Assembly: GCF_032191835.1 (NCBI RefSeq)
Contig: NC_083232.1
Coordinates: 930,001 to 994,000 of the forward strand
DNA: 64,000 nt
From: Heteronotia binoei
Lineage: Eukaryota
Reading direction: 5' to 3'
Shown here piece after piece: positions 1 through 64,000 of this stretch. A model generated the notes under the pieces. The model worked only from the letters and a program-made list of their open reading frames with translations. It made no database searches and was not told the DNA's origin. Both the position numbers and the translations under genes were made by a program. Numbering within the stretch: position 1 is the stretch's first letter; the number at the start of each line of letters is the position of its first letter.

Positions 1-2
1 TA

Positions 3-205
3 GGTAAAGGTAGTCCCCTGTGGAAGCACCGGGTCATTACCAACCCATAGGGTGACGTCACGTCATGACATCTTCTTGGCAGCCTTTTTGTTATGGGGTG
101 GTTTGCCATTGCCTTCCCCTGTCATCTACGCTTTCCTCCCAGCAAGCTGGGGACTCATTTTACTGACCTCGGAAGGATGGAAGGCTGAGTCACCCTTGAG
201 CCGAC
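3..205 (-). mobile_element. Sauria SINE (Squam1-type), 3' part
   Basis: Characteristic ggtaaaggtagtcccctgtg...gcaagctggggactcattttactgacctcggaaggatggaaggctgagtc sequence; a fuller copy lies at 20891-21172. Confidence 0.8.
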
Positions 206-237
206 CATTTGAACCCTTTTTTTAAAATATCTTTATA

Positions 238-680
238 AATGATTTGGATGAAGGAATAGAGGGAATGCTTATTAAATTTGTGGGTAATACTAAATTGGGA
301 GGGGTTGCAAATACAGTAGAAGACAGAGTCACGATCCAGGATGATCTTGACAGGCTGGAAAACTGTACTGAAACGAACAAACTGAATTTTAACAGGGATA
401 AATGTAAAGTTCTGCATTTAGCTAGGAAAAATCCAATGCATCATTATTGGATGGGGAGACTTGTTGGGGTCTTAGACTAGTGGACCATATGCTGAACATG
501 AGTCAGCATTGTGGCGTGGTAGCTGAAAAGGCAAGTGTGATTTTGGGCTGTACCAACAGATGCATGGGTGTCCAGATCATGCAAAGTGATAGCATCACTT
601 GACTTTAGATGAGGTTAGACCTCATCTAAGTATTGTGGTCAGTTCTGGGCACCACAATTTAAGAGGGATATAGACCAGAG
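238..680 (+). mobile_element. CR1 LINE ORF2 (reverse transcriptase) fragment
   Basis: ORF 244-480 gives GMLIKFVGNTKLGG...IQDDLDRLE...FNRDKCKVLHL, a typical CR1 RT C-terminal motif; degenerate downstream. Confidence 0.85.
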
Positions 681-1579
681 GTGTCAAGGATGCGGCATGT
701 GGGCTACAACTGTCCCCTGCAGGTCTGGTGTCTGGCCCAAGCAACTGGCTGCCTCTTGCTTCCCTTCCTTCTCCCAGTCACTACTGCTGCCATGCCTCTC
801 TTCTTCCTTTAGGGAGGGGGGGGGGGGAAGGGGAAGGAAAAAGAAAGCGCACGCACGTGCAGCAGAGAAAAGCTCCCTCCACTGGGACTGCTCTCTTCCA
901 AGCCTCTTCCCTCCTTTGGAGAAGAAATTAGGGGGGGACAGAAAAGAGTACGCACGTGCACCAGAGAAAAGCTCCCCTGCCCTCTTCTCCTTTCTCCAGT
1001 TGGGGCTATTGCTGCATTGCCAAGTCTTTCTTCCCTCATTGGGAGGGAGAGAGGTGGAAAGAAAGGCAGGGGGCACGCAAGGAAAGGGAGTCCTGTCCCA
1101 TGGGCCCTTAAAACCCACACGTTTTATTCCAGGTATTTCCTGGGCTGTGGAGGAGATTCTTCTGACAAGCCCTGCTCTGCTGTTTGCTTTGAGTCACCTC
1201 ACCTGGTCACACCTACAAGCAGATTGAAAAAGGAAGGAGGGCATGAAAGAGACGGGACAAGGGGAAATAAAGGGGAATCATTTTGACTTATTCGGAAAAG
1301 TTTTTTAAAAAAAATATTAGACTTCTACCTATCTAGGATTTCATTCTCTTTCAAAAAGACCCTGAATAAGAATTACAATGCTTGGATTGGATCCCATGGT
1401 TGAATGACTGGAGGGAGATGGTGAAGTATTTAGAAATACCTTTCGCATCAGTAGCAGAGTGTGGATTGTCCTGTCTGAAAGCAACACACTATTTAACTTG
1501 GAGAGCTCACCCTTTCCTCTTCTAACAGATGGAAAAAAAGATACCAAACAGCACAGCTTGCAATCTTTATTAGAGGGCA

Positions 1580-2385
1580 AGAGTCCAGGGGCACCTTAAT
1601 GACTAACAAAATTTGTGGCGGGACATAAACCTACATGAGGTACTGCTCACTTCTTCAGATACTGCTTGAATGTGATAGATCCAAGCAGGATCCAGCCTTG
1701 TCTGATCTGAAGTGTGCTTAAGAGCACACGAAAGCTTACGTTCTAAATAAAAATTGGTTGGTCTTAACGGTGCAACTTGACTCCTGCTTTGCTTGAATGT
1801 GAGTCCAGCTGTCTTTATAGTGGTTTCAGATGCCAAATAATGATAGTAGCCATTGGTAATGAGAGAAGAAACCTGGGTCTCAATTCCCCCCAGGAGGATG
1901 CATGGAGCTTCATTATCAGTTGCAATTCAGCATTCTAATCCCCCTCTGAAATCTTTAGCAAGAGAATTGCTACTCTTAGATCACCGACTGAATGCCCTGG
2001 AAGGTTAAAATGTCCCCCCACTGGTTTTTGAACGTTGTGGTTTCTTATAGCGAGAGTCCAGTGACATCTTGAAGACTAACAAAATTTGCAGCAGGGTATA
2101 AGCTTTTGACTGCTCACTTCTTCAGACTTATGTCCACTTATTCTTTGCATCCTCCTGGACTAAAATGAGACCTAGGTTTCCTGTCTTATTACCAATGATA
2201 TCTCCACACCTACTACCCCTCAACATATCACACCTAAGCCAATCAAGCCTATTGCCATTCGACATCTGAAATAATCTTTATAAAGTTTACACCTCTGCTA
2301 CTTTGAGTTACATTTTATGGCATATATAGTCAAGCCCTACAAAGTGGCATTTATGTGAGATCCAGCCCTCGTAACAAATGAATCA
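1580..2385 (-). mobile_element. Penelope-like element relic (GIY-YIG endonuclease region plus terminal-repeat pieces)
   Basis: Minus-strand translation gives RISGHK and HNVQKPVGGHFNLPGHSVGDLRVAIL, matching reptile Penelope endonuclease C-termini; gagtccag..gactaacaaaatt..gctcacttcttcaga repeat pieces near 1580 and 2052. Confidence 0.7.
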
Positions 2386-2389
2386 TAGC

Positions 2390-2960
2390 AGCATATAGTT
2401 GGAAGGGACTCCAGGGTCATCTAGTCCAACCCCCTGCACAATGCAGGAAATTCACAAACCCCTCTGCTATAGACAAGCTGGGCCATGTCCAGAGAAGGGC
2501 AACGAAGACAGCAAGAGGTCTAGAGAGAAGTCCTTACAAGGAAAGGCTGAAGGGGGTGGTGGGTATGGTTAGTCTGGAGAATGACTTGAGAAACAGCATT
2601 TCCCTGGGCAGCAGGAGCTAAGCACTTATGCAACCTTCCTGCCCTCCTTCTCATGATCTGCCCGATTCACAGGATCTGCATTTCTGTCTGATGCCCATCT
2701 AGCCTCTGTTTCAAAACCTCCAAAGGAGAGCCCACCACCTCTCCAGGAATCATTCTGTCAGGAAAGTCTTCCTAATATTTAGCCGAAAACACTTTTGAGT
2801 TAATTTCAACCCGAGAACACTTCTGATTTAATTCCAACCAGTCGGTTCTTGTCTGACCTGGGGCCGTAGAAACCAACTCCACACCATCTTCTATACGACA
2901 GCCCTTCAAGTACGTAAAGACAGCGCTCACATGACTTCTCTTCTCACCTCCCACCCCAGG
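2390..2960. mobile_element. CR1 fragments in mixed orientation
   Basis: CR1 3'-end motif ggaagggactccagggtcatctagtccaaccccctgcac and RT-end pieces (cagagaagggcaacgaag; cccttcaagtac). Confidence 0.7.
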
Positions 2961-3052
2961 GCGACGACAGCGCCTTCCCCCCAGGCCAGATCTAGAGGAT
3001 GAGGCAACCTTGGTGCAATCAAGCAAAACACTCCCCAAACTGTAAGAAAGCC

Positions 3053-3058
3053 TTTATT
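3053..3058 (-). terminator. Poly(A) signal, probable 3' end of the left ZNF gene
   Basis: First minus-strand AATAAA I found after the stop at 7312; AU-rich stretch upstream, CA and GT-rich element downstream. Confidence 0.55.
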
Positions 3059-4314
3059 GCAAACCAACATAGCTCAGAAAATAATAATAAAACATAATAA
3101 TTATAATTTTAATAATACAGCTGGAATAGCCCTAAGGGGCCCGTCTGGTTAATGGGGGTGAAGTTTTCAATGGGGTTTCTCAGAGGCAGCTCACGGAACG
3201 GTGTGGGGAGAGGGTGCAGGCACCGGGCAGGGCTCCTGCCCACACGACAGATGAGGGCTACAGCTGCAGGTATGGCAATCTCTCCCCCTGGGCTGCCCCC
3301 TATGCCCAACAACCCCCCCTGTGAACCTGAGGCCCACACACCAGGCCCAGGCATCAAGCAAATCTGGTCAGATCAGTAGGTGGGGCATTCCGGACCAACA
3401 AAAGTCTCAGCCAACAATGAATCAGTCATTTATGGGTTTTGTTGCCATAGCATGAGAGGGGGTGATGGCCAACGCAGAGATGTCTGTTGAAAAGGGGTAA
3501 CTTCCCATGGCAGCATTGGGGGGGGGGGGGAGGCAGCCCCCAACGCCAACCAGAAGCCTGCCCTCCAGGCAGCTGGGTGGACCCAGGCAAAGCCAGCTCT
3601 CGGGGCCCTTGGTCTGACTCAGCAAGACAAGCCTTCTGTGCTTTGTGCCCAGGCTGGAACTTGCCCTCCCCAGGGCATTGGTGCTCTTGCCCCCTCCTCT
3701 CAGCCCCAGAGGGCAGGGTGGGAGCCCTTCCACTTGTCACAAGGGACGAGAGGCGTACCTCTGAGCAATACTCCACACAGCAAATGCCAACCCATTTGGG
3801 AAGCGAGGAATTACAGCCATGGATCTAGTTTAACTGGGCCTCAGAGAAAAACCAGCAGCCCGCCTGCAACCCCGGAACTCCAGCCCTCCATGGTCCTTTA
3901 GCGGTGGACTAGTGGCCGAGACCATGGGTGGGAGCTGCAATGGCTAAAGGGCCCCCTCCCCCTCCTGAAGACCAGGGGCTCCTCCCTCCCCCCACCCTGC
4001 CAAGTGTCGGTCCTTCCACACAAGCAGGGGGGGGGGGAGAACAGAGGCCTGGCCCTAGGGCTATCCCAGGCCTGCTGTGGGCAGGGGCCACGCCCCCTCC
4101 GGGGGAGGAGCTGATGGCACAAAGGACAGGTGCCCTGAGGGCTGCTTGGCCCAGAAGTGGAATGGCCCACTTGGCCTTCAGTCTGCCACCCGGGAAACAC
4201 TCCGAGGCTGGAGGGGACTCAGGTGACCAGCTCCAGGGGGAGAATTATTTGCATGCCGGAGCCCTGAGGACCACCCACTTGTGGGTAGACAGGCAGCCAC
4301 TGCGCTTCCTTGGG

Positions 4315-4500
4315 GAGGGGCCTTGGCTCAGTGGAAGAGCCTCTGCTGGGCTTGCAGAAGGTCCCAGGTTCAACCCCCAGCAGCATCTCCACCTCAACGG
4401 GCTGGGTGGCAGGCGCTGGGATAGGCCTCCACCTGAGGAGCCCCAGGAGGGGGAGAGAGAGCACTCTGCTGCCAGCCTGAGAGGACAAGACTGACCCGGG
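4315..4500 (+). mobile_element. tRNA-derived SINE (Squam2/AnolisSINE2-like)
   Basis: A box tggctcagtgg, B box ggttcaaccc, body shared with copies at 11407-12002, 25318-25520 and 28585-28770. Confidence 0.7.
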
Positions 4501-7311
4501 TGGACCAAGAGCAGGATTCCACAGAGGGCAGCTTTGTTTCAGCCCCACTGGCAGCCCCCAGGCCTTGAAGGGCGTTCCTGCCCCCCACCCCCAGCCCAAG
4601 GAACCCCCCCCCAAGCCTGGGAGAACCCCCAGGGCACAAAGTCAAAGCAGCCTCTGCCTTGGCAGGCAAGCTGGACCCAAGGAAGACCTCTCCCTGGAAT
4701 GCGCCACTGAGCACCACCTCCCAGGGGGGCACGCCGGGCATCTCTGCTCTGCACATGCTCTGACCAAAAAGCCTGCTGTTGGCCCTCGCTTTTGGTTCAA
4801 GAGGTCTGAGGAGCAGCCAACAGGATGACTGCTGGGGGGGTCTCCGGAGAAGCGCCAAGAGGATACCGCTGCCCTCCCCAGCCCGTGACTGATTGGTGTG
4901 TCTGCCTGCCTGCAGCCAAGCGCTCAGTTCACCCCTAAGAAGCTCGGCTTGGCTCTCTCCAGGAAGGGGGGGGCAGCAGCATCATCCCCAGGAATCAAAG
5001 CCTCCCCACTGGCTCTCCGGCTGGCTTCCCTGCTGCCCTGCAAGGCTCAGCCACACGCTGCTCTGTCCTCCAGCCCTGCCAAGTTTCCAGGGGGTGCCTC
5101 CAGAAGTAGCTCCCAGTGCCCGAGCGGACCGACTGCAGGGGCTCCAGCCCCTTCCCTTCCACACAACCCGGCTTCAGCGGCTCAGGGCCTACCTGGGCCC
5201 CTCCGCATGCACACACCTTGCCCAGCTTCCAAGGGGATGTTGCTGGTCTGCAAAGCCCAATTCCTTTCTTTTTGTCACCAGGGAAGAGCCCAGCCCCGGG
5301 GTGTTTGGACGGCTGCCTCCCCCCCCCCCCCGCCCCCATCAGCAGCTGGGAGAATGCTCCACCTTAAAGGCTAAGTGCAAAGACAAGGCCTGGTCAAGAG
5401 GAAGCGTGCCACTGAAAGGCCAAGAACTCTGAGGAGTCTGGGGATGCGTAAGCAGCTCAAACAGCTCCCAAACGTGACAAGAGAGCCGCCTGGGTGTCAG
5501 CTGGCCGGAGATCCTGTCTCTCCCTCCTTGGCCCCTTCGGCTCTCCTTCCCTGTGGTGCTCCAGACCTGGGCTCAGCTGTGGCCCTCTCTGGCCCAGGAG
5601 GCAAGGGGTGTCTGGCTGCCATCCCCTTCTCTGGGGTGCCCCGCAAGCAACACCCCCTCTTCTCCCCCCACCCACCCAGGAGCGCCAAACTGATTTGCAG
5701 CCAGCCACTCTCCTTCGCAGCCTCCAGCCGTGGTCCAAAAACCAAGCTCCACCTGATTCCATCAGAACCAGAGATCTTAAGGCACAGACTCCCCCCTCCC
5801 TCCCTCGCTGGGGGGCTTTAGCAGCTGCTCAACTGGCAGGAGGGGCACCAGCCCCCACGAGTGCACAGGCTGCCCACGACACAAACGCACAGACAGAATC
5901 TACCCACTAGGCAAGCACAGCCTCTGCAGACAAGAGGCAACGATGGGGGAGGGGGAAGCTACACTGACAATAAACTGGGGAGGGTGAGGAGGGCCAACTG
6001 TTAACGGGGGGGCATCTGTAAAGTGCTTCTGCGGCTGCCTCAGGCCCCCTGCCCTTCCACCAACCCGCCCTTGTAGAGGAATGGCCAAAGCGCCCCCCCC
6101 CCCCGGCCCATCTGCACACCCTCCTCTTTGGTCAACGCTTCCGCCACACCCCACCGCCCACATTTCGCGTGTTTCCATGCTGTCTGACAAACACAGGCTG
6201 CTTGGGAAAGGAAGAGAAATGGCCGCATGGCTGGGCAGGGGGTGGGTTTGGGCCCCCCAGGCTCTACTGGCACTGACCTGTCCTGCAAGCTGCCCCCCCT
6301 TTGTGCTGAGCCCAGCCCCACTCCCCTCTCACCCCCCCCCCCACCAAGGGCAAGCTAGGCGTCTTTGCCTTCCTGTCAGCTCCAAGAGTCCAGACCCACC
6401 CAGGCCACTGCAGCATCTCAGCAGTCCAACCTGCTTTCAAAGCACACAGGCCCCTGCGCCTTTTCCCGCCCCCGGCAGTCCCCACCACAGCACCGCCTGC
6501 TCTTCCAGGGAGGCAGAGGCCCTCCCAACCTATCCTCCCTCCGTCTGCCACACAGAAGCTGACCAGCCATGTCCCTTCCGGAGCTTGTGGGGCTGGACTT
6601 CTTCGCCACTGGGTCTTGGGAGCAGCAGGCTTTTTTCGCGGCAGCCTCTGCCAGCAGGGGGGCTTCTGCAGGGCCCCTCATTCGGCTCAGTCTAGTCTGC
6701 TCCTCTCTTGCCAAAGCGCAGCAGAAGAGGCACAAAATCCCCAAGACGCACCAGATGTTGCTCCTGGAGGCTGGGAGGCACTGGAAGTTCACTGTGTGCC
6801 AAGCCCCACCATCTCAGGCAGACTCGAAGGCAGGGACTGGCTCTGCTGCCCCCACAGGCTCCCCAGCTGGCTGAGTCCGTGTTGGCAAAGTTGCAGGCCC
6901 ACAGTGGGGACAGGCAGGGCGGTCCAGGAGGCACCTTGGGAAGGCTGCTGCCCCTCCCCTCTCTCTTGTCTTGCAGGGCCGGTGGAGGAAGGAAGAGCTG
7001 CTGGGTGAAGGGAGCCGGCCTGGTTCTGCCGGCCGGGAGAACAAATAACATTGGGCAGGGGAGGGGAGCAGTGGGCTGAAGCCACATCCTTGGCACCCGG
7101 TGCTTCTGCCTGAAGGGCTCTTTCCACGCAGGTGTCCCGACTGGCCCCACCAGCCTCCCGCCAGGAGACGGAGGAGCTGGCGGAGGGCCCTTGGTGTCCC
7201 AACACGAGGCGGCTGCTGCAGGGGGGAGGGAGGGAGGGGGCGGGACTCCGGTTTCCGGCACATGCATGAGCCATGCTGCCCCTCCCCCTCGCAGCCGGTT
7301 GCTGGGGGAAG

Positions 7312-8870
7312 CTATCGCAAGGAGTCTGGGATGGAGCACAGTCTGGGGTTGGGGGCGGCCGGGTGGCCCTGGCTCCCCTGCTGGAGCTGAAGGGCCCGGG
7401 GGGGGCAGGGGATGCCCAGCCAGGCCCGACCGGGGGTGTCTCTGCTCCCCGCCTGCAGCTGCCCCAGATGCGGGGGGTGAGGGATGACCAGAGAGGCCCT
7501 GCTGGCGTGGCAGAGGCAATGCAGCATCTCGCTGGGCACCTCGGCCGCAGCGGACCGGGGCCCAGGGAGGCTCTTCTGCTTGGCAGTGACCGGCTGGACC
7601 TGCCCCATGGGGGGCACGAGGGGCGTGCTGGAGGTGGGCAGCCCCGGCAGGCTCAGTCGGCGTTGGCAATGAAGCATCTCCGCGTGAGGATCCATTCCTG
7701 GCAGGGGGGCGCTCAGCTTGGGGCCCGGTTCAGAGCCTGGCGCCACTCCCTGGAGGTGCCCGGGGGGCCCTGCTGCATGTGGGGCAGGAGGAGGGTCGCC
7801 AGGCAGGCTCTGCCCGTGAGGGGCACCGTGTGGCCCAGAGGTGGCCGGCCGGTGGATGCCAGCGGCAGCATCTCCAGCCAGATCCTGGTGGGGGGCTGGT
7901 GTTGCCCGCTGAGCGACCGAGGCGGGGTCCCCAGGGAGAGCTTGCTGGAGGCTGGGAGCGGCCAGGAGGGTGCCGGGCAGAGGGTCTGCCCCCAAGACCT
8001 GCCGGTGGGTTCTCTGGTGTGCGCGCAGCGCCGACTCGCCCTTGAAGCGCTTGGGGCAGCAGGTGCAGGCGTGGGGGCGCTGCTGCGAGTGGGTGCGTTG
8101 GTGTGCTGCGAGGTTGCCCTTCTGGCTGAAGCGCCGGCCGCAGGTGGCGCAAGGGAAGGGCCGCTCCCCGGAGTGGATGCGCCGGTGGGTGATGAGGTTG
8201 GCCCGCTGGTTGAAGCGCTTCCCGCACTCGGTGCAGGCGAAGGGCTTCTCGCCGGTGTGGATGCGCTGGTGGGTGATGAGGTTGGGCCGCTGGCTGAAGC
8301 TTTTCCCGCAGACGTTGCAGGGGAAGGGCTTCTCGGCGTGGCGGTTCCCGCGCTGCACGGGAGCCTTGGGCTCGGGCGCAATGAGCCCTTCCTGGACGGC
8401 GTGGGTGCGCTGGTGGGCCGCCAGGTTGGCCTTCTGGCTGAAGCGCTTCCCGCAGCGCAGGCAAGGGAAGGGGCGCTCGCCCGTGTGCACCCGCTGGTGG
8501 GTCAGCAGGTTGGGGCGCTGGCGGAAGCGCTTCCCGCACTCCAGGCAGGGGTAGGGCTTCTCGCCGGTGTGGATGCGCCCATGCGTTATGAGGCCCTGCT
8601 TCTGCCGGAAGCACTTCCCACACACCACGCAGGCAAAGGGCCCCGACCCCAGCCCCTGGGACGGGCGGCCGGGACCACACAGGCTTGGCTCGCAGGAGGC
8701 CACCTCTTCCTTCTTGACGCGGGGCGGGGCGCGCAGCTGGGCGGCGTTGGGGGCCAGGAACAGCCCTGCTCGGGAGCTGTCCGGGAAGAGCTGGTAGCGC
8801 TCAAGGCTCGCCGCAAAGCCCTTCTGCCCGCCTTCCTCTTCCTTGATCGCCTTGCTACGTCCAGCTGCTC
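7312..8870 (-). CDS. C2H2 zinc-finger gene, last coding exon (7 fingers in a 3+4 layout, long Pro/Ala/Gly tail)
   Basis: ORF with TGEKP/TGERP-linked CxxC..H..H fingers; acceptor ttttcccctccag|GA at 8871/8870 in phase 1 keeps frame with the upstream exon. Confidence 0.92.
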
Positions 8871-10357
8871 CTGGAGGGGAAAAGGGGGAAGAGTCTGTCA
8901 GATCTGCTCAAGGCAGAGCTCACTGTCTGTCTGCAAGGAACTTATGCTGAACCCCGGAGTCCTGCCCACCCCCCCACCGCCAGTGCAAAAGGAAGTGCTG
9001 GGCTTCAAAGCTCCCTTTTGACATCCCAGCAAGTTTAAGCAGCAAGGAAGTGTCCCAACAGGCAGCCCTCTGTTGGCTCCCCCCACCAAGGCCTTTTGCA
9101 CTTGGGCTCCCCTCCCCAGAGATCTCCTGCCGGTTCGCCTGAGCCTTTGAGGGGGTATAAATGACAGTGGGGAGGGGGAAGTGAGATGGGGTTGGCTGTT
9201 TTATCCTGGGTGCCACCTGGACATGTTTTCATTATCACTGTAAGTCGTCTTGAGCCCCGAGGAAAGGGAGGAAATAAATGTTCCAAGAAATAAATAAAAG
9301 GAAAGACTGAACAGGGCACTACTGCCCACGCCAGCCACAAGCGAGATCAGCATTTACGAGGGAGAACAGCAAATGAAATCCGCTCCTGCATCAAACCAAG
9401 GAACCAACTTTTATTAGCCCGGCCCAAACCCCAAGTGGAACAGCCCTTGGAGGCAGAACAGGAAGCAGAAAAAAGAAGCGCAGGACTGCCAACGGGCCCT
9501 CTCATTTGCTTCCCCTGATGAGTGGAACAGTCCGCATCCCAAGCAGAGTATAACCTCTGAAATCCTGGAATGGGCCCTGAGAAATGCAGGACTGAGAGGG
9601 GCTGAGTGGGGTCGACAGCTTAGAGGGCAGCCTGACGACTATCTTTTTTTTTCAAGATGCTGCACTGGACATCTTTAATGCTCCATTAAGACATTTGATC
9701 TAGAACAGCCTAGAATGTGCATGGTCTGTTCCACGGAGCAGCTGCCCTTGAGCAGCGGGCTTCAGCTGATCCACACAAAACCTGCCTGCCGCTCGGTGGA
9801 CAGGCAGGGAATCTCTGAACCAGATCTCCGCTCAACCCTGGAACCAACTGGGTGACCCTGGCAAGTTACACATACTCAGCTTCACATGCCCCATAGGACA
9901 CGGGAACAGTTCATGTGGCCAGGCAGGCAAAAAATCAGAAGATGAAACCAAACGTGCTACACATTTAACTGCTTATTAAGAATATGTACATATTTCTTTT
10001 TTAAAAAACAGCTGCCTCAAGAATAATTTAGGTGTGAGAGCAGCAGGCCAAGGCTTCAAATAAGCAAGATGCGAGTCCATCCCATCATCCCACCGGGAAA
10101 GAGCAAGAGGCAAGCAAATCGGAGAGAAACAAAGGCCCCCTGGCCTGTTAGCTGCCTCCGGAGAGACACCTTTCCCCACCTTGGCAGGAGCCAGTGCACA
10201 GCTTGCTTTCTTCTACCTTCTGACGGTCCGCGATGCCCAGCTCTTCCCACCGCTCAATCCAAGACAAGCCTTCGGGTTTGAAAAACCGATAACCTGATGC
10301 AGGGATAGAGAAGGTCTGGTTAGCTGAGGAGGCCACCACTGAGCAGATGAGAGAAGA

Positions 10358-10850
10358 CAATAATAATAATAATATAATAATAATAATTTTTTATTTCTAT
10401 CCCGCCCTCCCCACCGGAGCAGGCTCAGGGCGGCTCACAACATAAAACACACATTACATCAGTTATAATTATAAAACACGGTTAAAACAATTACAAAGTA
10501 TTAAAATTCACATAACAGTATGGCATTATAAACAAGTTTCAATAAATTTCAGAAGTAAAAACATTTCAAGAATAAAAGCATTTCTAGCAGCATATCTAGT
10601 TTTGTCACAAGTTTTTTCACTAATTTTTTCGCTAGTTGAAGGCCATCTTGAAAAGGTGGGTCTTACAGGCCCTACGGAATCCCTCTAAACATCGTATGGC
10701 CCTCACCTCCTCAGGGAGTTGGTTCCACAGTAGTGGAGCAGTAATAGAGAAGGCCCGGTCCCGGGTGGCTTTCAGTCTGGCCTCCCTTGGCCCAGGGATA
10801 TTCAGCTGGTTTTTCCCAGATGACCTCAGTGCCCTCTGGGGCTCAATGAA
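10358..10850 (-). mobile_element. L2 LINE 3' fragment
   Basis: (AAT)n tail, cccgccct..gctcagggcggctcacaac end and ggagttggttccacag..gaaggcccg L2 ORF2 end. Confidence 0.75.
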
Positions 10851-11059
10851 CAGGACACACCCCTAAGGGCATGGAGGGACTGAAGCTCCCTGTAGAAAAG
10901 ATCCCTGGCCAGAGATACAAGCGGCAGGAGGGACAGGACTTGCCGGTAGCCCTTCCACATTTCCACGAGGGAAGCACAGATCACCACAGCAGCAAAAATC
11001 CCAAACAGCAACTTCTGTAAGCTTAGCTCAAAGGCTTCCACTCCTTCCACTATTTTAGT

Positions 11060-11405
11060 GCATCGTCAGACCAGACCTTTAAAGCCCAACGTGGCTTGAG
11101 ACCTTCTTCCCCGAGATGTTCCTGCCCAGGAATTAAGGTCATAGGGAGAGGCGCTCCTTATTGGTGGCCCTCCCCTCAATCAAAGAAGACACGGGAGAGG
11201 CCTTTTGTGTGGCAGTCCCACAATTATGGAACACCTTCTCTCCGGGGAGGGGAGCCTGGTTCCCTCACTTCTGATCTCCAGAAGGCAGGCGAAGGTGGCT
11301 TGATTTAGGACTGCACTTGATCAAAACAGGCCTAAATTGGGATTTTAAGATTCTGGTTTTAAGTATTCTATTATTAGGTATTTTACTGATGCTGTAAGCT
11401 GCCGT
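11060..11405 (+). mobile_element. L2 LINE 3' fragment
   Basis: gagaggccttttgtgtggcagtcccacaattatggaac motif and gtaagctgccgtgag end. Confidence 0.6.
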
Positions 11406-11406
11406 G

Positions 11407-12002
11407 AGGGAGGGATGGTGGCTCATTGGTAGAGCATCTGCTTGGTAAGCAGAAGGTCCCAGGTTCAATCCCCGGCATCTCCAACCAAAAAAAAGGGTCC
11501 AGAAAAGTAGGTGTGAAAAACCTCAGCTTGAGACCTTGGAGAGCCGCTGCCAGTCTGAGTAGACAAGACTGACTTTGATGGACCAAGGGGGGTCTGATTC
11601 AGTAGAAAGTAGCTTCATATGTTCATAAGTTCAGCACTATGGAGTCATTTTTTAGGGGAGGGATGGTGGCTCAGTGGTAGAGCATCTGCTTGGGAAGCAG
11701 AAGGTCCCAGGTTCAATCCCCGGCATCTCCAAAAAAGGGTCCAGGCAAGTAGGTGTGGAAAACCTCCGCTTGAGACCATGGAGAGCCATGAATGGGGCTG
11801 TGGCTCAGTGGTAGAGCATCTGCTTGGGAAGCAGGAGGTCCCAGGTTCAATCCCCGGCATCTCCAAAAAAGGGTCCAGGCAAATAGGTGTGAAAAACCTC
11901 AGCTCGAGACCTTGGAGAGCCGCTGCCAGTCTGAGTAGACAAGACTGATTTTGATGAATCCAGGGTCTGATTCAGTATAAGGCAGTTTCATATGAACATA
12001 TG
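11407..12002 (+). mobile_element. Cluster of tRNA-derived SINEs: one full copy plus a two-headed dimer
   Basis: Three heads ggtggctcagtggtagagcatctgcttgg..ggttcaatccccggcatctcc near 11407, 11657 and 11793, with SINE bodies rather than tRNA 3' ends. Confidence 0.8.
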
Positions 12003-12765
12003 GCCCCTTTCAGTTTTTAGGAGGCAGCAAAGACTGTTTTATTTAGAGCCGCATTTGGTTAAGTTTACTAGCAATCCTGATTTGCTATTTGAAATTCTGT
12101 GTTTTATATTTATGTATTTTATCGCTGTTGCAAACCCCCCTTAAGTTCTGTAAGGAAGAAAGGCAGCTAAAAAAAGTTTAAAATAAATTTTATAAGTCAT
12201 TTCTGCTAATAATACAATCTGCAGTTGAAGCACAGTCTATTTTTCTGCTTTCTATACAGCACAGGCCATTTTAGGTGGCTACAGAGCTGGGATTCCCCGG
12301 CTGCAAATGTGCCCTCCACCATCAGAGAACCTGAAGGCCATGAGGCGAAAGTGAAGCCAGGCAAGCCAGAGTGGGGCTCACCTATGCCCACCCTCAAGGC
12401 CTTGGCCACGAATTAAGCTCAAGCCAGTTATGTCACTTTCAGAAAAGTGCATTACTTTTCAGTGCTATGGTAACTGCATCTGGTAGAAACAAAGCATTTC
12501 TTCTCACAGCTGGTAATCACACACCTACCAGCTGTCCAAGAGCAGCACAGCAAGATTTCTGGGGGAAAGTGCTGTGCCTTTTCTCCAGGCATAATGTGAA
12601 AATACTGGAGGGCAAAATAAGACTTGGAGGCTCCTTTCGTCCAGCTGAGTCGACTCAGTGGAGGCGGAGCTTAGCCTGACAAGGCGGGGCCTCCTGAAGA
12701 CATCCTGTTCTCAGGATCCAACAGTGGTCATAAGACCAGGTGTGGGAGCTTGCCCAATTGCTCAC

Positions 12766-12876
12766 CTGGACAGGGGTCTTGTGGAATCCCTCTGGCAGAG
12801 TCCAGCTGATCACCGAGGCATGGCTCTCCAGCACGCTCAATCCGAGACAAGAGATCAGGTTTGAGAACCGGGTAGC
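12766..12876 (-). CDS. Left ZNF gene, KRAB-B exon
   Basis: 111 bp, phase 1-1, tgtgcag|..|gtgagc; encodes (G)YPVLKPDLLSRIERAGEPCL.., a KRAB-B consensus match. Confidence 0.85.
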
Positions 12877-13434
12877 CTGCACAACAACACAGAACCCGGG
12901 CTGATCACTGCTGTTGGGAGACAGGGAGGAGGCCCAGGGCCCTCAGCACGTCTGACTTCTTGGCACCTGCTGGGGCAGCCAAGTGGGAGACAAGCAGAAT
13001 GCCAAAGATCCCCCCAAATCGTCTCACCCAAAGCCAAGGCCTCACTCAGGACAGTCCATTCTGCGGCCTCTCACCTTTGACCAGATATTGACATGAGAAC
13101 CACCACTTCTGCTCTGGCAGCCCCAAAGCAAGAGCACGGCAAGACCCAACCAGGGCTGGGGGGCACGCCACTGATTCTCGCCTGCGCTGGACACGGGAGC
13201 CCTAGCTTCTCCCCACAGGGACCAGATTGCAGCAACTCTGTCCTGCTGCTCAGGGAGAGGAGAGGAGAGGAGAGAGCCCTTCTGGGTCTTCCGAGTCAGA
13301 CAACTGGCCTGCCCTGGTGCCAGAATGCCCCTCAGCCATCCCAATTCACTGCTGGTGGGTTAGTGAAGCAGTTTGCTCACAGCTGCCAGCCCCCTCCCCC
13401 CCAGCATTTCCCCAACGAGGCCAAGCCGCTTTAC

Positions 13435-13532
13435 CCAGGGAAGTGACCAGCTCGTAGTTCTCCATCACCACCTCCGCCAGTTCCTTGCAGGCTCTCCAGG
13501 GAGATGCAGTCCAGGAGGGGCTCAAGCGTCAC
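13435..13532 (-). CDS. Left ZNF gene, degenerate KRAB-A exon (frameshifted; in-frame ATG at 13465 gives MENYELVTSLG)
   Basis: 98-bp exon cag|GTG..|gtaa; VTLE in one frame and KELAEVVMENYELVTSLG in another. CDS from 13465 is 31+111+1559 = 1701 nt, 566 aa. Confidence 0.75.
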
Positions 13533-13949
13533 CTGCTGCAACACACAGGCCTGGTCAACACTGCCTTGTGCACCACACACACCCAGAGATGCCCAACCCA
13601 CACTCCCTGGTCTCCACTTGAAAGCCACTATTTATGTACCACGATTTGCACACAAATGAGGGAAACCTGCTCCCCCAAACACACACACCTAAATAATTAA
13701 ATATCCTGCACAGGGCCAGCCTTAAGCACATCCCCCCACAGACCACCGGGACGGAGGGAGGGAGGGAGGGAAGGAGGAGAGAATTAAACAAACTGCATGC
13801 AGCGATAGCCCGAGAAAGCTCCACTCTACACTTCCCTTACCCCATCCTACCTGGGCTGCATCCCCTGAAGGCATTTCTTGGTCCAGGCATCCAATGAGGG
13901 AAGAAGAACATGTTTCACTTCAGCAACCGAAAAGGCCGATGGGATTCAC

Positions 13950-14015
13950 CTTGTGGGCGTGACTATTTGAGCCGTCCTTCTTCCTGCTTATCATTCCTGT
14001 ACTTTCTGAAAGCCC
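13950..14015 (-). CDS. Left ZNF gene, candidate ancestral start exon (MISRKKDGSNSHAHK, ATG 13994)
   Basis: Pyrimidine tract ctctctcttttctgattggtgcag, donor AAG|gtgaat, phase 0, in frame with VTLE of the next exon. Confidence 0.55.
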
Positions 14016-14691
14016 CTGCACCAATCAGAAAAGAGAGAGGGTGATAAGGAGGGTACCTGGGGTGGGGGCAGTGCAAGTGGAACGAGGCTGCCCAACCTGC
14101 CATTTCTTTTCACCACCCTGCAGAACCTGCTGCTGTTGCTCCATTGCAGCAGCCTCAGCCCTGTGAAGAACGAACGGCCTGAGCACATAACCAGCACCTT
14201 CCACTGGTGCTAAAGACACTGAAGCCCGAGGAAGAGCAGCCTGCGCTATTGCAGGGATCAGGCCCAACAAGAGACACCCTGTCATCGTGCTTCACAGAAA
14301 TGCAACCCACACCTCTTCCAGATCTGGGGGGAAAAGACATGCTGAGTCCACTGCAGTGAAAGCCAAAGTCAGCCCTCCAAGAAGTAGGAACCTGAAAGAC
14401 TGGCTGCTCCCCTCCCAAAAAGGGCCCTGCAGAGCCAGAAAAGGGAGGCCCAAGTTATTGTATACAGTGAAGAAACACAGGAGCCTCAGACTTCCCAATT
14501 TGGAGAGAAGACAACTTGGGGGGGGGGGGGGGGAGACACAAAAATGGTTTATAAAATTATACAGAGTGTAGAGGAAGCTGAGGGAAACACAAGAACTTTG
14601 GCACACCGCAGGAAAGGATTTGCAACATATTCAGGCCCAACACAAGAACATGATACGTTACAGTGATGTGGAGCAGAAAATTTCCCCAAAT

Positions 14692-14910
14692 GAACATAAG
14701 AGAAGCCATGTTAGATCAGGCCAATGGCCCATCCAGTCCAACACTTTGTGTCACATAAGAGAAGACATGTTGGATCAGGCCAAAGACCCATCCAGAACAA
14801 CACTCTGTGTCACACAGTGGCAAAAAATTTTTATATATACACACACACTGCGGCTAATAGCCACTGATGGACCTCTGCTCCATATTTTTATCTAAACCCC
14901 TCTTTGGAAT
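14692..14910 (-). mobile_element. CR1 3' end with duplicated terminal unit
   Basis: Two copies of the 59/67-bp unit seen in the arrays at 37990-39135 and 42395-45345. Confidence 0.75.
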
Positions 14911-16299
14911 GTTTTCCAATGGTGTATTTTACTGTGGGGAATTTTCCACCCCACGTAGGTAGATAAAGTCTCTGCTTATAACTGTCAGGGTGGTTGTGCT
15001 GCAAATCAGTTGTGTTCGATGGGCTAATCAGCTGTGTTAGCAGGGACAAATTCCAGCGCCTATACATGGTTTAGACTTCAAATCTGGTGCATTTTGCATT
15101 ATTTTTACTCTATTCAAATTTGCCAAAATGTTATTTCAATTATTATCAGAAGGTTCTCCAAGGCAAGTTCCCCCCACCCCAAGCCATCATCACTGCTCTG
15201 TTATGCTGCCCCCTCGCCTTCCATCCTTTCCCAAGGAAAGGAGGCACATTTACAAAGGTCAGAAGGTCAATCAACAGCTCTGAGCCAGGACAGCTAAAGG
15301 AAACCTTCATGTGCAGAAGCCATGCCTGGCTCAATACATGCTGCAGAGGGTGGGGGATTTCACCTCTGTGGAGCTTCTGGTGGATTGTCCCGCTTGGCAA
15401 CGGGATGCTGGACTGGACGGAGCTTTGCCCTGATCCCACAGAGCTCTTCAGAAGTCCTAGGTATCAAGTCACTCTCTTCCTGCACAGAAAAGTTCCCTCC
15501 TCAGCTGACTGTGATCCAGACAAAAGAATCCTGAGAGCCTTTCCCACAACCAGCCATTCATCCCTTTCTTTTGCAAACCTACCCCAAGTTCCTGGAGAGA
15601 TTTTATGGGTTTTTGAAGTCTGGGTGCATTACAAGATTTTGCACAAATATGAAAACTGGTCCAGGGAATCCTAATATTCATTTCTTTTCTCATAGCAAAG
15701 TTGCTAGCTCTTAAAACAGCGAGCATCAACTTGAAGCTGAGTGAACAAAGGCCAGTAAATCTTTGAAGCCCGTGGCCTGGCAAGGGGGCGGAGAAGGTAC
15801 CTTCACTGCCTTGTACAATCCCTTGCACTTCTGCAGGATGATGGAAATTAAACTGGTGATTTAAAAAAAAAACCCAACACAGCACATTCACTGTCCCAGA
15901 TACAGCTTTACCGCTTTTCTCTCAGAGAGACGCAACACATCCAGAGAGACCCAGCAAGCTCAGCCACTGAACATGCCCGGCTGACTACCAGAGAGGAACA
16001 AGGGCTTCTTGCTTGGCCAGGTGGGGCCCGCCTGCGAGGCTGATTCTGGGCTTCAGAAGGAGAGCAACAGGCCACTTCTCTCGTATTCCATTCTTTTGCC
16101 TTCCACTTCCCGAAACCCAAGAGGCCACTTTGACCTCTGGCGCCCACTCCCCAGCCAGGCTGGAGGCTCCAGCTCCACCAACAAGGCGGGGGGCGAGCTG
16201 CATTCCAAGACTGGGTTGGGGCGTGGTCCTGTCACCGCACAGCTCCCCCCACAGCGTCTCAGGACCCCCTCCCGGCGGCAGAAACCGGTCGGCCGAGCA

Positions 16300-17260
16300 G
16301 CAGCAGACTCAGAGAAGCCTCCCAAGCATCTCCTTTCCCTCGACTTTGGCGCCCAGTCCCTGCTCGGTGCCGACTAAGGCCTGAGCTGCAGGGGCGGGAG
16401 GCCCAGGCCACACCCAAGAGCAGAAGAGACCGTCCAGGAAGCAGCCAGCCCAGACCAAAGGCCTGCCTCCATTCTGCACGGCCAGCCCCGGTCCCGCTTT
16501 GCAACCCGCCCATGGGTGCCCCGAGGCCGCTCCCCGGCCCGGGTTCGGATCCCGCCTGCTGCTGCGGGGCGGGGCGAGTGGCGGGCCTACCTCGCGGGGC
16601 CGCTGTCAGGCGCAGGGTGGGCCGAGGCCTTCCGCGAAGGCGCGCAACGAAGCCCGGCCAGGCCCCGCTCCCCTCCCCCCCTCCCCCCCTCCGCTCACCA
16701 GGCCTGGCGCCGCTGACCCCCTGACCCGGCAGGCGAGGTTGCCATAGCAACACCGCGACGGTCCCGGCCGTGGCGGACGCGAGGGCCGCGTCACCGTCGC
16801 ATCACCGGTGACCTCACGCGCTGACGTCATGCGCCCGCCGCGCGGCGGAGGGAGGGAGGGGCGAGGCTTCCTTTCTCTCTTTCGAGGGTGGTTTTTTTTT
16901 TCCTGCCTTAACGACCACAAGGACCCGGATGGAGGAACCGGAAACCCGTGCTAGTCCCGCCCACTCACCCAGCCCGTATTTCCTCGTGTTTTCTTTCCCG
17001 TTTCTTCAGGGCACCGCCCTAGCAGTAGTGCATTCTGGGAACTGGAGTTCCCGCGGAAAACGGTCTCTCCTCCCCCCCCCCGTTGATCTCGCGATGGCTG
17101 CGCTACTGCGTGGATCCCGTGACAGCGATGCTTTACGGGAGATGTAGTTCTACGCTGGGACGAGGGAGAAACTTCCGGGAGTTCGAGACAGAGGAAGCGG
17201 AAGTACGTAAAGGAAGCTCTGGAGCGTTACCGGAAGCGGAGAGAGAGTCGCGCGTGACCC
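16300..17260 (-). promoter_or_regulatory. CpG-island promoter of the left ZNF gene with two candidate first exons
   Basis: CpG-dense; RFX X-box GTTGCCATAGCAAC 16738-16751; CRE TGACGTCA 16822-16829; ZNF143-type motifs 17030-17050 and 17130-17150; several CCGGAA ETS sites; minus-strand GTGAG donors after 16699 and 16969. Confidence 0.75.
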
Positions 17261-17510
17261 TGAGGTTGTTTATAACTGATTTGCTAACCATAGAGAGCAG
17301 TTCCCTTAGAGAACATGGCTACTTTGGAGGGTGGGCCATATGACATCACATCCTACACAGGCACCTCCCCAAATCCCTCCCTCCCAGGCCCCGCCCACTC
17401 CTAATCTCTAGGAATCTCCCAATCTGAAGCTGCCACCCTGGGCCATGCTGGGACTTCAAGGCTGCCACTCTGAGGTAAACTCTTCCCCCAGCCTTGGCAT
17501 ATGTGGTGGC

Positions 17511-18937
17511 ATTAGAATCCTAGAGGTGGAAGGGACCTCCAGGGTCGTCTAGTCCAACCCCCTGCACAATGCAGGAAACTCACAAACACCTCCCCCTACA
17601 TTCACAGGATCTTAGAATCCTAGAGGTGGAAGGGACCTCCAGGGTCGTCTAGTCCAACCCCCTGCACAATGCAGGAAACTCACAAACACCTCCCCCTAAA
17701 TTCACAGGATCTTAGAATCCTAGAGGTGGAAGGGACCTCCAGGGTCGTCTAGTCCAACCCCCTGCACAATGCAGGAAACTCACAAACACCTCCCCCTACA
17801 TTCACAGGATCTTAGAATCCTAGAGGTGGAAGGGACCTCCAGGGTCGTCTAGTCCAACCCCCTGCACAATGCAGGAAACTCACAAACACCTCCCCCTAAA
17901 TTCACTGGATCTTAGAATCCTAGAGGTGGAAGGGACCTCCAGGGTCGTCTAGTCCAACCCCCTGCACAATGCAGGAAACTCACAAACACCTCCCCCTAAA
18001 TTCACAGGATCTTAGAATCCTAGAGGTGGAAGGGACCTCCAGGGTCGTCTAGTCCAACCCCCTGCACAATGCAGGAAACTCACAAACACCTCCCCCTAAA
18101 TTCACTGGATCTTAGAATCCTAGAGGTGGAAGGGACCTCCAGGGTCGTCTAGTCCAACCCCCTGCACAATGCAGGAAACTCACAAACACCTCCCCCAAAA
18201 TTCACAGGATCTTAGAATCCTAGAGGTGGAAGGGACCTCCAGGGACCTCCAGGGTCATCTAGTCCAACCCCCTGCACAATGCAGGAAACTCACAAACACC
18301 TCCCCCAAAATTCACAGGATCTTAGAATCCTAGAGGTGGAAGGGACCTCCAGGGTCATCTAGTCCAACCCCCTGCACAATGCAGGAAACTCACAGACACC
18401 TCCCCCAAAATTCACAGGATCTTAGAATCCTAGAGGTGGAAGGGACCTCCAGGGTCGTCTAGTCCAACCCCCTGCACAATGCAGGAAACTCACAAACACC
18501 TCCCCCAAAATTCACAGGATCTTAGAATCCTAGAGGTGGAAGGGACCTCCAGGGTCGTCTAGTCCAACCCCCTGCATAATGCAGGAAACCCACAAACACC
18601 TCCCCCAAAATTCACAGGATCTTAGAATCCTAGAGGTGGAAGGGACCTCCAGGGTCGTCTAGTCCAACCCCCTGCATAATGCAGGAAACCCACAAACACC
18701 TCCCCCTACATTCACAGGATCTTAGAACCCTAGAGTTGGAAGGGACCTCCAGGGTCATCTAGTCCAACCCCCTGCACAACGCAGGAAACTCACAAACACC
18801 TTCCCCTACATTCGCAGGATCTTAGAATCATAGAATCCTAGAGTTGGAAGGGACCTCCAGGGTCATCTAGTCCAACCCCCTGCACAATGCAGGAAACTCA
18901 CAAACACCTCCCCCTAAATTCACAAGATCTTCATTGG
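17511..18937 (-). repeat. Tandem array, 14 x 100 bp, of a CR1 3' terminus
   Basis: tagaggtgga recurs at 17521, 17621, 17721 and onward; unit is the reverse complement of the CR1 end also seen at 29660-29985. Confidence 0.95.
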
Positions 18938-19385
18938 CCATAAAGGTGAAGCAACCAGTAAACAGTTCTGCAGATACAAGTGATTGGATTTTCATTCCAT
19001 TTATCCTAGCAGGGTGGCCAAACTTGTTACTGTAAGAGCCACATAAAATAACTGTCAGGTGTTTGAGAGCCACAAGACATGAACATCAGATGTTTGAGAG
19101 CCAGAAGGAAGGAAGGCAAATAGATGGGAGGGAGACATGGAAAGAAAGCAACTTTAACTTTAAATGCATTCTCCAAACTGCCAGCTGGCTTGGCTCGAAC
19201 AAATAATTTAAAGAGACAAATGCCTTCTCCAAGCTGGTCAACAGGGTGGTGGGGGCTTCGAAAGCTACACAATGGGTGATTACAGACCAGCACTTTGGGC
19301 CGACTCAGAGACGGCTCTGAAATCAACCCAAAAAATCCTTCCACACACAAACATCTGCCACCCGTCCTCGTCCAGCACTCACTCC

Positions 19386-20364
19386 AGCCTAGCAACAGTG
19401 ATCCATGCAATGGTCACCTCAAGGTTGGATTACTGTAATGCCCTCTACATGAGGCTGCCTCTGTGCCGAACCCGGAAGCTGCAGCTGGTGCAGAACTGTT
19501 ATTAGGGCTCCCGAAGTGGGAGCACATACAGCCGGGGCTGCGTGGACTGCACTGTCTGCCAGTTGTATATCGGGTTCGTTACAAAGTGCTGGTTATCACC
19601 TTTAAAGCCCTATATGGTCGAGGACCTGCCTATCTGAAGGACTGTCTCTGAGGTCAGCGGGGAAGAACCAACTGACTATCCCTGGGCCGAAGGAGGCAAA
19701 ACTACAGAACACCCGTATACGAGCCTTCTCTATTGCAGCACCACACCTATGGAACCAGCTCCCGGAAGAAGTGCGGGCCCTGCGGAGCCTTGAACAGTTC
19801 CGCAGGGCCTGCAAGACCATCTTTTTTAGGATGGCCTTTACCTAACCGAACGACTGTTGGATTCGCCTCAAGTGACTCTGCCATAATATTTACACCTAGA
19901 AGAAGAAGAAGAAGATATTGGATTTATATCCCGCCCTCCACTCCGAAGAGTCTCAGAGCGGCTCACAATCTCCTTTACCTTCCTCCCCCACAACAGACAC
20001 CCTGTGAGGTGGGTGGGGCTGGAGAGGGCTCTCACAGCAGCTGCCCTTTCAAGGACAACCTCTGCCAGAGCTATGGCTGACCCAAGGCCATTCCAGCAGG
20101 TGCAAGTGGAGGAGTGGGGAATCAAACCCGGTTCTCCCAGATAAGAGTCCGCACACTTAACCACTACACCAAACTGGCTCTCCTAACCTAACAGAATAGC
20201 ACCAGAAATGTTAATTTTAAAATTGGAATGTTTTTAGGTGAATGTGTTTTTAAAATTTGTTGTATAATTTATTGTATGGATCGAGATGCTGCTAGCCGCC
20301 CTGAACCTGCTTCGGCGGGGAGGGCGGGATATAAATAAAATATTATTATATTATTATTATTATT
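19386..20364 (+). mobile_element. L2 LINE 3' fragment, interrupted by a SINE
   Basis: Translation LATVIHAMVTSRLDYCNALYM..LHCLPVVYRVRYKVLVITFKALYG, typical of L2 ORF2; (TTA)n tail at 20340-20364. Confidence 0.85.
19897..20182 (-). mobile_element. CORE-SINE (Squam3-like), single-headed copy
   Basis: Head gagccagtttggtgtagtgg, MIR-like cacctcacagggtgtctgttgtggg, (TCT)n tail. Confidence 0.8.
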
Positions 20365-20890
20365 AGTGCGGCTCAAAAAGCTACCACTTCTGAAGTGTTA
20401 GCAAATACAGGAGCCGCACGCCAGTCGCCTCCTTGGCGTCTGGAAGCAGAAGGGCACAAGCAAAGCGTCTTGGTGGTGTGCAACCGCCCAGCTGCCCCAA
20501 GTTGCATCCAGCTTTTTTAAAACAAAACTGTTCAGAGCTCATGTGCACATGACTACCCAAGCTGAGTGATGGGAATGGTGCGCAATGGCCATCTGAACAT
20601 GCCCATGTCGCCCCATGGACGCAATGGGGACGGCTTGTGGGGGAGTGTGTGGAGGCTTCATTTCGGGACGCCTCCCATCTGCCCCAAAATGCCGTCTGTT
20701 GTCATCCAATGTGTGTGAAAGAGCCACATGTAGCTTCCAAGCCGCAGTGTGGTTGCCCCTGCTTTATAATTAGTTCATTTGACCAAAGATCTTAAGCATA
20801 AAACCGCTATATTTCAGCAGTATAATACAAATGTACAACATGGCATAGCAAGCCAGATAAAAGCAACATTCAGAATAGTGAAATATATAA

Positions 20891-21172
20891 AAAGGTAAAG
20901 GTAGTCCCCTGTGCAAGCACCAGTCATTTCGGACTCTGGGGTGATGTTGCTTTCACAACATTTTCGCAGCAGACTTTTGACGGGGTGGTTTGCCATTGCC
21001 CTCTCCAGTCCTCTACGCTTTCCCCCCAGCAAGCTGGGGACTCATTTTACCGACCTCGGAAGGATGGAAAGCTGAGTCAACCATGAGCCGGCTATCTGAA
21101 CCCAGCTTCAGGTCGTGAGCAAAGCTTAGGTCTGCAGTACTGCAGCTTTACCACTCTGCACCACAGGGCTCT
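20891..21172 (-). mobile_element. Sauria SINE, near full length
   Basis: tRNA-like head plus aaaggtaaaggtagtcccctgtgcaagcacc tail. Confidence 0.85.
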
Positions 21173-21439
21173 TAGTGGAATATGTAAATCATCACAAAAA
21201 TCTAAAGCAGATTAAATAGATATACACATTGTGAAAGTCTTAAGCGCATTGGATAAAATCTATAGCGCCTTAAATAGGAAAAATGGGTGGACCCCTGGCA
21301 TTTCTCTGATGGTCAGCAAAGTAAGGCTGGTTTTAGTGGCATTTTAAGGAGACTGCTGTCAGGAATTTTCTGGATCAAAATCTGCTAATAATGGAGATGC
21401 CACCCAGGGCTTGACAGGAAGTTGATATTCGGATATCAC

Positions 21440-22690
21440 ATTATTCTGCTCTGGTTAGACCTCATCTACAGTATTGTGTTCAGTTCTGGGCATCGCAGTT
21501 TAAGAAGGATCTAGACAAGCTGGGAGGTCTCCAGAGGAGGGCAATGAAGATGATGAGGGGTCTGGAGACCAAGTCCTACGAGGAAAGGCTGAAGGAGCTG
21601 GACATGTTTAGCCTGGAGAGGAGGCGGCTGAGAGGTGATAGGATCACCATCTTCAAGTACTTGAAGGGCTGTCATCGAGAGAATGGTGTGGAATTGTTTT
21701 CTGTTTTGGGCACCATGTTTTAAGAAGGATATAGACAAGCTGGGAGGTCTCCAGAGGAGGGCAACGAAGATGGTGAGGAGTCTGAAGACCAGGTCCTATG
21801 AGGAAAGGCTGAAGGAGCGGGTATGTTTAGCCTGGAGAGGAGAAAACTAAGGTAATATGATCATCATCATCAAGTACTTGAAGGGTATAGAGCAAGGGTG
21901 GCCAAACTGTGGCTTTCACACATGTTGTGTGGCTCTTGAAGCCTCCACCACCCCGTCAGCCAGTTTGGAGAAGGCATTTGTTTCTTTAAATTACTCCTCT
22001 AAGTCAAGCCAGCCAGCAGCTTGAAGAATGCATTTAAAGTTGCTTTCTTTCCACCTCTTCTCCCTGCCCCCATTTATTTGACTACCTTCCTGTCTTACGG
22101 TTCTCAAACATGTTTTTGTCTTGTGGCTCTCAAACTCCTGCCGTTTATTCTTTGTGGCTCTTACTTGCTTACTTACATCCCCTTATAGAGGAAGGTGCAG
22201 AATTGTTTTCTGTTGCCTCAGAAGGTCAGGCCAAAACGAAAGGGTTGACATTTAACCAAAAGAGCTTCCAGTTAAACATTAGAAACAACTTCCTGACAGA
22301 GCAGTTCCAGTGGAACAGAATTCCTCCTCGAGAGGTGGTGGGCTCTCCTTCCTTGGAGGTTTTCAAACAGAGGCTAGATGGCCACCTGACAGCAATGACG
22401 ATCCTGTGAATTAGGCAGATCGTGAGAAGGAAGACAGGAAGAGATGGCATCAGTGCTTAGTTCTCCTGCTCCCTTCTTACACACCAAAGGGAATACTGAT
22501 TGACACTTGGTGTTAGTCAGCAATTTTTCTCCAGGCCACTTTGGCAAGGGATCCTGAAGGGGTTTGACACACATACATCACTGCAGGTGTGTGTGTGTGT
22601 GTGTCAGGGAGGTAGTTATGAAGTTCCTACATTGTGCAGGGGGTTGGATTAGATGACCATGGAGGTCCCTCCCAACTCTGTAATTCTGAT
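21440..22690 (+). mobile_element. CR1 3' region interrupted by a hAT-like MITE (21893-22183, TATAGAG repeated at both flanks)
   Basis: CR1 RT-end motifs either side of the MITE; CR1 tail at 22620-22690. Confidence 0.75.
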
Positions 22691-22695
22691 TTCCT

Positions 22696-23235
22696 CAGTA
22701 GGTTGTCAGGTCCAATTCAAGAAATATCTGGGGACTTTGTCAAGTCCAGTTCAGGAAATATCTGGGGACTTTGGGGGTGGAGCCAGGAGCAAGGTTGTGA
22801 CAAGCATAATTGAACTCCAAAGGGAGTTCTGGCCATCATATTTAAAGGGTTTTAAATGCCTTCCCTCCACTGGAAATAATGGATAGGAGTACCTTCTTTT
22901 GGGGCTCATGAACCGGACCCCCTGGTCCAATCTTTTTGAAACTTGGAGGGTGTTTTGAGAAGAGGCACCAGATGCTATACTGAAAATTTGGTTCCTCTAT
23001 CTCAAAAATCAGCCTCTCTGAGCCCCAGATACCCTCGGATCAATTCTCTATTATACCCTATGGGAATCAATCTCCATAGGGAATAATGGAGTGCCCAACA
23101 CACATTTCCCCCCACCCGGCACTTGCTGATAACCCTGAAATGGGGGGAGGGCTCCAAACCGGGGGATCCCCGACCCCAACTGGAGATTCTGGGGGATCCC
23201 CTGACCCAAACTGGAGATTAGCAACCCTTTTCCTC
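22696..23235. mobile_element. Non-autonomous DNA transposon (agggttgcca-type ends)
   Basis: Shares the body gtccaattcaagaaatatctggg..tccataggga with the copy at 40781-41255. Confidence 0.6.
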
Positions 23236-24699
23236 AGGCTCTGCCCCCCAGATATTTTCCAACCCAGAGGTGGCAACCCTGCCAGCAGTGGTGGAAAACA
23301 TGAGGCTCCAGGCTTCTTGGTTTGTTTGTGCAGTTCCCAGTAGAAGGCCACTTGCTTTGTAGATCAAACACAGGGATCGATTCCTGAAAAAAGGGAAATG
23401 AAAACAAATTCGCTCACAGGGCCTCTTCCCTTCACGGGGCGACTGCCAGGAACAAGGCAAGGTGCCTTTTCTGAATGGGCAGGTTTGGAAGTTTTCTGAC
23501 AGCAGAAGCAAAAACCTCCTAGCAATCAAAGATTCCCAACTGCTGGGGATCCGAATGCTCCAAACCTTTCCCAGCCATTGAGACAGCTGAATGTTCCAGT
23601 TCCAGGGATTTGCAGTTCAAGATCAGGGAAGCTGCTCACCTGACCCAGCTGTGCTTGAGTGGGCGAACAGACTCCTCACAGAGATCAGGAAGGCCTCAGG
23701 AAGGGAGTGGGAGGCCTGGCTGGAGGAGGCCACCAGCGAATAGCCTCAGGGATGTTGTTCCTCTGCCATGATCAGAAGTGGGGGCGTGATGCAGGGCCTT
23801 CTCAGTGGTGGCACCAAGCTTCTGGGCATCTTTTCTGGAAGAATTTCACTGTGCTCCATCCCCCTTGGCCTGCGTAGGGTCAGCTGAAACCATTGTTTCC
23901 CTGAGGGCTTTGGGCAACTTGTTTGCCTACTGCTTTTCCACACATGACCCTTCTTGTTTAAATCACAAAGGAAGCCTGCCGCTACATATCAGTTGTGCAG
24001 CTGAGTGCCGGGCAGGATTCATTCATGTGATGGTTCCTCTGGGTTTGTGGACGGGTTTCCAACTCTGGGTTGGGAAATTCCTGGAGATTTGGTTAGTGGA
24101 GCCTGGAGAAGGCAGGCTTGGGCGGCGGGAAGGAACTAATTTCTCTCAGTTGTAATTCTCTGAGAGACCTGGAGGTTGGCATCTCTAGTTCTTGGGGACA
24201 TCATTGCTTCATGCTTCTGAATGACTGTTGAACACGGTCAGTTTGGGATTGAAAAGTGGATGACAAGGACTCTGTAAGTAAACTTAGTCTTATTTAAACA
24301 CAAGCAATAAATGTTGGGGGGGGGGTCCCCTTTCTTAGAGGAGAGATGACCTGCTGATAATGGGGAGTGATCCAGGCTGGTTAAGTGGCCATTTCAGTCG
24401 AGTGGGGGGTAGACAAAGGTGACTCCTTTTTGACCGGGAGATGATGATACATTTCGTCTTCTCTCTATCACTTCAACATCCACTGTGGGTTGTCCATTTT
24501 CTTCATGTGTTAGTGGCGGGGGGCACTCACTGAAGCCTGAGCTCTCTCTCTCCCAAACCCAGAGCTCTTGCCTGCTCTTCTGGAAGGGAGGGAGGCTGGA
24601 GGGAACGACCTCTTCTGCTGCAGGCTCCTGAGATTCGGGGACGGGCAGCGATCCTGCCATGAGATGCCCCGTGCCAGGCGGGCAGCTGCTTCCCCTGCC

Positions 24700-25520
24700 A
24701 TTTCTTCCTTTGATATGATAGAGGTTTACAAGATTATGCCTGGGATGGAGCAGTCGGGTTAAAATGGATAGAAGGAAGTCCTTCTTCACCCAAAGGGTGA
24801 TTAACATGTGGAATTCACTGCCACAGGAGGTGGTGGCGGGCCGGCTACAAGCATAGCCAGCTTCAAGAGGGGGTTAGATAAAAATATGGAGCAGAGGTCC
24901 ATCAGTGGCTATTACCACAGTGTGTGTGTGTGTGTGCGCGTGGGCCATTGGCCTGATCCAACATGGCTTCTCTTATGTTCCGCATGGATGTAAATAAATA
25001 GTTCTTCAATCAGTGAACTATTATTCATTTCAGCATTTCTACTTCCTGCCTCTGCAGCAAAGGAAAGGAAACCTGGGAGAGCCTTGCTTTTGGGACAGTG
25101 GCCAAAAAACCCAAGTGCCATCAGGAGATCTACCATTGGGGCCAGGACACTAGAAGCCCTCCCACTGTGCCCCCCAAGCACAAAAAGACAGAGCATCACT
25201 GCCCCAGACATAAGAACATGAGAAGCCCTGTTGGATCAGGCCAATGGCCCATCCAGTCCAACACTCTGTGTCACACAGTGGCAAAAAACCCCAAGTGCCA
25301 TAAGGAGGTCCACCAGTGGGGCCAGTGGCTCAGTGGCAGAGCCTCTGCTTGGCATGCAGAAGGTCCCAGGTTCAACCCTTGGCAGCATCTTCAGTTCCAA
25401 AGCACCAGGCCGAAGGGGACATGGGAGGCCTCCCCCTGACACCCTGGAGAGCTATTGCCAGTCTGAGTAGACAAGACCCTGATGAACGGATGTCCTGGTT
25501 GAGCAGAAGGCAGCTTCCAG
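24700..25520. mobile_element. CR1 fragments plus tRNA-derived SINE (25318-25520)
   Basis: CR1 RT-end atgatagaggtttacaagattatg, reverse CR1 3' end, SINE head. Confidence 0.7.
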
Positions 25521-25762
25521 TGTTCCTGCTCCGCTTTGGCTCTCCCCCTCCCCGTGTCACAGCCCCCCCCCCCTGCCCTTTGCTCATGCTTTCCCCTCCT
25601 GGGCATCAGTCAACACACCACCATTGGTGGGGCAGAGGGGAGGGCGTGAGGCTGGGGCAGCTCTTGGGGGAAGAGGTTAATGAGTGACCGAGATCAGCGG
25701 AGAGGAGCCAGCTTGCGGCTGGTCTCAGGAGCAGACCGTGCGGCGGAACTGCAGAGAGGAGG

Positions 25763-25930
25763 ATGCAACAGCTGCTGGTGCTCTGCTGCTGGGGCCTCGT
25801 GGCCTTGGCCAGCGTGGCCCCCGAGCGCCTGCAGAACAGGACCCTGGAGATGGTGCTGGACGAGTTCCACAACAGGAGCCGCATCTATTACGCCTTTAAG
25901 CAGCAAGCCGTGGTGCCGAGCGTGGAGAGG
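25763..25930 (+). CDS. RARRES2: Chemerin (retinoic acid receptor responder 2), coding exon 1
   Basis: Signal peptide MQQLLVLCCWGLVALASVA followed by LEMVLDEFH..YAFKQ (human LQVALEEFH..WAFQE); donor AGG|gtgagt, phase 0. Confidence 0.88.
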
Positions 25931-26699
25931 GTGAGTGCAGGGCCCCGGAGGTGTCGTTTCCAAAGCCCTCCTGATGGAAGTGGCGCTGGGTGGGGGGAGA
26001 GGCCTGCAGCCTTGCCCTTCTGCCTTGAGCTGCCCCAGAGGTGTACCTTGGCCCAGGTAGAGTTGCCAGCCTCCAGGTGGGGCCTGGAGATCTCCCAGAA
26101 TCACAGATCAGTTCCCCTGGAGGAAACGGATGCCCTGAAAGGCAAAGTCAGTGGCCTTATACCCCATTAGAGGCCCCTCCCTTCCAGCCCTCCCCAAGTC
26201 TCCAGGGATTTTTCAGCCTGAAGTTCCGCTGGAGAAAACGGCTGTTTTGGAGACTGGACTCTACAGCGCTAGACCTCATTGAGATCTCTCTGCTCCCAAA
26301 CCCTGCCCTTCTTGTGCCCCACCCCCAAATCGGGGGCTGGCAACCTTGCGTAGTCCAGGAGGTGATACGTGGGGGTGGGGGCTGAAGCTTGCCTTTCTCC
26401 TGCCCTGGGATTCCCCCCTCATCAGCACAACCTGGGGCACCCGGGGCAAGCAGCAGCAGCACCACCAGCCAAGAAGCCAGAGGCTGGACTGCACTGGGAT
26501 GCTAGAGAGGCCCGAGACATCTCCTGTGGAACTGGAGCTGGGATCCTACCCTGCAAAGCAACAGTGCAGCACACCTCAGAAACATCCTACCTGGCCCATG
26601 TAGCTGTTTTACATACCTTTACCTGTGCAGCTGCAAAATCCTGCTCTTGCCTCAGCCAGCACGGTGTTTCTGTCAGACCCAAGAATGGATCTATCCTGA

Positions 26700-28405
26700 G
26701 AAGAAACAAGGGGCTGCTGAGAAGAAACAGGGCAGAGAGGCTGAGGCCTTCCCCTGAGAAGAACCTCAGAAGAGCCCTGCTGGGTCAGACTAGTGAGGGT
26801 CCATCCAGTCCAGCCTCCTGTCTCACACAATGGTCAACCAGTTCCTCTGGAGGGCCAACAACAGGGCAGAGAGGCCAAGGTCTTCCCCTGAGAACATCAG
26901 AAGAGCCCTGCTGGATCAGACCAGCGAGGGTCCATCTAGTCCAGCCTCCTGTCTCACACAGTGGCCAGCCAGTTCCTCTGGAGGGCCAACAACAGGGCAG
27001 AGAGGCCGAGGCCTTCATAAGAACATCAGAGGAGCCCTGCTGGATCAGACCAGCGAGGGTCCATCTAGTCCAGCCTCCTGTCTCACACAGCAGCCAACCA
27101 GTTCCTCAGGAGGGCCAACAACAGGGCAGAGGCGCTGAGGCCTTCCCCTGAGAAGATCACTAGAAGAACTCTGCTGGGTCAGACCAGAGAGGATCTATCT
27201 AGTCCAGCCTCCTGTCTCACACAGCAGCCAAGCAGTTCCTCTGGAGCGCCAACAGCAGGTCAGAGAGGCTGAGGCCTTCCCCCAAGAACAACCTCAGAAG
27301 AGCCCTGCTGGATCAGACCAGTGAGGGTCCATCTACTCAAGCATCCTGTCTCACAGAGTGCCCAGTCAGTTCCTCTGGAGGGCCCACAACAGGGCTGAGA
27401 GGCTGAGGCCTTCCGCTGAGAAGAACCTCAGAAGAGCCCTGCTGGATCAGACCAGGGAGGGTCCATCTAGTCCAGCCTCCTGTCTCACACAGTGGCCAGC
27501 CAGTTCCTCTGGAGGGCCAACAACAGGGGAGAGAGGCCAAGGCCTTCCCCTGAGAAGAACATCAGAAGAGCCCTGCTGGGTCAGACCAGGGAGGGTCCAT
27601 CTAGTCCAGCCTCCTGTCTTACACAGTTGCCAACCAGTTCCTCTGGAGGGCCAACAACAGGGCAGAGAGGCCAAGGTCTTCCCCTGAGAACATCAGAAGA
27701 GCCCTGCTGGATCAGACCAGTGGGGGTCCATCTAGTCCAGCATCCTGTCTCACAGAGTGCCCAGCCAGTTCCTCTGGAGGGCCCACAACAGGGCAGAGAG
27801 GCTAAGGCCTTCTGCTGAGAAGAACCTCAGAAGAGCCCTGCTGGATCAGACCAGGGAGGGTCCATCTAGTCCAGCCTCCTGTCTCACACAGTGGCCAGCC
27901 AGTTCCTCTGGAGGGCCAACAACAGGGCAGAGAGGCCAAGGCCTTCCCCTGAGAAGAACATCAGAAGAGCCCTGCTGGGTCAGACCAGGGAGGGTCCATC
28001 TAGTCCAGCCTCCTGTCTCACACAGTGGCCAGCCAGTTCCTCTGGAGGGCCAACAACAGGGCAGAGAGGCTGAGGCCTTCCCCTCATGTTGCCTCCTGGC
28101 TCTGGGATTCAGAGGATTAGTACCTCAGAATGTGGAAGTTCCCCTCATGTGACATGTGGAAGCCACCACGGCTATCAGTCACAGATAGACTTATCCTCCA
28201 TGAATCTATCTAACTCCCTTTCAAAGCTGTGGCCATCACTGCATCCTCTGGCAGTGAATTCCACATTTTAACCACCCTTTGTGTCAAGTAATATTCCCTT
28301 TTGTCTGTCTTGGCCTCCTGCCCATCAGTTTCACTGGCTGCCAGACTCTTCAGCCTTTCCTCCTTGGGAAGGTCCTCCAGCCTCTGAATCGTCCTGGTGA
28401 CGCTC
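26700..28405 (-). repeat. Tandem array, about 10 x 131-134 bp, of a CR1 3' terminus plus an extended CR1 copy (28085-28405)
   Basis: agaagagccctgctggatcagacc recurs every ~133 bp from 26768 to 27964; lies in a RARRES2 intron. Confidence 0.92.
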
Positions 28406-28584
28406 TCCGTCCTAAAAGGGCCAGCAGAGTGTAATGGTTAAGAGTGCAGGGACTAGGATCTGGAAGACCCAGGTTCGAATCCCCACTTGAATTGATCCAG
28501 TTCCTTGAAATGCCCAGGAATGGCCCAAGCTGTAAGAGAACTCAGAGAGAAGCAAGTGGAGCTGTGGAGAAGCACAGTGCTGTG

Positions 28585-28770
28585 GAGGGGCCGTGGCACA
28601 GGGGAAGAGCCTCTGCTTGGCATGCGGAAGGTCTCAGGTTCAATCCCCGACATCTCCAGTTTAAAACCATACAGTAGGTAATGTGAGACCCCGGCAGTTG
28701 CAGTCAGTCTGAATAGACAAGACTGACTTTGAAGGGCTTTTGAGGGTCTGGTTCAGCATAAGGCAGCTTC
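28585..28770 (+). mobile_element. tRNA-derived SINE
   Basis: Degenerate head and gtctgaatagacaagactgactttga body. Confidence 0.65.
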
Positions 28771-28958
28771 ACCAGAGTGGGAGAGGCCACCCTCTCGCAA
28801 GGAGGATGCAGGATCTCAGGGGCTTGAGAGAAGAGGAGGCTTCCAGGAGCACATCACCCAGTGCTCCTCAAGGCTGCCCTTATCTCGGGATGGCTGGGTG
28901 GAGAGGGAGGTGGGGAGGGGATGCCTTGCAGCCTGGACCCTCTTCTGTTTGGTCCCAG

Positions 28959-29063
28959 CAGCTCCAGATGGGGACCTTCGTCCAGCTGGAAGTCGATCTC
29001 GTTCAGACGGTTTGCTTGAAACAGCTACGAGGGACGCAGAACTGCCAGATGAAGCCAGGCGGG
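28959..29063 (+). CDS. RARRES2: Chemerin coding exon 2
   Basis: 105 bp, QLQMGTFVQLEVDLVQTVCLKQLRGTQNCQMKPGG (human AGIFVRLEFKLQQTSC..C.VRPNG); canonical AG/GT. Confidence 0.9.
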
Positions 29064-29439
29064 GTGAGCCTCAATACCCCCTACTGAAATGCCTTTGGGC
29101 TGCACTGCCTGTCACTGGGGGGGGGGGGCAGGTTTCTTTTCAGCACAGTGATCGTCTTTGTCCACATAATAAGCCCAAAGCCCATCGATATGTGAGAGGT
29201 TCACCCCGCCTCTGATGCTCTTGGCCCCAGTCCCGTCTTGCGCACTATGGGGCGCCTCCTACCAGGCCCAGCCTACTAACAGTGGTGTTTTCCTCCCGAG
29301 AAAGGAGCCGTCTCCTGACAGAGGATGTTAATCTGATCCTGGCAAATCCTGAAGTTTGGCCAAGTTCTCAGACTTCCTGGGAAATAAAGCAGAATTTCCC
29401 AGGACAGGACTTGGCATCCTGGCTAAGCAACATCCCTAA

Positions 29440-29985
29440 TTGGACCAAATTATTTCTTCTTGTTTTCTGTGGCCCCGGAAGGTAGGATCAGAACCAACGG
29501 GTTGAAATGAAATCAAGAGTTTCCGGCTCAACATTAGGAAGAACTTCCTGACTGTTAGAGCGGTTCCTCAGTGGGACAGGCTTCCTCCTTGGGAGGTGGT
29601 GGGCTCTCCTTCCGTGGAAGGTTTTTAAACAGAAGCTAGATGGCCATCTGACAGCAATGAGGATCCTGTGAATTTAGGGGGAAGTGTTTGTGAGTTTCCT
29701 GCATTGTGCAGGGGGTTGGACTAGATGACCCTGAAGGTCCCTTCCAACTCTAGGATTCTATGCACTTCCTGGACATTAGAGCGGTTCCTCAGTGGAACAG
29801 GCTTCCTCGGGAGGTGGTGGGCTCTCCTTCCTTGGAGGTTTTTACATAGAGGCTAGATGGCCATCTGACAGCATTGAGGATCCTGTGAATTTAGGGGGAG
29901 GTGTTTGTGAGTTTCCTGCATTGTGCAGGGGGTTGGACTAGATGACCCTGGAGGTCCCTTCCAACTCTAGGATTCTGTGATTCTG
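29440..29985 (+). mobile_element. Two tandem CR1 3' ends
   Basis: Repeated agagcggttcctcagtgg..ttccaactctaggattct. Confidence 0.8.
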
Positions 29986-30926
29986 ACTCCACAGCCAATC
30001 AAGGCAAAGCATAACGTTCCTCAGTCTACTGCAGGCAGGGAAATCTGGCAGGACATCTTCAGGATCCAGTGAATGGGGAAGGGGTGGGGGAGAGAAGATA
30101 TCACAGCTAGCGGCCTGTGTCCATGGGATCCAGATGTTGGGGGTGGTTCAGCCTAGCCTGACAGCCTGGGGGGAGGAGCTTATTCCACTGAGCCGGCTCC
30201 GGTCAGTGAGTGTGAGAGCATCTGGGGGAAAGAGGCACCCACGTTCCCAGGGGCATGTCCAGGACTCCCCATTCCAGCTCCCAGTGCCGCTGTGCGGATG
30301 AGCAGAGCACCTTCAGGCTGGCATCCGGGTCCTTGCCTGCTTCAGACGTTGGGTGCTGCTCTGCTAGTGTCCTGGTGTTGGAAGCAGGCAGGAGCAGCAA
30401 GCAAAGCAGTGCCCCAGATGCATCCCCTCTGCTGCTCCGATTGGCCCTCGGCCCCCAATTTCATGCCCCTATGCTGGTGCTGCGCTCCACAGCTTGTTAA
30501 GCAGCTTCAGAGATGGCTGCCAAGCTCCCGTGGGCTGAATATGGCCCCACGATCAGAAGCTGCCCGCCTCTCTGAGCTGCAGTTGGTCTTACGCCCCTTC
30601 AGTGGTCACCTGCGCCCACGCAGAAGCTGAAGCTCCCTTTTGGAGATGTTCAGCATGGAAGAACAGCCTTTTTGGAGGTGGGATGTCCCAGCCCTCGCTC
30701 ACCTGGCCAGTCTAGAAGATCCAAACTTTAGGGAGGCATCTCTTGTGCAACCAGCCCTTACACCAAGTCACGCTCTGTGCAGCCCTGGAGTCTCCTGGGC
30801 AGAGAAAGGGCTTTCCCAGCTGATCTCCCTGCATCCTTTTGCCTGGGAAATGCCAGAGGGAGGCTGGAAGCAGGACCCCCTCCCACCCTTCTGGGCCTCT
30901 CTCTCTTTCTCTCCCTGTATGTGCAG

Positions 30927-31025
30927 AGGAAGCAGAAGTGTCTGGCTTGCTTCAAATTCAACCCCAATGGAGAGATATTGGACAAATCGATGCGGTGCCT
31001 GTCGCAGCAAGTGCCAATCTTCCAG
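30927..31025 (+). CDS. RARRES2: Chemerin coding exon 3
   Basis: 99 bp, RKQKCLACFKFNPNGEILDKSMRCLSQQVPIFQ (human KRKCLACIKL..VHCP); strong pyrimidine tract. Confidence 0.92.
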
Positions 31026-31374
31026 GTGGGCCTTTTCCTCCTGTCCTTGGTGTGGCCGCTCAGGTCAGGGCCCGTGGGAGGGGGTTGGAGGACTGCAGGG
31101 AGAGCTCTACGAGGCGGGGTGGGGTGGGGTGTAACACTCCTTTGTTATGAGGGCCGGATCTGACCTTATTGGGCTGGGCCACCTGTGCCATAAAATGTCA
31201 TGCCAGGAAGTGGAGATACAAACTTTATAAAGGACACACAGGTGCTTTTTTAAAAAAGGTGCTTTCTTTGTATTTCTCCCATGGGATCCGGGGAACTGGG
31301 CAAAGGGAGCTCTGGCTCTTTCCTTCCTTCCCCAGGGGACTGGAAGGGGGGAGTCTCAGCCAATAGAAGGGAGG

Positions 31375-31645
31375 CTTGGCTCAACTATTCTGTTGTCTGA
31401 CAGATAGCCTGGTAAAGCAAGTTCTCCCTCCCCAAGGGAGGAACCTCAGCCAATGGAAAAAGTAGAGGCTTTGCTCTGCAGCTCTGATGTGAATGAGCAA
31501 GTCTGGCAAAGCAAGCTGTGATCCAGAAGGAAGCAAGAGAGGGGGAGAAGGAACTTGGAAGACTTGTTTGTGGTCCTGACAGGAGCCCTCTGGGGGCCTC
31601 ATCTGGCCCCCAGGTTGCATGTTTGACACCCCTGTGTAGAGTAGC
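31375..31645. mobile_element. MITE fragment (hAT-like)
   Basis: Ends ggccccaggttgcatgtttgacacccctg, a typical hAT MITE terminus. Confidence 0.45.
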
Positions 31646-32964
31646 AAGGCCATTGGCTTCAGGCGTGACTGGGGGGAGACCTAATTCAGGCCCCTGGTGG
31701 AAGCCAAGCCGGTCTGGCTTCAATCTGGCAGGCACAAGACAGGGCCGCCAGTCTCCAGGTGGTCCCTGCGGATCTCCAGACCCCCCGGGTGAAACGGATG
31801 CTTTAGAAGGTGGACTCTACTATGGCATTACTTGGCCTCCCTAAGCTCCGCCCTGCAAATCTCCAGGAATTTCCCAGAGTTGGCAACTCTAAAAGACAGG
31901 CCGCTAGAGCCCTTCCTCCCTCCCCCCCCATACATTGCTTTCCCCTTCATCGGTGTGTGTGGGGGGGGTGCATAACTGCCATCAGTGTTGGAAGATGTAA
32001 TGGGGCTGCATAGTTGATGCCCCCTGTTGTCTTGGTCTGGACATCTGAGCGTAACTGTTGACATGGAACCACACCCACGCGTTCCCAAGGGCCCAGTGTT
32101 TTGCTCTTGTGCTGCTGCTGAGGGGCCGAGTCTTGCCCCCACCCCCCGCCCCGCCCAGGAAGTCCTCAGTGCTCAGGCAGGCCGGGCCAGGGCCAGATCT
32201 TCTGCCGCTCACCCTGGCGAAACTGACATTCTGGCGCAGGGCCTGCCCCAAAGCGAGGTGTGCCCTCAGAATGGAAAGCTGCCGCTGCCAGCACACCTGG
32301 GGGTGGGGGGAGGGCAGCTGTCCAGGCCCAGAGCTGCCAGGGGAGGGGGGAGCAAACAGAGGGGGGCAGGGGTGGGCTAAATAAGGTGGACACCCAGCAC
32401 TCTCCTCCCTCCTGAAACTTCCCTGCCCTTTCTTGTGGGGAGCCTTTTCCCATCTCTTCCTGCCTTCTGGGCTTCCGCAGGGGAAGGGCCCTTTGCATGC
32501 CGAGGACAGGCCAGCTGTGAGGCTGAGCCTGGTCAGGATTCTTAGCCCCCCTTCTTCTCCCCTGAAAGGGCCAGCGGGTGCACCCCCAGCTGACCCCTCC
32601 CGCCGGACCGGAGCCCAGAAAAAGAAGTAAAGGATGGGAGAGAGCCAGTCCCCTCCCCCATCCTTCTGCCCGCATGAGGTGTCCCTTTTCCTCCTCCGTT
32701 CATCGTGGGCTGTGAAGAAGAAGCCTCTTCTTCCTGGGGGCCTTGTCCCCCCTGCCCCTCGAAGGGAGGGTGGGCGGCTCGTTCAGACAGACAGAGCGGT
32801 TGAAGCAGCGGCTGGAGCCTCAGCCTCCAAAACCCCTCTCTGCTTCGCTGCAAGAGATCCAGCCCACGAGGTCCTTGCTGGAGCAGCCCTCAAGATCTGC
32901 AGAGCCCTCCTGAGACGCTCAAGCAGGCCGCTTCAGCCCCCTGCCCTTTTGGCCGCCCCTGCAG

Positions 32965-33072
32965 GAAGTGTGGAAGAAGCAGGAGCAGGAATGCGAGAAT
33001 GTCAAGCTGACGGGGGAAGACCGCTACCGGCCCGGCGTCTTTGCCTTTATCAGCCAGCTCCCGGATGGGTGA
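32965..33072 (+). CDS. RARRES2: Chemerin coding exon 4 (stop at 33070-33072); protein 159 aa with six conserved Cys
   Basis: EVWKKQEQECENVKLTGEDRYRPGVFAFISQLPDG* (human EAEEHQETQCLRVQRAGEDPHSFYFPGQFAFSKALPRS). Confidence 0.9.
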   Translation, partial: EVWKKQEQECENVKLTGEDRYRPGVFAFISQLPDG

Positions 33073-33524
33073 CTGAAGGGGCTCCCCCGGAGGGAAGGAG
33101 GCCGAGGGAGTCCTCTGGTAAGTGCTCTGCTGTCCCCCCCACTTCCAGCCGGAGGAACCGCAGGGGCAGTGAAGCTCCAGAGCTGGGCGGTCTCTTCAGA
33201 GGCCTAAAAGGGGTCAGTGACCGAGGTGGAGAGAAGGCACCTTTGGAGCCAGGAAGGGGAAGCAGAGAGCGAGGCCCCCTCCAGCAGCTGCTGGGCACTG
33301 AGAGAAGGCTGTAAGAAGGGAGCTTTCTCCACCAGCCCTCCTGCTGCCTGAATAGCCCCCCTCCCTGCCTCCCCCACAAAAACCCCTTCTTTATGCACCA
33401 AGTCATTACTGCGGGGGGGGGGGCAATGTTGGTGGGTCCCCTCGGTTCTGGGCTTCCCTCCCCTGAGCCCCCGGCTCATCCCTCCGGGACCTCCTGTCTC
33501 CCTCCCTCTCCTTCTCCCACTCAG

Positions 33525-33675
33525 ATGAGCCCCACACTCAACAACCTCTGCGGTGACTTCCGGCCCAAGAAAGCAGCAGCCCGGCAGAGCGGCTTCCACC
33601 CAGGGGGCTCATCCCCACCCCAGAGGAGTCTGCCGCTTCCTCGGCCCAGCTTTCGGTCTCTATGTCTGCAATAAA
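33525..33675 (+). other. RARRES2: Probable non-coding last exon of RARRES2 with AATAAA at 33670-33675
   Basis: Donor CTG|gtaagt at 33117/33118, acceptor ctccttctcccactcag| at 33524/33525. Confidence 0.65.
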
Positions 33676-33814
33676 GATGCCACCCTCCCAATACTGGCTT
33701 ATTTCAATCAGGGACAGGTGTCTGGAGAGGGCCTGTCTACCTGTCTCCCCCCACCAGCAGATCTGCTCCTGAAGTGCCCCTGGGATGGGGCCATGCTGCT
33801 GTGCTCAAGGCATT

Positions 33815-34450
33815 GAGGGGGAGGGATTGGTGAGTTTCCTGCATTGTGCAGGGGGGTGGACTAGATGACCCTGGAGGTACCTTCCAACACTTCTATGATT
33901 CTAACAGGCTTCCTCCTTGGGAGGTGGTGGGCTCTCCTTCCTTGGAGGTTTCTAAACAGAGGCTAGATGGCCGTCTGACAGCAATGAGGATCCTGTGGAT
34001 TGAGGGGGAGGTGTTTGTGAGTTTCCTGCATTGTGCAGGGGGTTGGACTAGATGACCCTGGAGGACTCTTCCAACTCTATGAATCTATGATTCCTGACCA
34101 TTAGAGTAATTCCTCAGTGGAACAGGCTTCCTCAGGAGGTGGTGGGTTCTCCTCCCTTGGAAGTTTTTAAACAAACAGAGGCTAGATGGCCATCTGACAG
34201 CAATGAAGATCCTGTGAATTTAGGGGGAGGTATTTGTGAGTTTAGAGTGGTTCCTCAGCGGAACAGGCTTCCTCCTTGGGAGGTGGTGGGCTCTCCTTCC
34301 TTGGAGGTTTTGAAACAGAGGCTAGATGGCCATCTGACAGCAATGAGGATCCTGTGAGTTTAGGGGGAGGTGTTTGTGAGTTTCCTGCATTGTGCAGGGG
34401 GTTGGACTAGATGACCCTGGAGGTCCCTTCCAACTCTATGATTCTGTGAC
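33815..34450 (+). mobile_element. Four head-to-tail CR1 3' fragments of unequal length
   Basis: Repeated aacaggcttcctccttgggaggtggtggg..gattct segments. Confidence 0.8.
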
Positions 34451-34910
34451 CCTGCAAACAAAGCAAAGCCAAGGGCATCTGTCTCAGGGAAGAAGAAGAG
34501 TGGGTTTTGTACCCCGTCCATTACCCGAAGGAGTCTCTGAGCAGCTTCTGATCGCCTTCCCCTCCTCCCCACACAACAGACACCTTGGGAGGCAGGCAGG
34601 TGGGGCTGAGAGAGCTCTGAGAACTGTGACTGACCCAAGGTCACCCAGCAGGCTGCATGTGGGGGGGGGGAAGCAGGGAATCAAGCCTGCTGCTCTTAAC
34701 CACGACACCCCTCTGGCTCTGGGAACGGAGTGGGGGGGGGGGGAACAGCAGAGGATGGGAGCAACTGCCTGCTCTTTGGGAGGGCCAGAGAGAGGCTGAG
34801 CTGCTCCCTGGCCGGGCACGTGGTCTTCTGCAGCCCACCCAGGACCTGGAGAGAAGGAACGGAAGGCAGAAAGGCAAGGAAGCCACGCCTGAGGCTTGGG
34901 AAACACCCCA

Positions 34911-34916
34911 TTTATT
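34911..34916 (-). terminator. Poly(A) signal, probable LRRC61 3' end
   Basis: Minus-strand AATAAA about 1.4 kb after the stop codon. Confidence 0.55.
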
Positions 34917-36340
34917 TAACCCAGGAAAACGTGCACAGCAAGGCATGCAGGGCCCCACCCCCTGGAGGAGCATCTAGACGTCAGACCTCAAAGCCCCTGC
35001 AAGTTTCCAGAACATCTCGCAGAGTGGAACCCCTCCAACCCCCCCCCCCCCGGTGTGTCCCTCGAGGGCACTTTGAGCCCACCTTCCTTGATCTTCCTGG
35101 CCCCCCCTCCTCAGAGCAGCTCCTCCTTCTGTGCTGCTGGGCTCCATTCTCTGCCCCCAGGCCCAGAGACCCAAGTGGAACGGCCATGCTTGGACCCCCC
35201 CCCCCCCCCATAGCCAGGCGAGAAATGGGGAAGCGCGGCCCAAGGATCCCCACAGTGGAACCTGAGTCTTCCGTTGGCCTTGGTGGCAGGTGGGATGCTA
35301 GGGAGAGGAGGGCATCCCAGCACTGGCACCAGGTCTGGCTGGTTGGCTCAGGATACGATGGACTTCTGGGAGAGAAGGAGGCCAGTGCCTTGACCCCGTG
35401 GTGCCGTGATGTGCACCATCATTGTCAGCTCAGCCCCTTGGTGGAGAGAGGCCTGGTAGGACGGAGGGCACCAGAAAGGTGGAGTCTCCAGAGCCAGCCA
35501 GCTGGCACTCCGGGACGGGGCAGGTGGAAACAGCTGGCGGGTAAACCCTTCCTTCAGGCCCAGGAGACCGGCTCCCTCCTGTGGCTTCGAACTCCGAGCT
35601 CCAGCTCCCACAACAGCCTGTGTGAAGTTGTGCCTGACGGCTGCCCTGTGGGGTGAAGCATTGTGAGCCCCCACAAGTGCAGAGAACAGCCAGCCCCTCC
35701 TCCAGGATCGGGGCCGCTGGTGCTGAACACGCAGCGGAGAATCATCGAGGCTGCTGTCCTAAGCTGGAGGGGCCATGCCAGAGGACAGGGTTTGATGGGG
35801 TTGCTCACGAGGAAGCACGCCACGTCCCCAGCCCTTGAGAACAGACAAATTCCCAGGAGCTGCGTGCGAGGAGAACCACCTGCATCCTGGAGCTGAGAAC
35901 GCTCCCGTTGGCATTGCAAATGCCAGATCTTTTTTTGAATTGGTTCAGATGTTCCAGCTTTCCTCTTCAAGAACTCGGGGAATTTTTCTTTCTAAAAAGT
36001 GCCAAGAAGTCTGGCCCTTTAGCTCTGATTCCCAGAAATCCAAACCTGGTTGGGGGGTGGGGGAGGGGGGGGAGGTGGGCAGCTGTGGTGGTTGGAAGGA
36101 AGCAGCAGAGCAAAGTCTGAGGCCAGGGGCACCCCGAAGGCCCACAAAGTTTCCCTTTGCCCAGAACAAAGCTTCCTCAGTCTTCAGGATGCCACTGGAC
36201 TCAGACTTCCTGCTGCTGCTTCAAAGCAGTATGGCTGCCATCTGAAGGAAGCGGAGCCGTCAGAGAAGAGCTGGAGCTGGGAGCCAGCAGAAACCCGCAA
36301 GGGCACCAGGGACTGGGGGCCTGGCTGGTCTTGGGTCTGC

Positions 36341-37132
36341 TCAGAAGACGTAGGAGCTTGGGTCCGGGCGGAGGTTCAGAGCGCGCTCAGCCTGGGCGAT
36401 GGTGTCCTCGGCTCGCTTGCTCAGCTCCCGGCACTCCTGCAGTACCTCGCTGAACTGCTTGTAGGCCTCTTCCACAATGGAGCTCCGGCGGGTGGGGCGC
36501 AGGTCCCAGTAGCCCTCTGCCACCCACGGCTTGGCCGAGCCACCGAGCTCCGCGATGCCCACCCCGCTGCCGCCGCTGGGGAAGCGCTTGAGGGAGCTGT
36601 CCAGGTCCTTGCACAACTGGTAGAGCTCGCTGCCCCGCCCGGAGACCCTCTCCCCGTCAATCACCTTGAGGCCGGGGAACATCTCAGCCATGGCGTGGCG
36701 GTAGCCGGGGGTGGCGCAGACAGGGTTGCTGAGGCCCCCCGCCCTCGGGCTGCTGAGCCGCAGGTTCTCCAGGCCCCGCAGCCCCAACAGGCACTGCAGC
36801 TGCTGCAGGCTGCTCACCAGGTTGCCGGCCGCGTTGAGGCTCTGCAGGTTCTCGCAGCCGGCCAGGGGCTCCAGGCTGGCCACGCGGTTGGAGGAGATGT
36901 TGAGGACGGCCAGGGCCTTCAGGGCGGAGAGCGGGCCCAGGTGGGCGATGGCATTGCCCGAGAGGTCCAGCCACTCCAGGCTCGAGCACTCCCCCAGGCA
37001 GCCCAGGTCGGAGAGGCCCAGCCCCGGCAGCTTCAGCAGCAGGATGGACTCCAGGTCGAACTCGCCCGTCTTGGCCTTCAGCAGCTGGGAGGTGATCCGC
37101 ACCGTCTCCACGGCCTCCTCCCCTTTCTCCAT
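36341..37132 (-). CDS. LRRC61: Leucine-rich repeat-containing protein 61 (single coding exon, 263 aa)
   Basis: ITSQLLKAKTGEFDLESILLLKLPGLGL..LEWLDLSGN..LAVLNISSNR..LKVIDGERV match LRRC61; acceptor at 37217; convergent with RARRES2 as in mammals. Confidence 0.93.
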   Translation of the reverse strand: MEKGEEAVETVRITSQLLKAKTGEFDLESILLLKLPGLGLSDLGCLGECSSLEWLDLSGNAIAHLGPLSALKALAVLNISSNRVASLEPLAGCENLQSLNAAGNLVSSLQQLQCLLGLRGLENLRLSSPRAGGLSNPVCATPGYRHAMAEMFPGLKVIDGERVSGRGSELYQLCKDLDSSLKRFPSGGSGVGIAELGGSAKPWVAEGYWDLRPTRRSSIVEEAYKQFSEVLQECRELSKRAEDTIAQAERALNLRPDPSSYVF

Positions 37133-37859
37133 TCTGGGCGAGGGAAGCGGCCTGGCGCAGCTCAGTTCAGCCCTGCAGAGCCCAGCTCATCTCAGGCCAC
37201 AAACCATCCGAGAGACCCTGGCGGAAGAGAGGAGGAGGAAGAGACAGGATCAGGACCCTGCAGTGGATTAGCCATGGAATGAGCCCGTGCTTTGGCTGGG
37301 TTGGGTTTCTCTCTCTCTCATACACACACCGCTGCCTTCCTGGGCCATCCGACTCTGCTCAGGCAGAGGAAGTCTTTCCCCTTCCCTCCGGCCAGATCTC
37401 TTCAATAACTGGACGGAATCAAAACATCCCCGGTGCAGACTTGTCTATCCCCCTTCATTCCACTCTATGCCCAACTGCAGGGGCCCCCTGCCCACGCTCC
37501 AAAGTAGGGGGCGGAAAAAGAACCCCTCGGGCCAGCAGATGTTTCAGATGCACAACCATGTGAGTCTGTCCACAGCAGGAGGAAAGGGCCAGAGGCCAGG
37601 AGCACCCTGCTAAACATTTGGGGCCTCAGGGGAGCAGCTTTGCGAGTCACTGCAGTCGCTTCTAGCTCAGAACAGGGACCCCCCCCCCCCAACCTTTTGG
37701 CACCAGCGCCTGCTTTTTGAGCAAGACAGTTTTTCCATGGACCGGTCAGGGGCGGGAGTGGATGGTTTTGGGATGATACAACTGTGCACGTTATTTCTAT
37801 TATTACATGGTAATATATAATGAAAGAATTATACAACTCACGGCCTGGCTGCTAACAGG

Positions 37860-39240
37860 CCACAGACAGGTACTGGTGGCCAAAAAAAACCCCAGGTGCC
37901 ACCAGGAGGTTCATCAGTGGGGCCAGGGCACCAGAAGCCTTCCCACTCTTGCCCCCCAAAGCACCAAGAATACAGAGCATCATTGCCTCAGACATAAGGA
38001 CATAAGAGAAGCCATGTTGGATCAGGCCAGTGGCTCATCCAATCCAACACTCTGTGTCACATAAGGACATAAGAGAAGCCATGTTGGATCAGGCCAGTGG
38101 CCCATCCAGTCCAACACTCTGTGTCACATAAGAACATAAGAGAAGCCCTGTTGGATCAGGCCAATGGCCCATCCAGTCCAGCACTCTGTGTCACATAAGA
38201 ACATAAGAGAAGCCCTGTTGGATCAGGCCAATGGCCCATCCAGTCCAACACTCTGTGTCACATAAGAACATAAGAGAAGCCCTGTTGGATCAGGCCAGTG
38301 GCCCCTCCAGTCCAACACTCTGTGTCACATAAGAACATAAGAGAAGCCATGTTGGATCAGGCCAATGGCCCCTCCAGTCCAACACTCTGTGTCACATAAG
38401 AACATAAGAGAAGCCCTGTTGGATCAGGCCAGTGGCCCCTCCAGTCCAACACTCTGTGTCACATAAGAACATAAGAGAAGCCCTGTTGGATCAGGCCAGT
38501 GGCCCCTCCAGTCCAACACTCTGTGTCACATAAGAACATAAGAGAAGCCATGTTGGATCAGGCCAGTGGCCCCTCCAGTCCAACACTCTGTGTCACATAA
38601 GAACATAAGAGAAGCCATGTTGGATCAGGCCAATGGCCCATCCAGTCCAACACTCTGTGTCACATAAGAACATAAGAGAAGCCCTGTTGGATCAGGCCAA
38701 TGGCCCCTCCAGTCCAACACTCTGTGTCACATAAGAACATAAGAGAAGCCCTGTTGGATCAGGCCAGTGGCCCATCCAGTCCAACACTCTGTGTCACATA
38801 AGAACATAAGAGAAGCCCTGTTGGATCAGGCCAATGGCCCCTCCAGTCCAACACTCTGTGTCACATAAGAACATAAGAGAAGCCCTGTTGGATCAGGCCA
38901 GTGGCCCCTCCAGTCCAACACTCTGTGTCACATAAGAACATAAGAGAAGCCATGTTGGATCAGGCCAATGGCCCATCCAGTCCAACACTCTGTGTCACAT
39001 AAGAACATAAGAGAAGCCATGTTGGATCAGGCCAGTGGCCCATCCAGTCCAACACTCTGTGTCACATAAGAACATAAGAGAAGCCCTGTTGGATCAGGCC
39101 AGTGGCCCATCCAGTCCAACACTCTGTGTCACACAGGGGCCAAAAAAGCCCAGGTGCCATCAGGAGGTCCCCCAGTGGGTCAGGACACCAGAAGCCCTCC
39201 TACTGTTGCCCCCTCCCCCCCCCAGCACCAAGACTACTGG
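37860..39240 (-). repeat. Tandem array, about 17 x 67 bp, of a CR1 3' terminus (units 37990-39135) with flanking longer CR1 pieces
   Basis: cataagaacataagagaagcc..ccaacactctgtgtca with a 67-bp period; inside LRRC61 intron 1. Confidence 0.95.
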
Positions 39241-40780
39241 ACTCTGGCTTTTCTTACTGCAACATAGGTTTGAATGCTGCTTTTGCCACATCACAGCGCC
39301 TGAATCTGCTTCCTCTGCCATGGAGATGCAGGCTAAAGGGGTCTCCCAAGCAGCAGGAAGCCCCATTGGGCCCTGCCATTTCTATAGCAATCAAAGTCTT
39401 CAACCTGTTTGTCCTGCAAGACAGCTCAATGCACCCTCCCCACTCAGAGTCCCCTGCTCAGGTGGGAAGGCTCTTTGGTGGTGAGAGCCTGCTGGCATTC
39501 CGCACACAGAAGGTCCTCTGCGTAGCACTCACGGCTACTGGGAATGCAGAGGCACTGAGCCCAGGAGCAAGGAAGAGCCAATGCAACATCCCCCCCCCCA
39601 AACACCCACCCCCCCATTTCCCTTGCCTCAGTCACGACAGCCCCCATTTCATTCCTCGCCCATTGGAGGGGTTTTTTTTAAATGGAGGTTTACAGATCAT
39701 TATAACATAATTTTATAACTACCTACTACAAGAATATTAATTCCTACATTTCCTTTTGTAAATAAAGGCCACAGTCTTTCTTGTTGCTGATTTAAAATGT
39801 GTGCAGCCTTAGTTTTCCGCCATATAATCATGCAACAAAAAGGGATACAGGTGTAGCTTTTTAAAACATGGAATCTGGGCCCCAACAGTTTGTTGCATTA
39901 TAGCGTTATAGTGGGGGGGAGAGAGAGGAATTATTGATCTTTTAAAAATAAGCCCTCTGATCTGTGCCCGGGAGGGGGGAACAGGGGCAGAGGCAAAGGA
40001 AGTCCCATTGCCATGGGTGGGGCCTGCCAAAATGCCCACCTTCTTCCCTACATGCACCCAAGGTTTGTACTAACTCAGGTGTGGGAAAGATGGCTGCAAA
40101 GGAAAGGCAGGGGGCTGAAAACAGTGCTGCTACCGTTGCCACCATAAAGAAGCCGTGTGGGAGCAGGCCTTGGGGGCAAATGGAGATGCTGAGTGGGCCT
40201 GTTCTGTCTGCAGCTGCCGCTTCTGAGCTGAGAGGCCTGGCCCCGGCTTCCTCATAAAGGCGGCCTGCCTGAGAAGTGGGGCCAGGTGGACTCATCCTGC
40301 AAGTGCTGCTCAGAAGAGGCAGTGAGGCCTAGTGGTCAGCAGTGTGAAGGGGGGGGGAGCTCGCATGGCTCCTCGGCCCCATAGCTGACAGGGTGCCTGT
40401 GGGCTGGTTCCTCTCTGGCTCTCAGCCTTGCCTACCTCGCAGGGTTGTTGTGAGGCTCAGGGAGGGGCAGAGGGGGCGCTTGCCCTGAGTGCCGCCAAAG
40501 GGGGAGGGGCGCCAAATTGGGTATGGAGTCCATTCTATTCTATGGGCCCACAAGGGGGCTTCATTTTTCAATTTTGCTCCCCCCCCTCCAAAAACATGTC
40601 GATCCGGTCCTGGTGAGGCTGCGCAGGAGACGGCACCTCCTCTGGGAGCCCCCACACAGCTGCCTTCAGCCCCACGGTGCCAGGGAGGGGTGGAGGAGGG
40701 CTGGGCGGGCAGCAGAGCTCCAGCAGGCCCTCCCTTGCTCTGGGGGCCAAGGCAGCGGCCCACTGCCGCCCTCCCCATCT

Positions 40781-41255
40781 AGGGTTGCCAAGTCCAATTC
40801 AAGAAATATCTGGGAGCCAGGAGCAAGGCTGTGACAAGCTTCATAGATCTGGCCATCGCATTGAAAGGGACCACACTCCTTTTAAATGCCTTCCCTCCAC
40901 CGGAAATAATGAAGGATAGGGGCACCTTCTTTCGGGGATCATGGAATTGGACCCTCTGCTCCAATCCTTTTGAAACTGGGAGGGTATTTTGGAGACAGGC
41001 ATCGGATGCTGTACTGCAAATTTGGTGCCTCTGCCTCAAAAACAAACAAAAAAAAAACAGCGCCCCCCCCCCCGGATCCCCAGATGCTAGCAGATCAATT
41101 CACCATTATACCCTATGGGAATCGGTCTCCATAGGGAATAATGAAGTGCCCAGCAGACATTCTCCCCCCCCCCCCCCGCTTTCTGATGACCCTGAAGCAG
41201 GGGGGGGCCTCCAAACCGGGAGATCCCCTGCCCCCACCCGGGGATTGGCAGCGCC
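40781..41255. mobile_element. Non-autonomous DNA transposon abutting the LRRC61 CpG island
   Basis: tagggttgccaagtcc... ends; homologous to 22696-23235. Confidence 0.65.
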
Positions 41256-41730
41256 ATGACCCCGTCTCCCTGCGAGGAGGAGGAGGAAGAGCGCCAGGCC
41301 TCCCCCACCCCGGCCCAGGCGGCACCCTCTCCCCTCCCCCCCCGGGGCTTTTGCCCCCAGCCGCCGCCGGCGGAGGAGGAGGAGGAGGCAGCGCTGCCCG
41401 CCATGCCCTGCTGCAGCCAGGCCGAGCCTCCCGCCCCTCCGCGCCAGCCCAGCCCGGGCCTCCCCCCACCCCCGTCGGGGCCGCCGCCTCCAGGGCAACC
41501 CGCCGCCTCCTACCTGCCGCCTGCACAGCCCCGCGGTGGCCGCCCCCTGCCTCTCTCGCCCCGCCCCCGCCCCCGCCCCGGCAGCCGCAGAGAACGTCCA
41601 GGCGGGGCGCGCCTGCCAGCAGCAGGGCGATGGGAAAGACACCCGCCCGTGTCGTCATGCCCGGCAAAAACCGATGGCGCCGCCTCATTGGGAGCGCTGC
41701 CTGCAGTTCTGGGCGCCGCACCGCAAAAAA
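41256..41730 (-). promoter_or_regulatory. LRRC61: CpG-island promoter and non-coding exon 1 of LRRC61
   Basis: CpG-dense; GC boxes ccccgccccc; minus-strand CCAAT at 41687-41691; donor CAG|gtagga after 41514. Confidence 0.7.
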
Positions 41731-42395
41731 GGATATTCTGGCATTGGAGAAAGGGCAGAAAAGGGCAACTAGAAGGATTCAAGGGTTGCAACACTTTCCC
41801 TAGGAAGAAAGGTTGAAACGCTTGGGGCTCTTTAGCTTGGAGAAACGTCGACTGTGGGGTGACATGATAGAGGTTTACAAGATTATGCATGGGATGGAGA
41901 AGATAGAGAAAGAAGTACTTTTCTCCCTTTCTCACAATACAAGAACTCGTGGGCATTCAATGAAATTGCTGAGGTTAAAACGGATAAAAGGAAGTCTTTC
42001 TTCACCCAAAGGGTGATTAACTTGTGGAATTCACTGCCACAGGAGGAGCAGAGGTCCACCAGTGGCTATTAGCCATAGCATATTATTGGAACTGTCTGGG
42101 GCAGTGATGCTCTGTATTCTTGGTGCTTCATGGGGGGGGGAGCAAACTGGAAGGGCTTCTAGACCCACTTATGAACCTTCTGATGGCACTTGGGGGGGGG
42201 GGTTGCCCCTGTGTGACACAGTGTTGGACTGGAGGGGCCATTGGCCTGATCCAACATGGCTTCTCTTATGTTCTTATGTCTGGAGCAGTGATGCTCTGTA
42301 TTCTTGGTACTTGGGAGGGGGAGTGAGAGGGCTTCTAGTGTCCTGGCCCCACTGGTGGACCTCCTGATTGCACCTGGGGGTTTTTGGCCTGTGTG
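41625..42395 (+). mobile_element. CR1 ORF2 C-terminus and 3' UTR; its 5' ~100 bp lie inside the CpG island
   Basis: QFWAPHRKK / KDILALEKGQKRATRRI / EERLKRLGLFSLEKRRLWGDMIEVYKIMHG. Confidence 0.85.
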
Positions 42396-45345
42396 ACACA
42401 GAGTGTTGGACTGGAAGGGCCATTGGCCTGATCCAACAGGGCTTCTCTTATGTTCTTATGTGACACAGAGTGTTGGACTGGAGGGGCCATTGGCCTGATC
42501 CAAAATGGCTTCTTTTCTTTTCTTATGTGACACAGAGTGTTGGACTGGAGGGACCATTGGCCTGATCCAACAGGGCTTCTCTTATGTGACACAGAGTGTT
42601 GGACTGGAGGGGCCATTGGCCTGATCCAACATGGCTTCTCTTATGTGTCACAGAGTGTTGGACTGGAGGGGCCATTGGCCTGATCCAACAGGGCTTCTCT
42701 TATGTGTCACAGAGTGTTGGACTGGAGGGGCCATTGGCCTGATCCAACATGGCTTCTCTTATGTGACACAGAGTGTTGGACTGGAGGGGCCATTGGCCTG
42801 ATCCAACATGGCTTCTCTTATGTGACACAGAGTGTTGGACTGAAGGGGCCACTGACCTGATCCAACAGGGCTTCTCTTATGTGACACAGAGTGTTGGACT
42901 GGATGGGCCACTGGCCTGATCCAACAGGGCTTCTCTTATGTTCTTATGTGACACAGAGTGTTGGACTGGATGGGCCATTGGCCTGATCCAACAGGGCTTT
43001 CTCTTATGTTCTTATGTGACACAGAGTGTTGGACTGGAAGGGCCATTGGCCTGATCCAACATGGCTTCTCTTATGTGACACAGAGTGTTGGACTGGAGGG
43101 GCCATTGGCCTGATCCAACAGGGCTTCTCTTATGTTCTTATGTGACACAGAGTGTTGGACTGGAAGGGCCATTGGCCTGATCCAACATGGCTTCTCTTAT
43201 GTTCTTATGTGACACAGAGTGTTGGACTGGATGGGCCACTGGCCTGATCCAACAGGGCTTCTCTTATGTTCTTATGTGACACAGAGTGTTGGACTGGATG
43301 GGCCATTGGCCTGATCCAACAGGGCTTTCTCTTATGTTCTTATGTGACACAGAGTGTTGGACTGGAGGGGCCATTGGCCTGATCCAACAGGGCTTCTCTT
43401 ATGTTCTTATGTGACACAGAGTGTTGGACTGGATGGGCCATTGGCCTGATCCAACAGGGCTTTCTCTTATGTTCTTATGTGACACAGAGTGTTGGACTGG
43501 AAGGGCCATTGGCCTGATCCAACATGGCTTCTCTTATGTGACACAGAGTGTTGGACTGGAAGGGCCATTGGCCTGATCCAACAGGGCTTCTCTTATGTTC
43601 TTATGTGACACAGAGTGTTGGACTGGAGGGGCCATTGGCCTGATCCAAAATGGCTTCTTTTCTTTTCTTATGTGACACAGAGTGTTGGACTGGAGGGACC
43701 ATTGGCCTGATCCAACAGGGCTTCTCTTATGTGACACAGAGTGTTGGACTGGAGGGGCCATTGGCCTGATCCAACATGGCTTCTCTTATGTGTCACAGAG
43801 TGTTGGACTGGAGGGGCCATTGGCCTGATCCAACAGGGCTTCTCTTATGTGACACAGAGTGTTGGACTGGATGGGCCACTGGCCTGATCCAACAGGGCTT
43901 CTCTTATGTTCTTATGTGACACAGAGTGTTGGACTGGATGGGCCATTGGCCTGATCCAACAGGGCTTTCTCTTATGTTTTTATGTGACACAGAGTGTTGG
44001 ACTGGAAGGGCCATTGGCCTGATCCAACATGGCTTCTCTTATGTGACACAGAGTGTTGGACTGGAGGGGCCATTGGCCTGATCCAACAGGGCTTCTCTTA
44101 TGTTCTTATGTGACACAGAGTGTTGGACTGGAAGGGCCATTGGCCTGATCCAACATGGCTTCTCTTATGTTCTTATGTGACACAGAGTGTTGGACTGGAT
44201 GGGCCACTGGCCTGATCCAACAGGGCTTCTCTTATGTTCTTATGTGACACAGAGTGTTGGACTGGATGGGCCATTGGCCTGATCCAACAGGGCTTTCTCT
44301 TATGTTCTTATGTGACACAGAGTGTTGGACTGGAGGGGCCATTGGCCTGATCCAACAGGGCTTCTCTTATGTTCTTATGTGACACAGAGTGTTGGACTGG
44401 ATGGGCCATTGGCCTGATCCAACAGGGCTTTCTCTTATGTTCTTATGTGACACAGAGTGTTGGACTGGAAGGGCCATTGGCCTGATCCAACATGGCTTCT
44501 CTTATGTGACACAGAGTGTTGGACTGGAAGGGCCATTGGCCTGATCCAACATGGCTTCTCTTATGTTCTTATGTGACACAGAGTGTTGGACTGGATGGGC
44601 CATTGGCCTGATCCAACAGGGCTTCTCTTATGTTCTTATGTGACACAGAGTGTTGGACTGGAAGGGCCATTGGCCTGATCCAACATGGCTTCTCTTATGT
44701 GACACAGAGTGTTGGACTGGAAGGGCCATTGGCCTGATCCAACATGGCTTCTCTTATGTGACACAGAGTGTTGGACTGGAAGGGCCATTGGCCTGATCCA
44801 ACATGGCTTCTCTTATGTTCTTATGTGACACAGAGTGTTGGACTGGATGGGCCATTGGCCTGATCCAACAGGGCTTCTCTTATGTTCTTATGTGACACAG
44901 AGTGTTGGACTGGAAGGGCCATTGGCCTGATCCAACATGGCTTCTCTTATGTGACACAGAGTGTTGGACTGGATGGGCCACTGGCCTGATCCAACAGGGC
45001 TTCTCTTATGTTCTTATGTGACACAGAGTGTTGGACTGGATGGGCCATTGGCCTGATCCAACAGGGCTTCTCTTATGTTCTTATGTGACACAGAGTGTTG
45101 GACTGGAGGGGCCACTGGCCTGATCCAACAGGGCTTCTCTTATGTTCTTATGTGACACAGAGTGTTGGACTGGAAGGGCCACTGGCCTGATCCAACAGGG
45201 CTTCTCTTATGTGACACAGAGTGCTGGACTGGATGGGCAATTGGCCTGATCCAACAGGGCTTCTCTTATGTTCTTATGTGACACAGAGTGTTGGACTGGA
45301 GGGGCCATTGGCCTAATCCAACAGGGCTTCTCTTATGTTCTTATG
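42395..45345 (+). repeat. Tandem array, about 45-47 units of 59 and 67 bp, of a CR1 3' terminus
   Basis: tgacacagagtgttggactgga..ttctcttatg(ttcttatg); reverse complement of the 37990-39135 array. Confidence 0.95.
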
Positions 45346-45561
45346 AGCCCAAGGTTCTTGCCCACCACAACACTGCCCAACAAAGGCAGGAGGGAAGGGA
45401 GGGAGGAATTCTCGCCTGCTGTTGTTTGTGCTGGTCCCCCCCCCTTTCTGGATGGCCTCCCCCCTCTGCCACAGAGGTTTCTAGGAGGTTTTCTAGGAGA
45501 CCTTGGGCCTGTCACACATTTGCCTAACCTGCCTCACAGGGGTGTTGTGAGCATAAAGCGG

Positions 45562-45838
45562 AGGAGAGAAGAACGGCATAAATGGCTTCAGGTTCCCCAC
45601 TGGGGAAAAAGAAGCAGACTGCAGTTTTATACCCCGCCCTTCTCTCTGAATCAGAGACTCAGAGCGGCTTACAATCTCCTTTATCTTCTTCCCCCACAAG
45701 ACACCCTGTGAGGTGGGTGGGGCTGAGAGTGGTCTCACAGCAGCTGCCCTTTCAAGGACAACTCCTGCGAGAGAATCAACCCCGGTTCTCCCAGATAAGA
45801 GTCCGCACACTTAACCACTACACCAAACTGGCTCTCTG
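45562..45838 (-). mobile_element. CORE-SINE (Squam3-like) with internal deletion
   Basis: Head and tail present; part of the CORE region is missing. Confidence 0.75.
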
Positions 45839-45924
45839 GGAGGAGGGCATGGTGTAAATGAAGTAAAACTTTAAATATATATATAACCCTGAAGCAATCC
45901 AGACTAAGGGCAAAATTTAATTGG

Positions 45925-45930
45925 TTTATT
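45925..45930 (-). terminator. Poly(A) signal, probable ZNF467 3' end
   Basis: Minus-strand AATAAA in an AT-rich tract about 550 nt after the stop codon. Confidence 0.6.
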
Positions 45931-46480
45931 TTTGTTTATATCAGAAAAACCATTTTTTAAAAAAATGTAATTTACACTTGCCTTATGATGCTACTAAAAT
46001 GATTGTTTGTTTGTTTTTTACCATTCCATTATTTTTAAAAGTTGAAATGAATGGATGCCAGGTAAATATACTCAGGTCTGTGCGATTTTCTGCAAGGGCA
46101 GAGTTTGGGTCTCAGTTCAGGATTCGGCATCCTCAGGTCCCCCCCTCCCCCCACCTGCTCTTGTTGCGCTCAGAAAGTTGAGTTTCCCCTCCAGTTGGCC
46201 CTAAAGACATCTTTGAAAATAGGCGGGCAGGCCCTGGTGACGGACACCTCACACCAGCCATTCCCTACCTCCTTCTATCAAGCAACACCAAGTTTCCTTC
46301 CGTTTAAGTAGATTGCTTGAAACGATGGCCAGAATTATGCAAAGAGTGCAGATGTATGAAACTGGCTTTGATTTATAGTTCCTACAGGACAGCAATACTC
46401 CTTGGCGTAGAATGGTGGGGCCGAGGGGATCTTTGTCTGGATTTTGGTTCACACAGGCCTGGATTTCCGCCCACTGCCTG

Positions 46481-48405
46481 TCACTGCCAGGCTGCCTCAA
46501 AAGCGATGGGGAGAAGGAGCGGCTGCTGCTCTGGCGGGGGGTGCTGCTGAGGCAAAGCCATCTGGGGCAGGGGAGGGGGCCACGCGGGAGCACAGGCCAC
46601 GGGGGCGCTGGTGTGAGTGCGCTCGTGGCGCAGGAGGTGCGTCTTGCGGCTGAAGCTGCGGGCACAGTGGGTGCAGATGTACGGGCGCAGGCCAGTGTGC
46701 ACTGCTTGGTGCCGCACCAAATTGGTCTTGGAGCTGAAGCGGCGTGGGCACTGGGCGCAGGCGTGAGGACGAAGGCCCGTGTGCACAGCTTCGTGCCGGG
46801 CCAGGTGGGACTTCCGGCTGAACGCCCGGCCACACAGCGGGCAGGCAAAGGGACGCTGTCCAGCGTGGGATTTGATGTGCGCCAGCAAGCTGGCCCGAGT
46901 GCTAAAGGTGCGGCCGCACTGAGCGCAAGAGAATGGCCGCTCGGCCGAGTGCTGGTTGCGCCGATGTCTCTGCAGGTGTCGCTTGTGGGCAAAGCACCGT
47001 CCGCACTCGCCACAGGCAAAGGGGCGCTGCCCAGCGTGGCCACCGCACTGGTGGGCAGCCAAGCCAGCCCGATGGGCAAAGCTTCTTTCGCAGTGTGGGC
47101 AAGCATACGGCAGAAGGCCCATGTGCCCTCGCAGGTGCGCTGTCAGGTGGCGCTTATCGCTGAAGCCCCTCCCGCACTCGGCGCAAGAAAAAGGGCGCCC
47201 GCCCTCAGCGTGGAGCCGCTGGTGGGAGGCCAGATTCTTCCTCCAGGCAAAGGCCTTCCCGCAGTCGGAGCACAGGAAGGGCTTCTCTTCGGGCAACGGG
47301 CAGGAGCCGGCCTCCTCCTCCGCCTCCTCCGGTTCTGTCTTGCTAACCTGTTCCATGCAAAGCGTGCTGTTCCCGGCCTCCCCCGGCACCCCACACGGCG
47401 TGCCCCGGGGCCCCTGCTCAGGACACACTAGGCCAGCAGCCAGGGTCTCTCTCTGCCGGGGGAGGCCCATGCAAGGGACTCGGCCCAGTTCTTGTTCAGT
47501 CGGAACTTTAAAAAGGGCCGGACCCATAAACGGTTCTGGCGGTCCCATGCAGGAGGCGAGAACCTGCCCCGGGTCTGCCTCTTCCCTGTACGGCGGGGCC
47601 GCTTGCCCCAGTTCCCGCTGGTCCCTGCAGGGGGCAACAGTCTGGCCTAGTTCTGGGAAAGGGGCTGGGGGCTGGCCAAGTCCCGTTTGCTCCCTGTGGG
47701 GCTCTGTGTCCTGCCCAGGCTGAAGTTCGTGGCCGTAGGGCTCTGGCCTCTGCCCCGGCTCCGCGTGGTCCCTGCAGGCTGCGTTCCCTCCCTCGTGGAG
47801 CTGCTGGTGCCGCAAGAGGTGCCGGCGATGCACAAAGCTCCGGGAGCAGAGGGGGCAGGCGTGGGGGCGCTCCCCGGTGTGGGTCAGCTGGTGGCGCACC
47901 AGGTGGGTCTTCTTGCGGAAGGTCTTGGGGCAGCGGTCGCAGGGGAAGGGCCTCTCCCCCGTGTGCACGCGCTCGTGGGAGCCCAGGTGGATCTTCTGGG
48001 AGAAGCGGCGGCCGCAGTGGGTGCAGGCAAATGGGCGCTCTCCAGTGTGCACCCGGGCGTGCCGGGTCAGGTGGGCCTTCTTCCCAAAGGCCTTGCCGCA
48101 CTGAGAGCAAGCAAAGGGGCGTGGGCGGGGGTCTCCGTGGCCCCCCTCCAGTGGGGCTCCGGGATGCTCACACCGGGGACAGCCCAGCGGCTTCTCCTCG
48201 TTCAACATCTGCCACTGCTGCAGCGCCAGGCCCGAGAGCTCGCCCAGCCCTCCGTGGGCACCGTACCCTTCCCCGGCATGCAGGCCCTCCGACTTGCAGA
48301 CGCCCCCTACAGGCAGCCCCGATAGCAGCACCTCTGCGCTCAGCCCGGCCGGCCACTCCGAGTAGTCTTCAGCTTCGACCTTCACCGTCCGGATCAGCCA
48401 CTCAC
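46481..48405 (-). CDS. ZNF467: Zinc finger protein 467, last exon (12 C2H2 fingers, 4+8)
   Basis: GEWLIRTVKVE, KKAHLTRH, SQKIHLGSH, RKKTHLVRH, WRKNLASH, SRKSHL, SSKTNLVRH and SRKTHL match recalled human ZNF467; acceptor ccccacag| at 48406/48405, phase 1. Confidence 0.92.
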
Positions 48406-48579
48406 CTGTGGGGATCGAGGACAGAGAGAGAAAGCGAGAGATCAGGAGGGCAGGAGGGAGAGCAGACTGTGGGTGAAGACAGCCACAGAGCAGGCGCTCC
48501 AATTGGGGTCATGGAAGACCTCCGCTGGAGTGGTCTGGCCTGCCTTTCTCTAACCGGGGGGGGGGGGGGAGTCCCCAAG

Positions 48580-48930
48580 GTCATAGAATCCTAGAGTTGG
48601 AAGGGACCTCCAGGGTCATCTAGTCCAACCCCCCCTGCACAATGCAGGAAACTCACAAACACCTCCCCCCAAATTCACAGGATCCTCATTGCTATCAGAC
48701 GGCCATCTAGCCTCTGTTTCAAAACCTTCAAGGAAGGAGAGCCCACCATGTCCCGAAGAATCCTAGAGTGGGAAGGAACCTCCAGGGTCATCTAGTCCAA
48801 CCCCCCCCTGCACAATGCAGGAAACTCACAAACATCTCCCCCTAAATTCACAGGATCCTCATTGCTGTCAGAGGGCCATCCAGTCTCTGTTTAAAAACCT
48901 CCAAGGAAGGAGAGCCCCCCACCTCCTGAG
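48580..48930 (-). mobile_element. Two tandem CR1 3' ends
   Basis: Same family as the 100-bp array. Confidence 0.8.
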
Positions 48931-49936
48931 GTTGTGCCCTTTCATGGTGCCCACCGAGTGATTTTAAAATCTGGGTAGGGCTCTGTCCAGTAGGGCTTCT
49001 GATTGGCTGAGCAGATTACTTGGACATAGTTTTGGCAGTGTGGGTTTTGTTCTCTCTCTCTCCTCTTCCTCAGTTCACTCCTCGTCCCCTACACTTGGTT
49101 TTCGTTGTGTGTGTTTGTGGATCCCCCTCCCTGTGGCTGTGCCCCCCACTCTGGGTCAGCACTCCAAATGCGCTCACAGGTTCAGAAAGGCCTGAGCTCT
49201 AGGGGTGAGGCTCTTACCTGGGCAATTCCTCTCCGGGCCTTTGGCATCTCCTGCCCCCCTCGGCGGCTCCCCAAGCTGCTGCTCGCTCCTCCTGGTGGGG
49301 CCCTCCGTTTCCAGGGGGAAAGGCCCTGCTGAGGCAGGGAAGGAACGGGGTGGAGGAAGAAGAAAGGAAAGACCATTGCAGGCCAGCGGGGGTGGGGGGG
49401 GGAGGCGGGGACTGCTGCGCTTGTGCTGCACACTCAGCGTCTTGTCAACTCTGCACCCACACTTAGGAGCCACCCAGAGGAAGGCTTGGCCAAACTGATG
49501 CCCGCTGCCCCACCCTGACACTGGTGGGCAAGCTCCCTCAGAGACCTCGGTGGGGGGGGGGGATTTTGCCCAGCAGGGCAGAGATTTTAAAAAATGTTGC
49601 TTGGGCAGCAGCCACCACCACCACAGCACAAGGATCCTGGCTGTGCAACGGAAGGGAAGCTGCTGCAGCCGTTTTGTGGCTGGGCCCAGAGCTCTGTGTC
49701 AAAACGCCAAAAAAAATAAGAGCGGGGGCCTCTGTGCCAGACCCCTGGCCCAACAGCCCCACCCCTGCTCTGAGCAGCAGCCCTCCGGATCTCCTGGCAG
49801 GCCCTGGAGACTCTCCAGCACCCCTCTTCCCGCCTGGCACTACAGAAGGCTGCCCCCTCCCACTCCGAAAGCTGTTCTTTCTGGCTTCTCAGCTCACACT
49901 GAAACAGTGGAAGGAAGGGGCTGGCTCCCCTCTCAC

Positions 49937-50053
49937 CTGCATGGTGGTGGCCCCCAGAAGGATCTCTGGCCTCAGTTCCCCCATGAGCTTTGGCCGGAGC
50001 CGGACCACCTTCCTCAGCCTGGGCAATGATCTCAGGCTTGGCAGGAGCGGGTC
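49937..50053 (-). CDS. ZNF467: ZNF467, KRAB-B-like exon
   Basis: 117 bp, phase 1-1, tttcttcttctgttttgcag|..|gtgaga; (G)PAPAKPEIIAQAEEG. Confidence 0.78.
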
Positions 50054-50572
50054 CTGCAAAACAGAAGAAGAAAGACTTGGCTGAGTGAAAGTCTTTTCAG
50101 GGCAGGTGGGGGGAGGCCAGCAGACCCCCAGGAAGCAGGGGAACTGTGGGTCCTCTGCTCTGATTCCCACAGGCATGCACATTGCCCAGCCTCCTGTTCC
50201 CAGACATGAGATGCCCCTCCTGGGAAAGAGGAGCCTTGGGCGTGTTCTGGGTGATGGGAAGCTCTGCCTAGGGTTCTGCCGGTCCCGCAGCAATAAAGAA
50301 GATTCCTGTGTGACCCCGGGCTTGGCTACTTTCCCTGCAAGGGTCCAGTCTACGCAGACTTTCTCCATTCTCACAAAAGGCTCCCCCCCTCCTTTTTCCT
50401 TTTTAGATGGATATTTCATTTATTTCAAATAAACAGCCTGGTTTGCATCCTCCGTTTTCCTAGGGGCCAGAGGATGAAAGCACTGTGGGAAGTGCGGGGG
50501 GTTGTGGGCCAGAGCGACACCCAGCCAGAGTTGGGCACAGGGACACCAGAAGGGGGCTTGGGTGAGACTCAC

Positions 50573-50734
50573 TCCAAATGCCACCATTTAGGTCACATGC
50601 ATTTAGCATTGATTTCATCGCTATCCAGCCGCAACGATTTGCCCTCTCAGCAGCCAGATCTCTTCCACTTCCAAGGCCTCTCTGGGAAGAAGCAGAACAG
50701 CTCCCTGCACGCTCATTCCACAGGGCTGGAGCAG
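50573..50734 (-). CDS. ZNF467: ZNF467, candidate frame-preserving cassette exon (54 codons)
   Basis: Acceptor ctctctgtccccctcccccag, donor A|gtgagt, phase 1-1, no stop codon. Confidence 0.45.
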
Positions 50735-50825
50735 CTGGGGAGGGGGACAGAGAGATTACCTGGCGATGCCCCCCACCCCGCACCCAGCCCTCCTCCGGGA
50801 GGCCACTGCAGTCAGAAAGGTTTAC

Positions 50826-50937
50826 CAAGCGCAACCATGGAGCCAAAGTTCTCCCGCATGTCTTCCTCTGGGACAGGCCGCTCCTTCCACCGCTCCGGGC
50901 CCACCTGGAGAGCTGTCTCCTCACACCTCACTGGCAC
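50826..50937 (-). CDS. ZNF467: ZNF467, degenerate KRAB-A exon
   Basis: 112 bp, phase 0-1; VPVRCEETALQVGPERWKERPVPEEDMRENFGSMVALG. Confidence 0.78.
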
Positions 50938-53019
50938 CTGCGACAAGGAAAGGCCACTGGCCAGTCAGGCGGGGAGGGGGGAGAATTACGGAAAACGTTT
51001 CTTCACTGATTTCCTTCCTTACAGAGTTCAAGGCAGCTTACAACATGGACAGAACACAAAAGAATAAAATACGCTGAAAAAAGACAAATCACAAGTTCCG
51101 GACTGCTGGGGAACTAAACCCAGAGGCCAAGAAGTTGCCCTGGAAGGCCAAAGAGGGCCAAGGACCTTCCTCCAGCCCTGTCTCCTCCTAGCCACTGGGG
51201 GGCAGCAGTTGGCGGCCTCTGAACGTGGAGCCTCCCTTTAGTCCCCTGGAGCAGGAAGAGGGTGCAACAAATCAAGAGGCATCTTTCAAGGACAACCAAG
51301 TTGACATTTTCCTGCGTTAGAACTCATTGCTTAAAGGTGCTCCTTGATCTCTGCTTGACTTTGCATCGGCATGGATAAAGACTATTCAGAGAAATTCAGG
51401 CCAGGAAGGAAATGGGATGGCACACGGAGGAAGAAGCAGGGCTGCAGAGATTTTGGAAACTGGCAGGAGAGCAGAAGAAGTCGAGAGAAGGGATTTGTGA
51501 AGTTGTCTTTGAGCGCATTAAGGACATCAGAAGAGCCCTGCCAGGTGAGACGGGTGCCACAAACAGTCCAGCCTCCTGTCTCACACTGGGGCCAGCCAGA
51601 TGCTCCACAAAGCCAGCGACAGGACACAGGGACTCTGAGGCCTTCTCTTGATGGTTTAGGCATCCAAACTAGTCACCGCTGATGGACCTCTCTCCTCCAC
51701 AAATCTGTCCAGGCCTCTTTTAAAGCTCATCACTACATCTGGCAGCAAATGGTCATATTTTTCCACATTCTATTCCTCCAGCAAATAAATATTTGCTTCT
51801 GTCAGTCCTGAATCTACTGCCCTTCAACTTTATAGGGTGCCCCCTTCACCAGCTGCAGTATTTTGGGAGTTGGGAGGAGTCGATGTTCTCCGCAACGGTT
51901 AGCTGCTCCACGTTTGATGCTTCTGAAGTGCTTTGGGGAGATTTAAAGATATCAGCAATTAACATTGTATTAACTCTCTAACTATGTGCCTGTAGGGTTC
52001 TCCGAATGAACAGGGTTCTTTTTCAAGTTTCCAAGGCCTTTTGTGAGGACCTGAACTTAGCCCACTAGACTTGGTCGTTTGCTGCACGCACAGAGAAAGC
52101 CAGCAGGACGTTTCGTGCCCCGCCCCCCGGAAAGAGCCCTGTGGAAACAGCATGGGACGCCAGAGAACTTCCTGGTGGGTCTTGCCCTCCGTTTCTCCCA
52201 GAGCTCGGACTTCCTGAAAAGCCTTCAAGTTCTTCCAGGGCTACAAACAGCCCATGATCTCAGTCACACACCACATCTTCTGGGATTCATTACCCAAACA
52301 CTCTCCTTCGCTACATCCTTTGGTACATTTAAAAAAAATCCACTTTTTCTGAAGTGAGTTTTCATCCTCCCCCCCCCCCCCCGAAACAAGACACTGTTTT
52401 CTTTCTGAGTCATGTTTCCAAGTTGGATTACAAAGGCAGAAAGAACAGTAAGATGTCTGGCCATCTTTCCCCTGGACTCCTCTCTCCCAGGCCGACAGTG
52501 GCAAGGGAAGGGGGGGGGTGAAAGAGAATGTCGGAGCTGCCTGCTGCAACCCCCATCTATGTCCTTGCCATCATCCCTGCACAAATCACCCGACCCACCC
52601 CTTCCTGGATCGTGGCCACCTCCCCTCCCCTCCCCACCCCTCTGTCCCCACAGCCCCCTCCCTTTTTATCCCCTCCCCTTCCTGCAGGGTCCCTCCCCGC
52701 CCCCTTCCACGTCACTGCCTGCTCCTTCCCGCCTGGCACAACCGCAGCTGGCTTATCGTCTCGCCCCTCCCCTCCCCTCCAAATCTCCCTGCAGCTGCAG
52801 ATTTTGCTGGGAGGGCTCCTGGGGAGATGCAGCCCGGATGGAGGGGCGGGTGGTGGTGGTGGAGAGGGGCTGCTGTGCTTTGCCAGGGCTCCCCCCTGCC
52901 TGCCCAGTCCTCCAGCAGGATGCTCAGAAAGAAGGCTTCTTCCTCTGAGCCAAGCAACGCTGCAGCCGCAGCAAAACACCTCCCAAGGGCTGTTTCCTCC
53001 CAACCAAGCGCCAAATGGA

Positions 53020-53920
53020 GGAGAAGCCATGTTGGATCAGGCCAATGGCCCATCCAGCCCAACACTCTGGGTCACACAGTGGTCAAAAAACCAGCCACCA
53101 TCAGGAGGTCCACCAGTGGGGCCAGGACACTAGAAGAAGAAGACTGCAGATTTATACCCCGCCCTTCTCTCTGAATCAGAGACTCAGAGCGGCTTACAAT
53201 CTCCTTTATCTTCTTCCCCCCAAACAGACACCCTGTGAGGTGGGTGGGGCTGAGAGGACTCTCACAGCAGCTGCCCTTTCAAGGGCAACTCCTGCGAGAG
53301 CTACGGCTGACCCAAGGCTATTCCAGCAGCTGCAAGTGGAGGAGTGGGGAATCAAGCCCGGTTCTCCCAGATAAGAGTCTGCACACTTAACCACCACACC
53401 AAACTGGCTCTTGCCCTCGCACTGTTGCCACTCCCCAAGCACCAAGAAGACAGAGCATCACTGCCCCAGACAGCGTTCCCTCTACACCTAGTGGCTATTA
53501 GCCACAGATAGACCTCTGCTCCAGATGTTAATCCTATCCCTTCTTGAAACTGTCTGTGCTTGTAACTACCACCACTTCCTGTGGCACTGAGTTCCACATG
53601 TTAATCACCCTTTGGGTGAAGGACTTCCTTTTATCTGTTTAAACCTACTGCTCAGCAATTTCATCGAGTGCCCACGAGTTCTTGTATTGTGAGAAAGGGA
53701 GAAAAGTCCTTCTTTCACTATCTTCTCCATCCCATGCATAATTTTGTGAACCTCTATCATGCCACCCCTCAGACATCATTCCTCCAAGCTAAAGAGCCCT
53801 ACCCTCTTTGACCTTCCATCCCCTTAATTATTTAGTTGCCCTTTTCTGCACCTTTTGCAATGCTTTAATGTCTCTTTTGAGGTGCAATGACCAGAACAGT
53901 ACAGAGTATTCCTAAATGGG
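53020..53920 (-). mobile_element. CR1 3' region interrupted by a single-headed CORE-SINE (53125-53410)
   Basis: CR1 sequence ggacactagaag|..|gccctcgcactg is split by the SINE. Confidence 0.75.
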
Positions 53921-54101
53921 GGGGGGGGGATTCTAATACAGGCTGATCTGTTTTCAGTCCCCTCCCTAATTCCCAGCACAACATTTGCTGAGTCCCAGCA
54001 CCTCTCACTTTCACACCAAATACCACACTGGGAGTGGCTTGAGTGTGTGCTGGGACTGGGACCCTGGTGGTGGAATGTGCCGTCAGGTGTAGGATGTTCA
54101 G

Positions 54102-54960
54102 AGAAGAAGAAGAAGATATTGGATTTATATCCCGCCCTCCACTCCGAAGAGTCTCAGAGCGGCTCACAGTCTCCTTTCCCTTCCTCCCCCACAACAGACA
54201 CCCTGTGAGGTAGATGAAGATACTGGATTTATATCCCGCCCTCCACTCCGAAGAGTCTCAGAGCGGCTCACAATCTCCTTTCCCTTCCTCCCCCAACAAC
54301 AGACACCCTGTGAGGTAGGTGGGGCTGAGAGGGCTCTCCCAGCAGCTGCCCTTTCAAGGACAACCTCTGCCAGACCTTTGGCAGACCCAAGGTCATGCCA
54401 GCAGCTGCAAGTGTTGGAGTGGGGAATCAAACCCGGTTCTCCCAGATAAGAGTCCATGCACTTAACCTCTACACCAAACTGGCTCTCTATTAGAGCTATG
54501 GCTGACCCAAGGCCATTCCAGCAGGTGCAAGTGGAGGAGTGGAGAATCAAACCCGGTTCTCCCAGATAAGAGTCCATGCACTTAACCTCTACACCAAACT
54601 GGCTCTCTATTAGAGCTATGGCTGACCCAAGGCCATTCCAGCAGCTGCAAGTGTTGGAGTGGGGAATCAAACCCGGTTCTCCCAGATAAGAGTCCATGCA
54701 CTTAACCTCTACACCAAACTGGCTCTCTATTAGAGCTATGGCTGACCCAAGGCCATGCCAGCAGGTGCAAGTGGAGGAGTGGGGAATCAAACCCGGTTCT
54801 CCCAGATAAGAGTCCGTGCACTTAACCTCTACACCAAACTGGCTCTCTATTAGAGCTATGGCTGACCCAAGGCCATTCCAGCAGCTGCAAGTGGAGGAGT
54901 GGGGAATCAAACCTGGTTCTCCCAGATAAGAGTCCGCACACTTAACCACTACACCAAACC
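54102..54960 (-). mobile_element. Multi-headed CORE-SINE: 5 x 120-bp heads, body, duplicated tail
   Basis: 120-bp period ctctctattagagctatggc..ctacaccaaac; one body; (TCT)n tail. Confidence 0.88.
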
Positions 54961-55439
54961 AGAGGTGGTTGGCCGTTGCCTTCCTCTGCAAAGCAACCCT
55001 GGGCTTACTTCCTTGGTGGTCCCCCTCACAGGTACTGATCAGGGCTGACCCCGTTTAGCTTCTGAGATCTGACGGGATTGGGCTAGCCTGGGCCATCCAG
55101 GAGAGGGAAGACCCAGGCTCTGAGAGAGACCCAGGTTCAAATCCCCACTCTGCTTGGGTGGCCTTGTGCCATTCACACAGTCAGCTGAACCTACCTCACA
55201 GGGCAGCTGTTGTGAGGACAGAATGGAAGAAAGCGGAAGGGCGTGAGCCACTTTGGGTCCTCAGAGGGGAGAAAGGAAGGAAGAGGGAAAGGCAATGAAT
55301 ACATAAGTGCAAGAAGATGATCAGTGCATCCTAATGAAGATCTTATTTTGCTGTCTTTCTGACTGCCCTGCCAGGCCCAGATTCTGAAGCACAAGCCCTC
55401 CCGGGGAGGGGGGAGTTCTGGCAGCTTCTCCAGAAAGAG

Positions 55440-56600
55440 CCCCAGGGCTGGCGCGGCTTGCAGGCTCACCCCTCCCAGGCTCCCGATGCCCTGCAGCCCC
55501 CACGGCAATGCTCAGCACACAAACAAACCCTGGCAGGAAGCGCTGCAGGTGCGCCCCAAGCCCAGCGGATGGTCCCGGCTCCGGGGAATAAAGGGCCCGT
55601 GCGCAGCAGCGCTTGGATGCTGAGGAGCCTCCTTGTGGAGGGGCAGTCTACCTTCAGCTGCCTGCCGAAGAGGGCTCCTGCTGCTGGGGAGCTCGCCCCC
55701 GGGGGCAGCGGCTGGACGGGGCGGCCCTTCTCAGGCTCCCTCCGTCCTGGGCGGACACAGCCCTGCCGCCGCCGCCTGGGGCCAGCCTCCCCCCCCCCCC
55801 GCCCGCACATCGGGGCCAGCCGGCCTCCCCGACGGCACCGCGCTCCGCTCCTCCCCGCCAGGCAGGCGGGCTAGACGGGGAGGGCGCCCGCGGTCAGCTT
55901 AGCCTGGCTGCGGCTCCCCCCTGCCCGAGCCGGCCTTCTGCCCACGGTGGCCCCGCTCCCCGAGCATGTGCAGAGTGCCCCTCCCGCCCTTACCTGCGCG
56001 GCAGCCCCCACGGCCATGCGGGGCCCCGAGAGGGAGGGAGGCAGGCAGGCAAGAGGGACCCCCCAGCCGCCGTCGATGGTGCCCGGAGAGGAGGGGGCCT
56101 CCTGCGCCGCCGGCCTCGATCCCCCCCCCCCTCCTCCTCCTGCTGCTTCGCCCGCTGCGGCCCGCCCGATCGTGCACGCGGGGCTGCCCCGCTCCAGCCC
56201 CGTCCCGTCCCGTCCGGCCGCCAGGTCCTGCCTGCAATTGCAAAGCCGCCCGCCTTGCCTGCCCGGCCCTGGCTCCCCCCCGCGAACTACACTTCCCAGC
56301 AGCCCACGGAAGGAAGGGGCGGGGCAGCGGCCGCGCTCCCGTCGCCCTGGCAACGGCTCGCCCCTGCCCGGAGACCCCGCCCAGGCCTTGCCAACCTCCC
56401 GGGATTGCCCTTCAGCCCCGCGCTTGGGGAGAAAAGCGCCGCTTGGCTTGCAGGGGGTTGCTCCGTGGCGGCCAGCAGCACGCCTTGCCACCCCCCCCCC
56501 CCCAAGCTCCTGGAACTCCCCAGGCCAGAGTTGGCAGCCCTGGCGCAAGCCTGAGACTTTCAGCGCCCTACCTCGCGGGGCTGTTGCCAGGACAGAATGG
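55440..56600 (-). promoter_or_regulatory. ZNF467: CpG-island promoter of ZNF467
   Basis: ZNF143 motif ACTACActTCCCAGCAGCC 56286-56304; X-box GTCGCCCTGGCAAC 56341-56354; GC boxes. Confidence 0.75.
55994..56017 (-). CDS. ZNF467: ZNF467, first coding exon segment (MAVGAAAQ)
   Basis: ATG 56017, donor CAG|gtaagg, phase 0, in frame with VPV of the KRAB-A exon; total CDS 2178 nt, 725 aa. Confidence 0.65.
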
Positions 56601-56643
56601 CCCTCCAACAGAGACTAAGGATTCCTGGGCTGCCATCACTCCT

Positions 56644-58892
56644 CCAGTTTGGTGTAGTGGTGAAGTGCAGGACTCTTATCTGGGAAAACGGGTTTGATTC
56701 CCCACTCCTCCCCTTGCAGCTGCTGGAATGGCCTTGGGTCAGCCATAGCTCTAATAGAGAGCCTGTTGGGTGTAGTGGTTAAATGCACGGACTCTTATCT
56801 GGGAGAACCGGGTTTGATTCCCCACTCCTCCACTTGCACCTGCTGGAATGGCCTTGGGTCAGCCATAGCTCTAATAGAGAGCCAGTTGGGTGTAGTGGTT
56901 AAGTGCATGGACTCTTATTTGGGAGAACAGGGTTTGATTCCCCCCTCCTCCACTTGCACCTGCTGGAATGGCCTTGGGTCAGCCATAGCTCTAATAGGGA
57001 GCCAGTTGGGTGTAGTGGTTAAGTGCATGGACTCTTATTTGGGAGAACAGGGTTTGATTCCCCACTCCTCCACTCGCAACTGCTGGAATGGCCTTGGGTC
57101 AGCCAGAGCTCTAATAGAGAGCCTGTTGGGTGTAGTGGTTAAGTGTGTGCACTCTTATCTGGGAGAACCGGGTTTGATTCCCCCCTCCTCCACTTGCACC
57201 TGCTGGAATGGCCTTGGGTCAGCCATAGCTCTAATAGGGAGCCAGTTGGGTGTACTGGTTAAGTGCACGGACTCTTATCTGGAGAACCGGGTTTGATTCC
57301 CCACTCCTCCACTCGCAGCTGCTGGAATGGCCTTGGGTCAGCCAGAGCTCTAATAGAGAGCAAGTTGGGTGTAGTGGTTAAGTGTGAGGACTCTGGGAGA
57401 ACCGGGTTTGATTGCTCACTCCTCCACTTGCAGCTGCTGGAATGGCCTTGGGTCAGCCAGAGCTCTAATAGAGAGCCAGTTGGGTGTAGTGGTTAAGTGC
57501 GAGGACTCTGGGAGAACCGGGTTTGATTGCTCACTCCTCCACTTGCAGCTGCTGGAATGGCCTTGGGTCAGCCAGAGCTCTAATAGAGAGCCAGTTGGGT
57601 GTAGTGGTTAAGTGCGCGGACTCTTATCTGGGAGAACTGGGTTTGATTCCCCACTCCTCCACTCGCAGCTGCTGGAATGGCCTTGGGTCAGCCATAGCTC
57701 TAATAGAGAGTCAGTTGCGTGTAGTGGTTAAATGCACAGACTCTTATCTGGGAGAACCGGGTTTGATTCCCCCCTCCTCCACTAGCACCTGCTGGAATGG
57801 CCTTGGGTCAGCCATAGCTCTAATAGAGAGTCAGTTGGGTGTAGTGGTTAAGTGCAAGGACTCTTATCTGGGAGAACCGGGTTTGATTCTCCACTCCTCC
57901 ACTTGCACCTGCTGGAATGGTCTTGGGTCAGCCACAGCTCTAATAGACAGCCAGTTGGGTGTAGTGGTTAAGTGTGCGGACTCTTATCTGGGAGAACTGG
58001 GTTTGATTCCCCACTCCTCCACTCGCAGCTGCTGGAATGGCCTTGGGTCAGCCATAGCTCTAGTAGAGAGCCAGTTGGGTGTAGAGGTTGAGTGCACGGA
58101 CTCTTATCTGGGAGAACCGGGTTTGATTCCCCACTCCTCCACTTGCAGCTGCTGGAATGGCCTTGGGTCAGCCATAGCTCTAATAGGGAGCCAGTTTGGT
58201 GTAGTGGTTAAGTGTGCGGACTCTTATCTGGGGGAACCGGGTTTGATTCCCCACTCCTCCACTTGCACCTGCTGGAATGGCCTTGGGTCAGCCAGAGCTC
58301 TAATAGAGAGCCAGTTGGGTGTAGAGGTTGAGTGCACAGACTCTTATCTGGGAGAACCGGGTTTGATTCCCCACTCCTCCACTTGCACCTGCTGGAATGG
58401 CCTTGGGTCAGCCATAGCTCTAATAGAGAGCCAGTCTGGTGTAGTGGTTAAATGTGCGGACTCTTATCTGGGAGAACTGGGTTTGATTCCCCACTCCTCC
58501 ACTTGCACCTCCTGGAATGGCCTTGGGTCAGCCATAGCTCTAATAGAGAGCCAGTTTGGTGTAGTGGTTAAGTGTGCAGACTCTTATCAGGGAGAACCAG
58601 GTTTGATTCCCCACTCCAATACTTGCAGCTGCTGGAATGGACTTGGGTCAGCTATAGTTCTTGCAGAGATTGTCCTTGAAAGGGCAGCTGCTGTGAGAGC
58701 CCTCTCGGCCCCACCCACCTCACAGGGTGTCTGTTGTTGGGGGAGAAGATATAAGCTGCTCTGAGACTTTGTCCTTGAAAAGGCAGCTGCTGTGAGAGTC
58801 CTCTCAGCCCCACCCACCTCACAGGGTGTCTGTTGTGGTGGTGGGGGGGCGGAGATTCAGAGAATAGGGCAGGATATAAATCCAATATCTTC
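56644..58892 (+). mobile_element. Multi-headed CORE-SINE: about 17 x 120-bp heads plus body and tail
   Basis: Exact 120-bp period (two 116-bp and one 119-bp variants) from 56644 to about 58640, then one body and tataaatccaatatcttcttc. Confidence 0.92.
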
Positions 58893-61712
58893 TTCTTTTG
58901 CCCAGAGCCAGGCTGACTGGCCACCTGTGACACTGGGCCATAACAATAGAATAAACATTATTGGTGGTATCTGCAACACAGGGACTTCAGAGGTTTGAAT
59001 TGCCCCTTATTGCTTCATGTTTCGGCTCTGCTCTCCTCATAGCAAAAAATGGAGGATCTTTGCAACCTTTGGGCAGATCCAGTCAGACGGCATCCTGCCC
59101 CCTTCTTGAGCGGATCTTTGATCCGCAAAATAACAGGAAGGCCAAAGTGCTGGGACGGGATGCTGCTGGCCTTGTGGATTTGGAAGCTGAAACTGAACAC
59201 TTCCCCTCCATCTTTACCTGTGTTCTTCCCAGAGGGGGAGTTAACTGCAGCCGCCCCAGGGACCTGGAAAGAGAGACAGTGCCTGGCTTCTGGCACCCAT
59301 CCAAGTCAGGCCCTCGTGGGGTAAAAGTTGCCACACCAGAGTCAACCGGCTGGCCAGCTCTGCAATATGGGAAGGGGAGAAGCCTTTGCCACTCCCCCCC
59401 CCCCCCAACTGGAGAAGCTGCTGCTCCTTCCCTCCTCCTTCAAGAGGTGTTTTCCAGGACAGCAGGGGGGCGGGAGCAGCAATGCCTTTGTCTCTGGGGG
59501 GTGGTGAGGGTGGCTGCGTATGGCAGCTCCAGTGGCATCCCTGCTCAGTTGCCCCTGGCAGTGCACAGGTGAAACCATGAAGCTGCCTTCTGCTGAATCA
59601 GACTCCCTCCCTCTCCGTGGCCCATCATGGCCGGTCTTGTCTGCTCTGGCTGGCAGCAGCTCTGCAGGGCTCAGGCAGACAGGGCCGGTCCTAGATTAGC
59701 TGGCATCCTCGACAAGGCTAACTTTTGCCCCTTCCCCCCGCACTGATAACCAGATGAATTGTGGGGGGAATGAAAAGCACAACAATTGCAATTGCTCCTT
59801 GATCTGGATAGGCCAGGTCACTGAGTCATGTGGGGGGCACCCAGTTTGGAGGCCCAAGGAGGCTGGCGCTCTAGGCAGAGCCAGCCCTGCAGGCAGAGGA
59901 GGCCTTCCACACCCCCTCCTGCAAGAACCTTTAACTGGGGATGCTGAAGGCTGAGCTCTTCATGCCAAGCAGAGGCTCTTCCGCCTTCCTCTCACAGTCT
60001 GACCACAGAGCCTTCTGGCCCTTGAACGTGCTGGGAAAGTTCCCTGCCAGCCACTTCCTTGTGCGCGCCTAGATCCTGTTTTCAGGCCTGTGCCGGATGG
60101 GCCCTTCCAGCTCATGCCAGCCTCTGCCCCACAGCCTCTCCCCAAAGGGGAACTTGAAGCCTCACAGAGTCTGAAATGGAGTAAGGCCTGTTGTGAAGAC
60201 AAATACAGTGGGCTCTTGAGGGAGGATCTGGAGGAGTGCCCTCCCCCCCTTGCTGTCGTCCTACTCAAGTGAAGGCGTTCACTCCTCCCCCCACACACAC
60301 ATCTCAAGGGAAGCTGATCTCTGCCATCTGGATAGCAGTTGTAATTCTGAGTGATCTCCAGCCCTCACCTGGAGATTGGCAAGAGTGGTTCCCCAGGAGG
60401 AAATCGCATTATACCTGTCTGAGGTCCCACCCTTCCTCAAACCCCACCTTCTCTAGGCTCCACCCCTTCAATCTTCAGGAATTTCTTAACCTGGAGTTGG
60501 CAGGTCTGCAGCCTCTAAATAGGAAAAGAACCATCTTTCTTCACGGGGTGGGGGGACCAAATCAGCTTGCATCATTCTCCTCTTCCCTCTCCCCCCTTTG
60601 ATCTCAACACCAATCCTGTGAGGCTTCCCCATCTCCGTCTCAGGCACCCGTCCTGGGGTGGGGCTGAAAAGGGACTACCTTGCCTCAGTTGGGTCATTGG
60701 AGCCTCTAGGGACAGTTCAGGCTGGATTGGATCTTTGCAATTCTGTCAATAAATGGAAGCATTAGAAGGCGAGAGGGAGGGGTTGTGAGTAGGATTCCTG
60801 CTCTCTCCCAGTTGTGGGCAGGGGATACCAAATACAGCCAGATCCTGTAGCCAGATCCAGGCTGGAGATCTGGGGGTGGAGGCTGGGGAGGGCGGGGGAT
60901 GCAGTGCCCTGGAATCCACCCTCCAAAGTGTCCGCTCTCTCCAGGTGTCCGCTCTCTCCTCAGATCCAGGCACACACAGGCTCATACCCAGAAGGAAACT
61001 TTGTTGGTCTTAAGGGAGCAAGAAGTTTGTTCCGTTGCTTCAGGCCAACACAGCAACCCACCTGAATCTATCTTTTTCTCCAGGGGAACTGACTTCTGTA
61101 GTCTGGAGAAGAGCTGGAATTTCGGAGGATCCCCAGGTCCCACCTGGAGGCCGCTGGCATCCTGTGCTGGGACTGATGAATGCCGCGACTCCTTTGGGCA
61201 AAGGGCTGTGGAAATGGGTCACCCGAAGAGGCCTGCTTTTTGTTTCTGGACAGAGCAGGATGGAGCGAGTGATCTTTGGAGGCCCAAGCAGCACTTTGGG
61301 AGCTGCCCTGTGAGTGACGCCTGTTCTTTTGGGAGATCTTAGGAATTCTTGGGGGGGGGGGGATGGAGGGGTGGATTCCAAGCCTTATGAACTCTATCAC
61401 CAAATAAGCCAGGCTTTCTTGGGAGATGGGGGGACCTTGCAGGGGGGGGGCACTCAGCCTGCTGTGGGGCTTGGAATTCTTGGCAGAGATGAGTCGGAGA
61501 CCAGGAAGTGGGGATAAGCAGAGATCCGCCTGGGGAGGGGGACGATGTGGGAGCCAGCAGGGGCTCTCAGAGCATAAAGCAGCCAGCCGCGTCAGCCCCC
61601 AAAGCTCTGAGAGACGCATCCTAGTTACCTGCAAACAGGTCCGGGCCACTGCGAGGGGGCAGAGTGGCCCCCTCTCCTCCCCTCAAACCTGCGTTGCTGG
61701 GAAGGGATACAT

Positions 61713-62620
61713 GTCCAGTCTGGTGGAGTGGTTAAGTGCAGGACTCTTATCTGGGAGAACCGGCTTTGATTCCCCACTCCTCCACTTGCACCTCCTGGAA
61801 TGGCCTTGGGTTAGCTATAGCTATAGCAGTGGTTGTCCTTGAAAGGGCAGCTGCTGAGAGCCCTCTCAGCCCCACCCACCTCACAGGGTGTCTGTTGTGG
61901 GGGGAGAAGATATAGGAGATTGTGAGCTGCTCTGAGTCTCTGATTCAGGGAGAAGGGCAGGGTATAAATCTGCAGTCTTCTTCTTCCAGTTTGGTGTAGT
62001 GGTTAAGTTTGCGGACTCTTATCTGGGAGAACCGGGTTTGCTTCCCCACTCCTCAACTTGCACCTGCTGAAATGGCCTTGGGTCAGCCATTGCTCTAATA
62101 GAGAGCCAGTTTGGTGTAGTGGTGAAGTGCATGGACTCTTATCTGGGAGAACCGGGTTTGATTCCCCACTCCTCCACTTGCACCTGCTGGAATGGCCTTG
62201 GGTCAGCCATAGCTCTAATAGAGAGCCAGTTTGGTGTAGTGGTGAAGTGCATGGACTCTTATCTGGGAGAACCGGGTTTGATTCCCCACTCCTCCACTTG
62301 CACCTGCTGGAATGGCCTTGGGGCAGCCATAGCTCTAATAGAGAGCCAGTTTGGTGTAGTGGTTAAGTGTGCAGACTCTTATCTGGGAGAACCGGGTTTG
62401 ATTCCCCACTCCTCCACTTGCACCTGCTGAGATGGCCTTAGATCAGCCATAGCTCTGGCAGAGGTTGTCCTTGAAAGGGCAGCTGCTGTGAGAGGCCTCT
62501 CGGCCCCACCCACCTCACAGGGCGTCTGTTGTGGGGGTAGAAGATAAAGGAGATTGTGAGCCGCTCTGAGTCTCTGATTCAGGGAGAAGGGCGGGGTATA
62601 AATCTGCAATTCTTCTTCTC
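61713..62620 (+). mobile_element. Single-headed CORE-SINE (61713-61986) directly followed by a 4-headed copy (61985-62620)
   Basis: Heads near 61985, 62105, 62225 and 62345, then body and tail. Confidence 0.88.
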
Positions 62621-63282
62621 ATCACAGCATCCCCAAGAGCGAGGAGGCAGCAGCCAGGAGGACTCCCCGTTCCTCTCCTTTTGTGTCTGTTTGCTCTCCC
62701 CATAAATCAATGGGGGCCCAGGAGGAATGAAAAGAGCTGGTTACGGGACGGGGACTGGGAAGGGCCATCCAACCAGATCCACCTGCCCCCTCCAAAGACC
62801 GCCTCAAGCAACCCCCCCCCCCCAGTTGCCACCTGCAGAGGGATAATGGCTGATGGGGCTGTGGGAGTGATTGACGTCTCAGTGTTTTGACGCCTGCTTT
62901 GAACGCTCAAGAACGGAGGTGTCCAGAATGCTAAGAAAGAGGATTATTGGGATCACAAAGTTTTAGGCAACTGGGGGAGGTGGTGATCTGGGGCGGGGGG
63001 GGGGGGGGGAGGAGCTTATGAAGAAGCCCTCATGGGGAGGAGAAGGGGCCAACTAGGACCCCCAGCAGCCCCACCTGAGCAGGCACATCTCCTAGCCACA
63101 CAAACCTCCTCCCATCTGGCTGTCCAGGCTCTTTGCCAGCTGCCAGCTCTGGATCCCCTCGGCCTGCTGGGAGGGGAGGAGAAGGCAGGCTCCCACTGAC
63201 TGGCCAGTGCTTGCGTGGCAGAGGCCTGTCCAATCCCAAGACCCCCAGATGTCTCCCAAGACCACTGGTCCTGCAGGACAGA

Positions 63283-63361
63283 TATAAATGCGCCTCCTCC
63301 TCACCTCGCCTGATGTGCTCCCTGGCAGCAGGCACCTGGGGGCCTCTGGGAGCCCCGGCAG
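63283..63361 (+). promoter_or_regulatory. TATA box and short first exon of a plus-strand gene running off the window (SSPO candidate by synteny)
   Basis: TATAAA 63283-63288; perfect donor CAG|GTAAGT at 63361/63362; ATG at 63313 gives MCSLAAGTWGPLGAPA(G), phase 1, but sits at the predicted TSS. Confidence 0.35.
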
Positions 63362-63582
63362 GTAAGTGGAGGGCTGTGCAGGATGGGGGGGAGGGGGGTC
63401 ACTGGGGGGGGGGGTAAGAGCAGACAATGTCTGGAGAGACCCACTTCGTCTCTTGCTCCACGGAGATTCCTTCCAACTGAAGAGTGGATTTCAGCAAGAA
63501 ACAGTGACTCACTCTTCAGCCACCGGTTCTTGCTGAGGGCTCTGGGGTAAAGAAGGCACGGAAGTGGACCTCCAGCAGCAAA

Positions 63583-64000
63583 GCTGGTGTAGTGGTTAAG
63601 TGTGTGGACTCTTATCTGGGAGAACCGGGTTTGATCCCCCACTCCTCCCCTTGCAGCTGCTGGAATGGCCTTGGGTCAGCCGTAGCTCTAATAGAGAGCC
63701 AGTTTGGTGTAGTGGTTAAGTGTGCGGACTCTTATCTGGGAGAACCGGGTTTGATTCCCCACTCCTCCACTTGCACCTGCTGGAATGGCCTTGGGTCAGC
63801 CATAGCTCTAATAGAGAGCCAGTTTGGTGTAGTGGTTAAGTGTGTGGACTCTTCTCTAGGAGAACCGGGTTTGATTCCCCACTCCTCCACTTGCACCTGC
63901 TGGAATGGCCTTGGGTCAGCCAGAGCTCTAATAGAGAGCCAGTTTGGTGTAGTGGTTAAGTGTGCGGACTCTTATCTGGGAGAACCGGGTTTGATTCCCC
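63583..64000 (+). mobile_element. Multi-headed CORE-SINE, at least 4 heads, cut by the window edge
   Basis: Same 120-bp unit and same ctctaatagagagccag junction. Confidence 0.88.

Follow-up and report, generated by a model that had tools for sequence, protein, structure and literature searches.

The window, the whole 64,000-nucleotide stretch of Heteronotia binoei DNA analysed here, contains four loci at which the tRNA-like head of a SINE is repeated in tandem, together with four single-headed copies. The four head arrays exist as the original prediction described them, with 5, 17, 4, and 9 heads and an AATA junction common to all. The 5-head locus lies on the minus strand (54108..54959) and has four AATA junctions, a body, and a (CTT)n tail. 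The 17-head locus (56644..58896, plus strand) has 16 junctions, a body, and a tail, and the 4-head copy (61986..62619, plus strand) has three junctions, a body of the CTGCA-type 3′ subtype, and a tail. The first 3.5 heads of the 9-head copy fall inside the window (63585..64000, plus strand); the array as a whole (L001 585-1789) extends beyond it, and its body and tail finish ~790 bases past the window end. The claim that each complete array ends in one single body is contradicted at two loci. In the 5-head locus, the last ~107 bp are present twice (junction tail→172) ahead of the (CTT)n tail, and the 17-head locus has an internal duplication of part of its body (~233→125). TRF gives the head arrays of the window a period of 120 with 92–95% matches. 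The 18-mer junction has 26 matches in the window at ≤2 mismatches, and a match of any kind occurred in 0 of 100 shuffles.

The single-headed copies differ in structure. The copy at 61715..61984 (plus strand) is joined tail-to-head to the 4-head array, with one base between them. The other three are on the minus strand: a monomer without the junction, of the CGCAG / CTGCAG subtype (53132..53411), a monomer missing consensus positions 64–112 (45609..45836), and a near-consensus monomer of the GGCAG subtype (19898..20182). None of the four carries the AATA filler, again as predicted.

The B box of the heads had been read as carrying a mismatch. The GGTTTGATTCC spelling is not an array defect, since it is the norm among monomers (39 of 58) and is present in the gecko Squam3B/B3 consensus rows of PMC7983390. 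The predicted absence of a T4 terminator holds for the sense strand of the elements in the window and fails for the fourth array, which has one T4 in the part beyond the window. ARAGORN called none of the heads a tRNA. We attribute the long ORFs across the arrays to the lack of stops in the repeats.

The Squam3 family and gecko satellites

The source element of the arrays is a Squam3B3-like SINE. Its head is tRNA-like, with the Squam3 5′ start and A and B boxes. Published B3 elements are 267–271 nt long, with an insert after the head and a (CTT)n tail (PMC7983390); the working consensus here has the same insert and tail and is 278 nt, including nine tail bases. Compared by eye with the GjB3 row of that paper, the 5′ start, the A box, the GGTTTGATTCC B box, and the B3-type insert agree, and both elements have ~270 nt plus the (CTT)n tail. 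The element here departs from the row at some head positions and has several 3′ subtypes. By raw counts, the CTGCAG 3′ type makes up a larger share of arrays (26 of 83) than of monomers (11 of 58). Target-site duplications (TSDs) are rare in the Squam3 elements described in that paper (PMC7983390), and they are very few here as well, being found in 2 of 56 monomers and 2 of 70 arrays, against a shuffled mean of 0.15–0.4. Because TSDs are scarce in arrays and monomers alike, tabulating them, as the original prediction proposed, was uninformative and cannot decide the mobility of arrays.

The arrays are SINE-derived satellites, of a kind known from geckos. The original prediction had mentioned such satellites in squamates, and they are described in geckos as sSat3 (PMC10702118). 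In sSat3, as here, a segment of the SINE is repeated in tandem, in units of 70–290 nt that are shorter than the SINE (120 nt here), and is followed by a longer terminal unit reaching the SINE end, in our case through the body to the tail. Both have many dispersed short loci, a subtelomeric bias, and several unit types per genome. The sSat3 cut-off of at least four middle monomers is reached by the 17- and 9-head loci, and the 5- and 4-head loci fall short of it. The head-type units described there are ~150–151 nt (Gja2, Ppi2 ~150), versus 120 nt here, a comparison made by length only. Retention of both SINE termini is a minor form there, whereas 71 of 102 arrays retain both here. A literature search, with most subscription journals outside its coverage, returned PMC10702118 as the sole on-topic paper. 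Its accessible text, which also names Alu, contains no tracing of one junction between loci, no body-ancestry test, and no end-specific mixes; there, “conversion” appears only in a reference title, and the route of spread is left untested.

The AATA junction and its geography

The junction is not confined to this locus, as 1,690 exact AATA copies are found genome-wide. That it arose once and then spread, as first proposed, is supported by this number and by flanks that are unrelated except in three segmental-duplicate pairs, within which the architecture is the same and identity is 96–100%. Segmental duplication was rejected as the route, since the other flank matches between arrays are other repeats at shifted positions. 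One member of each duplicate pair was left out of the array, body, and head statistics, except in the 23/0 tally for C1 given below. Loci were chosen on exact junction matches, and copies within one array are not independent.

Could every array have arisen on its own, by local slippage of a resident head? Locus-private variants in the arrays do indicate local growth, and a few fillers (GGCA, CGTA) match other body subtypes, so the break point can recur. The fixed filler contradicts independent origins: only 13 AATAG-plus-body copies exist versus the 1,690 AATA junctions, and fillers with another first base total 37, most of them one-base variants. Heads are, moreover, unlinked from their own bodies (see the next section), and we give independent slippage scarcely any credence. 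The AATA is probably not foreign filler, since it aligns with body positions 117–120, where an older subtype has CATA.

With contig ends taken as chromosome ends, two chromosome ends hold most of the junction copies. For one junction variant, listed completely, 50 of 78 copies are in C10:0.6–8.0 Mb and 16 in C15:58.4–65.5 Mb. On C1, at least 23 loci carry the junction, and all those listed are within ~15 Mb of an end (two pairs are duplicates), against 23 of 51 loci in a young-body control (p = 1e-6). On C2, all 11 listed loci lie within ~15 Mb of an end, against 17 of 42 controls (p = 3e-4). The G12 head makes the same point: with the junction, 96 of 150 copies are in C10:0–4.7 Mb (60 loci) and 4 of 150 are on C1–C9; without it, the counts are 2 of 76 and 39 of 76. 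Matched junction-free heads are dispersed genome-wide, with 3 of 76 in C10:0–11 Mb, and junction copies do not share the dispersal of other copies of the same SINE. In random 10-kb samples, 100 kb from the C10 end yielded 11 Squam3 arrays and 270 kb of interior none.

This geography bears on an ancient two-headed SINE that was retrotransposed, its interior copies then collapsing to monomers and its end copies expanding. Such a dimer would suit the 45 of 102 arrays that have a single AATA junction, and a unit divergence from consensus (4–5.5%) near that of the monomers (5.1%). It would require that almost every interior dimer was lost, in the very regions where the least recombination is expected, and it leaves unexplained both the diversity of bodies and the presence of two thirds of the copies on one end; the 76 genome-wide junction-free G12 heads would correspond to the level of point mutation. 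We consider an ancient dimer extremely improbable.

The AATA junction is not alone. At least three further fixed junctions, with units of 79, 109, and 107 bp, behave like it and differ between chromosome ends, and promoter-less body or tail segments and other repeat families are also arrayed in the same chromosome-end domains. Junction type depends on the chromosome end (permutation p = 5e-5). Point variants of the 79-bp unit are clustered along chromosomes, with 32 of 56 neighbours alike where 19.5 are expected, and its T allele is found in 0 of 11 cases on the left end of C1 versus 11 of 13 on the right end. For the 31 loci of the C10 end, similarity shows no decay with distance (Mantel rho −0.08, p = 0.72). 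Similarity by chromosome end gives p = 0.71 for bodies, 0.24 and 0.54 for first heads, and a marginal 0.06 for post-junction heads.

Heads, bodies, and lineages

Alu and the 5′ UTR arrays of rodent L1 have repeated promoter-bearing units before one body and tail, as do the arrays here. Those elements are mobilized whole from source elements and scatter over the genome, a pattern that the arrays do not show. Their bodies give no sign of descent from one or a few source elements: the 47 array bodies differ from one another by 15.2%, those of 58 monomers by 15.0%, and the two sets from each other by 15.1% (label permutation p = 0.36), and the junction is found with all body subtypes. Body pairs at <5% distance make up 1.1% of 2,919 array pairs versus 6.3% of 1,578 monomer pairs. 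Head and body distances are correlated in monomers (rho 0.52) and hardly so in arrays (0.08 for the last head, 0.11 for the first).

First heads resemble monomer heads rather than inner heads. The 5′ half of the first head differs from inner heads by 9.0%, versus 5.6% among inner heads, and the distance is greater in 26 of 35 loci. At the C10 end, 19 of 31 loci have the CA allele at positions 30–31 in post-junction heads, and 1 of 31 has it in the first head. Among three linkage sites chosen after the fact, first-head sites 30 and 91 show linkage with the far body type (p = 0.01 and 0.04), and site 83 shows none with the body, first heads included (p = 0.8–1.0). Ordinary tandem turnover, through its edge effects, should also make outer half-units divergent.

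The original prediction was that a multi-headed Pol III RNA could be retrotransposed whole. In such a model, a partner LINE would insert it. Much in the anatomy could be so read. A single junction is shared, 89 of the 102 arrays begin at the 5′ end of the SINE and 83 reach its tail, flanks are unrelated, the promoter boxes are intact with T4 nearly absent, and one array (L039) has an 18-bp TSD with one mismatch. A resident monomer that has been converted, however, would equally well have intact ends and a TSD. Array starts within head positions 13–116 (12 of 102 arrays versus 22 of 96 tailed junction-free copies) are not decisive. Two copies, one of them mid-chromosome on C5, begin inside the junction and have too little upstream head for homology-led conversion, so rare true insertions may occur. 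As the main route, whole-unit retrotransposition is opposed by junctions confined to chromosome ends while junction-free, retrocopied heads are genome-wide, by the lack of a single source lineage among bodies and the rarity of very close body pairs in arrays, by monomer-like first heads from which inner-head alleles are missing, and by the arraying of promoter-less segments and other repeats. We judge it very unlikely. In cDNA libraries X13 and X14, reads on one unit with A at the first junction base are at most 21 of 77 and 158 of 508, respectively; junction reads are few and run about equally in both directions with no start or end peaks, a pattern in which these libraries cannot separate Pol III transcription from read-through.

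The cDNA of a multi-headed transcript might instead recombine into resident SINEs, an RNA-templated conversion favoured where breaks are frequent. This accounts for the mosaic anatomy, the body diversity, and the end bias. A diffusible template should not, however, yield end-specific junction mixes or point variants, and the 109-bp and 107-bp units have no promoter of their own. Conversion from cDNA seems to us highly improbable.

Probable transfer between resident copies

The explanation that we consider likely is that one junction was copied from DNA to DNA into resident SINEs within chromosome-end domains, followed by local growth and shrinkage. The 120-bp head duplication would have formed at an AG/GAG microhomology in a copy with AATAG at body positions 117–121. 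Since either side of the junction in a dimer or array finds homology in every monomer, break repair can insert the junction into monomers; repair templated by a nearby non-allelic copy would place the junction and donor heads between the resident's 5′ end and its body. An element-encoded enzyme would be unnecessary for this transfer. Unequal exchange or slippage would then multiply units inside a locus, a step for which locus-private variants provide part of the evidence. The same process likely moves the at least three other fixed junctions and, therefore, each chromosome end has its own mix. In reptiles, geckos included, 66–75% of meiotic break-repair foci are reported in the telomere bouquet (PMC9597255).

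Extrachromosomal circles of head units, excised from one array and recombining into a nearby SINE, would also act at the DNA level and be guided by homology. They account for the same geography and mosaic anatomy, and the 120-bp and 79-bp units interleaved in one array fit repeated uptake. Restriction to one chromosome end would better fit chromosome-to-chromosome contact than a diffusible circle, and we regard circles as unlikely.

How hundreds of separate loci come to hold one short satellite unit has long been an open question. The route of spread becomes testable here through the combination of a marked junction, junction-free controls matched to it, and alleles specific to chromosome ends. 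Going further than DNA-to-DNA copying as such, we lean somewhat towards viewing the junction as a selfish allele that homes, without an endonuclease, into resident SINEs over a 10-Mb end. Each end would have its own junction set, the dispersed family would serve as a landing network by which hundreds of loci are seeded with satellites, and a few junction-bearing pieces would escape as true insertions. If this is true, SINE copies can exchange sequence intensely at non-allelic sites within the bounds of chromosome-end domains, with consequences for the use of SINEs in squamates as homoplasy-free markers and for age estimates.

Parallels to such transfer come from two systems. On the Drosophila X, Rsp-like repeats have entered 1.688 clusters, and interlocus conversion or circles were proposed for their spread (PMC7403614). 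In that account, as here, one junction at a short microhomology (inferred in our case) is found at many loci, existing homologous repeats are the proposed landing sites, and the units next to the junction are discordant with the resident repeat. Synteny with relatives was used there and one genome here; in the gecko, donor and landing site both belong to a single retroposon family, the loci number in the hundreds, and spread is confined to chromosome ends. In Alu–Alu gene conversion, part of a SINE is replaced after insertion by another copy, giving hybrids (PMC8230782), as we propose for the arrays; subfamily identity changes there, whereas here a structural junction that seeds a tandem array would move.

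Head arrays of the window and their family

The window holds four tandem arrays whose unit is the 120-bp head of the SINE: five heads at 54108–54959 (minus strand), 17 at 56644–58896, four at 61986–62619, and nine in an array that starts at 63585, runs past the window and is completed in the fetched locus L001. The predicted common head-to-head junction, with its AATA filler, is confirmed by 26 matches in the window and none in 100 shuffles. It is absent, as also predicted, from each of the four single-headed copies, one of which, at 61715, adjoins the four-head array. The claim of one body per array stands in part, since the last ~107 bp are repeated at 54108–54959 and part of the body is repeated at the 17-head locus.

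A working consensus built from 28 monomers agrees by eye with the gecko Squam3B3 row of supplement 1 in PMC7983390, in the 5′ start, the B-box spelling and the insert behind the head. SINE length and the (CTT)n tail are consistent with Table 1 of the same paper, in which target-site duplications (TSDs) of Squam3 are described as very few. According to the consulted parts of PMC10702118, tandem arrays of Squam3 parts, biased to chromosome ends, occur in geckos as sSat3, and its authors did not encounter any genuinely dimeric Squam SINE. The window arrays are therefore of a known kind, namely a 120-bp variant of gecko sSat3, the variant being new. The question beyond this is by which route one junction got to so many loci.

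Origin and location of the AATA junction

The exact 20-mer of the junction occurs 1,690 times in the genome, versus 37 four-base fillers with a first letter other than A (GATA 13, CATA 9), and this one fixed filler bears out the prediction that the junction arose once. At about three junctions per element among 102 elements, several hundred loci would carry it. In an older body subtype, positions 117–121 are CATAG, and 13 copies have AATAG followed by the body. Our preferred reading is therefore that position 120 became fused to position 1 in such a copy, through a short microhomology (AG/GAG). Array flanks are unrelated, save for three pairs of inverted segmental duplicates (L010/L011, 98% identical; L022/L023, 100%; L101/L114, 96%). 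Array architecture is unaltered within these pairs, and unit number has therefore been stable since duplication.

No exact junction match on C1 (35 matches, 23 loci) is more than 13 Mb from an end, and none of the 11 loci on C2 is more than 15 Mb away; of young-body control matches, 28 of 51 and 25 of 42, respectively, are interior. The junction listing for C1–C4 is taken as complete, given that fetched-locus counts equal it and other searches do report interior places. The strongest test of geography is a matched pair. Among the 100 matches listed for the G12 head allele with the junction, at least 96 of 150 copies (60 loci) fall in C10:0–4.7 Mb and at least four on C1–C9; without the junction, the counts are 2/76 and 39/76. 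Complete listings of three junction variants place 17/20, 4/8 and 50/78 copies at the C10 left end, with most others near the C15 right end. Adjacent junction pairs are on C1–C9 in 37 of 767 cases. Unselected 10-kb samples contained 11 Squam3 and 12 other arrays at the C10 end (100 kb), and 0 and 3 in interiors (270 kb).

Bodies, heads and the route of spread

The original prediction had the multi-headed SINE moving whole as an RNA unit. As the main route this is not supported, given junctions confined to ends, the body distances and first heads mostly lacking inner alleles; retrotransposition as a unit is a rare minor route at most. After removal of duplicates and one edge case, 102 arrays remained, of which 89 begin at the SINE 5′ end and 83 finish in the tail, with both ends kept in 71. 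All body subtypes are represented (42, 21, 12 and 8 of 83 arrays; 24, 19, 10 and 5 of 58 monomers), and body distance is 15.2% within arrays, 15.0% within monomers and 15.1% between them (p 0.36; 47 simple-body arrays). Monomers show a link between body type and head site 83 (p 0.0003). This link was found neither in last heads (p 0.49; p 0.11 by another definition) nor in first heads (p 0.8–1.0), where sites 30 and 91, chosen after the fact, are linked to body type (p 0.01 and 0.04).

At the C10 end, CA at 30–31 is present in post-junction heads of 19/31 loci and in 1/31 first heads; G12 is present in 11/31 loci, 3/31 first heads and 0/58 monomers. Daughters of inner promoters should show these alleles in the first head, and their prevailing absence argues against launch from inner promoters. 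RNA reads are compatible with both presence and absence of multi-head transcripts.

A search of about 40% efficiency, by design, found two junctions without an upstream head. The two-head element of L141 (4450–4825, minus strand; C5 about 94.77 Mb, mid-chromosome and in an AT-rich setting) has its 5′ end within the junction, accompanied by a short microduplication; its second head carries G12, and neither a clean tail nor a TSD is present. That of L148 (1128–1511, minus strand; near the C15 end) begins at head position 107. Both may be 5′-truncated retrocopies or templated insertions, and are candidates for rare true insertions of a junction-bearing piece. A separate locus, L039 (3905–4920), has two heads and six tail-side repeats between an 18-bp TSD with one mismatch.

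A jump aligner identified further fixed junctions, 114→36 (79-bp unit), 234→126, 227→126 and tail→172, which occur freely together with the AATA junction in single elements; 79- and 120-bp units are interleaved. The mix varies with chromosome end (p 5e-5): 14/31 elements at the left end of C1 have the 79-bp unit, compared with 0/75 at the left end of C10, with one C10 element carrying it among additional loci. Point variants of the 79-bp unit are limited to particular ends and clustered. Three of the units formed at these further junctions lack a promoter box, and arrays of a 67-bp unit from a different repeat family were seen at 35 sampled places, almost every one of them at a chromosome end; thus, Pol III heads are unnecessary for array formation or spread. 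Rare junction types (141→34; tail plus 9 bases→34; 153→6; 202→1) are shared only by neighbours at one chromosome end each (L070, L071, L072; L040, L062; L005, L006; L144, L146), which hints at local copying.

Units differ by 6.0% within and 7.7% between arrays, and locus-private variants show that local growth came later. Outer half-units differ from inner ones by 9.0% and 6.8%, and inner from inner by 5.6% and 4.4% (35 arrays with at least four heads); edge effects could also cause this divergence. Unit similarity by chromosome end is marginal (p 0.06), with no distance decay inside the C10 end, and both results weigh against spread by conversion.

One junction, end confinement, diverse bodies, mosaic heads and end-specific mixes are thus the observations. 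We infer from them, conversion events themselves not being observed directly, that break repair templated by a non-allelic SINE would copy the junction into a monomer already in place, after which unequal exchange or slippage would alter unit number. The telomere bouquet, which holds most meiotic repair foci in reptiles according to the part of PMC9597255 consulted, offers a possible setting. In the consulted portions of the sources, the closest described process is from Drosophila, where Rsp-like spread into 1.688 clusters (PMC7403614); Alu–Alu conversion yields hybrids without arrays (PMC8230782). No description of such a conversion route, with junction sets particular to each end, turned up in the literature searched, the alignment supplements of PMC10702118 lying outside that search.

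Other features of the window

Arrays of 67/59-bp units, with 17 and 46 copies, lie at 37992–39133, 42392–45345 and 14694–14814; the 67-bp unit presumably resembles the 3′ end of a CR1-type LINE. Those at 17512–18931, 26726–28084, 29543–29976, 34101–34383 and 48585–48921 (100-, 134-, 217-, 140- and 173-bp units) are apparently pieces of other interspersed repeats, and relatives of the 134-bp type turn up in 11 sampled arrays. ARAGORN calls tRNAs at 11411–11921 and 28587–28658 (Thr, Pro, Pro, Ala). Both Pro calls together make up a 134-bp tandem pair and resemble heads of another tRNA-derived SINE, possibly, at a guess, Squam2. Repeats of 84-bp period at 8087–8571 and 46623–46822 lie within long minus-strand ORFs, a period we take to be typical of C2H2 zinc-finger exons. 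Between the first two head arrays, a CpG-rich island (55340–56620), with what we take to be a ZNF143-like motif near 56283–56305, is probably a gene promoter, the flanking head arrays being directed away from it.
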